From IMG/VR virus record IMGVR_UViG_3300008952_000017: a DNA stretch of 56,610 nt; one strand, written 5' to 3'. Below are positions 1 to 56,610 of the stretch, one piece after another. The translations under genes and the position numbers were made by a program. Source of the DNA: an uncultured virus (IMG/VR IMGVR_UViG_3300008952_000017) (lineage: Duplodnaviria; Heunggongvirae; Uroviricota; Caudoviricetes). The notes beneath the pieces are model-generated. The model saw nothing but the letters and a program-made list of their open reading frames with translations. It was not told where the DNA came from and did not search any database. Positions within the stretch are counted from its first letter, which is position 1, and every line of letters starts with the position of its first letter.

Positions 1-113
1 TTCCCAACCATCGTGGGGCCGTATATACCAATCCTTCTCGGTTTTAGGAAGTTGTATAATTCCTTGCCATACACTACAGCCCCCATTAGGATTGAGCCAC
101 TTAATCCTACCAT
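1..113 (-). CDS. 5' part of a P-loop NTPase, probably a small GTPase (runs off the window start)
   Basis: Not in the ORF track. Reading minus from ATG at 113 gives MVGLSGSILMGAVVYGKELYNFLKPRRIGIYGPTMVG(K): hydrophobic N-terminus, then a beta-strand and GxxxxGK. GGTG SD-like sequence just upstream. Confidence 0.6.
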   Translation of the reverse strand, partial: MVGLSGSILMGAVVYGKELYNFLKPRRIGIYGPTMVG

Positions 114-121
114 TCACACCA

Positions 122-376
122 TCACCCTCTTATGGAATCTATCCTTGCTTGACACCAGTCAATGAACCAATCCACCGTCCTGTCCCAAACACTCACCTCA
201 AATTCCATCTCAACCCAAGATGTGATGAATACAGCAGCGCCAGTAAATAGTAAGGTGCGGGCCCAACCCCAACCACGTTCGTAGTAGTTATCTAGAGTAT
301 TCTGCCAATGCAAAGCCTTCAATGTCGCTTCAGTTGCATCGTCACTTGGAGTATGAAATAGCCACCCCATAGTCAA
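122..376 (-). CDS. small membrane protein
   Basis: One hydrophobic segment (TLLFTGAAVFITSWV); overlaps the upstream gene by 4 nt. Confidence 0.6.
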   Translation of the reverse strand: MTMGWLFHTPSDDATEATLKALHWQNTLDNYYERGWGWARTLLFTGAAVFITSWVEMEFEVSVWDRTVDWFIDWCQARIDSIRG

Positions 377-963
377 CCCTTCTTGGCGAACTTACCGGTC
401 TTGTCACGAGCATCGTGCTTATTACTCTGACTCACCGCCGTCGTTACACCTAAGTCAATACCGCCACCGGTTTGAGCCCCATGGCTAGGGGGTGAGTTTG
501 ATAGGTCCATGCCCTGCACCAAATAATCAGCGGCTCCATGAATGTCTCCCTGTAACAACTCACTCTCCTTCTGATATTCCAACAATTGGAGTTGTCTCAT
601 GAATTGGGCCTCTTGGAGTCTCATCTCTACCTCCATTTGTTTGTTAGCCATCTGTTGTTGCATTCCCTGCATGCGCCGTGACCTCTCCCTATCCATGCGA
701 GCGAATGAAGCCTTGTGGTCTAAAGATTGCTGCATGAGTAATTTGTAGAGGACGAAAGACATCCCCTGTAAAGTAAAAGCGGCCATTGCGTAAGTGAAAG
801 CATTAGTTTGCACATCACCTGCGGACTTCAACCAAAGACCGGCATCAAATACGGCAATAGTCGCCCCCACTAGTATTGAAACAAAGGTAATGAGGCCTAA
901 GACTCTAATCTCATCGGCGTTTGTATCACTCGGCTGCATAGGGGGCATGTTAGACATAGACAT
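373..963 (-). CDS. membrane protein, 2 TM segments plus Gln/Met-rich coiled coil
   Basis: Hydrophobic stretches VLGLITFVSILVGATIAVF and AFTYAMAAFTLQGMSFVLY followed by a helical Q/M-rich region. Confidence 0.7.
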   Translation of the reverse strand: MSMSNMPPMQPSDTNADEIRVLGLITFVSILVGATIAVFDAGLWLKSAGDVQTNAFTYAMAAFTLQGMSFVLYKLLMQQSLDHKASFARMDRERSRRMQGMQQQMANKQMEVEMRLQEAQFMRQLQLLEYQKESELLQGDIHGAADYLVQGMDLSNSPPSHGAQTGGGIDLGVTTAVSQSNKHDARDKTGKFAKKG

Positions 964-1027
964 GTTATCTTCCTAAGCATCGCACGTATACCATACACAT
1001 ATACCTACTGCTCTCAGACTGACCGTG

Positions 1028-1107
1028 TTCTTGATTTTCTTCTCTTTTTCTTTATTGAGAACTAAAGTAATTATTGTTAGTGAATAGAATAAGAATATCA
1101 AGAATCA
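1028..1107. repeat. AT-rich dispersed element, copy 1 (copy 2 at ~14829-14900)
   Basis: 1066-1107 matches 14859-14900 at 36/42 nt. A 14-bp inverted repeat (1028-1041 vs 1091-1104, 13/14) brackets the AT-rich core. Confidence 0.75.
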
Positions 1108-4100
1108 TCAGCAGTTGGGTCCTCACCTAGTACGTTTGCGAGAAGATTACCGCCCTCGGGTATAGGTGACGGTTTAGGTGCTGACATGAATGCCGATAGA
1201 CTGTCTTCATCTATTGAGGCTTCCTGGGCTGCACCATGATAGTGATGGTCACGTTGCCATGATGACAACTTGCTACGCGCATCTTCCGCATGCTGGTCAC
1301 GGAGAGTGTGATAGAGGTCGGGTCTTATACCACAAGTTTGTCTTACTTGTGCATTAGGATTATCAGGGTGGGGCCAGTGAGTGATATCATTGCTGTCATC
1401 CCCTTCTGTAAATCTAGGCAATAGTGGTATTCTCACGTGAAGATGCCCCGACTGTAACCCACTCAACATATCCTGTGCAAATTGCTCACCGATAGTGGTA
1501 TTCTTATCAGGGTGATTGGCAGTTTGTGGAGGGATACCATTGACAGTCAAATCTCGGTCCGTCAACAACCCCTGCTTACCATAATTATCTCCCCCAGGCG
1601 TCTCAATCTCATGATTCCTGGCTGCTGATAGTCTACGCACATAGTCATGTAAAGACCTAATATGCATGTTAGTGACTTTCTCAGGGTCTTCCCAATGGGT
1701 GGTTAATTCGACTATATACTTGGCGCTTTTTCTCATCTCTTCACTGTGTTGCTCAGGATTCGCATTTATCTTCCTAGCCAAGTGTGCCACCCGCCTTCCC
1801 TTTGTAGATAGAGTCCATTTCGACTCCCCATCCACCAGCCTAAGGCCACCCAACTCCCCTGCATCATCAAGACTCGGGTCTAATCTCAACATGGAGTTTT
1901 GGAACCTTTCCCATTGGTGTGTGACTTCAGACTTCTCCTTTAACGCCTTGTTAATATCTCTGATAACATAGGCTACTTGGGATGCAGTGGTAAGGGAGGC
2001 ACCCTTCATGGGCTGGAAACCTAGTCCACTCAACCTAGAACCAAATCCAGGATGCAACACATGGATTCTGAAATTGGGGTCAAACATACGTTCAGCCTTA
2101 GCGTACAACCTTTTACCATTCTTGACATACTTCACTTCACCTTTCTTTGTCCTTTCAATCTCACCACCTGGACCTCTCGCCACTAATACCCCCTTCAAAG
2201 TTTGCAAGAATGCCTTAGAGTCAATCTCTGTTTTCTTGGTTTTATCATAGGGGTCTAATCTCACTAACTTACCACCAAACTTCAATACGTGATTTATTGG
2301 CTCATCCTTTATTCCAATCGACTCACCATCGTCACCACGAATGGGCATAGGTTTCAAACTAAGACCAGCGTGACACCCACAAGGCTCACCTGTGAGTTTA
2401 TTCTTCCCTGTATTCTGTTCCGTCTTTGAGTCATAACATTGGTCACATCGAATCAAAGCATGGTCTCTACCCCAATCCCTGTAATTCTCCATCCTCTCTC
2501 GTAGACGCTCTCTATGCTTCCCTTCGATTACATGTGTCGGGTCACCATAGATATCATGTGGTGGGGAACCACCGGCAAATAACAGACTCTTGAGAATAAC
2601 ATGGTCCTTCGGTGGCATATCGGATACATATCTCAGTTTACCAGTCTCTATGTTAGTGGTCCACTCACCATAGGAATGACCACACTCACAATTTGGTACC
2701 GTCTGTTTGTATTTGTCGTTCTGAGCATGGTATTTTTCACCCTCTTCGCTCTTATCGTCTTGACGAGATGGCGTCGGACTAAAGCACTCAGGGCAAAGCG
2801 AGTTCCCAGTAGGTAGTTTCCATTGACCACCATGTTTAGGATGTTGAGAAGCATCTCTCATCTCATCAATTCCAGTTAATTTAATCATAGGCATTCTATT
2901 GGCTACTCTACCATAATCCCATTTAGCCCTATCGAAGAAATGAATCCCTCTATTGTACGCATCCGCATTCTTCTCCTGAGGTTGCCAAAAGACTTCAGAG
3001 GCCAAGATAGAAGGATGAATCCTAGCGGCATTATCACCAACCCTGCTGCTTTCATGGCCCAACCCGAAATCAGCGGCTGTACCTCTCCTACCTCTACTGT
3101 CTTCGAAATAAGGCATGTAGTAATCTTCGTTACCGTGATTACCCTTGATTAGATGCATGCCTATGAAAGAAAGTCCTAGTCTACCAACCCCACTATTACT
3201 AAAGAACGCTCCATCTTCTTCATCAAACACCTTCCCTTGTAAGGCCTCTTCCAAGTCCCCTTGCTCTAGATTTGTATGTCCTATTATTTGGCGGAGGAGG
3301 TCATGGCCACCAAACACCCTAGCCTTCCCAAGGATAGGATTGTCACCCATGTGCAGTTTGTGTATCATCTCATGATGGTGGTTCTCGCAAAACCTACCGT
3401 AAGGGTTTCGGTATTCTCCTTCTCCAAACTTGCTGTGAGTAGCCATCAATGGTTCCTTGTGTGGGTGAACTCCCTCACCATTACAGTTAGCACACTCAAC
3501 ATCTCTATCTCCGTCTATTGGTAGCCACTCTCCTCTCTCTTCATCAAAGGATGTATTGGGTACCTTTTGTTTACCTGTCCCCTTACAACTACGACACTCA
3601 TCATCGTTATCCAATCCGGCGCCACAGAATGGATGCTCGCATCTCCCCTTTTTCCCTACTTTGAACTCGTCTCTATTGTGCACCACACCTGTTCTATGCA
3701 AAGCATCTTTATGTTCCTCAGTGAACCAACTAGGCCATATATCAGAAAAGTGATTTCTTCGGTCCTCATCGGCGTAAATCAACCTACGGATATCATCTAC
3801 CGTATGACCACTGGTTAACGTGTGACCAGTCCTCTTCTGATATTCATCTATGAGGGCAGATTCACCCCATTGGCTTATGTTTAGAGGGTCATGGTGAACC
3901 CACTCACTGAGTCTCCAGTCTTCCTCATTCTCGAAATCACCGTACTTGAATGGGTCGAGGATTGCCTCGAGATTAGCATTCCCCTCAATATCCTCTTCAC
4001 CATCAGGAGATTGGAACGTCTTACCAGCCAAAAGTTTCCTCGCCCTACTCCTTAACTCCTCAATACCGACCTTGAAACGGTCAGGGTAATGCCCCATTCC

Positions 4101-7100
4101 CATGTCACCCTTATCTCGATATTCCTCCGCAGTCTTCCCGTAGCCCCTTACTATCCTGTGTAACGTAGTGACTTCTCTTTTCGTTGCCTCGCTCAACCAC
4201 TTCTTGAAACCTTCATCAGTGCCAGTGTAACTACTAGGAGAAAGGGTCGGCCATTCACTAATTCCAGGCATTTTCCCTTCATAGAGACTCTTAGCCTTCG
4301 CCGTCAGAGAGCGGAGATAATGGTTTTCAGATTCCATCATCTTCTGAATAATGAAGCGTCTTACGTAAGCATCCATGTCCTTCTCATATTGCTCAGTGGT
4401 GCCAAATACCCCCTTCTGTCCATCATCAGTCTCCCATGGAATAGGTAGGTATGCAGACTCGAATGTTGGATTACCTTCGTCATCCAGTCTTGTATAACCA
4501 TCCGGTTTGTGCTCAATAAAACGCTCGAGGTCGAACCCTGCTCGCCTACCTGCTTGATGTTCAAATAATTGTGTCCAAACTGGTGTTCCACTCCCACTAT
4601 GCCATACACCATCGTCACCTATTTCATCACCCATACCTTTAGCGTGCATTATCGCATTGAGTAATCGTATGTTGTGGATAGTATCTCGTGCAGTCTTACT
4701 CAATTGCTGGCGCCCTCTCCCTTCTCCATCACAGCCATGGCAATGACCCGAACCCTCACAAATGACACATTGGGGCCCTGTACCACCTTGTTGACTACCC
4801 AACCAATTGATGTACTTACTACTGTAATTGCCATCTTCATTGAATATCTCCCAGTCACTCGGAACAAAACCATGGCTCTTCATTCTCTCGAAGAACTCAT
4901 GCCACCCATCCTTCCCTTCATGCCCATGGGATGTCTTCATGTGTTCGTGCACCCAGTCAATAGCATCGGGATGCCCCCACTTAATTTCGTGTGATTGATG
5001 CCCCCCTTCACCCAATGAAGAGAGTTTTCTCCCTCCTATGTGAGGGGTATATTCCTTCATCGCATCATCATTTTCTTGGTATGGGTTGAGAGTACTCCAC
5101 CAATATGCAGCGTCATTCATACCAGGCCAGTGAGCACCACGGCCCTTACAAGCAAGGCATCTCGTAGAAGTGCCCATGGTATTGGTGCCGACCTGAGCCC
5201 GCTTGATATTACCCTCCTTCATTCGCTGTCTACTCAACTCCTTATTCTCGGACCTAAGAAATATCTCGTTCCTCAATAGAAGCCAATTACTTACCATGTC
5301 TCGGTATCTGTCCGTTACTTCATGTATGTCCTCCATTGAGGGGAATCTGTGCCCCTCGAGCCAATCACCATTCTTTGTCTGGATAGGTCTGCCGTTAGTA
5401 ATAGCCCGCCACAGAAGGTCCGTGAGGGAAAGTTTCTCGCCTTCGTTTACCCCACTAGTGATTTCATAGAACCGATTACTGTCTATATCAGGCATTGATT
5501 TACCAGTTACCACCCATCCATCATTGAACTTCCCTAGTGTTTCATCATCATGTTGCCTCCATGCTTCTGCTAATGCCCCATTAAGGAGTTGGTGATGACG
5601 GGCACCCTGTATGAAGAAGTCCATACTCGGATTATTCTCATGCGGTTGTGTGTACCCAACATCGTCTGCATCATAAGCACTATCGTGCTGTCTCTCGAGT
5701 TTACTGAAAGCATGGTGTTTAAGCATCATCAAGATATTATCCAAGACATCCTCCTTGTGTAAGAAAGTCCCTTTCTTAGAATCGAATGAAAATATAGACC
5801 TAGGTAATATGTCTTCGTCTATCCCACTTGCATCTAACAATTGTTTCCTATCCTCACTGAAATTCAAATCACCCCACCGCTTGGCTAGATTCAGTAATGG
5901 CTGAAGTTTACCATAGCCCATATCCAAGGCCACCCTTTCATCATCTGCTAGGCCATATTCATTCTTACTCTTACCTAATATCTTTCTAGCCCACCCCCAC
6001 AAATCATCTTCCTTCTTGAAATACCATCTTCGAAAGTCCTCATCTGTCAACCCCTCCTCTCTCTTCCTTTCTATGAGTTCGGGTAAAGGTAAGCCCAAAG
6101 GGTTGCCATGCTTGTGTAGCATATAATTAGGCTCTAGTATATGCATGGCTAGTAAATTGGCAAGTGCATGCTCACCATGCTCATCTACCGGTAGATTCTC
6201 TATGGCATTTTGGAGTATTGCTATCTCATTACTCTGAGTGATAGGTGAATTGTGAGCCCAAAGAGTATCACCGTACCTCCTCCTACCACGGTAGCCAGGA
6301 CCATCCGCTGGGTTATGACCAGTAGGGCTTACCATTCTTGCATTGGCTATGGTAAGAGCACCGCGTGGTATTACCGCCCCCACTCCTAATGTGGAACCTG
6401 TCATAGTATGCATCTTAAGGGGGGTCTTGTATTCCCCCCGACCTTGGTAATTCTCCTGCATCCTACTCAATATGGGCTCGTATATATCTCTCACACGCTC
6501 CCACAGTAAATGCTCAGGTGATTTCCCAATAGACTGCTTAATATCAAAAACCATCTCCGAAAGGTCGGCAGAGTCCCCCCTCTTCTCTGCTTCAGGGCAT
6601 GCCGCAAACTCTGGGAATGGGGAACCCTCTTTGTGTTCCGCTATAGTATGAACATCACCATGCAATAAACCAAGTACCTTCAACTTGTTACAATAAGGGC
6701 AAGGCATATCATCATCTATCTTTACCCCCGTAGGGATAAGATAAGGCCCTTCCTCCCAGCCCTCTTTGAACTTAGGAATAATTGACTCGTCTTGGTGGTA
6801 TTGCATCAATGCCTCTCTGACACCTTCCCCAGTTAGTTCCCTCTCTAATTCCCTAATCTTCTCTTTAATTGCCTCAGGGGACAACTTCACCTGTAATCCT
6901 CCACCCTCTCTCCAGTCACCACTCTCATCCCTACCGTAGGACCGTGTCGGAGGTATCTCGCCCAAGTTACCATATCTCTCACTAGGGCCTAGTGCATCCA
7001 TCTGCTTCATTAAAAGCAAGATATGCCTATACTTCTCCTCATTAGCACCTATCTCATTCACTCCTGGCCTAATAGGGAGTGGTACTCTACTTGGGAATTG

Positions 7101-10100
7101 GCTCCAATCTGACATAAACCTAGAACTGGAACCACCAGCAACAGGTGCAGCCGTCACTAATTTACCACTTTGATTGTAATTCCCGCCCCTGAAAGTAGTC
7201 GTATGGTAAAGGTGCGCCCTCCCACCCCCACATGTCTCACAAGAAACACCTTGCGGGTTCAACCATCTATTCTGAGAATGGGGTGCTGCCCTCCCCAATT
7301 CCTTCTCAAGTAGCCCCTTACGGAACATATCCCCGATTTCATCCAAGGACCAAGTCCTTGTAATCCACGGTTGCCTCTTGAGCATTTTCTTAACACCTTC
7401 ACTACCAGTCCCAGCACAACCCGTATTTGTTAGTGGGTCCCAACAACGCATGCTCTTAGTGGGCATACCACCCACATCCAATTCATGACCGGACCCCCCA
7501 CAACGTGTACAATGAGTAGAATTATCTTCAGGGTCATACTTTTGCATAGTCCCATCATCTACTAACATATTCCGTCCATCAAAGTCAGGATTATGGGCAT
7601 GGGTGAGATGTGACATAACACGATTAAACTCCTTATCAGGGAGTGTTTCGGCATTATTATCATTGAAAGGGAGATTGGCTGCCATCAAACCGAATAAGGT
7701 ATCCATAAAACCAGCATCAACTGCGTTCTCAGGAGATAAGCCATCAATAATGCGCTTACTCACTCCTTCTACTCCATCAGAAATACGACTAAAGATATCT
7801 CTGTAATACTCTCTCAAGAAGTCCTTGACAAACTCCACTCTCCGTTCCTTGCTATCTTGAGGTGATTCATTCAATGCCCTGACAGCCAGTGCCCTTGCCT
7901 TACTGATACCCTTAGCACTCAATGGCCCTTTCTCGGTATGCAATGCAGGCCATGAGGTGATAGGATGTATCTCGTATGGAGTAGTCATTTTATCAGGTGG
8001 TATGAATCCTTTGCGTAATGACTCATCAGCAGCACCCTGCTCTTCTGAAACGTGAGTAGAAAGCAGTCTATCCCTCACTCTAAGGTTACTCGCATGCAGA
8101 GCCTCAACATCCTCTTTATCGAAAGTCGCCTCACGTGGGAACCCCCAGCCCCTATGGCTATAGAAACTGCCCATATCAGGTACCATTCTCAGGTTCTCCT
8201 TTGAACGAAGTTCTGTGAATGGCGCACAAGTAGAGCACTGACGTAAATTCCCAAAATCAGTCTCCGTTTCACCATGCCCCTTACATGTAGGGCAAATCTG
8301 CAGCAATCCCATTTCTATTGCATTCTTCTTATCAGCAATATCAGCCTTGTGCAATAAACCGCCGCTGTAATTTGGGTCTTTGTTTAACTTTGGGTCATTA
8401 TATTGCTGCATCGCTGGATGTCTCTCGCCGTTTTCATCAGTGACCCAACCAACAAGTTCCCCCACAAGACTTTCGACGAACTTCCTATTCGCGTCAGTAT
8501 CCTTTTGCGCTGTATGTTGCGGCTTACGCATACCTGCCCGTCCAGCCTCATCGTCCCACCCATGACAAGCATGTGGTGCATCACGACAGTTCATCCATGG
8601 GTGTTCCCTATCATTGCCTTCTTCATCACAATACTCGCATTTCTTAGCCCCCGACATGCCCTTGTATTGCTCTATGAACTGTCTTTTCTCTGCGGCTGTC
8701 TTGCGTTTTATGTGAGTAGCCCTTTGACCCCCACCTTTACGCTTCTCTGCTTCAATCTCATCCCAATGAGTATCCCCATGGAGCCTAGCAAAATCGTCAC
8801 TAGCAATGATTTCGGAATAGTCCTTGACTCGACCGTTTATGGTTAGTAGCAACTCTGAGAGTCGTCTCATCCTCCGAAAATTCCTCCTCTCTCTTCGAGT
8901 ACCCTCACTCAAGGAACTATAGCGAGTGACAGCGTTCAATGCTTGTCTTGGGCTCATTCTACCACCACCAATGTTACGTGTTAACCAGTCCTCAGTAGAA
9001 TAATCTAAGTCCAACCTTTTGGCTCTATTGTTACCACTCATTCCGTTCATTATATTGTGCATCCAGTTAATGAGATGCTTCTTAGTAGTAGGTAACCCTT
9101 CTTGTTCATGTCCTCCCTCTTTAACGGCCCGTGTCATAAGGTCACCCACATCATTATCCCTGTACTCACCGACGGACCAATTCATGTCAACTGGAATTAT
9201 CCCCTTGAGAGATTTCTCCCACTCATCTAGAGCGACATTACCCTTGGGAGTTCTCACTAACATCTCTCCTGTGTCGGGATGCTCGAATGTGGATGCTGGC
9301 TCCTGACTAAGATATTCCTCAACATCCTCAACAGAGTCCTTGGGGTCAAGAGCATACATCTCATCATTCCGACGATTACTTGCGCTCTCCTTGTGCACAT
9401 GCTTGGCAAATTGACTCATAGCATCACCAGGGAGTTTACTAGGTCCAGCGCCCCCACTCGCACGTGACTCGCGCCGCATCCCTTTCTTGATGAGTATCCC
9501 AAGTAAAGGGCCGTTTACCACGTTGAGACCGAGTAGGATTTTCTTCTCTTCACTATTCAGTTGCTCCCAAGTGTACTTAATCCGGTCCATGCGACCCTGC
9601 TGTTGTTCTGTAGCGGCGTCTGACACAGTACCATAGGCATATTGTTGATGGTTGACTCTCTCAGTGATAATATGGGCAATGGTAGTTAGAGCACCGAAAG
9701 CACTCTCATTCTCCCTTTCGTCAAATCTTTCACCCTCTCCCTCACTGAAGACTGGGGAGAATGACTCTAAGTGACTCCTCGCCTCATGGAACAACGGGCT
9801 CTGTTGTGCCTTACTCACCCCTTCATTCCAAAACCTCCTAAAGAGAGCATCTTGGACCATTACCCTAGTTGTAGAACGTTCAGCCAGTTTCGTGATTTCA
9901 TCATCTGTCTTACCTTGTTGATGACGGCGATTTACAGTACGTAGTCTCTTCAGTTCACGCTGTACTTGACTCCTCCATTTAGGTGTCCCCTTCACACGCT
10001 CTTCGTAATTTAACATCTCCCTTTCTATCTCAGGGTTGTTAAAGCCCCCCTTCCGATTCGAGAAGCCGTCAGCCATTTCATATGCATATGCATGTGCCAA

Positions 10101-10883
10101 TATAGTCAAAAAATATCGTAACTGACGTTGTAAGCCACTAACACCATCCTTCACTAATATCTCATTTGGGTCTCCAAGAACTGAACGAGACTGCTTATTC
10201 CTCTTGAGATATTCCCAACTAAGGCGCCTTTCAGCCTCCTTCCTCAGATGCGCTGGCCCATACTGTCTTATTTTGTCACTCTCGTACCCGTGGTCGATTC
10301 TCGTCTGTATCTCTGCTATTTTGGATAATATAGCCGCTTCACTGGGAGGCCTATGCCATATGTCCCCTTCCAGTCCAGTCCTCATCATCTTATTTGCTGT
10401 ATGCTTCCTAATCTTCTTGTCAGGTATGCTTAATATGAACCTAGCAGCAAGCATGCTATTTATTTCGTTCATGACCTCTATGGACTGTCTAAGATTCTCA
10501 TCTTCACGAGAGAGGGCTTCGTTGACTGCTTGTGCTACGAGATGTTGTGTATCCCACAAGGACTTAGGCGGCTCCTCCGCTTCAGGGTCTTCAGGGTCCT
10601 CAGGGTCTATGGTTTGCAACTCACCATTCTCATCTAGGTGGTGAGTTTGAAGGGCCTGTCGTAATGAGTTTAGGTCAGGCAACTTATTGCTATAGGAGTC
10701 CTTGAGATAGGTATCTACCTCATCCATTGCTTCATCAATACTCTTATCGGGATGTGCGACTGCTAACAGCATGTGCAATCTCTTCAAATCCTCATCTTTA
10801 CCCCAATTAGCCAAAGCCTTGAGGTAAATATCGTCCAAGATATGAGACCAAGCGAGGTCTAACGGTGAACCTACCACGAACAT
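1098..10883 (-). CDS. giant 3261-aa protein with many Zn-finger (CxxCxGxG, DnaJ-type) motifs; possible virion internal protein
   Basis: Uninterrupted 9.8-kb ORF with seven exact CxxCxGxG motifs, further CxxC pairs and an N-terminal PLDLAW...LKA leader. Function not identifiable. Confidence 0.85.
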   Translation of the reverse strand: MFVVGSPLDLAWSHILDDIYLKALANWGKDEDLKRLHMLLAVAHPDKSIDEAMDEVDTYLKDSYSNKLPDLNSLRQALQTHHLDENGELQTIDPEDPEDPEAEEPPKSLWDTQHLVAQAVNEALSREDENLRQSIEVMNEINSMLAARFILSIPDKKIRKHTANKMMRTGLEGDIWHRPPSEAAILSKIAEIQTRIDHGYESDKIRQYGPAHLRKEAERRLSWEYLKRNKQSRSVLGDPNEILVKDGVSGLQRQLRYFLTILAHAYAYEMADGFSNRKGGFNNPEIEREMLNYEERVKGTPKWRSQVQRELKRLRTVNRRHQQGKTDDEITKLAERSTTRVMVQDALFRRFWNEGVSKAQQSPLFHEARSHLESFSPVFSEGEGERFDERENESAFGALTTIAHIITERVNHQQYAYGTVSDAATEQQQGRMDRIKYTWEQLNSEEKKILLGLNVVNGPLLGILIKKGMRRESRASGGAGPSKLPGDAMSQFAKHVHKESASNRRNDEMYALDPKDSVEDVEEYLSQEPASTFEHPDTGEMLVRTPKGNVALDEWEKSLKGIIPVDMNWSVGEYRDNDVGDLMTRAVKEGGHEQEGLPTTKKHLINWMHNIMNGMSGNNRAKRLDLDYSTEDWLTRNIGGGRMSPRQALNAVTRYSSLSEGTRRERRNFRRMRRLSELLLTINGRVKDYSEIIASDDFARLHGDTHWDEIEAEKRKGGGQRATHIKRKTAAEKRQFIEQYKGMSGAKKCEYCDEEGNDREHPWMNCRDAPHACHGWDDEAGRAGMRKPQHTAQKDTDANRKFVESLVGELVGWVTDENGERHPAMQQYNDPKLNKDPNYSGGLLHKADIADKKNAIEMGLLQICPTCKGHGETETDFGNLRQCSTCAPFTELRSKENLRMVPDMGSFYSHRGWGFPREATFDKEDVEALHASNLRVRDRLLSTHVSEEQGAADESLRKGFIPPDKMTTPYEIHPITSWPALHTEKGPLSAKGISKARALAVRALNESPQDSKERRVEFVKDFLREYYRDIFSRISDGVEGVSKRIIDGLSPENAVDAGFMDTLFGLMAANLPFNDNNAETLPDKEFNRVMSHLTHAHNPDFDGRNMLVDDGTMQKYDPEDNSTHCTRCGGSGHELDVGGMPTKSMRCWDPLTNTGCAGTGSEGVKKMLKRQPWITRTWSLDEIGDMFRKGLLEKELGRAAPHSQNRWLNPQGVSCETCGGGRAHLYHTTTFRGGNYNQSGKLVTAAPVAGGSSSRFMSDWSQFPSRVPLPIRPGVNEIGANEEKYRHILLLMKQMDALGPSERYGNLGEIPPTRSYGRDESGDWREGGGLQVKLSPEAIKEKIRELERELTGEGVREALMQYHQDESIIPKFKEGWEEGPYLIPTGVKIDDDMPCPYCNKLKVLGLLHGDVHTIAEHKEGSPFPEFAACPEAEKRGDSADLSEMVFDIKQSIGKSPEHLLWERVRDIYEPILSRMQENYQGRGEYKTPLKMHTMTGSTLGVGAVIPRGALTIANARMVSPTGHNPADGPGYRGRRRYGDTLWAHNSPITQSNEIAILQNAIENLPVDEHGEHALANLLAMHILEPNYMLHKHGNPLGLPLPELIERKREEGLTDEDFRRWYFKKEDDLWGWARKILGKSKNEYGLADDERVALDMGYGKLQPLLNLAKRWGDLNFSEDRKQLLDASGIDEDILPRSIFSFDSKKGTFLHKEDVLDNILMMLKHHAFSKLERQHDSAYDADDVGYTQPHENNPSMDFFIQGARHHQLLNGALAEAWRQHDDETLGKFNDGWVVTGKSMPDIDSNRFYEITSGVNEGEKLSLTDLLWRAITNGRPIQTKNGDWLEGHRFPSMEDIHEVTDRYRDMVSNWLLLRNEIFLRSENKELSRQRMKEGNIKRAQVGTNTMGTSTRCLACKGRGAHWPGMNDAAYWWSTLNPYQENDDAMKEYTPHIGGRKLSSLGEGGHQSHEIKWGHPDAIDWVHEHMKTSHGHEGKDGWHEFFERMKSHGFVPSDWEIFNEDGNYSSKYINWLGSQQGGTGPQCVICEGSGHCHGCDGEGRGRQQLSKTARDTIHNIRLLNAIMHAKGMGDEIGDDGVWHSGSGTPVWTQLFEHQAGRRAGFDLERFIEHKPDGYTRLDDEGNPTFESAYLPIPWETDDGQKGVFGTTEQYEKDMDAYVRRFIIQKMMESENHYLRSLTAKAKSLYEGKMPGISEWPTLSPSSYTGTDEGFKKWLSEATKREVTTLHRIVRGYGKTAEEYRDKGDMGMGHYPDRFKVGIEELRSRARKLLAGKTFQSPDGEEDIEGNANLEAILDPFKYGDFENEEDWRLSEWVHHDPLNISQWGESALIDEYQKRTGHTLTSGHTVDDIRRLIYADEDRRNHFSDIWPSWFTEEHKDALHRTGVVHNRDEFKVGKKGRCEHPFCGAGLDNDDECRSCKGTGKQKVPNTSFDEERGEWLPIDGDRDVECANCNGEGVHPHKEPLMATHSKFGEGEYRNPYGRFCENHHHEMIHKLHMGDNPILGKARVFGGHDLLRQIIGHTNLEQGDLEEALQGKVFDEEDGAFFSNSGVGRLGLSFIGMHLIKGNHGNEDYYMPYFEDSRGRRGTAADFGLGHESSRVGDNAARIHPSILASEVFWQPQEKNADAYNRGIHFFDRAKWDYGRVANRMPMIKLTGIDEMRDASQHPKHGGQWKLPTGNSLCPECFSPTPSRQDDKSEEGEKYHAQNDKYKQTVPNCECGHSYGEWTTNIETGKLRYVSDMPPKDHVILKSLLFAGGSPPHDIYGDPTHVIEGKHRERLRERMENYRDWGRDHALIRCDQCYDSKTEQNTGKNKLTGEPCGCHAGLSLKPMPIRGDDGESIGIKDEPINHVLKFGGKLVRLDPYDKTKKTEIDSKAFLQTLKGVLVARGPGGEIERTKKGEVKYVKNGKRLYAKAERMFDPNFRIHVLHPGFGSRLSGLGFQPMKGASLTTASQVAYVIRDINKALKEKSEVTHQWERFQNSMLRLDPSLDDAGELGGLRLVDGESKWTLSTKGRRVAHLARKINANPEQHSEEMRKSAKYIVELTTHWEDPEKVTNMHIRSLHDYVRRLSAARNHEIETPGGDNYGKQGLLTDRDLTVNGIPPQTANHPDKNTTIGEQFAQDMLSGLQSGHLHVRIPLLPRFTEGDDSNDITHWPHPDNPNAQVRQTCGIRPDLYHTLRDQHAEDARSKLSSWQRDHHYHGAAQEASIDEDSLSAFMSAPKPSPIPEGGNLLANVLGEDPTADDS

Positions 10884-10915
10884 CCCAATAGGGATGTGGA
10901 AAAGAACATTCCCCT

Positions 10916-11401
10916 TCAGAAGGGCTGCTCAGGTGACCGACCGGCACTATTTCCAGCATCACGCAGTGCATCCATGGAATAACCTAGCGCGCCGCCTGTA
11001 CTATCAAGATTCAAGGGGTCTCCCGTTCCTTCGAAACCAGGCCCCATTGAACTTTTAGTATGAGAGTTCAACTCACGGTAGGTTCTATCTAGTGCTTCAA
11101 GGACCTTCTCTAATGGCCCTGTGACTTTCTTCGCATTAGGGGCAGCATGAGCCACCCCAGCATTATCCAATAACACACGCAGATTCTTTCTATGGCTATC
11201 CACACTCGGGAGAGATTGCTCTATTAGATTCTTGAGAGGGGTGTTCGCTTGTGTCGCAGCAGCATCCATCATACTGTCTCTGAACTTCTGCTCGTGGTCA
11301 TTAACAGCCATTTCCTCTGTCTTGTGCTCAGGTCTAACCTGCCCTTTCGTAGCAGCCTCCTTCACCACACGCCAAGAACTGTCCAATGCAGCCACAGCCA
11401 T
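10916..11401 (-). CDS. hypothetical protein with LDSSWRVVK leader
   Basis: 161-aa ORF, collinear with neighbours; shared N-terminal motif. Confidence 0.75.
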   Translation of the reverse strand: MAVAALDSSWRVVKEAATKGQVRPEHKTEEMAVNDHEQKFRDSMMDAAATQANTPLKNLIEQSLPSVDSHRKNLRVLLDNAGVAHAAPNAKKVTGPLEKVLEALDRTYRELNSHTKSSMGPGFEGTGDPLNLDSTGGALGYSMDALRDAGNSAGRSPEQPF

Positions 11402-11426
11402 CCGAGTAGGTGATGGGTTAAGAGAT

Positions 11427-11885
11427 TTATGTCCAAGGACTGATAGGAGTAGCCTTCGGTGTGGGTTCTACTGGTGCTTGCACCGGTTCTTGCACCGGTT
11501 CTTGCACCGGTTCCTTAGGCTGGCCCGTCATTGGGTCTATAACATGCTGACGGAACATATCTTTCGCCCTATTAGCAATAGAAGGTATCACTCCGACTTT
11601 AGGAGAGGGAGCAAGGGCTCTTTTTGCCTCTCTTAGGGCTCGCCCAGGGTCATGAGCCTCCCCTTGGCCAAGAAGAGCCCTCCGCCAAGTCATATTGGGG
11701 TTTTGGGCCTCAACTTGCTCATTTGCACTAGATTGTTCCGCTTTAGGTGCAGATTCGCCATTTTTGGCGCTTTCGGACCTCAAACCTTCCAAAATCGCGT
11801 TTTCTAGCCCAGGGAAGCGCGCTGTCGCTTCTTCCCAGTTTTGGGCCTTTTTCAGCGAATTGAAGGCGATATCCAGCGCTGTCAT
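11427..11885 (-). CDS. hypothetical protein with LDIAFNSLKKA leader and EPVQ repeats
   Basis: 152-aa ORF; GGAGTG SD-like sequence upstream. Confidence 0.75.
   Translation of the reverse strand: MTALDIAFNSLKKAQNWEEATARFPGLENAILEGLRSESAKNGESAPKAEQSSANEQVEAQNPNMTWRRALLGQGEAHDPGRALREAKRALAPSPKVGVIPSIANRAKDMFRQHVIDPMTGQPKEPVQEPVQEPVQAPVEPTPKATPISPWT
11477..11512. repeat. 3x 12-bp tandem repeat CTTGCACCGGTT (encodes EPVQ repeats on the minus strand)
   Basis: Three exact copies visible. Confidence 0.95.
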
Positions 11886-11897
11886 GTGATTTCACTC

Positions 11898-12419
11898 CTA
11901 ATTCCGTTCATATAAGGGCATTACACGGTTCAAATCCGGAGTAAGCCCTGTTTCGTCCGCATTCCACCCTCTTTCTTGGCAATTTACGCAAAAATCGCTT
12001 CCTCGAGGCACCATAGCGTTACAGAAGTGATTTTTGCAGTGTCTACGGTCTGTTGCACTCGGATTCCGCGCAATCATCTGATTATATGCGATATCCGGCG
12101 GATTTGTCCTCTCAGGGAAGTCCACTTCCCCTCTGTCTTGCATCAAACGGTTAAAAGCGGCCTCTTCGGCAATCTGAGACGCATTCCTCGCTCCGCGGTC
12201 CTCTCTTTTCCTTTCATAGTCCCTTTTTGCACGTTGAGACCATACTAACCAATCATCTCTCTTATCAGGGTGAATAAATTGGGGGTTCCTCACTAAACCT
12301 ATACCTTCCGGCGATTCCAGCCTGCAAGTACGGCAGTATTTGTCCCTAGAGCCCCCTGGGCGGCTATAAAGCACATCCCAAGGGTGGGTTTTGCAGATTG
12401 GAGTCCAATCAGTCCTCAA
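11898..12419 (-). CDS. hypothetical Zn-ribbon protein
   Basis: CRTC, CKNHFC, CVNC; HPDK motif; coupled to the upstream ORF. Confidence 0.7.
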   Translation of the reverse strand: MRTDWTPICKTHPWDVLYSRPGGSRDKYCRTCRLESPEGIGLVRNPQFIHPDKRDDWLVWSQRAKRDYERKREDRGARNASQIAEEAAFNRLMQDRGEVDFPERTNPPDIAYNQMIARNPSATDRRHCKNHFCNAMVPRGSDFCVNCQERGWNADETGLTPDLNRVMPLYERN

Positions 12420-12646
12420 TATGACCCCTCGACCTCATTAGGGGCCCCATCTCCCATGTTCCAACGCGCATTTGCTTGATTTCGGGGTGTTACCCCCACT
12501 CTACCCTGTGGAATATCGAGTTTACGGGCCAAATGAGCGTGTGCGGGGCAATAAACGTCCGCTCCCTGCCCTGTAAATCCCTTCTTACCCCTCACTCCAC
12601 ACTTTGCGCATATCATAGGGCCGGATTTCAGCACACGGACTGGCAT
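12416..12646 (-). CDS. small Zn-finger protein
   Basis: CAKC...YCPAH; VLKS near the N-terminus. Confidence 0.65.
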   Translation of the reverse strand: MPVRVLKSGPMICAKCGVRGKKGFTGQGADVYCPAHAHLARKLDIPQGRVGVTPRNQANARWNMGDGAPNEVEGSY

Positions 12647-12710
12647 GAGGGGTCCGAGAAGGACCTAGCACGTAAATCTTGCCTCTATTTCAGCAGTTTC
12701 TTCAGGGGCG

Positions 12711-13067
12711 TCACTCTTTATCAGGTCTCTTATCCACGTCATTTATGCGGTCAACCATCGCTCTTCGCCCCGAGGCTACCAAATCCTCTTCTGTAACCTC
12801 TCCGTTCGGCCCACTTCCATATTCAGTACCGTAACCACCATCATTCTCTCGAAGGGCAATGATGCCTGCCCCTCCCTGTGGTGTCAAACCACCACGTGTT
12901 TTAATCTGGCGTATATCGTGTTGCTTATCAGGGTGTAACTGTGATATCCAATCTGTAGCAGGGCAGTCACAAGTGCGCCCACAAGCGTGACAGGTATTAC
13001 CACGTCCTTCGTAATCCATATGCTCGGGATAAGACTTCAGGATTTGCCACGCTTGCTCTAGGGGCAT
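12711..13067 (-). CDS. small Cys-rich protein with PLEQAWQILKS leader (start reassigned to ATG 13067)
   Basis: ATG at 13067 gives MPLEQAWQILKS, matching neighbouring leaders; CHAC..CDC and HPDK. The track's upstream extension runs through homopolymer tracts. Confidence 0.7.
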   Translation of the reverse strand: MPLEQAWQILKSYPEHMDYEGRGNTCHACGRTCDCPATDWISQLHPDKQHDIRQIKTRGGLTPQGGAGIIALRENDGGYGTEYGSGPNGEVTEEDLVASGRRAMVDRINDVDKRPDKE

Positions 13068-13400
13068 ATACGTACGTAAGGGGGGCTCAATTATGAGTTT
13101 TTTCCCCAAAAAATTTTTGTAACAAACGACAGAATACCCTTTCTGGGGAAAAAATTTCTCTATTTCGCACGCTGTTAGAACTGCAACTAAAGATACGTGC
13201 ATAACGCAAATCCGGCTAAGCGGTGTGCTACTGCGCCAAATCTAACCCATGACGGGTTCGGCTCAAACCGTGCTACTGAGCCTCACCATATGGTAAGCAT
13301 CACTGCCCTTCACGACATTCAGGCTCACTTGGCTCTCTTTGTTATTAGTCCAACCTCGACGAGCCCCATAGTAGGGGGTTAGTGTGTGTTGGTGTATGAT
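13068..13400. promoter_or_regulatory. divergent strand-switch region with inverted and direct repeats
   Basis: Coding strand flips here. TTTTTTCCCCA (13098-13108) / TGGGGAAAAAA (13144-13154) inverted repeat; GTGCTACTG(C/A)GCC direct repeat at 13225 and 13270. Confidence 0.55.
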
Positions 13401-13413
13401 GAAGGTGAAAGAA

Positions 13414-14127
13414 ATGAAAACAACAGACGTTAAATCTGTGATGACTCGGCTCGTAGCAGCCAGCGCTCTTGCGCTACTCGCTACCGCTAAGGCAGGTGAG
13501 AAGTTTTGCGCTGTGGTGTTCTATGGGAACACACCATACGCATTCTTCGTCACCCATCTTGGTGCGAACACGAAGGCATTGGGAGCACACCGCGACAGTG
13601 GCGTTCTCGCCGTCGGTAATAACCTGTGGAAGGGACTCAGGGAGTTTTCTGGAGCGATGCTTCAGGGTCTTTGGGATTGCTATGACGGAGCAGCGTCATT
13701 CACTCGTATGGAGTGGATTGACGAGCAAAGTCAGGCAATCATGGATAAACTCACCACGAGTGGTGAGAAGGCTCTATGGGCAGCAATCGAAGACGATATG
13801 ATTGGTGCCTTTAGGATTCCAGCGACAGCCGAAGACGGCCGCTATGAATTCGCAATCCCTAAGATTGAGAAGTGGATGGCGGACTTTGCATCCCACAAAG
13901 CATGGGATAGCATGGATATTGCACAAATAGCAATCAATCCAAAGTGGCTATCGAAGGATGCTCCGAAAGGAATCAGCACCTTCGGTGAATTGCTCGCTAC
14001 GGCAACCCATCCAGCAGGTCAGTATGTGCAAGTCAAGGACAAGTTGCAACCTGCTGAAGTGTCCTATCAAGGTGGGGCTCGACAGCAAATCGACTTCGGT
14101 GAAGTCGATGAAGACCTCTTTGGTTGA
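13414..14127 (+). CDS. hypothetical protein, first gene of the plus-strand arm
   Basis: AAGGTGA SD before ATG 13414; acidic C-terminal tail (DFGEVDEDLFG); followed by a strong hairpin. Confidence 0.8.
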   Translation: MKTTDVKSVMTRLVAASALALLATAKAGEKFCAVVFYGNTPYAFFVTHLGANTKALGAHRDSGVLAVGNNLWKGLREFSGAMLQGLWDCYDGAASFTRMEWIDEQSQAIMDKLTTSGEKALWAAIEDDMIGAFRIPATAEDGRYEFAIPKIEKWMADFASHKAWDSMDIAQIAINPKWLSKDAPKGISTFGELLATATHPAGQYVQVKDKLQPAEVSYQGGARQQIDFGEVDEDLFG

Positions 14128-14163
14128 ATAGGTCAATCACAACACAACAGAACCACGTAAGGC

Positions 14164-14189
14164 CACCCTCACCCTTCGGGGTGGGGGTG
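14164..14189 (+). terminator. 11-bp stem with cUUCGg tetraloop (terminator or RNA-stability hairpin)
   Basis: CACCCTCACCC-TTCG-GGGTGGGGGTG, one G-U pair; no strong U-tract after it. Confidence 0.6.
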
Positions 14190-14199
14190 CGCTGATATT

Positions 14200-14600
14200 C
14201 ATTCATTCTCTAATGGTATTAGCAGCGTATTAGAATCAACATCGGGTTTAGTCAGCCCACGCTCAAGTTGAACCTGCTACATCCATCAGATACACAGGGT
14301 AAGTTAGTGTCTCTACCCTACCAAAACTGACTGCCTACCATAGCAGCCAACACTAACCCATGTAATCATTGACTTCAAGTCAAGCATGGTCGGGCTTAAC
14401 AGGTGCCTGGCTCCTAATGAGGGGGCAAAACCTGTCTTTACACTCACATCGTTGGGAGGCCAACGACACATATATGACTACACCGTTCCAGAGATGCGTC
14501 TTGACCATATGGTCAGGGAGAGACGCACATAATGAGACAGTTTAGTTATCTACTTTCACCCTGCTACAAACGAGTCATGGAGATAACCATGATGAGGGGA
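14200..14600. ncRNA. candidate structured non-coding RNA
   Basis: No good ORF across most of it; six consecutive stem-loops readable by eye (see findings). Family not recognised. Confidence 0.4.
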
Positions 14601-14828
14601 GACATACATTATGTGTATGTAGATGCACTCAAAGGCAGACACTTAGACGCATTAGCCGTTGCGATTGGTTCAGTGGGCCTCTCACCTACTGCATCCCAAC
14701 AACGTTCTATCATAAACGGGGTCGTTTGGCCAGACTCCAAACCAGTGCAAGGGCCGAAAGAAATGCGTCTAAGTGGTCTGACCGAATATAGGACTGAAAC
14801 TTCCAAGAAGCGTAAGTCCAACAATCAA

Positions 14829-14900
14829 GATTCTTCTTGGTTTCTCTATAAAGAAAGTAGTAATTATTGTTAGAGAATAACAAGAGAATATCACGAATCA
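14829..14900. repeat. AT-rich dispersed element, copy 2
   Basis: Shares AGTAATTATTGTTAG.GAATA.....AGAATATCA.GAATCA and the upstream TTCTTCT...TTTCT tract with 1033-1107. Confidence 0.75.
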
Positions 14901-14938
14901 CACTATCGTATAGATAGCAACAAAGGAGATAATGAGAA

Positions 14939-15046
14939 ATGAGCACCAACGAGAAAACTGAAGACATACAAGAGAACGAGGGCGAGAGCAAGCCCGCAAT
15001 AGACTGGAGCCTTTTTGTTAGGCAAATAGTGGAGGGAAAGAAATGA
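14939..15046 (+). CDS. 35-aa peptide MSTNEKTEDIQENEGESKPAIDWSLFVRQIVEGKK
   Basis: AAGGAG upstream; ATGA overlap with the next gene; below the track length cutoff. Confidence 0.5.
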   Translation: MSTNEKTEDIQENEGESKPAIDWSLFVRQIVEGKK

Positions 15047-15381
15047 GTGTTATGAGAGTAGCACTATGTGCATCAAGGCACAAGATATACGCCCACCCTT
15101 TGGGAATGCCTTACGACGAAGTCACAGATGCTATCTTCCCTAAAGTAGTGGAGGAGCCTCTAAACTTTGCAGCACACGAGATACACACAAGGGAGTGGAT
15201 TGATGAACACTCGGAGTTTCTATTACAGGATTGCAACACGCTACGCATCTACGTCACAGGGCTGACTCCAGTCCTCCTATCATTCATACAGGTCTACGAT
15301 ACATACCCGTTGGAGGCTGAGGTGTATTTCATGCACCGCGACCCATACACTACCGTTTATGAAGAACAGAGGTGGGCTTGA
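15043..15381 (+). CDS. small stand-alone CARF/SAVED-like (Rossmann-type) domain protein
   Basis: Pattern LC..RH ... IYVTGLTPVL ... YFMHRD...Y..Q resembles small viral proteins with a CARF/SAVED-like strand-TG-helix core (recalled, not searched). Confidence 0.45.
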   Translation: MSVMRVALCASRHKIYAHPLGMPYDEVTDAIFPKVVEEPLNFAAHEIHTREWIDEHSEFLLQDCNTLRIYVTGLTPVLLSFIQVYDTYPLEAEVYFMHRDPYTTVYEEQRWA

Positions 15382-15492
15382 TGACTCTTAATGAGATATT
15401 TGCAGCAAACGGTGCAGCAATAGCATTTGCTTGGTCTAAGGCTAAGGAAGATGCAGAGATTGTTAAAATCATTCACGAGGAGGTGAAGATAC

Positions 15493-15813
15493 ATGCAGCA
15501 AACCAATGACTCTACTGTTATCTGTAATACCTGCGACAACTACACCTGCACTTGCCCACCACAAGGTGATGATACCAACACTTGGATTAAGAGACATCAA
15601 CACGAGGAAGATGGCTACAAGAAAGGATACTGGACAAGATACAATGCTTGGAAGGCAGACTTTAGAAAGCGGTTCCCTACTGATGAAGATGTCCTTGATA
15701 ACATCAGGAAGAAGTATCGCTGGCCTAGATTCAACAAGTATTCAAGGGCAGGCAAAGAAGAAGAAAGGGAGAAAATACAGGCTGCTCTCAGACTCAAGGA
15801 GGAAGAAGAATGA
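15493..15813 (+). CDS. hypothetical protein with N-terminal CxxC..CxC
   Basis: GAGGAGGTGA SD; ends EEEE with ATGA junction. Confidence 0.7.
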   Translation: MQQTNDSTVICNTCDNYTCTCPPQGDDTNTWIKRHQHEEDGYKKGYWTRYNAWKADFRKRFPTDEDVLDNIRKKYRWPRFNKYSRAGKEEEREKIQAALRLKEEEE

Positions 15814-16016
15814 GCGACCTCGCCGTAATGATAATTAAGGTAGTAGGACTATGTCTTCTTAGCCTATCAATAACACTGGTGGCGATACTATGAGCGCACT
15901 CATTATACTGTGTAAGTGCCCTAATAAGCAAAGTGACTGGAAGATGGAAGTCTATGGAGACCACAACGGCTGTTGCAAGCATTGTGGGAGACTAATGAGC
16001 AAATTTGTAAAGAGAG

Positions 16017-19000
16017 ATGAGAAAAATGGAAGATAAAACGAGAGAACTAATTGATGAACTAACAGAGATGATAGAAGGTGATGTGACTGAGTTCACACCA
16101 CAGGCCGAGTTGGATGATATAATCAAAACACTGGGAGAACTCAGGACTCCAATAGACCTATTGAAAGATGGACGATTGGAGAAAATGGGAAAAGACCTAT
16201 TCAAAGTATCACATGATAGTCTCCATCCTCTGACTAACAAAAGTATTCGGGGATTACCAATGCTTAGCGTCAAAGTAGAGCGATTAGAGTCATACCTATC
16301 ACTGTTACACAAGATGGGGGTTATGGACAAGGCAGTAAGAAACGATAGAGTGATTGGAGAGATGCCCCAAGAAGCGCAGACCACTATCTTCCAGTATTTG
16401 AATGAACTGATGGTATTGGAAGAGGCAGCAACAGTTGTCCCTGTTGATAAAGAAGATAGGGATTACCTCATCGGTGAATTATCTGCGGCCATCTACCACA
16501 AAGCATGTGAGGCCATAGATGAGAAGGGTGTCAGTATATTCGGTGGTAGCCTAAACCTTGTCCGCTCACATTCACACATAGATGATGATGCTGTGAATAG
16601 AATACCACACTACAAGACTCTAGCAGAGAAGGCCTACAAATACTACAATGATTCTGATTTAGATGGATTCACTGATGGGAGAGAGTTTTCAGTAGTATCA
16701 ACACTGTTTGCTTGGGAGATTCATCCTTCTACTCCACAGACATCTCAGAAGGCTAGAGGTATTCAAAAACTGACTGAATTGAATAACACTTATTCATGGG
16801 TTACTAGGCCTTGTGTATTCCTACCACTACTCAGTGTAGTAGAGGGCACCAAATATGATATAATCACTTCATTGACTGTTTCTGGAGTAGTGTCTATTAG
16901 TGATTTTAGTAATGATAGGCCACTATACATTCGCACTTGCCCTAGCACCCCAAGACCTGGAGTGCTACCTAATATCAAAGCAATAACGCAACAAGAGGTA
17001 GTCGAGGGTGCAAAATTCCTAGCCAATTCGATGCTCAACCCTAACCATGCAGATTATGACCCTAATGGGGTTCTATGTGTTATGGCATTCGAGGAGAGCG
17101 TGATGTCTGCAGTATTGGCTCGCTATCAAGACACCATTGTCTGTGCGAGAGGTAATGCTGGAGTCACAGCAGCACAAGGTGGTGCGATTATTATTCAACT
17201 CAATCACAATGCTACAAAGAAAATTGAGAATGACATTCAAAGATGTTCCTTAGACGATGGCTACGACTACCACGAATTGGAGTTTGTGTGGCCAAAGGAA
17301 GATGAAGTCACAGGTCAGATTTGGCACCCCCATCGTAGTATCTCGGTGGGGAAATCAAGCATAGAGGCCAGCCCTATACTCACCCAACTACGTGGTTTGG
17401 CTACGCAGAAGCCGGATATTAAACCAGCATCCACATTTGAGCATCCTGAGACGGGAGAGATTATTACAACAACCATCAGGGGCAATGTCCCTGCTGGTTT
17501 TGTTGTGCAACAAGCCGTTGAAGATGTAGGGAGAGGAGACTTAGCAGACTGTGCTAAGTTAGAGAAGATGATTAACGATGGGGACATACCTGACGGTTTA
17601 GTAGTCTACTGCCCTTCGGGTAGCCCCAATGCTCATGCTGCTGGTGTTTGTAGTGAACATGTTATACCTATCATCTACGGCATTCAACCTTGTGATGATG
17701 GAATCACATGGACAGAGATTAACTCATGGGTGACTACAGTAGAAGGAGTAGAACCCTTACCTTACGACCCATCACCTTTCAAAGAGTATTTCTTCATAGG
17801 GTGCAAGGAAGGAGACCGCTACTGGGACTATGGATATCATGTGCTATCGCAGTTCTTCCACACTTTCATAAATGGACCATTGAATGACCCCCGATTCGAG
17901 GCATACTTGGCTGGATTCTTCGCATCGTGGGTCATCAAAGCCTCCATAGCAGTGGCCTTAGGAGAAGCAAGATATGGATTCCAATCAAGAGCCAAGTATT
18001 TCCCAGTGCATGGTGCTATCACTATTACAATTGCAGAGGGACTAGCAAATAAGCCGGAAGATGAGAATCCAATAAAAGATTGGGCTTTGAGAGACGTATA
18101 CTATTCACTACTACGATGCAGGGAGGTCGGGCTAGAATCCCTCTATGAAATACTCGCTGGACTCACAAGGGTTTACGAAGAGGATGTAAACTGGCCTGAC
18201 TCCTATGGAGGTAAGAATTACCGAGAATCATGCGAGAAAGGAATGGACGCTGTTAAATCATTGATGAATTTCAGAGATGGGAAAGTTAGTATCCAAGAAG
18301 TCCTCAATAGAGTGAATGTCTTGGAGAATGCAGTTCACAACTGCAACTTCTTCTTTGATAAGTTTGTTGCTAACAAGCAATACTTCGAGATAGGCACTAG
18401 GAACCACTCCTCATTAAATACAATACCTCAGCAATTCATCATAGCATCTGCACTACATACGAGATTCTATACTCAAATAGTCGACGAACCCCATATGATA
18501 TGGCAAGATGCTAAAATATACAAGTCGGGAGTCGTTAATGAGAACGGATACAAAGTAGCCAATCACAGGCTACTAACTGAATTACTACCAAGACTCAGCA
18601 GAGAAGACATCCACAGTAGCCTACACTCTTACTCAGAACACCTCGAAGAGTCAACAAAGAGATTCACCACAACAGCAGAAAAGCCATTCCACGAATTAGG
18701 AGTGTGTGGTTTGTTAACTTGTCTGAATGAAAAGTGTGTTGAATCGCATTTGCTCGACGAACTCGGACTCAACACAAAGCAGACTGCCCGCTTATCCCAA
18801 ATCATCTGTTCGGAGGTGGGTGGTAGTTCAGGGGGCGGACTTTGGAAGAAGTGGGTTCACCCTCTAGATGCATTTAGCGGTATTATTGAAGACCATGCCC
18901 CCAAGCATTATGACCCCCACCCGATGATTCTATCATCACCTAATAGGTTAATCGAAGATTGGTCTTTACCTTTCGAGATTAAACATGGTGCCCTTTACGC

Positions 19001-19706
19001 AAAGAATCCCGAAGCCCCTAATATGCTTTGGATGCCTGAGGGAGGCAAACTATCTCACATCGACATAGCATTTGAACCACTTGTCGTTGCATGCAGAGAC
19101 ATATTCAAAAATGCAACAATTCTAGATATTCTCTACCTATGTGATTCAATAATCCCGTCGGACAACACCTTACCACCGTCAGTAGATGCCCAAAATGCGT
19201 ATGGACCTGCTAATCAGAGAGAGGGTTTAGACGATTTAACATCCACAGAGTTGCTAACATATATGGGTCTACCCAATCATGAAATAGACTCTATCTCGCC
19301 TACTACACATGGCTTAATAGAGATGACAACAGACTTAATCCTACATTCAGAATTCCCAACAGAGGGGCTATACGATAATTATAGTAAGAAGTTCCACTTT
19401 GGGCATCCTAGTGATTGGAGATATTGGCCATTACAGAATATACTCATGAAAATGGCTCGTATCATGCTGGAAGAGAAGATTATCAATAATAGTCACAACT
19501 ACGGCACTTCCTACACATGGGAATCGCCCTCTAAGTTGCAACCTACCCCTGCTACTGTTAGGGGCAATTACTCCCTATTCAATAGAGTAGGAGGTTTGAA
19601 AAATGCAATTGACATATTATTGGCCAATTCAAATATAACAACTTCAGACCTAGCCGCCTTAGCGGATAGACACACACTCCACCTACAACAGGAGGAAGAA
19701 AAATGA
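16017..19706 (+). CDS. PEP-synthase/PPDK-like dikinase: ATP-grasp plus phosphohistidine swivel domain plus unknown C-terminal domains
   Basis: QKARGI, PLYIRTCP..PRPGVL, SAVL, HELEFV and LTQLR parallel the GGK.., VRS..PG, SGV, DIEW and LQAR motifs of PPDK_N. GSPNAHAAGVCSEHVIPIIYG parallels the swivel motif G..SHAAIVARE.GIP.VVG (His codon 17634). Confidence 0.7.
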   Translation: MRKMEDKTRELIDELTEMIEGDVTEFTPQAELDDIIKTLGELRTPIDLLKDGRLEKMGKDLFKVSHDSLHPLTNKSIRGLPMLSVKVERLESYLSLLHKMGVMDKAVRNDRVIGEMPQEAQTTIFQYLNELMVLEEAATVVPVDKEDRDYLIGELSAAIYHKACEAIDEKGVSIFGGSLNLVRSHSHIDDDAVNRIPHYKTLAEKAYKYYNDSDLDGFTDGREFSVVSTLFAWEIHPSTPQTSQKARGIQKLTELNNTYSWVTRPCVFLPLLSVVEGTKYDIITSLTVSGVVSISDFSNDRPLYIRTCPSTPRPGVLPNIKAITQQEVVEGAKFLANSMLNPNHADYDPNGVLCVMAFEESVMSAVLARYQDTIVCARGNAGVTAAQGGAIIIQLNHNATKKIENDIQRCSLDDGYDYHELEFVWPKEDEVTGQIWHPHRSISVGKSSIEASPILTQLRGLATQKPDIKPASTFEHPETGEIITTTIRGNVPAGFVVQQAVEDVGRGDLADCAKLEKMINDGDIPDGLVVYCPSGSPNAHAAGVCSEHVIPIIYGIQPCDDGITWTEINSWVTTVEGVEPLPYDPSPFKEYFFIGCKEGDRYWDYGYHVLSQFFHTFINGPLNDPRFEAYLAGFFASWVIKASIAVALGEARYGFQSRAKYFPVHGAITITIAEGLANKPEDENPIKDWALRDVYYSLLRCREVGLESLYEILAGLTRVYEEDVNWPDSYGGKNYRESCEKGMDAVKSLMNFRDGKVSIQEVLNRVNVLENAVHNCNFFFDKFVANKQYFEIGTRNHSSLNTIPQQFIIASALHTRFYTQIVDEPHMIWQDAKIYKSGVVNENGYKVANHRLLTELLPRLSREDIHSSLHSYSEHLEESTKRFTTTAEKPFHELGVCGLLTCLNEKCVESHLLDELGLNTKQTARLSQIICSEVGGSSGGGLWKKWVHPLDAFSGIIEDHAPKHYDPHPMILSSPNRLIEDWSLPFEIKHGALYAKNPEAPNMLWMPEGGKLSHIDIAFEPLVVACRDIFKNATILDILYLCDSIIPSDNTLPPSVDAQNAYGPANQREGLDDLTSTELLTYMGLPNHEIDSISPTTHGLIEMTTDLILHSEFPTEGLYDNYSKKFHFGHPSDWRYWPLQNILMKMARIMLEEKIINNSHNYGTSYTWESPSKLQPTPATVRGNYSLFNRVGGLKNAIDILLANSNITTSDLAALADRHTLHLQQEEEK

Positions 19707-20350
19707 AAACAAACGAGATAACAAAAAATATGGAGATACACAAGAAAGTAAAGAACGGTGCAGACCAACCTGATATGTGGCTGGAAGATACGGATAACTA
19801 CAAAGAATCCGCGACTCCACACTTCAGGGTTAAGGTCTCAACACTAGCCCAAGTAGGTAAAATACACCTACAGTTCGGCTGTCCTGATGTTGAGGGACTA
19901 CACAAAGACATGAAAAGGGATATAGGTTCTCCTTTCATTCACCTCACTGGACATTGCCTACGCCCCTATGGGTTGGCCTTCGACATGATGGTCAAGAATG
20001 GAACGATAGACCACCACCAAATCCAAGAGATTGGAATAGCAGCAGAGAAGCACGGTGTGAGAGTCGATTCACTTGCCCAGGCCTCTGACTATACCATGAT
20101 GGTGTATGAAGGAGTGGTTGATGGACACATAGACTCTATCGAAAGAGATGGAGAGAGTGTTGTTACGATGCAACGAATGATGTTGCAGTTCCACGTTGGA
20201 GAAGAAAAGAATAAGATGTTCATACCCTTCGATGGTATAGCCTCTATCGGCAACGATGTAGGAGTTATAGTGCCAGAGATATCACCGGCTTGGATGTTGG
20301 CGTGGCTATGTGCTCGCTACTTCGAGGACAAAGAAGAGGAGGTGCAATGA
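19703..20350 (+). CDS. hypothetical protein
   Basis: ATGA-coupled to the dikinase-like gene. Confidence 0.75.
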   Translation: MKTNEITKNMEIHKKVKNGADQPDMWLEDTDNYKESATPHFRVKVSTLAQVGKIHLQFGCPDVEGLHKDMKRDIGSPFIHLTGHCLRPYGLAFDMMVKNGTIDHHQIQEIGIAAEKHGVRVDSLAQASDYTMMVYEGVVDGHIDSIERDGESVVTMQRMMLQFHVGEEKNKMFIPFDGIASIGNDVGVIVPEISPAWMLAWLCARYFEDKEEEVQ

Positions 20351-20611
20351 ATGGGAGTCCCAGTAGAGATGATTCTTTCGCTCTTAGTGAAAACCAAGCA
20401 TGAGGGTGGTGACATCCAAGAGTTGTTGAGTAAGACACCATCTTTCATGCTCCTTCAGACTCTTGAGTTTGCTCGAGAGAATCTCCCGATGGTCAAGAAG
20501 AACAAACAGGAATCAATGGATTCTGTAATGAAAGGAATAGAAACACATTTGGGGCTAGATAAGATTCGTGTCAAATGTGAAATTACCACCAATATGGAGG
20601 CTTACGAATGA
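20351..20611 (+). CDS. hypothetical protein
   Basis: GGAGGTG SD; abuts both neighbours. Confidence 0.7.
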   Translation: MGVPVEMILSLLVKTKHEGGDIQELLSKTPSFMLLQTLEFARENLPMVKKNKQESMDSVMKGIETHLGLDKIRVKCEITTNMEAYE

Positions 20612-22251
20612 CCTACTACGGAGCAACATCCTATGGAAGGAACGCATCAACAGAGTGCCATTGGGGGAACCCTCTAGCATTCACTACAATTGACGGAATA
20701 AAGGTTCATGCCGGAGGTAGTAGTCGAGGGGGAGGCTGGTGGAAGATGGAGCCACTACCCAACCTAGCACTAGGGCCTGATAGTGAAGTCAAGAAAGGCT
20801 ACGGTCACCTACTCGTGAGAACAACGTCTAAAAATATGGATGGCTGGACATGTATGGGCAACCTCGTAGAGAGGAAACCCCCAGCAGTATTAGAGATGGA
20901 TTTCCCTGACTACGGTGTCCCATTGGACTGCGACAAGGAGTTTTGGGAGGCGCTTGCTGTCGATATCAGAGAGAGAAATATCAAGGTTATCCACACTATG
21001 TGTATGGGTGGTCATGGTAGGACTGGTATACAGTTGGCTTGCTTAAGATGGCACCTAGCGACCGAAGAAGAGAGGGAGGCTTGGCCTGACGCTCACACTT
21101 TGATTATGAGTATCCGTGAAAAGTATTGCAGCAAGGCAGTAGAGGGTGACTCACAACAGGATTATGTTGCAGAGATGTGTGGTATTCCTATTGGAGATAG
21201 GCTATCCTTCCACAAATACGGAGGAGGGTCATACACCGGCACCACCCATTCTTCTTACAAGAGGGACACAAGGAGTAGTTTGACTGCACACAACAGAAAG
21301 ATTCTCTCCTGTGATGAGTGTGACTTAGTGACTGTGGAGGACCATGAATCGAACATCAAAGAAGATGAATACTGCTGGGACTACACATGTAGAGGTATGT
21401 TCGCAGATATCACTGAGGATGTCGTGATAAGAAGCAAAGCACAGACACCAGGTGCTGCTATTTGTCTAACTACAATGGATATCACCTCCGAGATAAATAT
21501 GATGAAATTAGATATCCTAAGTGAGGAACTAATGGAGAAGATACATGGAAAGGATTGGGATAAGGTGCTTCAGAAGTTAATGAGTAATCACAAGAAGACT
21601 ACTCTCAGAGGAAAACTAATTCGCCAAATAGCCCTTTACTTTTCTCTACCCGAACAAAAGAAGGCAGAGAGTGGAGATATCTTGGTATGTGTCACTGATA
21701 TTACATGTGACCCAAGAATGGAAGGACATTACATCCCTAATTACAACAAGAAAGGTAAGGATGTGAAGTTTAGCAGTCGCTCCTTTACTGATTGTGGCTT
21801 TTGCAAGGAGAGGGTTTCTCCCAATAAAATGACCTATGCTACTATGGTAAGTCAGGGCAAAGCATTAGAGAAAATGTATTGTATTTGCTCTGAGTGTGTT
21901 GTGACACTCGGCCCTTATGAGTTAGATGATAGATTAGTAGAATCAGACGAAGCAAAACACGCATTTGTGGATTTAGCAGCATTTGATAATCCTGACGCCG
22001 AAGCAGATGTTCGGAAAGTAAGGATAGTAGATTATCTCAGCCCACAGCATGTCTATCATCTCAAAACGATGAGAGAGAATCACAAGGGTTCGACTAACGA
22101 TGTTAAGGACACAAGGGAGGCTTTGCAAGATTTAGGACTGAATAACAACGAAGTCCCTGAATATGAATATCTACAGGCTGAACTGTGGGATAATGATGAT
22201 GACGATGATAGCACGGCTCCATTGATTGGAATAGGAGGGAACGGAAGATGA
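20608..22251 (+). CDS. PTP/dual-specificity (CX5R) phosphatase with C-terminal Zn ribbons
   Basis: P-loop CMGGHGRTG (21001-21027), FPDYGVP general-acid loop, VE..SQ Q-loop; CDEC, CGFC, CSEC. Confidence 0.8.
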   Translation: MTYYGATSYGRNASTECHWGNPLAFTTIDGIKVHAGGSSRGGGWWKMEPLPNLALGPDSEVKKGYGHLLVRTTSKNMDGWTCMGNLVERKPPAVLEMDFPDYGVPLDCDKEFWEALAVDIRERNIKVIHTMCMGGHGRTGIQLACLRWHLATEEEREAWPDAHTLIMSIREKYCSKAVEGDSQQDYVAEMCGIPIGDRLSFHKYGGGSYTGTTHSSYKRDTRSSLTAHNRKILSCDECDLVTVEDHESNIKEDEYCWDYTCRGMFADITEDVVIRSKAQTPGAAICLTTMDITSEINMMKLDILSEELMEKIHGKDWDKVLQKLMSNHKKTTLRGKLIRQIALYFSLPEQKKAESGDILVCVTDITCDPRMEGHYIPNYNKKGKDVKFSSRSFTDCGFCKERVSPNKMTYATMVSQGKALEKMYCICSECVVTLGPYELDDRLVESDEAKHAFVDLAAFDNPDAEADVRKVRIVDYLSPQHVYHLKTMRENHKGSTNDVKDTREALQDLGLNNNEVPEYEYLQAELWDNDDDDDSTAPLIGIGGNGR

Positions 22252-22688
22252 CCAAGTTTGAGATAAACGAAGAATTAGTAGAGAAGCATAACAAAGAAGA
22301 AAAGAAGCCTGAGAATAGATTTAAACAAGTAAAGGAGATACTCAATAATGCAACCCGAGTATACAACACATCTGAAGGTAAATACTTGATAGAAAAGGCC
22401 ATTGAATGCATAGATAGGCACATAGCAGAAATCAAGAAAGATGAGATGCTATCGCACTTAGCAGGGAGCATACAGGAAGCCTGTGATGCAGCAGATACTA
22501 TCCTGTATATGATGGAAGACACAGGTCTAGCCGAGAGCAACGCCATCTACGACGAGCGATATTTGGCTGACGAAGAAACATACCACAAGGAAGGCGAAGG
22601 AAAAAAGGACTACGACCCCAGCGGATTTACCCCTGCGGGGCGAGAAATGTTCGAGTGCATATACAATGAGTTTAGGGGTGATGAGTAA
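22248..22688 (+). CDS. hypothetical protein
   Basis: Coupled ORF in the operon-like run. Confidence 0.7.
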   Translation: MTKFEINEELVEKHNKEEKKPENRFKQVKEILNNATRVYNTSEGKYLIEKAIECIDRHIAEIKKDEMLSHLAGSIQEACDAADTILYMMEDTGLAESNAIYDERYLADEETYHKEGEGKKDYDPSGFTPAGREMFECIYNEFRGDE

Positions 22689-23365
22689 TGAATATAGGAG
22701 GCGATAACAACAAACTACCTGAGTTCTCACTAAGAGAGAGAAGACTCATCAGCACCATGACGACTCTCAAAGCAGCAGCCGCTGACGGTTCATACTTCTT
22801 CTTCATGGAGATGTGCGATGCTGATGGGGTGTTCACGGCTATAGACGAGGATTTTTCTTGGAGAACAGCCGATGGAGTTGAAATGGATGGATGGGAAAAG
22901 TATGGTGAGCCCTGCTTACCTTGGAACGAGGACTTCAAGGAGGCCCTACAAGGGGAGGGCCGGCAGTGGGCTTGGGAAGGTGCAGACCATGCCCTACTAC
23001 GTTTCATAACTGATGTGCTCAATGAGGATGATTGGACTTTGGAGAGTTTGAATGAGTCTATAATGATAATCATTACTAATTGGGCAGACGCCACAATAAA
23101 ATTAAAAAAGGTTGCAGACGACAACGGAATTCCTCACAATGACATCCAAATAGTCATGGATGCAGTCACTGAGGTTGCAATGTTCGGAAAGGCAGAAGAC
23201 GCAACAATTTGGGCAATTACTTGTGTAATCCACAAATCGACCTCACATTTCCATGAGTGTATTTCATGGACAGAAAAGAGAGTAGAGAAAATAGTCTCCA
23301 TACTTGTAAAAGTTGGAGCAATAGATAAGATTCCTAAGGAGAAAGGAGACGAGAACAATGAATGA
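22688..23365 (+). CDS. hypothetical acidic protein
   Basis: TAATG overlap; GGGGTGA SD. Confidence 0.7.
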   Translation: MNIGGDNNKLPEFSLRERRLISTMTTLKAAAADGSYFFFMEMCDADGVFTAIDEDFSWRTADGVEMDGWEKYGEPCLPWNEDFKEALQGEGRQWAWEGADHALLRFITDVLNEDDWTLESLNESIMIIITNWADATIKLKKVADDNGIPHNDIQIVMDAVTEVAMFGKAEDATIWAITCVIHKSTSHFHECISWTEKRVEKIVSILVKVGAIDKIPKEKGDENNE

Positions 23366-24122
23366 AGAAGATATTGTAATTGATTTGAAGAAAAAAACAG
23401 TGGCTTTGGGAGAAGTCACCATCGACATTTTGAATCAGCGTATCACTGTTAGTGGTATGTTAGATTCAGAAGTAGTTGATGTGAATGCGAGAGATTGGTC
23501 GAATGACATCCAAACTGACCAAATGTTCTACGATGACCCAATACACTCTTTCGGGGATATTGGGAGCACAGAGGATGAGGAGATTACATTTATCCCTCCT
23601 CCAATTGTAAGTGCAAGCAGAACAGTCCGAAGTGGGAAACTCATGGAAGATGCCGCTAAGCGCAGGAAATCATGGGTTGGTAAAACGGTGATTGTCCTCA
23701 AGGATGAACACCTGCCTCTATTGAATGGCTCTGAGTGGATGGTCACGAAGCATATCAATGGTGCTCTATACAGAGGAATGTTGGTTAGTTGCCCACCTGC
23801 AAATGGAGACGAGTGGAACGGTAAGAAGGCCAGCATACTTCTCCGCCACCAGCACCACGAATCAGATTGGATATTCCATCACGATAGGGTGAAGAAGGAA
23901 GAACCCACTGTTATCGAGGAAGAGGAACCGGAAATATGGGACCGCTCAAAAGCCAACTGGTCTGATTTCAAGACATGCAGTAGGTGTGGATTGACTGGTG
24001 TTAACAAGAGAACCTGTGACTCAGTCTTATCAGACGACAAAACTTGGTTGCAGAGGCACCGAGTCAAGAAGCCTGAGGGAACATGGCTAATATACGACGG
24101 CAGCGCAGAATTGGAGGAATAA
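23358..24122 (+). CDS. hypothetical protein with a Zn-knuckle-like motif
   Basis: CSRCGLTGVNKRTC. Confidence 0.7.
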   Translation: MNEEDIVIDLKKKTVALGEVTIDILNQRITVSGMLDSEVVDVNARDWSNDIQTDQMFYDDPIHSFGDIGSTEDEEITFIPPPIVSASRTVRSGKLMEDAAKRRKSWVGKTVIVLKDEHLPLLNGSEWMVTKHINGALYRGMLVSCPPANGDEWNGKKASILLRHQHHESDWIFHHDRVKKEEPTVIEEEEPEIWDRSKANWSDFKTCSRCGLTGVNKRTCDSVLSDDKTWLQRHRVKKPEGTWLIYDGSAELEE

Positions 24123-24124
24123 AT

Positions 24125-24862
24125 ATGACACAACAGACCATAAATGAAGACGACATAATAGAAAGATTGGAAGCCGGTGAGAGGACTATTGAGGATTTGA
24201 AAGATTCTTTAGAATCGACACTTCTTCTTCTTGGAAATCTAACCGCTAAATACACCTCTTTAGTGGACAGGTATGAAGCAAAGAGCGATGCGAATCAAGT
24301 TATGATTAAGAGCATTGTAGACCTCATCCAACTCGACACGTCAGAGATATCCGGTATGTTTGCCTCAGGCCTGTTGGCGGAAGGAAAACTGGAGAAGATA
24401 GTGGAAGATGCTCAGAAAAAGGCGACGGCGGCGGTTCGTAAGGATATCAATAAGTGGAAAAAGACATGGAAGGAGGTGGACGATGAGGCACTACCACCGG
24501 CTCTATTTGATAAGGTAATATCGAAATTAAAAGAAGAGGAGGCTCATGTCGCTGCAGCAGAAGTAGCAGAATACATAGATTTGGCTGACATTGCTAACCA
24601 TTTAGACGAGGAAAGTATTGCATACCACATGTCCGAAGGGGAAGTCGCAGACCACATACCCGTAGTGGACGTCGCAAACCAGATAAGCCTAGCATATCTT
24701 GCAGAGCATATATCCAATGAGGAAGTTGCTACTTTCATGGATGCGTCAGAAGTAGCATTACACATTGATGTAGCAGACCTATCAAACCACGTTATAGAGC
24801 AATTGGACACTATAATCGCTACTGCAATAGCGGAAGCGGAGGCGAAGGTAAATGGAAATTGA
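24125..24862 (+). CDS. coiled-coil protein with nine 9-residue repeats
   Basis: GGAGG SD before ATG 24125; VAEYIDLAD-type repeats at 24563-24805. Confidence 0.75.
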   Translation: MTQQTINEDDIIERLEAGERTIEDLKDSLESTLLLLGNLTAKYTSLVDRYEAKSDANQVMIKSIVDLIQLDTSEISGMFASGLLAEGKLEKIVEDAQKKATAAVRKDINKWKKTWKEVDDEALPPALFDKVISKLKEEEAHVAAAEVAEYIDLADIANHLDEESIAYHMSEGEVADHIPVVDVANQISLAYLAEHISNEEVATFMDASEVALHIDVADLSNHVIEQLDTIIATAIAEAEAKVNGN

Positions 24863-25160
24863 GAAGAAATTAGCAAAATTAGCGGCGTTTGAAGCGGCGG
24901 AGGACTTGAAGAACAGATGGCTCCCCTTTCATGCATTAGAAAGTGACTTGAGTGAGTTATTCAAGATTAGGAGAGAAGTAGAAACTGCTGCTATACACGC
25001 AGAGGAAGCAGAGGATTATTGCACTTCCTTAGGTATCGACCGCCCTCATCATGCAAGTGATGAACTATGGGAAGCCCATGCAGCGATAGAGGGTTTAATT
25101 GAAAAAACTGAGAAGGAAGTTAACACTCTGTTCGAGCAATTGTCGGAGGAAGAGGAATGA
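24852..25160 (+). CDS. hypothetical helical protein
   Basis: Overlaps the previous gene; ends EEEE. Confidence 0.7.
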   Translation: MEIEKKLAKLAAFEAAEDLKNRWLPFHALESDLSELFKIRREVETAAIHAEEAEDYCTSLGIDRPHHASDELWEAHAAIEGLIEKTEKEVNTLFEQLSEEEE

Positions 25161-25597
25161 CTACATTCAATGATGAAAATAGGAACACCCCTTATCACAA
25201 ACTTGAGTGGATTCACTTCGCAATTCAAGAGGCTATGAATGGAAACATAGAGGAACTCAACCGAGCACTCCCTCTCGTTGAGGACTTAAGAGAAGACCTC
25301 TTACAAAAAATAAAGGAGAGTGAAGACTTGAAACTTACTGTGGCTGCGCAAGCCGTGATTGTTCATGACTACAATGAACAACAGTCCGAACTCAAACAAT
25401 TGCGCGAAGCAACGGTGACAAATATAGTGCGGGTGAAAGATAAAGCCTATGTGACTATTAGATACCCTGATACGGATGAGCATTACGGCTACACGAAGAT
25501 AATGGAAGTGGATATGGAAGATGTTATGTTGGCAGAATCCTTCGGGGCTGATGAAGGAAGAACAATGGTTGATGATGATGGAGGCGAGGAAGAATGA
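25157..25597 (+). CDS. hypothetical protein
   Basis: ATGA junctions at both ends. Confidence 0.7.
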   Translation: MTTFNDENRNTPYHKLEWIHFAIQEAMNGNIEELNRALPLVEDLREDLLQKIKESEDLKLTVAAQAVIVHDYNEQQSELKQLREATVTNIVRVKDKAYVTIRYPDTDEHYGYTKIMEVDMEDVMLAESFGADEGRTMVDDDGGEEE

Positions 25598-25890
25598 GCA
25601 TAAGCAAAGAAGAGATTATCAAATACCTACTGAGCAACAGTGAGGGTTATGATGACCCCAAGTTTCACAGTGTGAACAGGGAGAATTGGACTATCGCTGA
25701 CCTGTTCATCAGACAGCACTTCAACAACGGCTGTGATGGCTTTGGTATGAAGAATGTCGCAAAGGTATACGACTATTTGGTGGAACACAAGAAGGAACTC
25801 ATAGAATACAACCTTCTTTCAAGAGATGGAAGAAACAATTTCGGCTTCCCACTATGGACTAATTACAAGATAGGAGGCGAGGAAGAATGA
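25594..25890 (+). CDS. hypothetical protein flanked by 20-bp direct repeats
   Basis: GGAGGCGAGGAAGAATGAGC at 25580 and 25873. Confidence 0.7.
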   Translation: MSISKEEIIKYLLSNSEGYDDPKFHSVNRENWTIADLFIRQHFNNGCDGFGMKNVAKVYDYLVEHKKELIEYNLLSRDGRNNFGFPLWTNYKIGGEEE

Positions 25891-26066
25891 GCGAACATGA
25901 ATGTAATGAAGTCGAAGTAGAAGGTGGAGAAGTAGAGGCGGGGTGGATTTTAGCCCTTTGCACTTGCCTAGAATGCGGCAGACAATATAGAATCAGCGAG
26001 AGAATGGACAAGGCTGTGATTTGGGATGAAGGAGATGGCTCTTGCTTACCGGAGGGAGAAGAATGA
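25887..26066 (+). CDS. 59-aa Zn-ribbon-like protein
   Basis: MSEHEC...CTCLECGRQY...EGEE; ATGA junctions; absent from the track. Confidence 0.6.
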   Translation: MSEHECNEVEVEGGEVEAGWILALCTCLECGRQYRISERMDKAVIWDEGDGSCLPEGEE

Positions 26067-26431
26067 CTCCTTGGAAACACGCTGAGTCATCAGCCATGAA
26101 ATGGGGAGGAAACGCCATAGATTACATTCACATCCATGATTGGTTGGATGAAACCAAACAATTTACCGGAGACTGGACACACAGGGCTTTACGACACCAC
26201 TCTGCTGGTGTCCAATGGGCCATAAGGAGGTTCGGCCACACAGTAAAGACCTCAGACGGAAAACTGATACCAACAAAGATGGTAGTAGAACTACACATTG
26301 AAGAAGACTGTGGGTTTATCCCCACAGTAGCACACTACCTTGAACCATTGAGGGAGAATCCAATAGAATGGATGCTCATGGTCAAGGTAAAGACAACAAA
26401 TATGATTCCCATAGTGGAGGAAGAAGAATGA
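26063..26431 (+). CDS. DUF6915-like protein
   Basis: HAESSAMKWGG..DYIHIHDWLDETK..HRALRHH..G..HIEEDCGFIPT matches the remembered family pattern. Confidence 0.65.
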   Translation: MTPWKHAESSAMKWGGNAIDYIHIHDWLDETKQFTGDWTHRALRHHSAGVQWAIRRFGHTVKTSDGKLIPTKMVVELHIEEDCGFIPTVAHYLEPLRENPIEWMLMVKVKTTNMIPIVEEEE

Positions 26432-26943
26432 ACATGAATGAAACATGGAAGAAAACTGAAGAAATAAGAATGAATGACAAGTATGATAAGGGTATCAAAT
26501 ACCTAACAGCCCACCCTGAAGACATTGAGGATGCTTGGGGGAATCCTGGGGAGTGGGAAGGTAGAGGCGGAGAACTCTTTGGGTTTGTAGGTCCAGAATG
26601 GACTAAGAATGACCAATACGTTCGATACGGTAGAGATGCCGGCCCATTGGGCATGTCTGTTATGGGCACATGTGGCTGCCTACAACAGATAAGGGAAGCC
26701 TACAAGGGATGTAAGGATGACCTAGAGCGAGGATTTGATATGTTCTCTGCTGTTGATGATGCTCATATGGACACCGACATGACACTATCTCACTGGCCAG
26801 ATATGTGGGCAGCGATAGCAAGCGATAGAAGATTGCCGACTGAATCAGATAAAATTATGGTCGAAGACCTACCTGTGTTCGCTGAGTGGCAAAGAGCCAT
26901 TGACGAGCAGAGAAGGGCTGACGGTATGGATGTGCCTTATTGA
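26428..26943 (+). CDS. hypothetical protein
   Basis: ATG at the GAAGAATGA junction; CGCL motif. Confidence 0.7.
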   Translation: MNMNETWKKTEEIRMNDKYDKGIKYLTAHPEDIEDAWGNPGEWEGRGGELFGFVGPEWTKNDQYVRYGRDAGPLGMSVMGTCGCLQQIREAYKGCKDDLERGFDMFSAVDDAHMDTDMTLSHWPDMWAAIASDRRLPTESDKIMVEDLPVFAEWQRAIDEQRRADGMDVPY

Positions 26944-27254
26944 TGATAGATAATGAGAAACCAAAGACTTGGACAATAGATACCCATACAATGTGGGGTA
27001 TGCTTGACCGCGATGAGTGGCTTGCCGATAGGGTTGCCGATACCACGAAAGACATTGATGAGGTGCTCACTGCGAGACAATTCATTGATGCGTTGTTTAA
27101 AAGGAATCGGAAGTTAGCCGAGATGACTCTCGACTATATATCTGACCTACATGCCGGTGCATCAGGCTCTTGGGATGATGACGGAGAGAACATGATACTA
27201 CTTTCTTGGGATGCTTACTACGAAGTCTACCCTGAAGAAAAGGTGGTAGAATGA
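26940..27254 (+). CDS. hypothetical protein
   Basis: Coupled ORF. Confidence 0.65.
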   Translation: MMIDNEKPKTWTIDTHTMWGMLDRDEWLADRVADTTKDIDEVLTARQFIDALFKRNRKLAEMTLDYISDLHAGASGSWDDDGENMILLSWDAYYEVYPEEKVVE

Positions 27255-27421
27255 ATGAAGATTGGAAAACATGTGATATTGCTATTAGCGCATTGGTTGG
27301 TGTGAGAGATTTTCTTACTCACCGTGCAGAGCATCTAAAACCGCTTTTAACAGAAGAAAACACTATTCAAGGTTGGATAGATGTTTGTTGTGAAATTTGT
27401 GAGGCGATGAAGAATGAGTGA
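27251..27421 (+). CDS. 56-aa hypothetical protein
   Basis: Hand-translated; ATGA coupling. Confidence 0.5.
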   Translation: MNEDWKTCDIAISALVGVRDFLTHRAEHLKPLLTEENTIQGWIDVCCEICEAMKNE

Positions 27422-27548
27422 TGAGCGCGACATAAAGGAGTGCTGCATGGAGGACATATCCTTCATTCACACAGGAATAGAATGGTGTGACCACCTGAGA
27501 TGCTCTGTATGCAATACCCGATGGAACATTCGGAGGGATGAAGAATGA
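27414..27548 (+). CDS. 44-aa Cys-rich peptide flanked by 19-bp direct repeats
   Basis: GATGAAGAATGAGTGATGA at 27406 and 27537; CC..C..CSVC. Confidence 0.55.
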   Translation: MSDERDIKECCMEDISFIHTGIEWCDHLRCSVCNTRWNIRRDEE

Positions 27549-27592
27549 GTGATGATTTTGAAATAATGTGGGATAGACAGGAGAGTGATTGA

Positions 27593-27796
27593 ATGAATAT
27601 AGAAGATATTGAAAAATACATACTTGAAGGCAATTGGGAGAACCAATACCGACAAGCATTAGAACACCTAATTGCAGAAGTCAAGCGGTTGCGTAAGCAA
27701 CTTGACCGCACGAATAAGCAATTTAACCATCTTACCGACCATTGGCGTGATGAACAATGGGATGAATGGTATAGTATGTGGGGAGATGAAGAATGA
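27593..27796 (+). CDS. LxAEVKRLR-family small protein
   Basis: LIAEVKRLRK motif. Confidence 0.7.
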   Translation: MNIEDIEKYILEGNWENQYRQALEHLIAEVKRLRKQLDRTNKQFNHLTDHWRDEQWDEWYSMWGDEE

Positions 27797-27939
27797 GCGA
27801 CTTCATGTGGATGAGAAGCCCACAGCAGGCACTGGATGAGATAGCATTCCTAATACATATGCAGGCTTCACTAAAAGAACAAGACAGATGGCTAGCCGCT
27901 TGTGTAGAACTAGGTTATGTGCAATTGGAGGAAGAATGA
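27793..27939 (+). CDS. 48-aa hypothetical protein
   Basis: Hand-translated; GAAGAATGA junctions at both ends. Confidence 0.5.
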   Translation: MSDFMWMRSPQQALDEIAFLIHMQASLKEQDRWLAACVELGYVQLEEE

Positions 27940-27940
27940 A

Positions 27941-28363
27941 ATGTTTAACGTTCAGCCACTAAAGAAGTCACTCTACAATAAGATGGTAAATAGGAAATAC
28001 AAAACACTCACCCTCCGATTTAGTGGAGGACATGATGAAGGTATGTTAGACATTGACTTGACACCATGTCCTCCATACCCACATTCTCGAAAACTCAATC
28101 ACGAGACAAACAAATATGAAACTGTGACTAACCCACTAACCCAAGAAGCATGGGACAAGCACGCAGCGTTTGTGGGTGAAATAGAAGACTGGGTTTGGTC
28201 GGCATACGACTACGGCGGTGCCGGAGAAGGTGTCCAGTATGGAGACACTGTAGAATATAATTTAGAAACTGGGCTAGTATATACTATTGATTGGGGATAT
28301 ACCTACCAAGAAACTGTATCACCTAATACAAGGATTCAATTTGACAAGGGGGGAAATGAATGA
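27941..28363 (+). CDS. DUF6878-like protein
   Basis: LRFSGGHDEG ... YGGAGEG..YG pattern; family assignment from memory. Confidence 0.5.
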   Translation: MFNVQPLKKSLYNKMVNRKYKTLTLRFSGGHDEGMLDIDLTPCPPYPHSRKLNHETNKYETVTNPLTQEAWDKHAAFVGEIEDWVWSAYDYGGAGEGVQYGDTVEYNLETGLVYTIDWGYTYQETVSPNTRIQFDKGGNE

Positions 28364-28785
28364 TTGACACAGACAAATACAAGATAGAAGATGATGTAGT
28401 ATGGATATGGAACGACTACCCTGACGATGAGGGCTGGGTGCTTGAGGAATACAAGGAATGCCCTGCTGAAAAAGGTGGCTACACACTCATGGATGGTAGG
28501 GGAAGTGACACGACATACGAGCCATGGCATCAAGTCCTACCTGCTCTCAAGTTTGAGTGCAGTGGCTGGAGGAATCGCGGTATAGATGAGAGGATGCACG
28601 CCATCATGGACTTACCACTTCTCTTAGCAGAAGTCAAGCGATTGCGTGAGGTGTTAGCAGAAATCAAAGGGACCATAGACGAGTATATCCACGATGTATG
28701 GGATGGAAATCTCGAAGGATGGCAGTGTGCATCAGATAACATCGCTGCACTAGGCATCAAATCAGAATGGGAGGAAGAGGAATGA
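28360..28785 (+). CDS. MIDTD/LLAEVKRLR-family protein
   Basis: MIDTDKY start; LLLAEVKRLRE. Confidence 0.75.
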   Translation: MIDTDKYKIEDDVVWIWNDYPDDEGWVLEEYKECPAEKGGYTLMDGRGSDTTYEPWHQVLPALKFECSGWRNRGIDERMHAIMDLPLLLAEVKRLREVLAEIKGTIDEYIHDVWDGNLEGWQCASDNIAALGIKSEWEEEE

Positions 28786-29018
28786 ACACAGACGAATACG
28801 AGAAGATGACCGCGATGACCCCTTCTGATGAGTTAGAGGATGCAGTGGAGAACCTGCTCGCAGAAGTCAAGCGGTTGCGTGAAGAACTCAAGCAAACTCG
28901 TGAGTCCTTGTGGTGGTGCTATGATAACTACCGCTTTGACGGTCACCCAATGGTTGATACTGATTGGAACTTTATTGGCAACCTCTTGGGTGCTGACATG
29001 GAGAGTGAAGAAGAATGA
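28782..29018 (+). CDS. MNTD/LLAEVKRLR-family protein
   Basis: MNTDEYE start; LLAEVKRLRE. Confidence 0.7.
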   Translation: MNTDEYEKMTAMTPSDELEDAVENLLAEVKRLREELKQTRESLWWCYDNYRFDGHPMVDTDWNFIGNLLGADMESEEE

Positions 29019-29437
29019 TTGATACAGACAGATACGAAGGGCACACACCAGGACCATGGTATAGGATGCATAGCAACGATACCATCCGGTCTGAACCAAT
29101 GGGTGATGATGCAGAGGCATATCTGTTCGACATAGTGGGCGCAACAACCACTGATGCTGAACTCATAGCAGACGCACCAAAACTTCTAGCCGAAGTCAAA
29201 GAGTATCAGTTGAAAGACCGTGCAATCACACAAGCCGAACACATGAGGGCGCAGGTGGGAGATAACACATGGCACTACGCTATGGAAGTATGGCTCTATC
29301 CCGAAACCCACTATTGGGATTATGACGAAGAAGGAACTGTTCAACTCATTGAGAGATACATTACTACTAACCGAGATGCTTGGGTAAAGCATTGGGGTGA
29401 ACCAAGTGAAGTTGCACGAAAGAGGTGTGAAGAATGA
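29015..29437 (+). CDS. MIDTD/HTPGPW-family protein
   Basis: MIDTDRYEGHTPGPW...LIADAPKLLAEVK, a common phage small-protein pattern. Confidence 0.75.
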   Translation: MIDTDRYEGHTPGPWYRMHSNDTIRSEPMGDDAEAYLFDIVGATTTDAELIADAPKLLAEVKEYQLKDRAITQAEHMRAQVGDNTWHYAMEVWLYPETHYWDYDEEGTVQLIERYITTNRDAWVKHWGEPSEVARKRCEE

Positions 29438-29710
29438 TTGATAGAAGTAAATGTCAATGGTGTGAGAGTAAGATTCATTGGGGACATGACCGTAGGACTA
29501 AATGCAGTAATTGTGAGGGATGATTGAATGACAATAATGATGGGAGACAGATTAACAGTGAGAATTGAGACAGATGAATATGTTTACGAGGAGTGGGTCA
29601 TAGAAACCGACCCCCGTTCTGCTTTGTCTCGATTGTTGCAAAGAGAACAATAATATAGGGGCCGCTGCTCCCTTCGATTGCAGCGAAATAAAACAAAGGA
29701 GAAGAGAAAA

Positions 29711-31480
29711 ATGAATAACAATGAAGGAAATAATAATGAAAGCAAAAGAACGCCCATCGTGGCAGTCAAGTTTAGGAACATAGGCCCTCAAGTAACAGAA
29801 CTCACTTACGAAGGTTCTAGTGGTCAATTGGCTACTGCGAAGGTGCCTAGAGAGGCGATTGAGAAATTACAACTCCCTGATAATAGATGGCTATGCATAG
29901 TGTCTGAGTTCAAGGCGAGTGGTGGGACGTTCCGTCCTTCCTTCGTCTTCCGAGGTGTAAGAGAACCTGCACAGCCCTCAGATGCTGTGGCCATAGAGGT
30001 CACAGATATGGTCGAGCAAGGTGCAGCGACTAAGAACATCAGAGAGTATCTGATTTCAGTGGAGGAAGATAAGAACCCAGCAGTATTCACTGCCACAGTG
30101 CAAGACTTGGAGGACGCAGGTTCATTCAGCCCCACTGATGTGAAGAAGCACCAAGAGGCACAGAAGAAAATCATGGCTATTGAGGTGTCTGATATAGACA
30201 CACCAATCTCACCAGTAGAACACTCAATTCTACAAGATGATGAGATACCAGTATGGGTAGATGAAAACCCAGCATGGAACGGCTCACTACTAGCCGGAGG
30301 AAGGGTCAATAAGACAGCACCTTGGGACTTTATGCCCCAGTTCTTACCCAACCATGTCATAATGGATGGGAAGGCAATAAGAGTCAACAAGAAAACTGGA
30401 GGGGCTGCCTCTTGGGCGGTGCTCAACCCATTACTGAAGGATGAGAAGAGAGAAGCAGGTGCTTTACTAGGCACTGTAAGTGATAGATACTTCGCACTAG
30501 CACACCCAGTATGGGTTAATCCACTACTGAAATACGCCAAGATGTCCAACATCGGCGCATCAGTCACCTCTTGGGGGGAAGGAGCAAAGTGCCGTGTGGA
30601 CCTAGACGTTACAGACGCCACTCAGATTAGACAGGGCGCAGCAAATAGACTGAAGGAGCAAGGAGGTAAGTTCCTTGATACTGACAGTCTCAGTGAGGCC
30701 GCACAGAGTCTAGATGGACTCTACAAGTTCGGATTCACCATAAACAACAGCCTAGATGGTAGAGGCTCTTTCAACACCTACGGGTCTGCATTGAGAGTCT
30801 ACTGTCAGAATCTAGCAGTGGCTGGAGGAATCAAGACAGCCATCAATATGAGGCACACAAAAGGAGTTATGGGGAACATTGACTGGGACCAATTCGGTCT
30901 CGACTTAGTGAATGCCACAGCGGAACTCAATGAATGGCTGGTGAACACTGAGTTGCTTGCTTGGATACCAATGGACATGCAAATGATGGACAGATTGATG
31001 TCTGTCATGCACAGCAACAACCTACTAACAGCGCCTAGAATTACCAAGGACAAGGAGACTGGTCTCATCTCACAGGTGAACCGAGGACACATGGACTTGG
31101 CCGTTAGTCAAGGGTGGAGGAATCCATCATTGGACTATGTAGCAATTGGTGGAGAGAAGAAGCATACAGCATATCACGCTCTACAATGCTTCACCGGCGC
31201 TATCACACACAAACCCACAGTGCATGATGACAAGCGTGAACTGAAGGGTTCAACATTGGGCCTAGACGCCTTTGATAATAGGCTGAAAAAGGTCAATGGG
31301 GAGTTCATGGGCATACTACATCGTGGATTAACAGAAGCGAAGAACCACCTAAATGGTGGGGAAAAGTTATCCCTAGAACAGAAAGACGAAGTAAGGGAGT
31401 TCTTCTTAGAACACCCTGGAGCACTAGGACTATCCGAAGTGCTACCATACACGGAGGTACAGGGCATTACAGCCCTATGA
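29711..31480 (+). CDS. DUF932/DUF945-family protein with N-terminal extension
   Basis: VSDRY..L, INNSLDGRGS, LRVYCQN and MRHT motifs. Confidence 0.75.
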   Translation: MNNNEGNNNESKRTPIVAVKFRNIGPQVTELTYEGSSGQLATAKVPREAIEKLQLPDNRWLCIVSEFKASGGTFRPSFVFRGVREPAQPSDAVAIEVTDMVEQGAATKNIREYLISVEEDKNPAVFTATVQDLEDAGSFSPTDVKKHQEAQKKIMAIEVSDIDTPISPVEHSILQDDEIPVWVDENPAWNGSLLAGGRVNKTAPWDFMPQFLPNHVIMDGKAIRVNKKTGGAASWAVLNPLLKDEKREAGALLGTVSDRYFALAHPVWVNPLLKYAKMSNIGASVTSWGEGAKCRVDLDVTDATQIRQGAANRLKEQGGKFLDTDSLSEAAQSLDGLYKFGFTINNSLDGRGSFNTYGSALRVYCQNLAVAGGIKTAINMRHTKGVMGNIDWDQFGLDLVNATAELNEWLVNTELLAWIPMDMQMMDRLMSVMHSNNLLTAPRITKDKETGLISQVNRGHMDLAVSQGWRNPSLDYVAIGGEKKHTAYHALQCFTGAITHKPTVHDDKRELKGSTLGLDAFDNRLKKVNGEFMGILHRGLTEAKNHLNGGEKLSLEQKDEVREFFLEHPGALGLSEVLPYTEVQGITAL

Positions 31481-31487
31481 TACTCGC

Positions 31488-31581
31488 ACCCACACGGGAC
31501 GAGGGAAGGATAAACAGTGGATGCGAGAATAATTACAAATGTGTTCTGTTGTTATCTCGACTTCCCTCGTTCCAACTGGGT
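31488..31581. other. long imperfect hairpin after the DUF932 gene
   Basis: GGGACGAGGGAAG (31496-31508) pairs with CTTCCCTCGTTCC (31561-31573), closed by ACCCA/TGGGT. Confidence 0.55.
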
Positions 31582-31601
31582 TAGAGAAAGGAGATGAAAA
31601 T

Positions 31602-32087
31602 ATGTTAAATATGACTGAGATATTGAATGAAATGGAAGAAGAACGAAAGTATAGAAAGAGCCAATTGCCGCCAAAAGTGCGGGACAATTTGGCTGCTCTC
31701 TTAGAAGATGGTTTAGTCGTGAAGACTGGCAATCGTGGTGGCACCAAGTATCACATGTCCCATGCTGGGCATGGCCTGCTTGCTAGAAACGCTCAAAAAA
31801 GACCAACGAAAGCAAAGTTCGATGAGCCGCACGAAAAGCCCGCATGGGTAGAGGCTGCCGAGACTGTGGTTGAAGAAAACGCAGAAGTGGTGACTGAGGA
31901 GGCTGACGCTGGAGAACTACCAGCGACTGCCTTGACGTCGTTCTCGTTAGTGATTGGCAACAGGGCTGCATTGATAGTGCAAATGTGTGACGGGCTCAAT
32001 ACGGGCCAAATCGGACTCGGTGCTATCAACGACATCAAAGGGCAAGCCCTTCTAATGCTACGTGACCTCAACTTAATCGAGGTTTGA
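31602..32087 (+). CDS. hypothetical protein, possible winged-helix fragment
   Basis: LAALLEDGLVVKTGNRGGTKY wing-like motif; AAGGAG SD. Confidence 0.65.
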   Translation: MLNMTEILNEMEEERKYRKSQLPPKVRDNLAALLEDGLVVKTGNRGGTKYHMSHAGHGLLARNAQKRPTKAKFDEPHEKPAWVEAAETVVEENAEVVTEEADAGELPATALTSFSLVIGNRAALIVQMCDGLNTGQIGLGAINDIKGQALLMLRDLNLIEV

Positions 32088-32458
32088 GTATGCAAGGAGG
32101 AATGGGAGAGCCCCAAGGGCCCTGCTATTGCCAAGGAACAGTTTGCAACAATGGATTCGGATGGATAATGGGGAAAATCCAAGACCTTACAGGGGGCTTT
32201 CATAGTGGTAGACATGTTATCGAAGTCTGCGATATGTTCCCTAATGAAATGTTGGAGTGGGATGCGGAAGACGGTTTGTTCCTCCCTCCCCTCCCACCAG
32301 GGATTAGCAACATAGAGACTATGAAAGGATTTATGACGAAGTTCAAAGGCAGTGCAATGGACCTACAGCAAGGAAATGCGGCTATCAAGGCATCAGAAAA
32401 AGCCTTGGAGGACATAGGCAGAGGTAAGACAGATGGATTCAGAGAAAGACATACCTGA
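32084..32458 (+). CDS. hypothetical protein
   Basis: CYC..VC motif; coupled start. Confidence 0.6.
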   Translation: MSMQGGMGEPQGPCYCQGTVCNNGFGWIMGKIQDLTGGFHSGRHVIEVCDMFPNEMLEWDAEDGLFLPPLPPGISNIETMKGFMTKFKGSAMDLQQGNAAIKASEKALEDIGRGKTDGFRERHT

Positions 32459-32804
32459 ATATGGTGCATTGAAAACACCCAAAGAACAACCACACTGTGA
32501 GTATTGCGGGATGATAACATGGGGAGATAGGTGCAACTGCACCCAGCAACCTAACATGTCTCGTAAAATAGTAGCAATGTTCGACATGAACGCAGACGGG
32601 AGACTGACTGTAGAAGACTTGAATATCATCGCTATTCGACATGAGTGGATGTTCGTAGCAGGACTGTTTATCCTCGTGGGGAGTGTTGGTAATGTATTTG
32701 GTTATTGGAATATAGATTCTGATGCCTTTTGGGCAGCAGCAGGATTAGCGGCCATGTTGGAATATGTAGACGATGTAAGGCATAGGAGGAGGAGAAAGAG
32801 ATGA
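32433..32804 (+). CDS. Zn-ribbon + EF-hand-like + 2-TM membrane protein
   Basis: CEYC..CNC; DMNADGRLTVED loop; two hydrophobic helices; basic tail. Confidence 0.65.
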   Translation: MDSEKDIPEYGALKTPKEQPHCEYCGMITWGDRCNCTQQPNMSRKIVAMFDMNADGRLTVEDLNIIAIRHEWMFVAGLFILVGSVGNVFGYWNIDSDAFWAAAGLAAMLEYVDDVRHRRRRKR

Positions 32805-33009
32805 GTGACACAATACTAGCCCTTATCGGAGGCTTCACTACTGCGCTCTTGTTTTACACTCTGTGGATTCTTGCCCCCGAGATTACTTACCCATGGGAAG
32901 AGGAGGAAAAAGAATGAGGTGGTGGGTGAATGATACAATGCACAGACCCTACCCATTGTAAGATTAAAGGCGAAAGTTATTGCCGGATATGTAAAAAGGA
33001 GGAAGAGGA

Positions 33010-34950
33010 ATGACTTGGGAAAGATACACTGACGATTATGGGCCAAGAGTAGCCCTCTCGTTCCCCTACGACAACAACGCTAAGGACGCCCTCAAGGGAG
33101 AATTAGGCTTCCCTGCTGTGAAATGGGATGGAGTGAAAAAGGCTTGGTCTGTTAGAGACAAACCCGACGAACTTAGTCGAGCCCTCGAGATACTTGGGGA
33201 GTTCAACTACCATTTCGATGGATTGGAGACGCAAGAATATGCGACTTTTAATGAGGTCGTTATTACTACTAGACCACCAGACAAACTAAGTATGAAATGG
33301 CCCTACAAGCCAAATTACGCAGATATCAACACAGCAGTGAAGTCTTGTGGGACCGCGAGATTCGACAAGAAGACGAAAGAATGGGTCATACCGATTGCTG
33401 CAGGTGTTTTGGTCGCTAAGGCTGTGAAACCTCACTACTCAGCGCTCAGTGAAGCGCTATTGGAGGTGCCGGAGGTCGTAGAGGCACACCAGCATACTGC
33501 AAGAAGAGTGCTACTCAGTAGTGCGATTGATGGGGAGCCAATGTGGATGGCCGGATTAAAAAACATGGAAGAGGTGAGACCCTACCAATGGGTTGCACCA
33601 AACATGTTCGCCACTGGTGGTCAGAACAGATTGCTACTAGCGGACGAGATGGGATTAGGTAAGTCCCTACAGGCGCTTCTTTGCATTCTCTCTGCTCAAT
33701 ACGAGAGAGTGCTGATAGTCTGCCCTGCTGTGGTCAAGGTCAATTGGGCTAACGAGGTCAAGAAGTGGACTGAGATGTCCCCTATCGTGGTCTCGGGGAG
33801 AACAGGAGACCTAACCACCTCTGATGTAACCATCATCAACTATGATATCATACACGATAGGACACAACAGTTGCTGGAGGCCGACTTCGATTGTATCGTC
33901 TTCGATGAGTGTCATAACCTCAAGAATGTCAAGACTAAGCGGTCTAAGGCAGCGATACAAATAGCGAAGTGGCCCACCGTAGAAGGAATAATCTGCATGT
34001 CAGGGACTCCAATCTTGAATAGACCGGAGGAGATATTCACCACATTGAATATGCTCAAACCTAGCACATTCCCTGACTACTTCTTATTCGGGAAGAAATA
34101 CTGTGCTGCAATCCATAATGGATATGGCTGGGATTTCGGAGGCGCTAGTAACATCGAGCAGAGTGAAGACGGCACTACTGTGCCCTTGAATCATCTACTG
34201 AAAGATGTCATGCTACGCAGAACAATGGATGACCCACGCCTCAGTGAGCAGATGCCGGACTTGATAGAAACTGTGCTGGAGGTTGAGGTAGATAGGAAGG
34301 AGTATGACGAGACATACAATACTCTCATGGACCAACTAGAATACTACCGGACAACTGGTTCCGGTTCTATACCGCCTGGTTTGCTACTAAACATACTAAC
34401 AGAGTTGAGGCACGCTGCTGGGAAGGCTAAAATCAAGACAGCAGGTAAATGGATGGTAGACTACTGGACTACCACTGGTAAGCCTCTAGTGGTGTTCGCG
34501 CATCACAAGGATGTAGTAGATGGTCTGTTGATGGAAGTGACACTTCAGGGCCCGAGTGCAATAATCACAGGTTCAACTCCTGATGGGAAAAGGCAGAAAC
34601 TCATAACAGCATTCCAAGAAGGCGAGATACCATTTCTGATTTGCAGCACGTTAGCAATGAAAGAGGGGATTAACCTCGACGCTGCTGACACTACTCTCTT
34701 CGTGGAGAGAGAATGGGTGCCAGCATATGAGAAGCAAGCAGCAGCGCGTGTCAGAAGAATGACACAAGAGAGTCAAATATGTCACAAAGTAGTGCTCAGT
34801 GCAACGAATACCATAGACACCCACTTCGATAAGGTGGTTAGTGAAAAGGCAGCGTTGGTAACTAGTGCTCTTGATGGTTCAGAGAACGATAAGATGAAAG
34901 TTGCTAGGGCTCTAGCAGACTCTCTACTAAGAGGAGATGTGATTCTATGA
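33010..34950 (+). CDS. SNF2-family helicase with two N-terminal HARP-like domains (SMARCAL1-like)
   Basis: LADEMGLGKS, DECH, SGTP..NRP, EGINL, QAAARVRR; FPYD..K..KWD...KAW and WPY..K..RFD..TKEW repeats. Confidence 0.9.
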   Translation: MTWERYTDDYGPRVALSFPYDNNAKDALKGELGFPAVKWDGVKKAWSVRDKPDELSRALEILGEFNYHFDGLETQEYATFNEVVITTRPPDKLSMKWPYKPNYADINTAVKSCGTARFDKKTKEWVIPIAAGVLVAKAVKPHYSALSEALLEVPEVVEAHQHTARRVLLSSAIDGEPMWMAGLKNMEEVRPYQWVAPNMFATGGQNRLLLADEMGLGKSLQALLCILSAQYERVLIVCPAVVKVNWANEVKKWTEMSPIVVSGRTGDLTTSDVTIINYDIIHDRTQQLLEADFDCIVFDECHNLKNVKTKRSKAAIQIAKWPTVEGIICMSGTPILNRPEEIFTTLNMLKPSTFPDYFLFGKKYCAAIHNGYGWDFGGASNIEQSEDGTTVPLNHLLKDVMLRRTMDDPRLSEQMPDLIETVLEVEVDRKEYDETYNTLMDQLEYYRTTGSGSIPPGLLLNILTELRHAAGKAKIKTAGKWMVDYWTTTGKPLVVFAHHKDVVDGLLMEVTLQGPSAIITGSTPDGKRQKLITAFQEGEIPFLICSTLAMKEGINLDAADTTLFVEREWVPAYEKQAAARVRRMTQESQICHKVVLSATNTIDTHFDKVVSEKAALVTSALDGSENDKMKVARALADSLLRGDVIL

Positions 34951-35549
34951 AAGTATTAGTCGCTTGTGAATACTCGGGCACTGTTAGAGATGCATTCTTA
35001 GAAAGAGGGCATGACGCAATGTCCTGTGACTTGCTACCAACTGAATCACCAGGCCCTCATTATGAAGGGGATATAGTGGACATCCTGTGGGGAGGAGAGA
35101 AGTGGGACCTTATGGTAGCGCACCCTCCTTGCACACACCTATCTGTATCAGGCGCTAGGTGGTTCACTGAGGGAAAGAAACCTCTCTATCTAAGAGAGGA
35201 GGCCCTAGACTTTGTGCGCTTTCTAATGGACGCACCAGTCCATAGAATCTGCATAGAGAACCCTGTATCAGTAATTGCTTCGCACATCCGCAAGTCGGAC
35301 CAAATGATACACCCATGGCAGTTTGGGCATCCGGAGGAGAAAAGAACTTGCCTTTGGCTGAAGAACTTGCCAAAACTCGTGCCGACTAACAATGTGCACG
35401 AGCACATGATGACGTTACCTAAGAGTCAGCGTCATCGAATATGGTCGATGCCCCCATCGGCCGACCGTGGGAAACTACGCTCAATGTTCTATCGTGGCTT
35501 TGCGGAGGCCATGGCAGAACAATGGGGGGAACTAGAGGAAGAAATATGA
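34947..35549 (+). CDS. phage-type C5 DNA cytosine methyltransferase
   Basis: VLVACEYSG, AHPPCTHLS, IENPV, PWQFG..K.TCLW. Confidence 0.85.
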   Translation: MKVLVACEYSGTVRDAFLERGHDAMSCDLLPTESPGPHYEGDIVDILWGGEKWDLMVAHPPCTHLSVSGARWFTEGKKPLYLREEALDFVRFLMDAPVHRICIENPVSVIASHIRKSDQMIHPWQFGHPEEKRTCLWLKNLPKLVPTNNVHEHMMTLPKSQRHRIWSMPPSADRGKLRSMFYRGFAEAMAEQWGELEEEI

Positions 35550-36115
35550 CATTGAAAGGAGAAATAGACGGTGAATGGACCTTAGGTGGCCACAAACTAC
35601 TGAAGGACCTAATAGCCAAATTGAAAAAAGAAGAAGAGAAGCACATCGTGACGAGTGAGAAAAATATCGGACACCCCGATTTCGTGGTTGTAGATATGCG
35701 TACGGGCTCCACTGTACGCCTGCATGGTAGGTATGTTAGAAATGCTAACCATGTTCAAGAGATAGATATGAAACGACCCAATAAATTGGTCGAATGCATA
35801 CTCTTGAAGATTATCGCTCAGATGGCGGGGGGCAAAAGTGCCCTCAAAGAAGTAATGGAGAAGGTAAGATTTGCCATGGATGACCTAGGTGATGATGCAG
35901 AGGAGACATACAGTAAATGGATTGAGAGTTATAGTGACTCTCTTGATGAGTTGAATGCCCTACTGAATCACTACATGGGGACTACCCACACAGAATGCTC
36001 AGGACAAACTAGGATAGCAGGGGAGATAATGCCCAAAGATGTCCTAGGTTTAGTCAGCACTGAAGCCCTAGAGGGCTTGGCCCGAGCGGTAGTGCAAAGG
36101 GAAGTGGTAGAGTGA
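35546..36115 (+). CDS. hypothetical protein
   Basis: ATGA overlap with the MTase stop; start moved from the track's 35441. Confidence 0.7.
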   Translation: MTLKGEIDGEWTLGGHKLLKDLIAKLKKEEEKHIVTSEKNIGHPDFVVVDMRTGSTVRLHGRYVRNANHVQEIDMKRPNKLVECILLKIIAQMAGGKSALKEVMEKVRFAMDDLGDDAEETYSKWIESYSDSLDELNALLNHYMGTTHTECSGQTRIAGEIMPKDVLGLVSTEALEGLARAVVQREVVE

Positions 36116-36330
36116 GGGCTAAGACAATACCTCATGCTGAATACGAGATACTCATGTATATCATGCAACAGATTGACATCTCGCCAATAATGAGAGAGAT
36201 GGGGCACGATAAGCATAGCATCAAGCGTGTAGAATCTGCTGCAGACGGTGTGGCTGAACTCATAGGTAATATGATGGATAGGAGAAGGCATAAACTGCCT
36301 GAGACTCACGTCGATTACAAGGAGAAGTAA
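36112..36330 (+). CDS. hypothetical protein
   Basis: GTGA-coupled ORF. Confidence 0.6.
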   Translation: MRAKTIPHAEYEILMYIMQQIDISPIMREMGHDKHSIKRVESAADGVAELIGNMMDRRRHKLPETHVDYKEK

Positions 36331-36332
36331 AT

Positions 36333-36656
36333 ATGAGTCAATGGACGAATATGATGAAGAAATACCCAGGCTATGTCACAGAAGATGGGCATTGGCTATT
36401 TCATAAATATGATGAGGACGCATATCAGAAGAGGACTGACTGTGGCTATACTAATTGGTATAAGAAGAAGAACGGCGGCTCAATGCCTGAGCGCTTTCTC
36501 GCTACTGAAGAGTTCTTGCGCTGGTGTCCCGATTGCTTCCCAGGTAGGGAAGAAAGGGACCCAATGCACAAAATTATGACAGCGATACCTGTCACAGTTA
36601 ACCCTACTAAGAGGGCGATTTATCTCATTGACCGAATAAAGAGGAGAGATGTATGA
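36333..36656 (+). CDS. hypothetical protein (CPDC)
   Basis: AAGGAG SD. Confidence 0.6.
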   Translation: MSQWTNMMKKYPGYVTEDGHWLFHKYDEDAYQKRTDCGYTNWYKKKNGGSMPERFLATEEFLRWCPDCFPGREERDPMHKIMTAIPVTVNPTKRAIYLIDRIKRRDV

Positions 36657-36707
36657 GTCAAACATGGGAAGAATATAGAAAAGCAATGAAGAAATGGAGG
36701 AATAATA

Positions 36708-37025
36708 ATGGAAAAAATAAACAAGAAGATGAATGATATAGAACGCGAAACACGACGGTTACAAGAGGTGGCCGTAGAGTTAGAATCGAAACAGGACTTT
36801 CTAGAGAAGTTGACCGAGTGCGTGACACATGGTCACGCTATAGAGATGAACCCAAAAGAAACATCTACTACGCTAGAAGAGGTGTTGTCTATGGGTGTAT
36901 GGTGCAGAAGATGTGGCTGCTATTCTATCAGTCACATATCTGTCGGGGCGTTCATAATACCTAATGATGTAGACCAAAAAGAACTAACAATACACGAATA
37001 CTTGAATGACTCGGGGCTTTCTTGA
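36708..37025 (+). CDS. coiled-coil plus Zn-ribbon protein
   Basis: C..HGH...CRRCG; GGAGG SD. Confidence 0.65.
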   Translation: MEKINKKMNDIERETRRLQEVAVELESKQDFLEKLTECVTHGHAIEMNPKETSTTLEEVLSMGVWCRRCGCYSISHISVGAFIIPNDVDQKELTIHEYLNDSGLS

Positions 37026-37330
37026 TGAGTGAAAATCAAACACATGTTAGTGGGAAATGGACTGTGAATCTAGTACTGCCAGACAGAGTAACATTGACTA
37101 AATTGGATGGGCAATTACAAGTCCTATCCTACAGTTTGTTACACGAGAGGTTTTGGTTCATAGAATCACAGCATCCTTGTGCTAACTGTTCAATGACTTA
37201 CGGGGAAGAGACCTACTCTATCTTATTGAAACATGATGACGGTAGGCGATTCACTTGTGTGAAGTGTAATTATTGTGAATCAACGAGCACATTCGACCAC
37301 AAAGATTTGGAGGGGCACACACAATGGTAA
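37022..37330 (+). CDS. Zn-ribbon protein
   Basis: CANC ... CVKCNYC. Confidence 0.65.
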   Translation: MMSENQTHVSGKWTVNLVLPDRVTLTKLDGQLQVLSYSLLHERFWFIESQHPCANCSMTYGEETYSILLKHDDGRRFTCVKCNYCESTSTFDHKDLEGHTQW

Positions 37331-37499
37331 GTCCTTATTTCGGAATGCCATGCGTAATATGCAACGGGCACTACAAGCCTGTCCATAACACACTCGTCAC
37401 AAGCAATGGACCTGCTTGTTTCACTTGTATTGATAATTGGGTTGGGGATATCTTACAAATGAGAACCCCGTGGGATAAGTCCCAATGGGGGGAAGATGA

Positions 37500-38228
37500 A
37501 TGATTGAGTGGGAACCGCAAGTTGAAGACATAGAATGGACACGTAGTGTCGTAGAAAGCATGGAAATAAACCAAGACTGGATGGAGGGTGAGATGGCATT
37601 CCGCAAGACGGGGGATACTACTCTCACTCTCCTCACTAGGACAGAGAGGGCAGAAGGCCCTGCTCAGCGTGTGAAGGTGGTGTTAGAGGACTACTTAGAT
37701 TGGGTAGTTGACGACAGTGAAGTGAAAGTAATACCTGACGACCCCGCAATGGCCGCTCAGATGATGCAACAGCAGGCTGAATCTTGGACTTGCCCTGAAT
37801 GTGACGAGCAGCGGGTGGTGAACATGAACCTAGAAAGGGTAGAATGGAAGACAGAAGGTCAGACCTACTACATTGACGAGGCTGGTGAAAGACAACCACT
37901 TGACAGGTGGGTTGTAGCAGTCCGTTGCGACTGTGGTAAACCGGTGCACCTAAGCCCTGATGACTACTTCTTGGTTGCAGGGGAACTTAACTTCTACACA
38001 TGGTATATTGACATAGCAAGTAATGATACTCTCTCCGACGGTATGACTCATCATCAAATAGCACGAGTGCTAAACTCTGAGCAGATAGTCAGTTTGGTAG
38101 ACAGTGGGGGCCTCGAGGGGTTGGAAACTACTCATTTAGGAACAACATACCAAAACAAGACAGTGCCTCCCCATATGCGCGGCACGTTCTGCGATATCTT
38201 TGAAGTGGCTATGGATGAGGAGGAGTGA
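37500..38228 (+). CDS. hypothetical Zn-ribbon protein
   Basis: CPEC ... CDCG; ends EEE. Confidence 0.75.
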   Translation: MIEWEPQVEDIEWTRSVVESMEINQDWMEGEMAFRKTGDTTLTLLTRTERAEGPAQRVKVVLEDYLDWVVDDSEVKVIPDDPAMAAQMMQQQAESWTCPECDEQRVVNMNLERVEWKTEGQTYYIDEAGERQPLDRWVVAVRCDCGKPVHLSPDDYFLVAGELNFYTWYIDIASNDTLSDGMTHHQIARVLNSEQIVSLVDSGGLEGLETTHLGTTYQNKTVPPHMRGTFCDIFEVAMDEEE

Positions 38229-38695
38229 TTGTCATGCGCACCGCTAGGTTAAGGCAGAAAATCAAGGAGTTTCTTTCCGAAAGGGGGGAAGCAAGTAGCA
38301 CAGAAATAGCAGAATATGTGAACTCTACAATGAGGCACGGCACCACCATGCAACAGTTAGGGAACATATTATCGAAAGATAGACACATCATGAAAGTGGG
38401 CTCGACCATTAAGGCTGGGGCTTTAACGGGCCGCTACGAGATGTGCGTGTGGTCACTCAAACCGGAGTATGCCGAAGAAGCGGCATTAAGTCCTGAGGAA
38501 CTGGCTACTCACATCATAAATTGGCTGGGGGAGCAAGAGCCTGGATTCTATCAAGCAAGGCAGATTAAGAATGGGCTTAACACTCATGTGATATCTTCTA
38601 AGACATTCAGTCTAATCTGCAAAAAGGCACCCGAATGGTTGTCTATAGAGAAGAACAACACCGGTAGAATATACAAAGTCCTGCCACGAAGTTGA
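38225..38695 (+). CDS. DUF3860-like winged-helix DNA-binding protein
   Basis: RLRQKIKEFL...EI.EYVNSTMRHGTT.QQLGN.LSKD resembles a family I recall from marine Euryarchaeota. Confidence 0.7.
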   Translation: MIVMRTARLRQKIKEFLSERGEASSTEIAEYVNSTMRHGTTMQQLGNILSKDRHIMKVGSTIKAGALTGRYEMCVWSLKPEYAEEAALSPEELATHIINWLGEQEPGFYQARQIKNGLNTHVISSKTFSLICKKAPEWLSIEKNNTGRIYKVLPRS

Positions 38696-38720
38696 AGTAC
38701 TACCTCGACTTGGTCAGCCT

Positions 38721-40061
38721 ATGAGGTTGGATGAAGCAGCGTTATTGATTGCTGCAGTTAACACCGCACGCACACAAGAACAGGAGCGGCTCCTCTACGA
38801 TTTCTTAGTAGAGCATAAGGGCCATATTGAAGAGTTCTGCTCTCTTCTCTATGGCCCTGCTCTAATCAAACCCGAACATGTGATGAGTGCAATCCATCGT
38901 AGTTATGGTGTATTCCCCGAGGAGTTCGAGTTAGTAGAAGGAGTCCCTCTAGTTCCCAGCCTAGCCTCAGAATCTCCCGATGAATGTAACGAGCAATTGA
39001 CTATCCTTGAAGCCCTCTCCTTAGTGAGTTCAATTCAAGAACGAGGGGTAGACATCACATTAGTAATGAATAGGATGGATAAGCGGTCAGCAGAAGCAGT
39101 ATGGTGCAGAGCACTGGGGGATGGCCCTATCCTGCCTCGTAAGAGATTGCTGAGGGCCGTCGCGCATGGTGGGGGCAAGTACACCCCCGAGAGGCTTACA
39201 CAGGCTCTCTCTGTAGAGGACATGCCCACTGTCTTAAGGAGGGCAATTGAGGGGGAATTGTCTGATAAGTTTCTCATAGAACCAGGTCATCCATTCAAAG
39301 GCCCTTCATTCGCTAGATGGCGATATTGGTCCATGCCTTTCGAGCACACCTACTATGACATCATCAGCGGGCCTAGATATTATGCCCATCAAGTGCATGA
39401 GAGGATTTTCATCTACAACACATCAGGCCATATGGTCAAGGGGGAAGACATAGCAGGTCTACCAATTGGGGAAGATTGCATAGCGCTTATTGACAATGAA
39501 GGTGAGGTAATAGAATGGTTACACACTTCTGACAACCCTAACCTGTGGTGTGAGAATTACCCAATTAGGGCAGTCAAACCAACCAAGGTTAGAGATGAAG
39601 CCCATTTAAGGGCATTGTCTGAAAGCCTCAAAGACAACGAAGTGATACGACTAATAGATGGTGATAGAGGGCACATTCACAACGGACATAAAGGCGGCTT
39701 CATTCTACCGAGGCGTGTATTTGAATTACCTTTGTTGATAACACAAGGAAAGACGAAAACAGATGGGGAATGGGCAGTGCTACGAATAGAGGCAATGGAC
39801 GGATTCGACCCTATTCATGTAGGATACGCCAACATTGAGAAGAGTAAGATACCTAATCATGAGATTCTACGAGAGGGTTGTAGCAAACGAGTATGGTCGG
39901 AATTAGACCCTCCTTTGGTTGGTTCTTTCCACGCATTACGTTGTAAGGGCGGTAAAGTCGAAGGTGCATACCTTGTATCACTTGACACCGATTTCGGAAT
40001 GAGTGATGTGATGCAGTATGGTGATTTATGGACTATTGATGGACATGGACAAGAGCGATGA
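38721..40061 (+). CDS. degenerate ATP-dependent DNA ligase-like protein
   Basis: Ligase-like size and layout; PGHPFKGP (cf. G.P..PML) and YDIISGPRYYAH (cf. E.KYDG.R.Q.H), but no KxDG lysine. Confidence 0.55.
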   Translation: MRLDEAALLIAAVNTARTQEQERLLYDFLVEHKGHIEEFCSLLYGPALIKPEHVMSAIHRSYGVFPEEFELVEGVPLVPSLASESPDECNEQLTILEALSLVSSIQERGVDITLVMNRMDKRSAEAVWCRALGDGPILPRKRLLRAVAHGGGKYTPERLTQALSVEDMPTVLRRAIEGELSDKFLIEPGHPFKGPSFARWRYWSMPFEHTYYDIISGPRYYAHQVHERIFIYNTSGHMVKGEDIAGLPIGEDCIALIDNEGEVIEWLHTSDNPNLWCENYPIRAVKPTKVRDEAHLRALSESLKDNEVIRLIDGDRGHIHNGHKGGFILPRRVFELPLLITQGKTKTDGEWAVLRIEAMDGFDPIHVGYANIEKSKIPNHEILREGCSKRVWSELDPPLVGSFHALRCKGGKVEGAYLVSLDTDFGMSDVMQYGDLWTIDGHGQER

Positions 40062-40410
40062 TTTCTTCCTAGCATGGCTAGCACGAGATGCTAGATTTCA
40101 AGCGAGTGTGCACTTTGCACCCAAAACCAAACTGGGGTATAGAGTGCATAGGAAAGTATACACAAGCATGGAAGATGAACCACATCTCAACATGTGGCTT
40201 GCCCATCAAGGAATACACGGGCGCGTATTAAGAGATATCAAACAAATTAGGAAGGTGCTGGCACTATTAGAGCCTGTGTGGGGGGCAGTGAAGGATAGAG
40301 CGAACCTAGATAGTTTGTTACTAACAATGAACACTAGCACTGCAAGAAAAATGACCTTTCCCGAATTAGAATCACTAATTCAGAAACTCGATTCTTATTA
40401 CAATAACTAG
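40039..40410 (+). CDS. degenerate LAGLIDADG-like protein
   Basis: FLAWLARDARFQASV...KLGYRV resembles the single-motif LAGLIDADG helix and following strands. Confidence 0.4.
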   Translation: MDMDKSDDFFLAWLARDARFQASVHFAPKTKLGYRVHRKVYTSMEDEPHLNMWLAHQGIHGRVLRDIKQIRKVLALLEPVWGAVKDRANLDSLLLTMNTSTARKMTFPELESLIQKLDSYYNN

Positions 40411-40469
40411 GCAATAAAGCAATAATCTTGCGAATGTTGATATACCTGGTTCGCTCGGGTAGCAAGTCC

Positions 40470-41351
40470 ATGAAGTTAGAAGAGATGATACATGACGACG
40501 ACCACCCCCTAAATGAAATAAAATCAATGATTAGTGAGGGTGAAGTTCCTGACCTGCTATTAGTTGGTCCACCAGGAACTGGTAAAACAACCACTGCTCA
40601 TGCCATAGCGCAGGCATTGGATGCAGACCTACACGAGTTCAATACATCAGACGAACGTGGTATTGATTTTGTGCGTACGCGCGTGAAGGAACTTGCTACT
40701 CAAAGGGGCTATGGTGAAGCCACTGTCATTCTATTGGATGAGGCTGACGGTCTTACCAAACAAGCACAGGATGCTCTACGCAGAACCATGGAAACAGGAC
40801 ATGCACTATTCATACTTACAGCAAACGAGGGAGCGAACATCACACCGGCTATCAGTTCACGTTGTCATACCTTTACGTTCCGCTCTTACAATGCTGGAGA
40901 GGTACTAACTCTCCTAAAAACGAAATGGATACAGGCTACAGAAGAGAATGCTGTAGCAGTGTGCTCTGCTTGGAATGGTGACCTCCGAGAGATTACAAGA
41001 GCCATACACTTCTCAGGTAGCATACATGACCTGTTGGTCAAAGCAGGTAATGCGGCAGAGGCATATGCTGCCCCTTCACTATCCATAGCAGGTGGTGATT
41101 GGGAGAGCCTCAGACAAGAACTACTCGCTTTATGTGGAGTAGGAGGACAATCTACACTATCTATTCTTAACAGGTTGCACGACAGGGTGCGACAACTTGA
41201 TATGGAACCGGCTAGGTTCCACCACTATTCCCGCGTTTGGGGAGACGCAGTACTAGCCACACACCAATGGCCGCTTGGAAGAGAGGGGTTCATTGATTGG
41301 TTCGTGGGTAGCCTTGCTTCCCAATGGGAAAGGAAGAAGAAACATGAGTAA
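40470..41351 (+). CDS. rfcS: replication factor C small subunit (clamp loader)
   Basis: LLLVGPPGTGKTT, EFNTSDERGIDFVR, ILLDEADGLT..AQ.ALRRTME, SRC. Confidence 0.9.
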   Translation: MKLEEMIHDDDHPLNEIKSMISEGEVPDLLLVGPPGTGKTTTAHAIAQALDADLHEFNTSDERGIDFVRTRVKELATQRGYGEATVILLDEADGLTKQAQDALRRTMETGHALFILTANEGANITPAISSRCHTFTFRSYNAGEVLTLLKTKWIQATEENAVAVCSAWNGDLREITRAIHFSGSIHDLLVKAGNAAEAYAAPSLSIAGGDWESLRQELLALCGVGGQSTLSILNRLHDRVRQLDMEPARFHHYSRVWGDAVLATHQWPLGREGFIDWFVGSLASQWERKKKHE

Positions 41352-42654
41352 TTATGAAGCAAGTGAAGAAGTAAAAGAAAGACTGCATTGGTATGCCGAG
41401 CAACATGGCATGTCAGAAGAGGCTGCTACTAAGCAGTATCTTGAGTATATCGAGGAGCATCTTGGTATAGTCAACCCACATGAAGAAGATGAGGACTTCC
41501 TCGTCGACGCTGCAGAGACCTTCGTAGTAGAAAGGAGAGTAATGCAAACACCAGGCGGCAACAGTGTAGAACTGGTCGGGTGCTTCGTGGCAGTGGAGAG
41601 CAAGATACGAGATAAGCGTGAAAGAGTGCGTAACGAAGCACTCGAGCACGCTAGGGCGGACCTAAACAAGGCTATCGAAGATGGTATTGTAGCACGTGCC
41701 TTTGTAGAGACCGGAGTATGGATGCTCGAGAAGGGAGGAGGAATAGTAGCCTCCACACAGGAGAGGTTCGTTGAAGGCGAAGACCCTTGGTTCCTCATTA
41801 GAGACAGTGGAATGACGCTGTGTCTACTACAGAACAATCCTGATTGGGCTCGACATGGTGAACCTATAGGCCCATACCTGTATAGTCGCACCTATCGGTT
41901 CAGTGGTAACACAATAGAGCACTTCAGTGACGAAATGCAACTATTGAGAATAGATGTTAGTGGCTCCACTGAAGACAGTGTGTCACAACCTGTTGATATA
42001 GGATATCCTTGCAAAATACGGGTACGACCACAAGGTAACACAATCAGTCCAGGGTGGGAAGATGTCTATAGAGGAGCAAACAACTTCTTCGCCAACATCG
42101 CCTACACAGACGATTTTGTTGACAAGGAAGACCGACAATACCTTAGGGGTGAGATACTCATGAGTGGAATGGATTGCTACGTAGCAGACCTCACCGAACT
42201 CATGGAAGTCTATCAGCAACAGTCTGAGACCATAGTAGGATTCGACAACCCTATCGGGCCGCTAGTATGTATCAGTGGACGAGTCACTGACATTAACAGA
42301 GTGGGATATGACAGTGATTTCGACCCTTGGGGTAAGGACTACACCATGCGTGTGTCCTCGTTCCAATTACAAAGGGAGTTTGTAGACAACATGTGGCGCC
42401 GTGAGGTGTCTGTGAGAGTCCACGGCTTCCTAGGTGATGTCAACCACGGGTTCGACTATCAAGGACGTGAAGGTCGAAAGCCTTACGCAATTAGGTCTCA
42501 AGTCTACATCTTCGGTCGTCTCGGAATAAGAGTCACTGACGAAGGAGAAGTGCCTACTATCAAAGCAACAGGCATCTATGCACCACCACGACTAGCGATA
42601 CCTGCTGGTGAAGGTGGCGACACAAGTCTAGGCCAATTCAGTGGTGGTAACTGA
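41344..42654 (+). CDS. probable ssDNA-binding RPA-like (OB-fold) protein
   Basis: Lies between RFC and the ATPase; ISGRVTDI..., VYIFGRL strands look OB-like; C-terminal TSLGQF. Mostly positional inference. Confidence 0.5.
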   Translation: MSNYEASEEVKERLHWYAEQHGMSEEAATKQYLEYIEEHLGIVNPHEEDEDFLVDAAETFVVERRVMQTPGGNSVELVGCFVAVESKIRDKRERVRNEALEHARADLNKAIEDGIVARAFVETGVWMLEKGGGIVASTQERFVEGEDPWFLIRDSGMTLCLLQNNPDWARHGEPIGPYLYSRTYRFSGNTIEHFSDEMQLLRIDVSGSTEDSVSQPVDIGYPCKIRVRPQGNTISPGWEDVYRGANNFFANIAYTDDFVDKEDRQYLRGEILMSGMDCYVADLTELMEVYQQQSETIVGFDNPIGPLVCISGRVTDINRVGYDSDFDPWGKDYTMRVSSFQLQREFVDNMWRREVSVRVHGFLGDVNHGFDYQGREGRKPYAIRSQVYIFGRLGIRVTDEGEVPTIKATGIYAPPRLAIPAGEGGDTSLGQFSGGN

Positions 42655-43619
42655 TGAGTGGTTTCAAAGCACTGAAGGACAAAGAGGCCCTTGTTGAACA
42701 GCCACCCGAAAGTCAACACAAGCACCCAGGGAAGGAACAATACCCTTCTCTCGTAAATGCTCAGAAGCACGATTGGTTCGCTGAAGAAGTAGAGCCTATC
42801 ACAGGCGAGTTCACTGGAATCATTGGTGATGACGGGACATGCAAGACTGCAATAGCCCTCAACGGCATTCCAGAAGGACAGTGTTGCCTCATTGTCGATT
42901 TCGATGGTGGTGGACAACGCCTTAGGGATTCTTTCTATGAACACAGGCGAAGTGAGTTCAAGTGTCAGAACCCATGGGTAATGCAGGCAGGTGAGTCTAG
43001 AACGGCTTACGACTACCCTTCTACACACAACAAGGTCATGAAGATAGTCACTGAGGCTCTTACGTGGGCCAAAGTGCAATTAGACCCAGGATACCAAGGA
43101 CCACGTCTACACACAGTCCTAGTGACTGCAGTAGACCTTTGGGATAGCGTGGCTAAGTCATGTATGTTCATTGAAGACCTAGGAACCGCTCCAGACGGTA
43201 TTGGAGCGTCTATTAGTCCTCAAGAGAAGGTAGGTATGAGGTTTAATTGGCAAATCCGAACCACTAGGTTCCACCAATTGACATCTATGTGCCGTGAACT
43301 AACTCGATTAGGAGTCAATGTGGTCTATGAGACGCATTGGAACTATGAACAGAAGGCAGACGGTTCCATGACGGGTAAGAAATACCCCAAATGGGAAAAG
43401 CAAACTAGTAACTACCTACACACCATCATAGAGATGTCTAGGAACAAGATTAGGGACGATGAAGGGCGACTAACAGGCGAAACTCGCTATGAGGCAAGTT
43501 TCACCAAATCACGCTCTAAGCCCCACCTACTAGACCAAACTAGGCTTGTGATGGCGACCTACAAAGACCAGCCACTCAAGTGGCACGGCCTGCCCGAACT
43601 ATTGGGTGAGGGACAATGA
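42654..43619 (+). CDS. RecA/RadA- or Sak4-like (AAA_24) ATPase
   Basis: Walker A variant GDDGTCKT, LIVDFDGG, VVYETH. Confidence 0.7.
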   Translation: MSGFKALKDKEALVEQPPESQHKHPGKEQYPSLVNAQKHDWFAEEVEPITGEFTGIIGDDGTCKTAIALNGIPEGQCCLIVDFDGGGQRLRDSFYEHRRSEFKCQNPWVMQAGESRTAYDYPSTHNKVMKIVTEALTWAKVQLDPGYQGPRLHTVLVTAVDLWDSVAKSCMFIEDLGTAPDGIGASISPQEKVGMRFNWQIRTTRFHQLTSMCRELTRLGVNVVYETHWNYEQKADGSMTGKKYPKWEKQTSNYLHTIIEMSRNKIRDDEGRLTGETRYEASFTKSRSKPHLLDQTRLVMATYKDQPLKWHGLPELLGEGQ

Positions 43620-43807
43620 CTTGCCCCCTATGTGGGGGCACAGGAGTCTGCGTAGAGGTGGGTTACGCCTCTAATGGGGAAAAGGAACCTTGGCCCACTA
43701 TGTGTGCGTGTAATGAACCGGACCGAAAAGTTGATATATACGATGTATGCGAAGCCTCGCTGAAATCGAGGGACTGCTCTAAGGAGAGGGTAGAATCACC
43801 CAAATAA
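43616..43807 (+). CDS. small Zn-finger protein
   Basis: CPLCGGTG ... CAC; ATGA-coupled. Confidence 0.5.
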   Translation: MTCPLCGGTGVCVEVGYASNGEKEPWPTMCACNEPDRKVDIYDVCEASLKSRDCSKERVESPK

Positions 43808-44550
43808 CACTCGGGAAGGCTTCTCTCACTTCATTTTTAACGGGCTTTGGGCCAGGTGTGGGGGACCTGCGTCTCAAAGCCCACCAAATGAGACTGAGTG
43901 GCACTGTAGCCCTACCCACCCACATGCTACACACGTCAGTAAGTGCTGACATAACAGACTCCGGCTCTATAGTGATAGCAGACTTACACAAAGCATTGAC
44001 TTTCATCAAGAGTCTGCCTAAAGATTCCATGATTACATTATGGCAACCGAAGGACTCTACTTTGAGGATTATATCAGGGAAGACTAGCCTCAATCTGCCA
44101 ACCACTGATTATGTGCACTCTTTCAAGAGTGTCAGTAAGGCAAAGGCCCTGCTCAATGAGGCTGAAAGTAATCATTGGAAGACATGGGCCGGACGAGCAC
44201 TTACTTGTTATGGTAAGGTGAACTCCGAAGACCTCTTCCAAGTCAAATCCAGTGAGAAAATAATAGGTAAGGACCTGCCTATTGAGTGCGAGTTTGATAC
44301 CAACAGCGCCATGTGGACCATCAACATCGGCAACAAAGGAGGGGCTAGAATGAGCGTAGGTATAGATATTGAAGACTGTGACGGCCCTCCTGAGCCATGC
44401 ACATCTATATTTGGTGGTTGGTTACCTCACGCTCTCCTCACAATTCCTAGTGGCACAGTAGAACTATACACTGCAAATGATTTTGTCGCTATATTCCGCC
44501 ACACCACCAAGGACCATGTCTTATTGGTGATGGACAAGAGAGGGGATTGA
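43795..44550 (+). CDS. probable sliding clamp (PCNA-like); near-cognate ATC start proposed
   Basis: ~250 aa with a clamp-like alternating strand/helix pattern, directly before polB and near RFC. Frame is open from 43783 with GGAGAGGG before ATC 43795. Confidence 0.55.
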   Translation: MTQITLGKASLTSFLTGFGPGVGDLRLKAHQMRLSGTVALPTHMLHTSVSADITDSGSIVIADLHKALTFIKSLPKDSMITLWQPKDSTLRIISGKTSLNLPTTDYVHSFKSVSKAKALLNEAESNHWKTWAGRALTCYGKVNSEDLFQVKSSEKIIGKDLPIECEFDTNSAMWTINIGNKGGARMSVGIDIEDCDGPPEPCTSIFGGWLPHALLTIPSGTVELYTANDFVAIFRHTTKDHVLLVMDKRGD

Positions 44551-46875
44551 ATGATAGTCGATGATTTCTATGTCAACGGTGAGATTCCTATTCTCTACAC
44601 ACGCTATAGGGATAGCAATGGTGAACTCATTGAGGATACTATCAAGGGATACAAACCCTATTTTTGGATACCTGCTAATGTTGGTGACTATAGGAAGCGC
44701 CGGTTGTTAGCGCGCTATCCAGGCACACAAATAACAGATGAGCGGGCGATAGGTTTGGATGGCACTCCACTTGTCAAAGTGGTAGTAGAATCCCCCTTTG
44801 ACATCTTCAGTATGAGACAAGAGTTTGACAAAACCTACGAGGCTGATGTTAGATTCACAGATAGGTGGCTCATCGACAATGTCCATGAGATGCCTGTTTG
44901 GAACCCGCGTAAGTGGTGGTTCGACATAGAATGTGATACTGGGGATGACCCATTCACCACTGTAATTGCTGTAATCGACAGCGACTTAGACACACCAGTA
45001 GTCTTCGCTTGGGCTGACGAGCGAACGAACTGCTCCTACGATAACATGACTGGACTACCTTACTATCGTAAGGTACGTGACGTGTCATATGAATTGAGAT
45101 TGTATGGTTCAGAGTCTCAACTCCATGAGGCTTTCGTCTCATTCCTGCAGGAGCGTGACCCTGACATGATGATAGCACACGCAGGCTCCTTCTTTGATAT
45201 CCCTCACCTGTTACAAAGGATACCTAACCCACAAAGACTCAGCCCTGTGGGTCAGATACGTAGAGTGAAGAGAGGTAAGGATAGATACGACCCTACCGAC
45301 CAACCAATAGTAGGTAGATGGCAATTCGATACAGCAGCACAAGCCAGTAGTGGTACAGGTTTCGAGCGTGTTTGGAAGGACAGTGGTGGGGGGCAACTAC
45401 CATCACTCAAACTCAATGACATCGCTGAAACTGTAGGGTTGGGGTCTAAACTCACTGAAGAAATAGAAGGTATGGACGTTCACAATGGATGGTATGAATA
45501 CTGGGATGACTTCGTAGACTACTGCTTTCTAGATACTCACCTACTTAGGGGGATAGATGAAGCGCGAAATGTAACTGACTTCTACATCGAGATGGTGCGC
45601 CTCTGTGGTGTCAGTCTACCATCAGCGTGCAACGTCACCAACTTCGCTCGCGGGCTACTATCTCGTAGAACAACAAAGAAAGCACCAAGTAGATTCAAGG
45701 CTGGTGAAATAGACAAACTCAAAGGGGCTGAAGTAGGCCTCAACTGTGTCACTGGACTCCATGAAGGAGTGGCAGTGATAGATTACAAAGGGTTGTACCC
45801 CTCACTAATTCTAGGGAACAACCTATCGTATGAAACCAAACGGGATGGACCTGGTGAAAACATCATTCAACTTGAGAACGGTTCTTACTGGGACCAATCC
45901 GAACAAGGCCTCCTACCATCTGTGGTTGAATATCTGTTCGAGTACCGTTCAATATGCAAGGACCGTATGCGTAACGCCAAAAGCCCTGAAGAGAGGGCCG
46001 CTTGGAACACTACTCAAATGGCAGTCAAGCGTGTAATGGCTAGCCTGTACGGCATGACAGCACACATAGGATATGGATGGGCTGACGCAGATATAGCGCA
46101 CACTATCACCCAAGAGGGTCGTAGGTGTATCAAACTGTTAGATAGTGTGGCCACTACCTATGGATTTGAATGTCTCTATGGGCATACAGATTCAGCCTTT
46201 GTTAAAGTGCCTAGTGTGGATGAGGCTCACGCCCTAGCCGAGCGTATCACAGTGGCGGTGCAAGGTGACACAGGCAATGCCATGCTATTCGCAGAACTGG
46301 AAGCGTGGATGCCCTACTGGTTGTTAACCAAGAAGAATAGGTATGTCGGTAAGGTGGCTTGGCCTGAGGAAGACAGCGGTAAACTCAAAGTTGCTGGATT
46401 CGGAATGAAAGCGTCTAACACATCACCAATCTCCAAGAAGATACAGAGAGGTGTATTCGAGTTGATTTGTAATGGAGCAACAGAGGGTGAAGTCGAAGAG
46501 TTTGTACACCCAATAGCAATGAGTGTGAGAAAGGGTGACATTGACCTCAATGATGTCTCCATGAAAACTAGACTCGGCATGCACCTCAAGGACTACAAGG
46601 TATTAGGTGGTGCATCTAAGGCCGCCACCCATTACAACGAGACTCATAGTGATAAGTTCGGTAAGGGGGACTCGGTACCTTGGACCTACATCGAAGAAGC
46701 ACCAGGCATTATGGCCTATCGGACACCCCGTGACTTAGAAGGGTACACTCTTAATTCTGAAATGATTTTGAAGAAAATGCTATACACCAAGTTAGACAGT
46801 GTTTACTCTACCCTATCTTGGGACCTCAGCAGAGCATTAGGTGCTCCCAGTCCCAAGGCCTATGGGTGGTGGTGA
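44551..46875 (+). CDS. polB: family B DNA polymerase
   Basis: Exo FDIEC, FFDIP, YCFLD; pol DYKGLYPS, KRVMASLYG, YGHTDS, KKNRY. Confidence 0.95.
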   Translation: MIVDDFYVNGEIPILYTRYRDSNGELIEDTIKGYKPYFWIPANVGDYRKRRLLARYPGTQITDERAIGLDGTPLVKVVVESPFDIFSMRQEFDKTYEADVRFTDRWLIDNVHEMPVWNPRKWWFDIECDTGDDPFTTVIAVIDSDLDTPVVFAWADERTNCSYDNMTGLPYYRKVRDVSYELRLYGSESQLHEAFVSFLQERDPDMMIAHAGSFFDIPHLLQRIPNPQRLSPVGQIRRVKRGKDRYDPTDQPIVGRWQFDTAAQASSGTGFERVWKDSGGGQLPSLKLNDIAETVGLGSKLTEEIEGMDVHNGWYEYWDDFVDYCFLDTHLLRGIDEARNVTDFYIEMVRLCGVSLPSACNVTNFARGLLSRRTTKKAPSRFKAGEIDKLKGAEVGLNCVTGLHEGVAVIDYKGLYPSLILGNNLSYETKRDGPGENIIQLENGSYWDQSEQGLLPSVVEYLFEYRSICKDRMRNAKSPEERAAWNTTQMAVKRVMASLYGMTAHIGYGWADADIAHTITQEGRRCIKLLDSVATTYGFECLYGHTDSAFVKVPSVDEAHALAERITVAVQGDTGNAMLFAELEAWMPYWLLTKKNRYVGKVAWPEEDSGKLKVAGFGMKASNTSPISKKIQRGVFELICNGATEGEVEEFVHPIAMSVRKGDIDLNDVSMKTRLGMHLKDYKVLGGASKAATHYNETHSDKFGKGDSVPWTYIEEAPGIMAYRTPRDLEGYTLNSEMILKKMLYTKLDSVYSTLSWDLSRALGAPSPKAYGWW

Positions 46876-46879
46876 TATA

Positions 46880-46972
46880 ATGGAAGGAAAGAAGAAAGAA
46901 GAAAGACAAACAACACTGCATGAGTTCATGCCGGAAGCGACGAGACAGACCACCTTGGAGGAGTTCATCTGA
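46880..46972 (+). CDS. 30-aa peptide with two PIP-box-like motifs
   Basis: MEGKKKEERQTTLHEFMPEATRQTTLEEFI; GGTGGTGA SD; absent from the track. Confidence 0.65.
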   Translation: MEGKKKEERQTTLHEFMPEATRQTTLEEFI

Positions 46973-47259
46973 ACAAGAACAGTCAGGACCAAATCCCTAC
47001 TGACTTTGTGCTTCAACGTGTAGCACATATGCTACGAGAGAAGAATGAGAAGTATGGCGATAGTGTGATGAACCCACTAAGGGTATTCTATCAAGGCGAA
47101 GAGGACATTTCAGCACTAATCAAGATACGTATGGACGACAAACTGTCTCGCCTCGCTAGAGGTAGTGAAGGGATAGAGAGTGACTTAGACATTTACTATG
47201 ACCTTATAGGATACTTGACCTTGTTAATTGTAGCCATAGAAAAGAAGGGTGAAGAGTGA
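46969..47259 (+). CDS. nucleotide-modification-associated domain 1 (Nmad1/DUF1599-like) protein
   Basis: KNEKYGDS...IRMDDKLSRL...DLIGYL. Start uncertain: CTG 46969 (CTGA overlap, GGAGGAG SD) or GTG 47008. Confidence 0.7.
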   Translation: MNKNSQDQIPTDFVLQRVAHMLREKNEKYGDSVMNPLRVFYQGEEDISALIKIRMDDKLSRLARGSEGIESDLDIYYDLIGYLTLLIVAIEKKGEE

Positions 47260-48185
47260 TGGGGGATGACCATCGACCCATGGTGTATGACGACAAGTCG
47301 TCTTACGCATGGACTCCTGAAATGGGTGAAGAGGGTATAGTCATACGAATAAGTAAATCCACTCTAGCGAATACCAAATGGTGCTCCCAACAACTATGGC
47401 TATCCAAGAATTACAAGGTGCCGCAGGAACAACGTCACTATCTAGTAATAGGTGACGACGTGCATCAAAGCATGGAAGCATTCTATATCAAGGCAGAGCA
47501 AGATGAGTTAGAAGAACTACAGAAGGCAGCAAAGGGAGGGCATGACAGGAAAGTGTTAGAACATTTCCGTTCATGGTTGCCCAGTAAAGAAGAAGTCATA
47601 GATATGAGAAGGGAGTCTTCTAGAAAGGAACCATTCTATGAGCGTGATTACGACCACAACATAACATGGCTGATGAATAATGAACTTGTGAGACTTACAC
47701 ACACTGATGTTGAGCAGTTCTTACCCGTGGCTAATGAAGTGAAACTATCACCTAGGACTACATTCCATGTTGATGGAAAAGAAATAGAAGTGCAACTCAC
47801 AGGCATCATTGATAGGGTATTCACTGATGGTCAAGGTGGTTTGGCTCTCATGGAATTAAAGACTGGGAAGTGGCATGACAGGAAGATGTCAGAAATGCGC
47901 ATGGAAATGGCGTATTACAAGATGCTTATCGAATTATCAACTCCAGAAGAACTTGAGGCTGTAGGTCTCAACGACCAAGTAGTTACTCATTGGGGGTGGC
48001 GCTACAGTGCTGTTGATAGATTGGATTACGAGCCAACTAAGAAGGTCAGTGAAAGAGCGATGCAAACGTCACTGAATAAACTCATCAATATGTACCTAAA
48101 GCAGGACTTCCCTGTGACTAAGGCAGACTTCAAATGCTCACACTGTGATTACATGGACCTGTGTCCCAAGTTCAAGAGGGATTAG
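47256..48185 (+). CDS. Cas4/AddB-like PD-(D/E)XK exonuclease with Fe-S cysteines
   Basis: G..VH, GIIDRV, ELKTG, N-terminal C plus CSHC..C. Confidence 0.85.
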   Translation: MMGDDHRPMVYDDKSSYAWTPEMGEEGIVIRISKSTLANTKWCSQQLWLSKNYKVPQEQRHYLVIGDDVHQSMEAFYIKAEQDELEELQKAAKGGHDRKVLEHFRSWLPSKEEVIDMRRESSRKEPFYERDYDHNITWLMNNELVRLTHTDVEQFLPVANEVKLSPRTTFHVDGKEIEVQLTGIIDRVFTDGQGGLALMELKTGKWHDRKMSEMRMEMAYYKMLIELSTPEELEAVGLNDQVVTHWGWRYSAVDRLDYEPTKKVSERAMQTSLNKLINMYLKQDFPVTKADFKCSHCDYMDLCPKFKRD

Positions 48186-48186
48186 A

Positions 48187-49257
48187 ATGACCATAATTGA
48201 CTTCGACTTCCCCCGTGAGGTAGGACTGTTCCGCAAGGTAGTTCACAGCCCCGAGGAACTCGAGAGGTACTGGGCCTCGCTCAGGAACAGCCAGTGTGCC
48301 TACACCAGTGTGTATGGCTACAGGGCTGTGAAGCCAAGCGGCAAGCGTGCTGAGTACAACACTGCAATAGTGAGAAATTTTGTGCTGGACTTTGATAAGA
48401 AGGCTAGGACAGGGAGCATAGTGATTGACGTGCCAGGCGACAGGGTGCTGGAGCAAGTAAGGCGCACCCACCAACTACTCATGGACAAGGACATACGACA
48501 TGCTGTATGGTTCAGTGGAAATGGGTTCCATATATGGGTGAAACTCTCCAAGACACACCGGCCTTCTACTGGTAGTGAAGTGTCTCTCATCAAGGCCGCT
48601 GGAAAGAAGGTCATCAGTGATTGGAAGGAAGCACTCGACTTGCCTTGCATGGACCCTACTGTGCCCTTCGACATGGCTAGACTCATCCGTATCCCTAACT
48701 CCTACAACGCCAAACAACATGTAGGTAGGTGGAGTATCCCTCTCAAGAGTGAGGAGTTACTATCATGGACATGGGATGATATCTGTGAGAGGGCAGAACG
48801 CCATCGTAGAGGTCAGTTTGTCTATGGTGTTAATGGGGTTGACCTACCAATAGAGCAAGTTAAGAAGAATAGATTTACATCAGTAGGCCCCGCAATAGAG
48901 TTCGATACCATCGAAATGAATGGTATTAAGATTCTACCTTGCTTGGTGGAAGCAGCATGTCAAATAGGAAGTAATCCACCACATGATGCACGTAAATCAT
49001 TGGTAATCTACCTTGCTTCAAGGCTTAGGAACTTCCTCCCAGTGGAACGAACTACTCTAGAGTCTAGAGAAGAGCACATTGAGATGATTGCAGAATATAT
49101 CAATACATTACAATGGGCTGACTATGATGAGAATGTGACAAGATATCATGTTAGTACCATAGTGAATGGGGGGTATCACCAGCACTGCTCCTCACTAGAG
49201 GCTGGTGGTCTCTGCTTGGGCCGCTGCCAATTATGGGATGGGACGGGCTCACTATGA
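48187..49257 (+). CDS. archaeo-eukaryotic primase, PriS-PriL fusion
   Basis: VLDFD, SGNGFH, RLIRIPNS; C-terminal LPC ... C..C..C Fe-S region. Confidence 0.88.
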   Translation: MTIIDFDFPREVGLFRKVVHSPEELERYWASLRNSQCAYTSVYGYRAVKPSGKRAEYNTAIVRNFVLDFDKKARTGSIVIDVPGDRVLEQVRRTHQLLMDKDIRHAVWFSGNGFHIWVKLSKTHRPSTGSEVSLIKAAGKKVISDWKEALDLPCMDPTVPFDMARLIRIPNSYNAKQHVGRWSIPLKSEELLSWTWDDICERAERHRRGQFVYGVNGVDLPIEQVKKNRFTSVGPAIEFDTIEMNGIKILPCLVEAACQIGSNPPHDARKSLVIYLASRLRNFLPVERTTLESREEHIEMIAEYINTLQWADYDENVTRYHVSTIVNGGYHQHCSSLEAGGLCLGRCQLWDGTGSL

Positions 49258-49949
49258 AACCACTCATCATAGACAGCAATGAACGCGGCCCTTTACCTGA
49301 AGCAGTGATGCGTAGGGCCATGAAAAGAAAGCCGGCCGTTGGTATCAAAAGAGAGGTATTAGTGATAGGTGACTACCTCTGTGGGCAGTGGCATTTAGAA
49401 GCGAAGTCGGTCTCCGACTTCTTGGAGTCGCTGCGCAATGGACATCTCATGCGACAACTCGATAACCTTGATGCCAATGCTGCAACCTTCGGCATCGTCG
49501 TGTGGGGCGAGGTGGGTGACTACGTTAAGCAGGTACAAATGCGCGGCGGCTCCACCAACTTTAGCGCTGCAACAAAGCAAATAGCAGGGGGTATGGCTAG
49601 AATAGCAGCAGATTTTGGCTGCTTAGTATACCGTGCCCCCAATCTTATGGAAGCCTCGCACTTCATAGTAGGACTACATCAGAAGACATACAAGAGTGCT
49701 AGCAGGCATGGCGCACAGGCAGTCAGAAGGGTGTCAAGTAATGATGTACGAGTCGACATGCTGCGTACTATACCAGGAATCGGTGACGAGATGGTAGATA
49801 ACATTCTCGAGGCGTGTGGTAGCATAGAAGAAGCAGCCTGTGGTGAATGTCTTAGGGGAGTAAAGCGCATGGGTAAAGTCCTACGAGGTAGAGTGGTTGA
49901 AGCCTTGACTAGTGAAGAAGCGGTGCGTATCGAGCGTCGCTCTTCTTGA
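49254..49949 (+). CDS. ERCC4/XPF (Hef-like) structure-specific nuclease with HhH motifs
   Basis: IDSNE, GDY, EAKSVSDFLES, IPGIG. Confidence 0.88.
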   Translation: MKPLIIDSNERGPLPEAVMRRAMKRKPAVGIKREVLVIGDYLCGQWHLEAKSVSDFLESLRNGHLMRQLDNLDANAATFGIVVWGEVGDYVKQVQMRGGSTNFSAATKQIAGGMARIAADFGCLVYRAPNLMEASHFIVGLHQKTYKSASRHGAQAVRRVSSNDVRVDMLRTIPGIGDEMVDNILEACGSIEEAACGECLRGVKRMGKVLRGRVVEALTSEEAVRIERRSS

Positions 49950-50016
49950 GATTATTGTATTATTCTCTTCTGATAAGGTAGATAAGTTCATAGGCTAAAG
50001 ATAGCCCCCCATTCTT

Positions 50017-51486
50017 ATGGCAAGAACTTGGGAAGATTATACAGCCGTGAAGAAATACCCGATATTAAGAGACTACGTAGATAGATTTAGGAAAACCTCC
50101 TTCTACAATGAGACACCAGCACTCCTGTCTTTCTTTTACTTACAAGGGCAAGCAGTAGTAGACTACATACGAATACCAGTTTGGGCATCCTATCTAGACC
50201 CTAGATTCCACGTGTTTTGGATTCAACCAACACGCTCAGGGAAGTCTATAGCATGGGAGTTTGTAGGTGAAGTGGCTAGATTGGCAGACATTGATGCAGA
50301 TATGTTCACATCAGGCACCGACGCTGGCCTCATTGGTTCCTTCCAATCACACAAGGATGAGGATGGTAACTACTACACTGAAGAAGTCCCTGGTCTACTC
50401 AATGGAAAGAAATTACTGAACTTCGATGAGGGTAGCATCTTATTGCAGCCCAGTCCAAAGCAGTTCTTCCAAGAGGTCATCCTCTATCTACAACAATCCA
50501 TGAACCCTATCGGTAGTCACAGCAACACACTCACCAAGCACATGAAGGATGGTAAGATTGAGACTGAGTCTCGTGTATCCTTTTGGATTACCACTTTCCC
50601 CCCTGCAGGAGTCAAAGAGTATGTCTTGACGAAAGGCCTTTTCCAAAGAGTTCTGCTTTACTACGCCCCATGGGACAACGATAAGAGGATGGCTGTGTCC
50701 AAGAGACGCATGCGAGGACTATGGTCTGATGAGATGAGAGAAGTGAAGACAACCGAAGACCTAGCGCAACACTTCATTGAGATTCAGACCTTGGTTAAGG
50801 AGCACCTAATTGCATGCGGACCAGTTGATGGTAAGATGTGGGAAGACCTTGACGAGAACATCAAAGAAGAGCGCCATGAGCGTGAACAGATAGTGAGGGC
50901 TGCTGCTCTGAGTATGTTCCGTAAGAGTAACGACTTCGACTCAGCAATAGACCTAGCAGTAGATGAGTTCTACAACCTAGTGAGTGGGATGGACGCTAAG
51001 TTGAGTGATGTGGTCCTCTCTTTCATGCCTAACATCGAGAACTATCTCAATATCTTGGCCACCCATCTCGTGCTCATAGAACAGAATGAGAAGCGTAAGT
51101 TGGGTCACGGTATGACCTATGACCCTGCAGAGCATTGGGTCATTGGTGGTGAACACATTGACATGGCAATGGAAATACTCTACGACGTGTATGAACGACT
51201 CATTATTTGGTTAGAGAGTGACCTAGAACTGGGTGCCACCAAAGCAGCCAAGATTGCTAAGATAGAATCATGGCAGAAGGCACTGGATGGATGTAAGAAC
51301 TACGACCTAGGTGACCACAGGGGTGACGGTTGGGTCCTAAAGAAAGATGTAATCAAATCCTATGGAAGGCTAATGGACCGTAGCCAACCCGTGGTCTACA
51401 AGCACTACAATGATATACGAGCCTCCTTCAAAGAGACCAAAGTATCAGGTGTCCCTTACGTAAGATGGAGCGGTGAAGATAATTGA
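50017..51486 (+). CDS. divergent MCM-like AAA+ helicase
   Basis: QPTRSGKS Walker A, TDAGLIG, PGLL, LNFDEG Walker B, FQR arginine-finger-like motif; within the replication block. Confidence 0.65.
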   Translation: MARTWEDYTAVKKYPILRDYVDRFRKTSFYNETPALLSFFYLQGQAVVDYIRIPVWASYLDPRFHVFWIQPTRSGKSIAWEFVGEVARLADIDADMFTSGTDAGLIGSFQSHKDEDGNYYTEEVPGLLNGKKLLNFDEGSILLQPSPKQFFQEVILYLQQSMNPIGSHSNTLTKHMKDGKIETESRVSFWITTFPPAGVKEYVLTKGLFQRVLLYYAPWDNDKRMAVSKRRMRGLWSDEMREVKTTEDLAQHFIEIQTLVKEHLIACGPVDGKMWEDLDENIKEERHEREQIVRAAALSMFRKSNDFDSAIDLAVDEFYNLVSGMDAKLSDVVLSFMPNIENYLNILATHLVLIEQNEKRKLGHGMTYDPAEHWVIGGEHIDMAMEILYDVYERLIIWLESDLELGATKAAKIAKIESWQKALDGCKNYDLGDHRGDGWVLKKDVIKSYGRLMDRSQPVVYKHYNDIRASFKETKVSGVPYVRWSGEDN

Positions 51487-52079
51487 GTAACATGATGGCC
51501 CTTGACATTGAGACAAGTAACTACTCATGGCAGATAGGGGGTTGGAATAACACCCATCTATTCAACCCGTCAGTAGTATGCACGTGGGATGGTGAGAAGG
51601 CTCACGTTTTCTCGAAGTCTCACATCGACGTTCCAGGTGCTATATGGCACCCCCTACACCCTCAAGACCTAGGGGAACATCTCAAGAAGCACGTAGAAGA
51701 AGGTGGTAAGATAGTAGGACACAACTTGATGGGCTTCGACTTACCAGTTCTTCGTGACGCATTAGACTGCTTCTACGCTGGGCATCTACTCGCTAACTCC
51801 GAACATGTAGTGGACACCTCTGCTATACTGAGAAGCGTGAGTGGAATGAGCCACCACTTAGATGAGGTCTGTAAGCACACTCTAGGTACGGGTAAGACTC
51901 AAAAGAGTGAGGATGCCCCTATACTGTGGGCAGAAGGGAAGTACGGAGCAGTAGCAGAATACTGCATCAAGGATTGCCAATTGGTCTATGACGTATGGAT
52001 GCATGGCAAAGATGAAGGGTTCGTAAAGTCACGTAACAGCAAGACCGGAGTAATAGATAACATCGAGGTGATATGGTGA
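51483..52079 (+). CDS. DEDD/RNase H-like 3'-5' exonuclease
   Basis: ALDIET, GHNLMGFDLP, YCIKD. Confidence 0.85.
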   Translation: MSNMMALDIETSNYSWQIGGWNNTHLFNPSVVCTWDGEKAHVFSKSHIDVPGAIWHPLHPQDLGEHLKKHVEEGGKIVGHNLMGFDLPVLRDALDCFYAGHLLANSEHVVDTSAILRSVSGMSHHLDEVCKHTLGTGKTQKSEDAPILWAEGKYGAVAEYCIKDCQLVYDVWMHGKDEGFVKSRNSKTGVIDNIEVIW

Positions 52080-52193
52080 ACCTCCTCGAAGATGCCCCTG
52101 CTGATTTTTTTACCGAGTTCTACATCACAGTATGCGAGTTCTACGGGATTGACCCCGACGCACTATTCATCCATTTAATGGAGGAAGAAATAC

Positions 52194-53714
52194 ATGAGTG
52201 AACAAGAAAAGCAAACAGGAAGAGAAGCACAGATGAGTAACATCAAGGCGGCCATGAATGTGGCCGAGACCGTTAGGTCTACCTTAGGCCCAGCCGGTAT
52301 GGACAAGTTACTAACGAACGGAAGTCGTCACATCGTAACTAACGATGGTGTCACAGTACTCAGGGAACTGGATACTGCACACCCAGGAGCACAGATGATG
52401 GTTGAGGCAAGCCAAACCCAAGAAGCAGTGTGTAAGGACGGCACTACAAGCGTGGTAGTCCTCGCAGGACAAATGCTAGCATTAAGCCAAGGGCTATTGA
52501 TGAGGGGGATACACCCTCGAGTAATTCTACGCTCCTTCCAAGCAGGAAAGAGCCTAGCCCTAGAGCATCTAAACTCTCAAGACATCGACATACTAGACGC
52601 TGCTAAGACTGCACTTAGAGGTAAGGCTGCTGAGAGTGACCTAGATTATGCTGCTGGATTATGCCTAAAGGCATGTGAGAAGGCTGATGGTAACTTGGAC
52701 CACATTAGAGTAATCACACAAGCAGGAGGTTCCTTGAGCGATTCCTATGTGCAAGACGGGTTAGTCATCAACAAGGAGTTCGCTAATGAAGTAGAAGATA
52801 AGAACATGAAAGGGGATTTAAACGTCCTGCTACTCAATGGTGGTCTTGAAGGGTATGACCTCAATGAAGTACAAATGCAGGTAGAAAACATGCAACAACT
52901 TCACGAGTTGAAGCAACAAGAGTTGGGTATGCTAAGCGAGTTAGCATCAATGGTGGCTGGTGCAGTGGGCCCTCAAGGAGTCGTCTTCGTTAGAGACTCG
53001 GTACACGAGGCCGTGGCACACTACCTATCACAACATGGCATCCCGCTAGTCACTCGTTTGCAACAAAGCGATATGGAGGGCTTGTCAAGACTCCTTAATG
53101 TTCCCATCTACCATCGTGTTGTGGATGTAGACGAGCCTATCATGACAACTAACGCGTCTGTTAAGCAGGAGAGGATTGGAGACTTAGACTTCGTCACAGT
53201 ATCAGGTGAAGGAGAAGCCACTTGCCTAGTAGTGAGGGGGGCTACAAGACAGACCATAGAAGAGTACGCACGTGCTTTCGATGATGCTATTGGTGTGACA
53301 TGTTTGGCCATGCAAGACAATGGTAAGGGCTTCCCAGGTGGAGGAGCATCCTTCTCAGCGGCCTCTGTGACTGTAAGAACAGTGGCATCCAACCAACCTA
53401 ACATGACAGCGAGAGAAAGAATGTGCCTCGAAGCATACGCTGACGCACTAGAGATAATCCCCGCAGCCATAGCGAACAATGCAGGCATGGACCCACTAGA
53501 TGTGGTGATGGAACTTAGGTCTGCAGAAGAAGGGGTTGGGTTATTCATAGACGACCGTGGAGTAGGAGAGATTTGCAACACCTTAGAGAAGGGTGTAGTA
53601 GAACCTGAATCATTAGTCAAACAAGTAATCAGTAGTGCCACTGAAGTAGCCACTGCCATATTGAGGATAGACGATATCATGGCAATGAGAGAACAGAATG
53701 GTGGACTGGCCTAA
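52194..53714 (+). CDS. ths: group II chaperonin (thermosome subunit)
   Basis: STLGPAGMDK, TNDGVT, DGTTS, IHP, PGGGA, ILRIDD. Confidence 0.93.
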   Translation: MSEQEKQTGREAQMSNIKAAMNVAETVRSTLGPAGMDKLLTNGSRHIVTNDGVTVLRELDTAHPGAQMMVEASQTQEAVCKDGTTSVVVLAGQMLALSQGLLMRGIHPRVILRSFQAGKSLALEHLNSQDIDILDAAKTALRGKAAESDLDYAAGLCLKACEKADGNLDHIRVITQAGGSLSDSYVQDGLVINKEFANEVEDKNMKGDLNVLLLNGGLEGYDLNEVQMQVENMQQLHELKQQELGMLSELASMVAGAVGPQGVVFVRDSVHEAVAHYLSQHGIPLVTRLQQSDMEGLSRLLNVPIYHRVVDVDEPIMTTNASVKQERIGDLDFVTVSGEGEATCLVVRGATRQTIEEYARAFDDAIGVTCLAMQDNGKGFPGGGASFSAASVTVRTVASNQPNMTARERMCLEAYADALEIIPAAIANNAGMDPLDVVMELRSAEEGVGLFIDDRGVGEICNTLEKGVVEPESLVKQVISSATEVATAILRIDDIMAMREQNGGLA

Positions 53715-53773
53715 GACAACAAGAGTGATAAACGACCACCCCCACCGCAGGTATGAAGAGCGCCAGCGGCTTT

Positions 53774-53852
53774 GTGAGGGAGGAGATTAAAACCGATTGC
53801 TTCTGTGGCTAATTGTGTTTCCTTTTCTTCTCTTCTTCCTCTCTTCCCTCAC
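53774..53852. terminator. hairpin with pyrimidine tract at the convergence of the two arms
   Basis: GTGAGGGAGGAG / CTCTTCCCTCAC pairing around a TC-rich tract. Confidence 0.45.
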
Positions 53853-54026
53853 GGCCCATTAGGCACAAAGAATCCAAGGCGAACGAGTAGTTACTCTAAC
53901 TGGGCTTCCCAGTAGTCCCAGTCCCAATCAGGGTATTTCTCTTTCAGACTAAGACTCCTATCTTTTTCATCAGCCATCCTAACAAACCCCCCACGTCTAG
54001 GGTGACACCGTAATCTCGCTCATCCA

Positions 54027-54320
54027 TCAGTATCCCTGCTCTAACTTACTAGGTTTCTTCATCTCACGAATCTGTTGTGCTGCAAAGCGTATCTTCTGAG
54101 TGCTGTGTAGTTTCCAAAATGCATCCTTCGCCACCTTGAACTCCTGTTCTATGAGGCGGCACAATTGATACCTAGAACTGGTCCTCAAATCTTCATCTAT
54201 TTGCAGACCAAGAACTTCACTAACTTCATCATCACTGTACTTGACTCGTCTATCTAACCAAACATAGACACGACCCATTAAGGCCATTAACTTACGAGCC
54301 AACCAGTGTCCCAAAGACAT
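54027..54320 (-). CDS. hypothetical protein
   Basis: 97 aa; amphipathic N-terminal helix. Confidence 0.65.
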   Translation of the reverse strand: MSLGHWLARKLMALMGRVYVWLDRRVKYSDDEVSEVLGLQIDEDLRTSSRYQLCRLIEQEFKVAKDAFWKLHSTQKIRFAAQQIREMKKPSKLEQGY

Positions 54321-54419
54321 GTGGTGTGAAAAGGAAAGTGGTTTCTATTTCAGGCTTGTGGTGTTCTGTTCCAATAACTAGTATTCTCATTACCTTCAGG
54401 TATCTGTGTACTATTCATT

Positions 54420-54860
54420 CTAACCCTCCCTAAGCATATCTCGTTGATGTTGATTTAAATTGTTGGAGCCTTGTAACACGAACCTCTCAGCCGGCCCGAA
54501 TGAGCAACGTCGCCTACAACCATGGGGGCCAGCAGGGCCACCACATCGAGGGCATTGATTCAATGCCTTCTTGACACCAATTTTCGTCCCTCCCATAGCG
54601 TCATCTTCAGCCACTTCAGAAGAGTCTTCGCCAAACTGCGCTACTAGACCACACCGTATGCAAGTCTCCCTCCTCCCTGTATCAGGAAAGTTCATCTCTT
54701 TACCACAGTCGCTACATACAGCAGCCTTAGACTTCTTAACACCACACCTACCTGCCTTATCGACATCTGCAGTCTCTGTGGGTTTCTTGGGGGCCTTGCC
54801 GCCAGGTGGCTTGACACTGATGACCATTACCATCTTAGGTTTCTTATTCTTCTTGGCCAT
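54420..54860 (-). CDS. basic protein with two Zn-ribbon modules
   Basis: Start reassigned to MAKKN (GAGGAGGGG SD); CSDC..CIRC and CPRC..C..C. Confidence 0.65.
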   Translation of the reverse strand: MAKKNKKPKMVMVISVKPPGGKAPKKPTETADVDKAGRCGVKKSKAAVCSDCGKEMNFPDTGRRETCIRCGLVAQFGEDSSEVAEDDAMGGTKIGVKKALNQCPRCGGPAGPHGCRRRCSFGPAERFVLQGSNNLNQHQRDMLREG

Positions 54861-55026
54861 TTCTACCCCTCCTCGCCTTCTGCCAAAGTGTTCCGCACTC
54901 AGGGCATTCCCAAATAAGGATTCGGGTGCCCCTCTCATTGATGTAACGCCCTTCTATCCTCTTGGCTAGCACGTGACTATCACAACTAGGGCAGTCTTGA
55001 CTCAACCTCTCAATCAATTGACCCAT
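54844..55026 (-). CDS. small Zn-ribbon protein
   Basis: CPSC ... WECPEC; GGGTGA SD. Confidence 0.7.
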   Translation of the reverse strand: MGQLIERLSQDCPSCDSHVLAKRIEGRYINERGTRILIWECPECGTLWQKARRGRNGQEE

Positions 55027-55584
55027 CTAGTCACCCCAAAATCCTACCCGCACAGTTGTTTGGTCCTTGCAGTGAGCATGATATTTATTCCTAATCAAGG
55101 TCTTGTAATCATAGTTATCTATTGAATTATCAATCAACCATGTGTCCGCCCATATCACATCCCACTCCATACCGTCAGGCACTTCCCAGTTCTCAAAGTC
55201 TTCAAGCACTAGTGTGAATCTGTCATCCTTAGCACAATGCTCCCAAACCAAATCAACCACATCTTGTGAAATCTCTACGATGGTTACAGATGTAACATCG
55301 GGGTTGTCAATCAAAGGCTGGTGGCACATGCCTATACCCAATCCCCCAATCAATACATCTCCTGTAGCGTGAGCCCACAACCATTGATGCTCATCATACT
55401 CAGCCTGTGAGTCCTGCATGATAGGCATAGTACATCCTCCCTTGAGTAAGACGGTATGTGAATCATGTATCTCGTTCTTCATGTCTAGGTATATCTGCCA
55501 CATGTTGTCAGTGGTCTCAGATGTATAGTGTGCGACCTCATAGTCACCTGAGATGCCTTCAGGTATGTCCACTTCTATTCTCAT
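55027..55584 (-). CDS. SAM-dependent methyltransferase (spermidine-synthase-like fold)
   Basis: GDVLIGGLGIG, VTIVEISQDV, WDVIWADTW. Confidence 0.8.
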   Translation of the reverse strand: MRIEVDIPEGISGDYEVAHYTSETTDNMWQIYLDMKNEIHDSHTVLLKGGCTMPIMQDSQAEYDEHQWLWAHATGDVLIGGLGIGMCHQPLIDNPDVTSVTIVEISQDVVDLVWEHCAKDDRFTLVLEDFENWEVPDGMEWDVIWADTWLIDNSIDNYDYKTLIRNKYHAHCKDQTTVRVGFWGD

Positions 55585-55585
55585 A

Positions 55586-56185
55586 TCAAGCCGTCCATTC
55601 TACCTCGATAGTTAAAGTGGGGCAATCAGTTCCATTTACCGTAGCATCAAGTTCCCATTCCATTGTGTCTCCATCTCTTCCCCAAGTTAAACCACCCCTG
55701 CCTCCACCAGCATTGATGAAGATGTAATCGCCTATTCCTTGGTCAGAACCTGACGTAGCAGTAGCATCTTGAGATGTTGATGAATTGGTCGAATTGACTC
55801 CATATGCGGGGCTTCCATAATCATTTGAGTTAATCGGTGTATGCACTACATTGTTTATTGCCCATGTGAAATTGGTGGCGGTTTCACTCCCTTCCCTAAT
55901 GTAGCCACCGCATACAAAATTAAGACTATTAGAGGCAGAATAGTTTGCTTCCGTCCAATCAACCTGAAATCCGTTTGCTCCATCTAAGACAGCACTACCA
56001 CCACTGAACTCACCGCCCGAATGTGGTGTCATTGCTCCATTTATGTTATTATCTGCATACTTTACTCTAATAGTGCAAGCGTTGTTGTAATTACCAGAAG
56101 AACTGGTAGCGATAGTGCCTGTTCCAACACCACCCGCTTGATTTCCTTGTTGGGCTACAACCCCAACTGTGCCTATGAAACTCAT
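55586..56185 (-). CDS. tail-fibre tip / adhesin-like protein
   Basis: G/S/N/T-rich beta-type composition; ATGA-coupled to the upstream fibre gene; start moved to 56185. Confidence 0.55.
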   Translation of the reverse strand: MSFIGTVGVVAQQGNQAGGVGTGTIATSSSGNYNNACTIRVKYADNNINGAMTPHSGGEFSGGSAVLDGANGFQVDWTEANYSASNSLNFVCGGYIREGSETATNFTWAINNVVHTPINSNDYGSPAYGVNSTNSSTSQDATATSGSDQGIGDYIFINAGGGRGGLTWGRDGDTMEWELDATVNGTDCPTLTIEVEWTA

Positions 56186-56610
56186 GCTCCTACCTGCACC
56201 CATTGGCTTTCGCTGCTGCTTATATTGACACAAACATAGGCGGTTGCGTCATTGTCTGCTACTGCTGCGTTAGAAGCCCATGAACCAGCCATAGCATCAC
56301 CTGAGCCTAATGCTACTGTTGCGCTTGAGCCTGTATTATTGAATACTGTGAATTGAGTTCCTACTGCTGCATCTGCGGGCAAGGTGCAAGTCCCTGCTGT
56401 CCAATACACATACGAGCCGCTTTGTGCCTGTGTAAGCGTTGTATTGCTCGATACTGCTACCACATCTGCTAACTGATTGAATGATACATTCCCATTTGAG
56501 TCACCTGTAATCCAAACAGGGCTACCATCTCCCGAAGAAATTGATAATTGGTCTGAACCTGTTGCAGAAGATACATCAGCCGCACCAATGACCACATTGT
56601 TCGCACCGGA
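56182..56610 (-). CDS. C-terminal part of a tail-fibre-like protein (5' end outside the window)
   Basis: Frame open to the window end; NNVVIG repeat and TLPADAAVGTQFTVFNN...W..VG terminal domain typical of phage fibres. Confidence 0.65.
   Translation of the reverse strand, partial: SGANNVVIGAADVSSATGSDQLSISSGDGSPVWITGDSNGNVSFNQLADVVAVSSNTTLTQAQSGSYVYWTAGTCTLPADAAVGTQFTVFNNTGSSATVALGSGDAMAGSWASNAAVADNDATAYVCVNISSSESQWVQVGA

Follow-up and report, generated by a model that had tools for sequence, protein, structure and literature searches.

In phage T4, templated mutations have been ascribed to sequential strand switching (Schultz, Carver and Drake 2006, as related in the passages on such mutations in the review PMC3016281). 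Replication-coupled template switches at microhomology are described under the names FoSTeS and ODIRA, the latter of which ties inverted products to an origin (in the sections of PMC10766186 that deal with them), and at the protein level, segments of 20-80 residues common to domains of independent origin have been termed bridging themes (Kolodny et al. 2021, in the portion of PMC8136508 that defines them). We analysed a stretch of DNA of 56,610 nt from an uncultured virus (IMG/VR record IMGVR_UViG_3300008952_000017), hereafter the window, in which an earlier note had pointed to a short motif shared by two unrelated large genes on opposite strands. A literature search covering the articles themselves found no paper on viral dikinase-like proteins, on this gene pair, or on patches of this kind between unrelated phage genes or in these viruses. 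Neither 'dikinase' nor 'phosphoenolpyruvate' occurs anywhere in the main text of PMC11706807, PMC5434244 or PMC8651126, whose supplementary annotation tables may name these genes.

The replication genes of the window comprise PolB, an archaeal-type primase, a clamp loader (RFC), a Hef/XPF-like nuclease and a SNF2 helicase, accompanied by a thermosome gene, and the best phage-record matches of the PolB were haloviruses, at about 25%. Viruses carrying these proteins come from marine metagenomes, with identical proteins on contigs of 116-119 kb, and the window derives from a marine virus, probably one of archaea. Shared with magroviruses (group A, Philosof et al. 2017, as characterized in part of PMC5434244; Aoguangviridae profile, PMC10768690) are the marine setting, two oppositely transcribed gene blocks, this contig size, and PolB, archaeal-type primase, RFC, thermosome and SNF2 helicase, whereas genes for an HK97-fold capsid, a portal and a terminase were not identified within the window; judged by its genes, membership in Magrovirales is probable. 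Elsewhere in the window, a 47-nt stretch occurs in three copies (27656-27702, 28609-28655 and 28842-28888), encoding a LAEVKRLRE-type peptide in at least two small ORFs, and three diverged 48-nt repeats (24553-24789) lie within a 259-aa ORF (24083-24862).

A tract shared by two unrelated genes

The identity of 34 out of 38 nucleotides reported in the earlier note, between 9262-9299 of a giant-protein gene (minus strand) and 17424-17461 of a dikinase-like gene (plus strand), was borne out, with coordinates and peptides exact. The match reached E=8e-7 in a self-BLASTN of the window and the peptides E=1.6e-4 in BLASTP among the 58 window proteins, while the best of 60 codon shuffles of the kinase gene gave 27/38; among the matches listed for the window, the pair is the longest inverted repeat. 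The extent of 38 nt and 12 residues given for the motif is correct for this core, but the full homologous tract is longer, at 69 nt or 23 codons (9231-9299 versus 17424-17492, 75% identity), and its two arms, inverted relative to each other, share a codon register and are separated by 8124 nt. All four core differences do fall at third positions, although one of them changes the amino acid (D/E) and only three are synonymous. In the second half of the tract, 16 of 27 nucleotides are identical (nt 40-66, binomial P=4e-4), and nt 40-69 hold four first-position and four second-position changes.

An assembly chimera at either site had been raised as a possible source of the match. The motif was present in all eight giant-protein cluster members that cover the site (one of which may be the window's own record; the cluster has 11 members, 3 of which stop short of the site) and in all three covering members of the four in the kinase cluster. 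The giant site is also spanned by a contig of run X10, with 124 differences and 0 gaps in 1925 nt (8700-10624), and by a contig of run X11, with 16 differences and 0 gaps in 479 nt (9034-9512), from relatives of about 94% and 97% identity that are colinear with the window at this site. Because the motif occurs in every cluster member covering the sites and the contigs of relatives cross the giant site ungapped, the match is no assembly artefact, and a chimera was ruled out.

Proposed donor and recipient

The plus-strand gene (16017..19706) encodes a protein of 1229 aa resembling PPDK, PEP synthase and rifampin phosphotransferase, with 24 further homologues at 36-67% identity. Its original description as dikinase-like agrees with the structural model (pLDDT 86), for which these three enzymes were the top Foldseek matches, and with His540, which is invariant in 25 of 25 kinase rows. 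Like the PPDK/PEP synthase/rifampin phosphotransferase superfamily, the protein has an ATP-grasp domain (about aa 230-465, with its end at about aa 463; Foldseek to 1dik, E=2e-5; model 3-234 on 5hv1, Z 8.7, rmsd 3.2, 192 aligned) and then a domain with the invariant His, which is predicted to be a phospho-His swivel domain; PF00391 was weakly matched in 2 of 25 kinase members, and Atlas neighbours carry it. The protein differs from that superfamily in its helical third domain, no PEP/pyruvate barrel being identified in a model that extends to residue 830 and is helical after the His domain, and in that the window kinase has no Pfam or NCBIfam match; a sequence search of the PDB gave E=0.72 at best. 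Its N- and C-terminal parts are variable.

The donor segment (17424..17492, plus strand; aa 470-492, with the core at 17424-17461) joins the ATP-grasp and phospho-His domains, and is modelled as a beta-hairpin linker followed by the first strand of the phospho-His domain (pLDDT 94-95). Its G-N-x-P end is kept throughout the family (G489 and P492 in 25/25 rows, N490 in 23/25), of the 25 rows, 4 have the hairpin in the exact form HP[ED]TGE, 7 have it in a related long form and 14 in a shorter one, and the segment is nearly unchanged relative to P0002, the next closest kinase; it holds no His matching the invariant His540. Because the G-N-x-P end is conserved and the hairpin forms part of the family alignment, the segment is, as far as the alignment tells, native to the kinase family and grew up there.

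A shorter kinase subfamily (part of L035-L049), with 26-30% identity and a length of about 765-855 aa, is found in different gene neighbourhoods and is without the hairpin. In the region 16017-22251, the kinase gene precedes a 215-aa ORF and the gene of a 547-aa protein for which a thymidylate-synthase PHROG was matched, and similar-sized ORFs follow the kinase in many loci; the kinase, the 215-aa ORF and the thymidylate-synthase-like protein possibly constitute a nucleotide-modification module. No match to the kinase was found in phage records, and neither kinase nor thermosome was found in the genome collection.

The giant protein (3261 aa; 1098..10883, minus strand) contains many CxxC pairs and belongs to a family of about 3000-3500 aa in related viruses; it had no Pfam, PHROG or Atlas match, and its N-terminal 1200 aa gave none usable in Atlas. 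Its closest homologue is only 54-56% identical and several further ones are remote. The homologues share a helical block ending in YL[ST], after which comes a loop rich in G, S, D and E, whose length and sequence are different in each of the 10 homologue rows, which represent about 8 distinct lineages. The recipient copy (9231..9299, minus strand; aa 529-551, with the core at 9262-9299) lies in this hypervariable loop. Here the pLDDT in a model of aa 380-720 is 46-58, down from 76-92, and the loop is drawn as a hairpin, so that the hairpin proposed in the earlier note appears in the models of both proteins. The kinase segment was found in the loop of none of the 10 homologue rows, and when 76 kinase rows were searched for short matches to 12 large proteins, the linker turned up in this giant only. 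Looked for in homologues of both proteins, as the earlier note had suggested, the motif is thus absent from this loop in every giant homologue examined, an outcome that the note had named as refuting its reading, and occurs in its exact form in the 4 kinase rows mentioned above.

Partial look-alikes do occur in the loops of other giants, namely a DPETG turn in P0051, P0058 and L060, SF-x-x-PDT in G003 and, in P0027, G-E-[IM]-x4-P in register with the copy, and [DN]P-x-T-G is found four times in P0060. Because of these look-alikes, some of the match may go back to older sequence of the giant, which may also have offered microhomology; the ancestral loop is unreadable because the closest homologue is so distant. 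Giant and kinase genes are divergently arranged in the window and likewise in both the complete genome G003 and locus L034, the latter two of which carry both genes without this motif. Among five virus records, the giant was found in one (G003), the other four being 39-74% complete; no shorter giant fragments were found among 7999 candidates scored, which does not in itself show their absence, and single-protein or motif scans of viral contigs returned no relatives.

Probable origin and fate of the copy

The reading we favour, to which we assign a probability of about 0.75, is a lineage-specific templated DNA patch that passed from kinase to giant by template switch or ectopic conversion; its direction, molecular route and neutrality we infer, the route on the precedent of T4. 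The event would fall in an ancestor that this virus shares with its relatives of roughly 94% identity, after the split from the lineage of P0027 and before the split from the 94% relatives. There, a DNA end within the giant gene, either nascent or broken, would have switched to the dikinase-like gene as template, perhaps helped by short matches that already existed, copied some 40-70 nt of it and then returned. The copy would have been fixed, and later have drifted, because it came to lie in frame and in the sense direction within a loop where nearly any sequence is acceptable; the peptide, a domain linker in the kinase, would serve in the giant as filler, probably still a hairpin, without a functional link between the two proteins. 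The flanks are unexchanged at both sites, each protein aligning end to end with its own family. Ten of the 15 shared amino acids use the same codon, against 5.5 expected (P=0.014), an excess that points to common DNA descent.

When the donor was taken as constrained and the copy as neutral, dN over the 22-23 codons of the whole tract was 0.22-0.24 versus 0.25-0.28 expected (P=0.41-0.57), with 9.7-10.7 non-synonymous differences seen versus 11.1-11.5 expected; amino-acid changes were assigned to the giant copy because the kinase segment is so little changed from P0002. Over its whole length, the copy therefore fits neutral drift. The first 12 codons, a stretch picked for its identity, hold 1 non-synonymous change versus 5.5 expected if neutral (P=0.028 post hoc; permutation for a run this clean, P=0.09), while the last 11 hold 7, a weak hint by which selection on the hairpin half is possible. 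The third-position pattern itself is largely explained because the donor gene is constrained and the best-kept 38 nt were chosen.

Short patch copying is common in this virus group. Coding-internal repeats were surveyed in the window and 24 of 60 loci (at least 40 bits; loci chosen for length and non-duplication, nearly all kinase-centred), and 17 repeats of 25-66 nt were found in 439 kb versus 0 in three codon-shuffled replicates. Thirteen are in frame, 3 antisense and 1 out of frame; three repeats lie between small paralogous genes, and the antisense case in L039 has a doubtful ORF call. The in-frame share (13/17) exceeds what peptide-blind copying alone would give, several of these repeats being paralogous small genes or tandem duplications. 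Three cases read as clear peptide-blind copies: in L008, 34 of 37 nt of the conserved thymidylate-synthase-like gene recur antisense in the variable tail of the kinase, with 3 mismatches spread over all codon positions, unlike the first 12 codons of the giant copy; in L003, 25 of 25 nt of the conserved kinase core recur antisense in the variable N-terminal part of the kinase; and in L024, 25 of 26 nt recur out of frame. The giant gene of the complete genome G003 has a single significant off-gene match, a different patch of 33 nt in the kinase gene (E=7e-5). The frame of this patch breaks after 23 nt and its donor was likely the giant, the peptide being kept in P0050 and missing from three related kinases. 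The best off-gene match of the G001 kinase (E=5e-4) lies elsewhere, and L034 has no kinase-giant patch in the 4.4 kb of giant gene that it covers.

The variable N-terminal part of the G003 kinase (L003 1574-1606/1931-1963, 2213-2244 and 2582-2606) holds three separate short copies, one direct, one from the giant gene and one antisense from the kinase's own core.

A copy that was later co-opted, its first 12 residues now being kept for a role of the hairpin in stabilising the loop or in docking to the kinase or a partner, is a lineage-specific version of the idea in the earlier note. It would agree with the 1 versus 7 distribution of non-synonymous changes, the hairpin predicted in both proteins, the sense, in-frame landing and a site that stays gap-free and colinear in relatives at 94-97% identity. 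We consider it unlikely, given the permutation result, the lack of the motif in 10 of 10 giant homologue rows and in G003 and L034, which have both genes, and the role of the kinase segment as an internal domain linker that offers no counterpart of His540. With no giant-homologue loop carrying the motif, neither the portable docking motif nor the substrate/autoregulatory mimic suggested in the earlier note is supported. Independent origin of a common [DH]P-x-T-G turn, with luck accounting for the remaining match, could draw on the DPETG turn in the same loop of three other giants, the four occurrences in P0060 and the G-E-I-x4-P that P0027 shares in register; it is nevertheless highly improbable in view of the 34/38 identity, which no codon shuffle approached beyond 27, the same-codon excess, the downstream identity of 16/27 nt, and the better match of the giant to its own kinase (T at position 4) than to P0002 (A). 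Programmed rearrangement, whether the arms bound an invertible segment or form the template/variable pair of a diversity-generating retroelement, seems to us barely credible. The inverted arms in common register are such that a crossover would give an in-frame swap of N-termini, but no strand-changing joint between them was seen in 4 of 4 runs (in contigs, which drop rare variants), the same divergent gene order is found in G003 and L034, and both N-termini align with their own families, on which ground a net inversion was rejected. A retroelement origin was likewise rejected, since the differences are not confined to template adenines: of the 17, 4 fall at an A in the kinase copy and 3 at an A in the giant copy. 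No recombinase or reverse transcriptase family was found among 43 window proteins, about half of the genome lying outside the window.

The position of the pair raises a further reading. Gene direction and GC and purine skew switch in a non-coding gap at 13025..13395 (limits approximate, set by eye), which we take as a candidate origin or genome end, and the midpoint of the inverted pair, 13361.5, falls in this gap on the skew minima (GC 13367, plateau 13308-13390; purine 13357, plateau 13335-13403), though not on the AT-skew minimum (13719). By our own post hoc arithmetic, a midpoint would land in the gap by chance in about 8% of cases, and within 40 nt in about 2%. Kinase and giant might accordingly trade patches often and with a bias of position, by switching between the two forks of a bidirectional origin, such patches building variable loops and the hairpin, now kept by selection, being a bridging theme still visible in DNA. 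This we regard as unlikely: the coincidence with both skew minima and the different kinase-giant patch in G003 are in its favour, but, at distances of 2.2 and 11.1 kb from its own skew switch, the G003 pair is not symmetric about it, its frame breaks, and L034 shows no such pair in the 4.4 kb of giant gene that it covers. In an inverted-repeat test of 11 loci, one pair (L047, 32 nt) was centred on the GC-skew minimum, its arms, at about 120 nt apart, being too close for comparison, and a long-range symmetry test gave no excess of mirror-diagonal matching outside the 69 nt. The agreement of midpoint and skew stands as one observation, unexplained, beside the templated patch that we prefer.

Several other features were noted along the window. 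A 71-nt AT-rich direct repeat (1037-1107 and 14831-14900; 77%, E=2e-7) has one copy where the giant gene ends and the other conserved upstream of the kinase in L007 (41/44), L012 and L003, and is probably a promoter, terminator or origin element. Depth over 13054-14297 is about twice that of the flanks in run X1 (11-13 versus 5-6) and not in X5, contig depth being a poor measure; a terminal repeat some 1.2 kb long, or a relative present alongside, could lie behind the doubling. Within the divergent gap, poly-A/T tracts form a 15-nt inverted repeat (13098-13154).

Relation to known systems

The shared tract is real, and it is most likely an instance of an already known process, templated copying. 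On this reading it offers a clean, datable example in which such copying carried part of one protein into another that is unrelated to it. It is also a caution that third-position differences in a shared motif do not by themselves imply a common function. Should the position bias and the recurrence of kinase-giant patches hold in more genomes, they would point to a replication origin and to fork-to-fork copying in uncultured marine archaeal viruses, and such genomes would then form a natural series in which to follow the movement of short segments from one fold to another.

Compared with the templated mutations of T4 (as treated in that part of PMC3016281), the patches seen here are fixed, historical stretches of 25-70 nt between unrelated genes kilobases apart, their route being one that we infer. 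FoSTeS and ODIRA, in the sections of PMC10766186 cited above, explain large eukaryotic copy-number changes, and ODIRA switches within one fork over 40-80 nt, versus 8 kb here. Bridging themes, as defined in that portion of PMC8136508, are ancient and found by remote homology, whereas the present patch is recent, confined to one lineage and still visible in the DNA.
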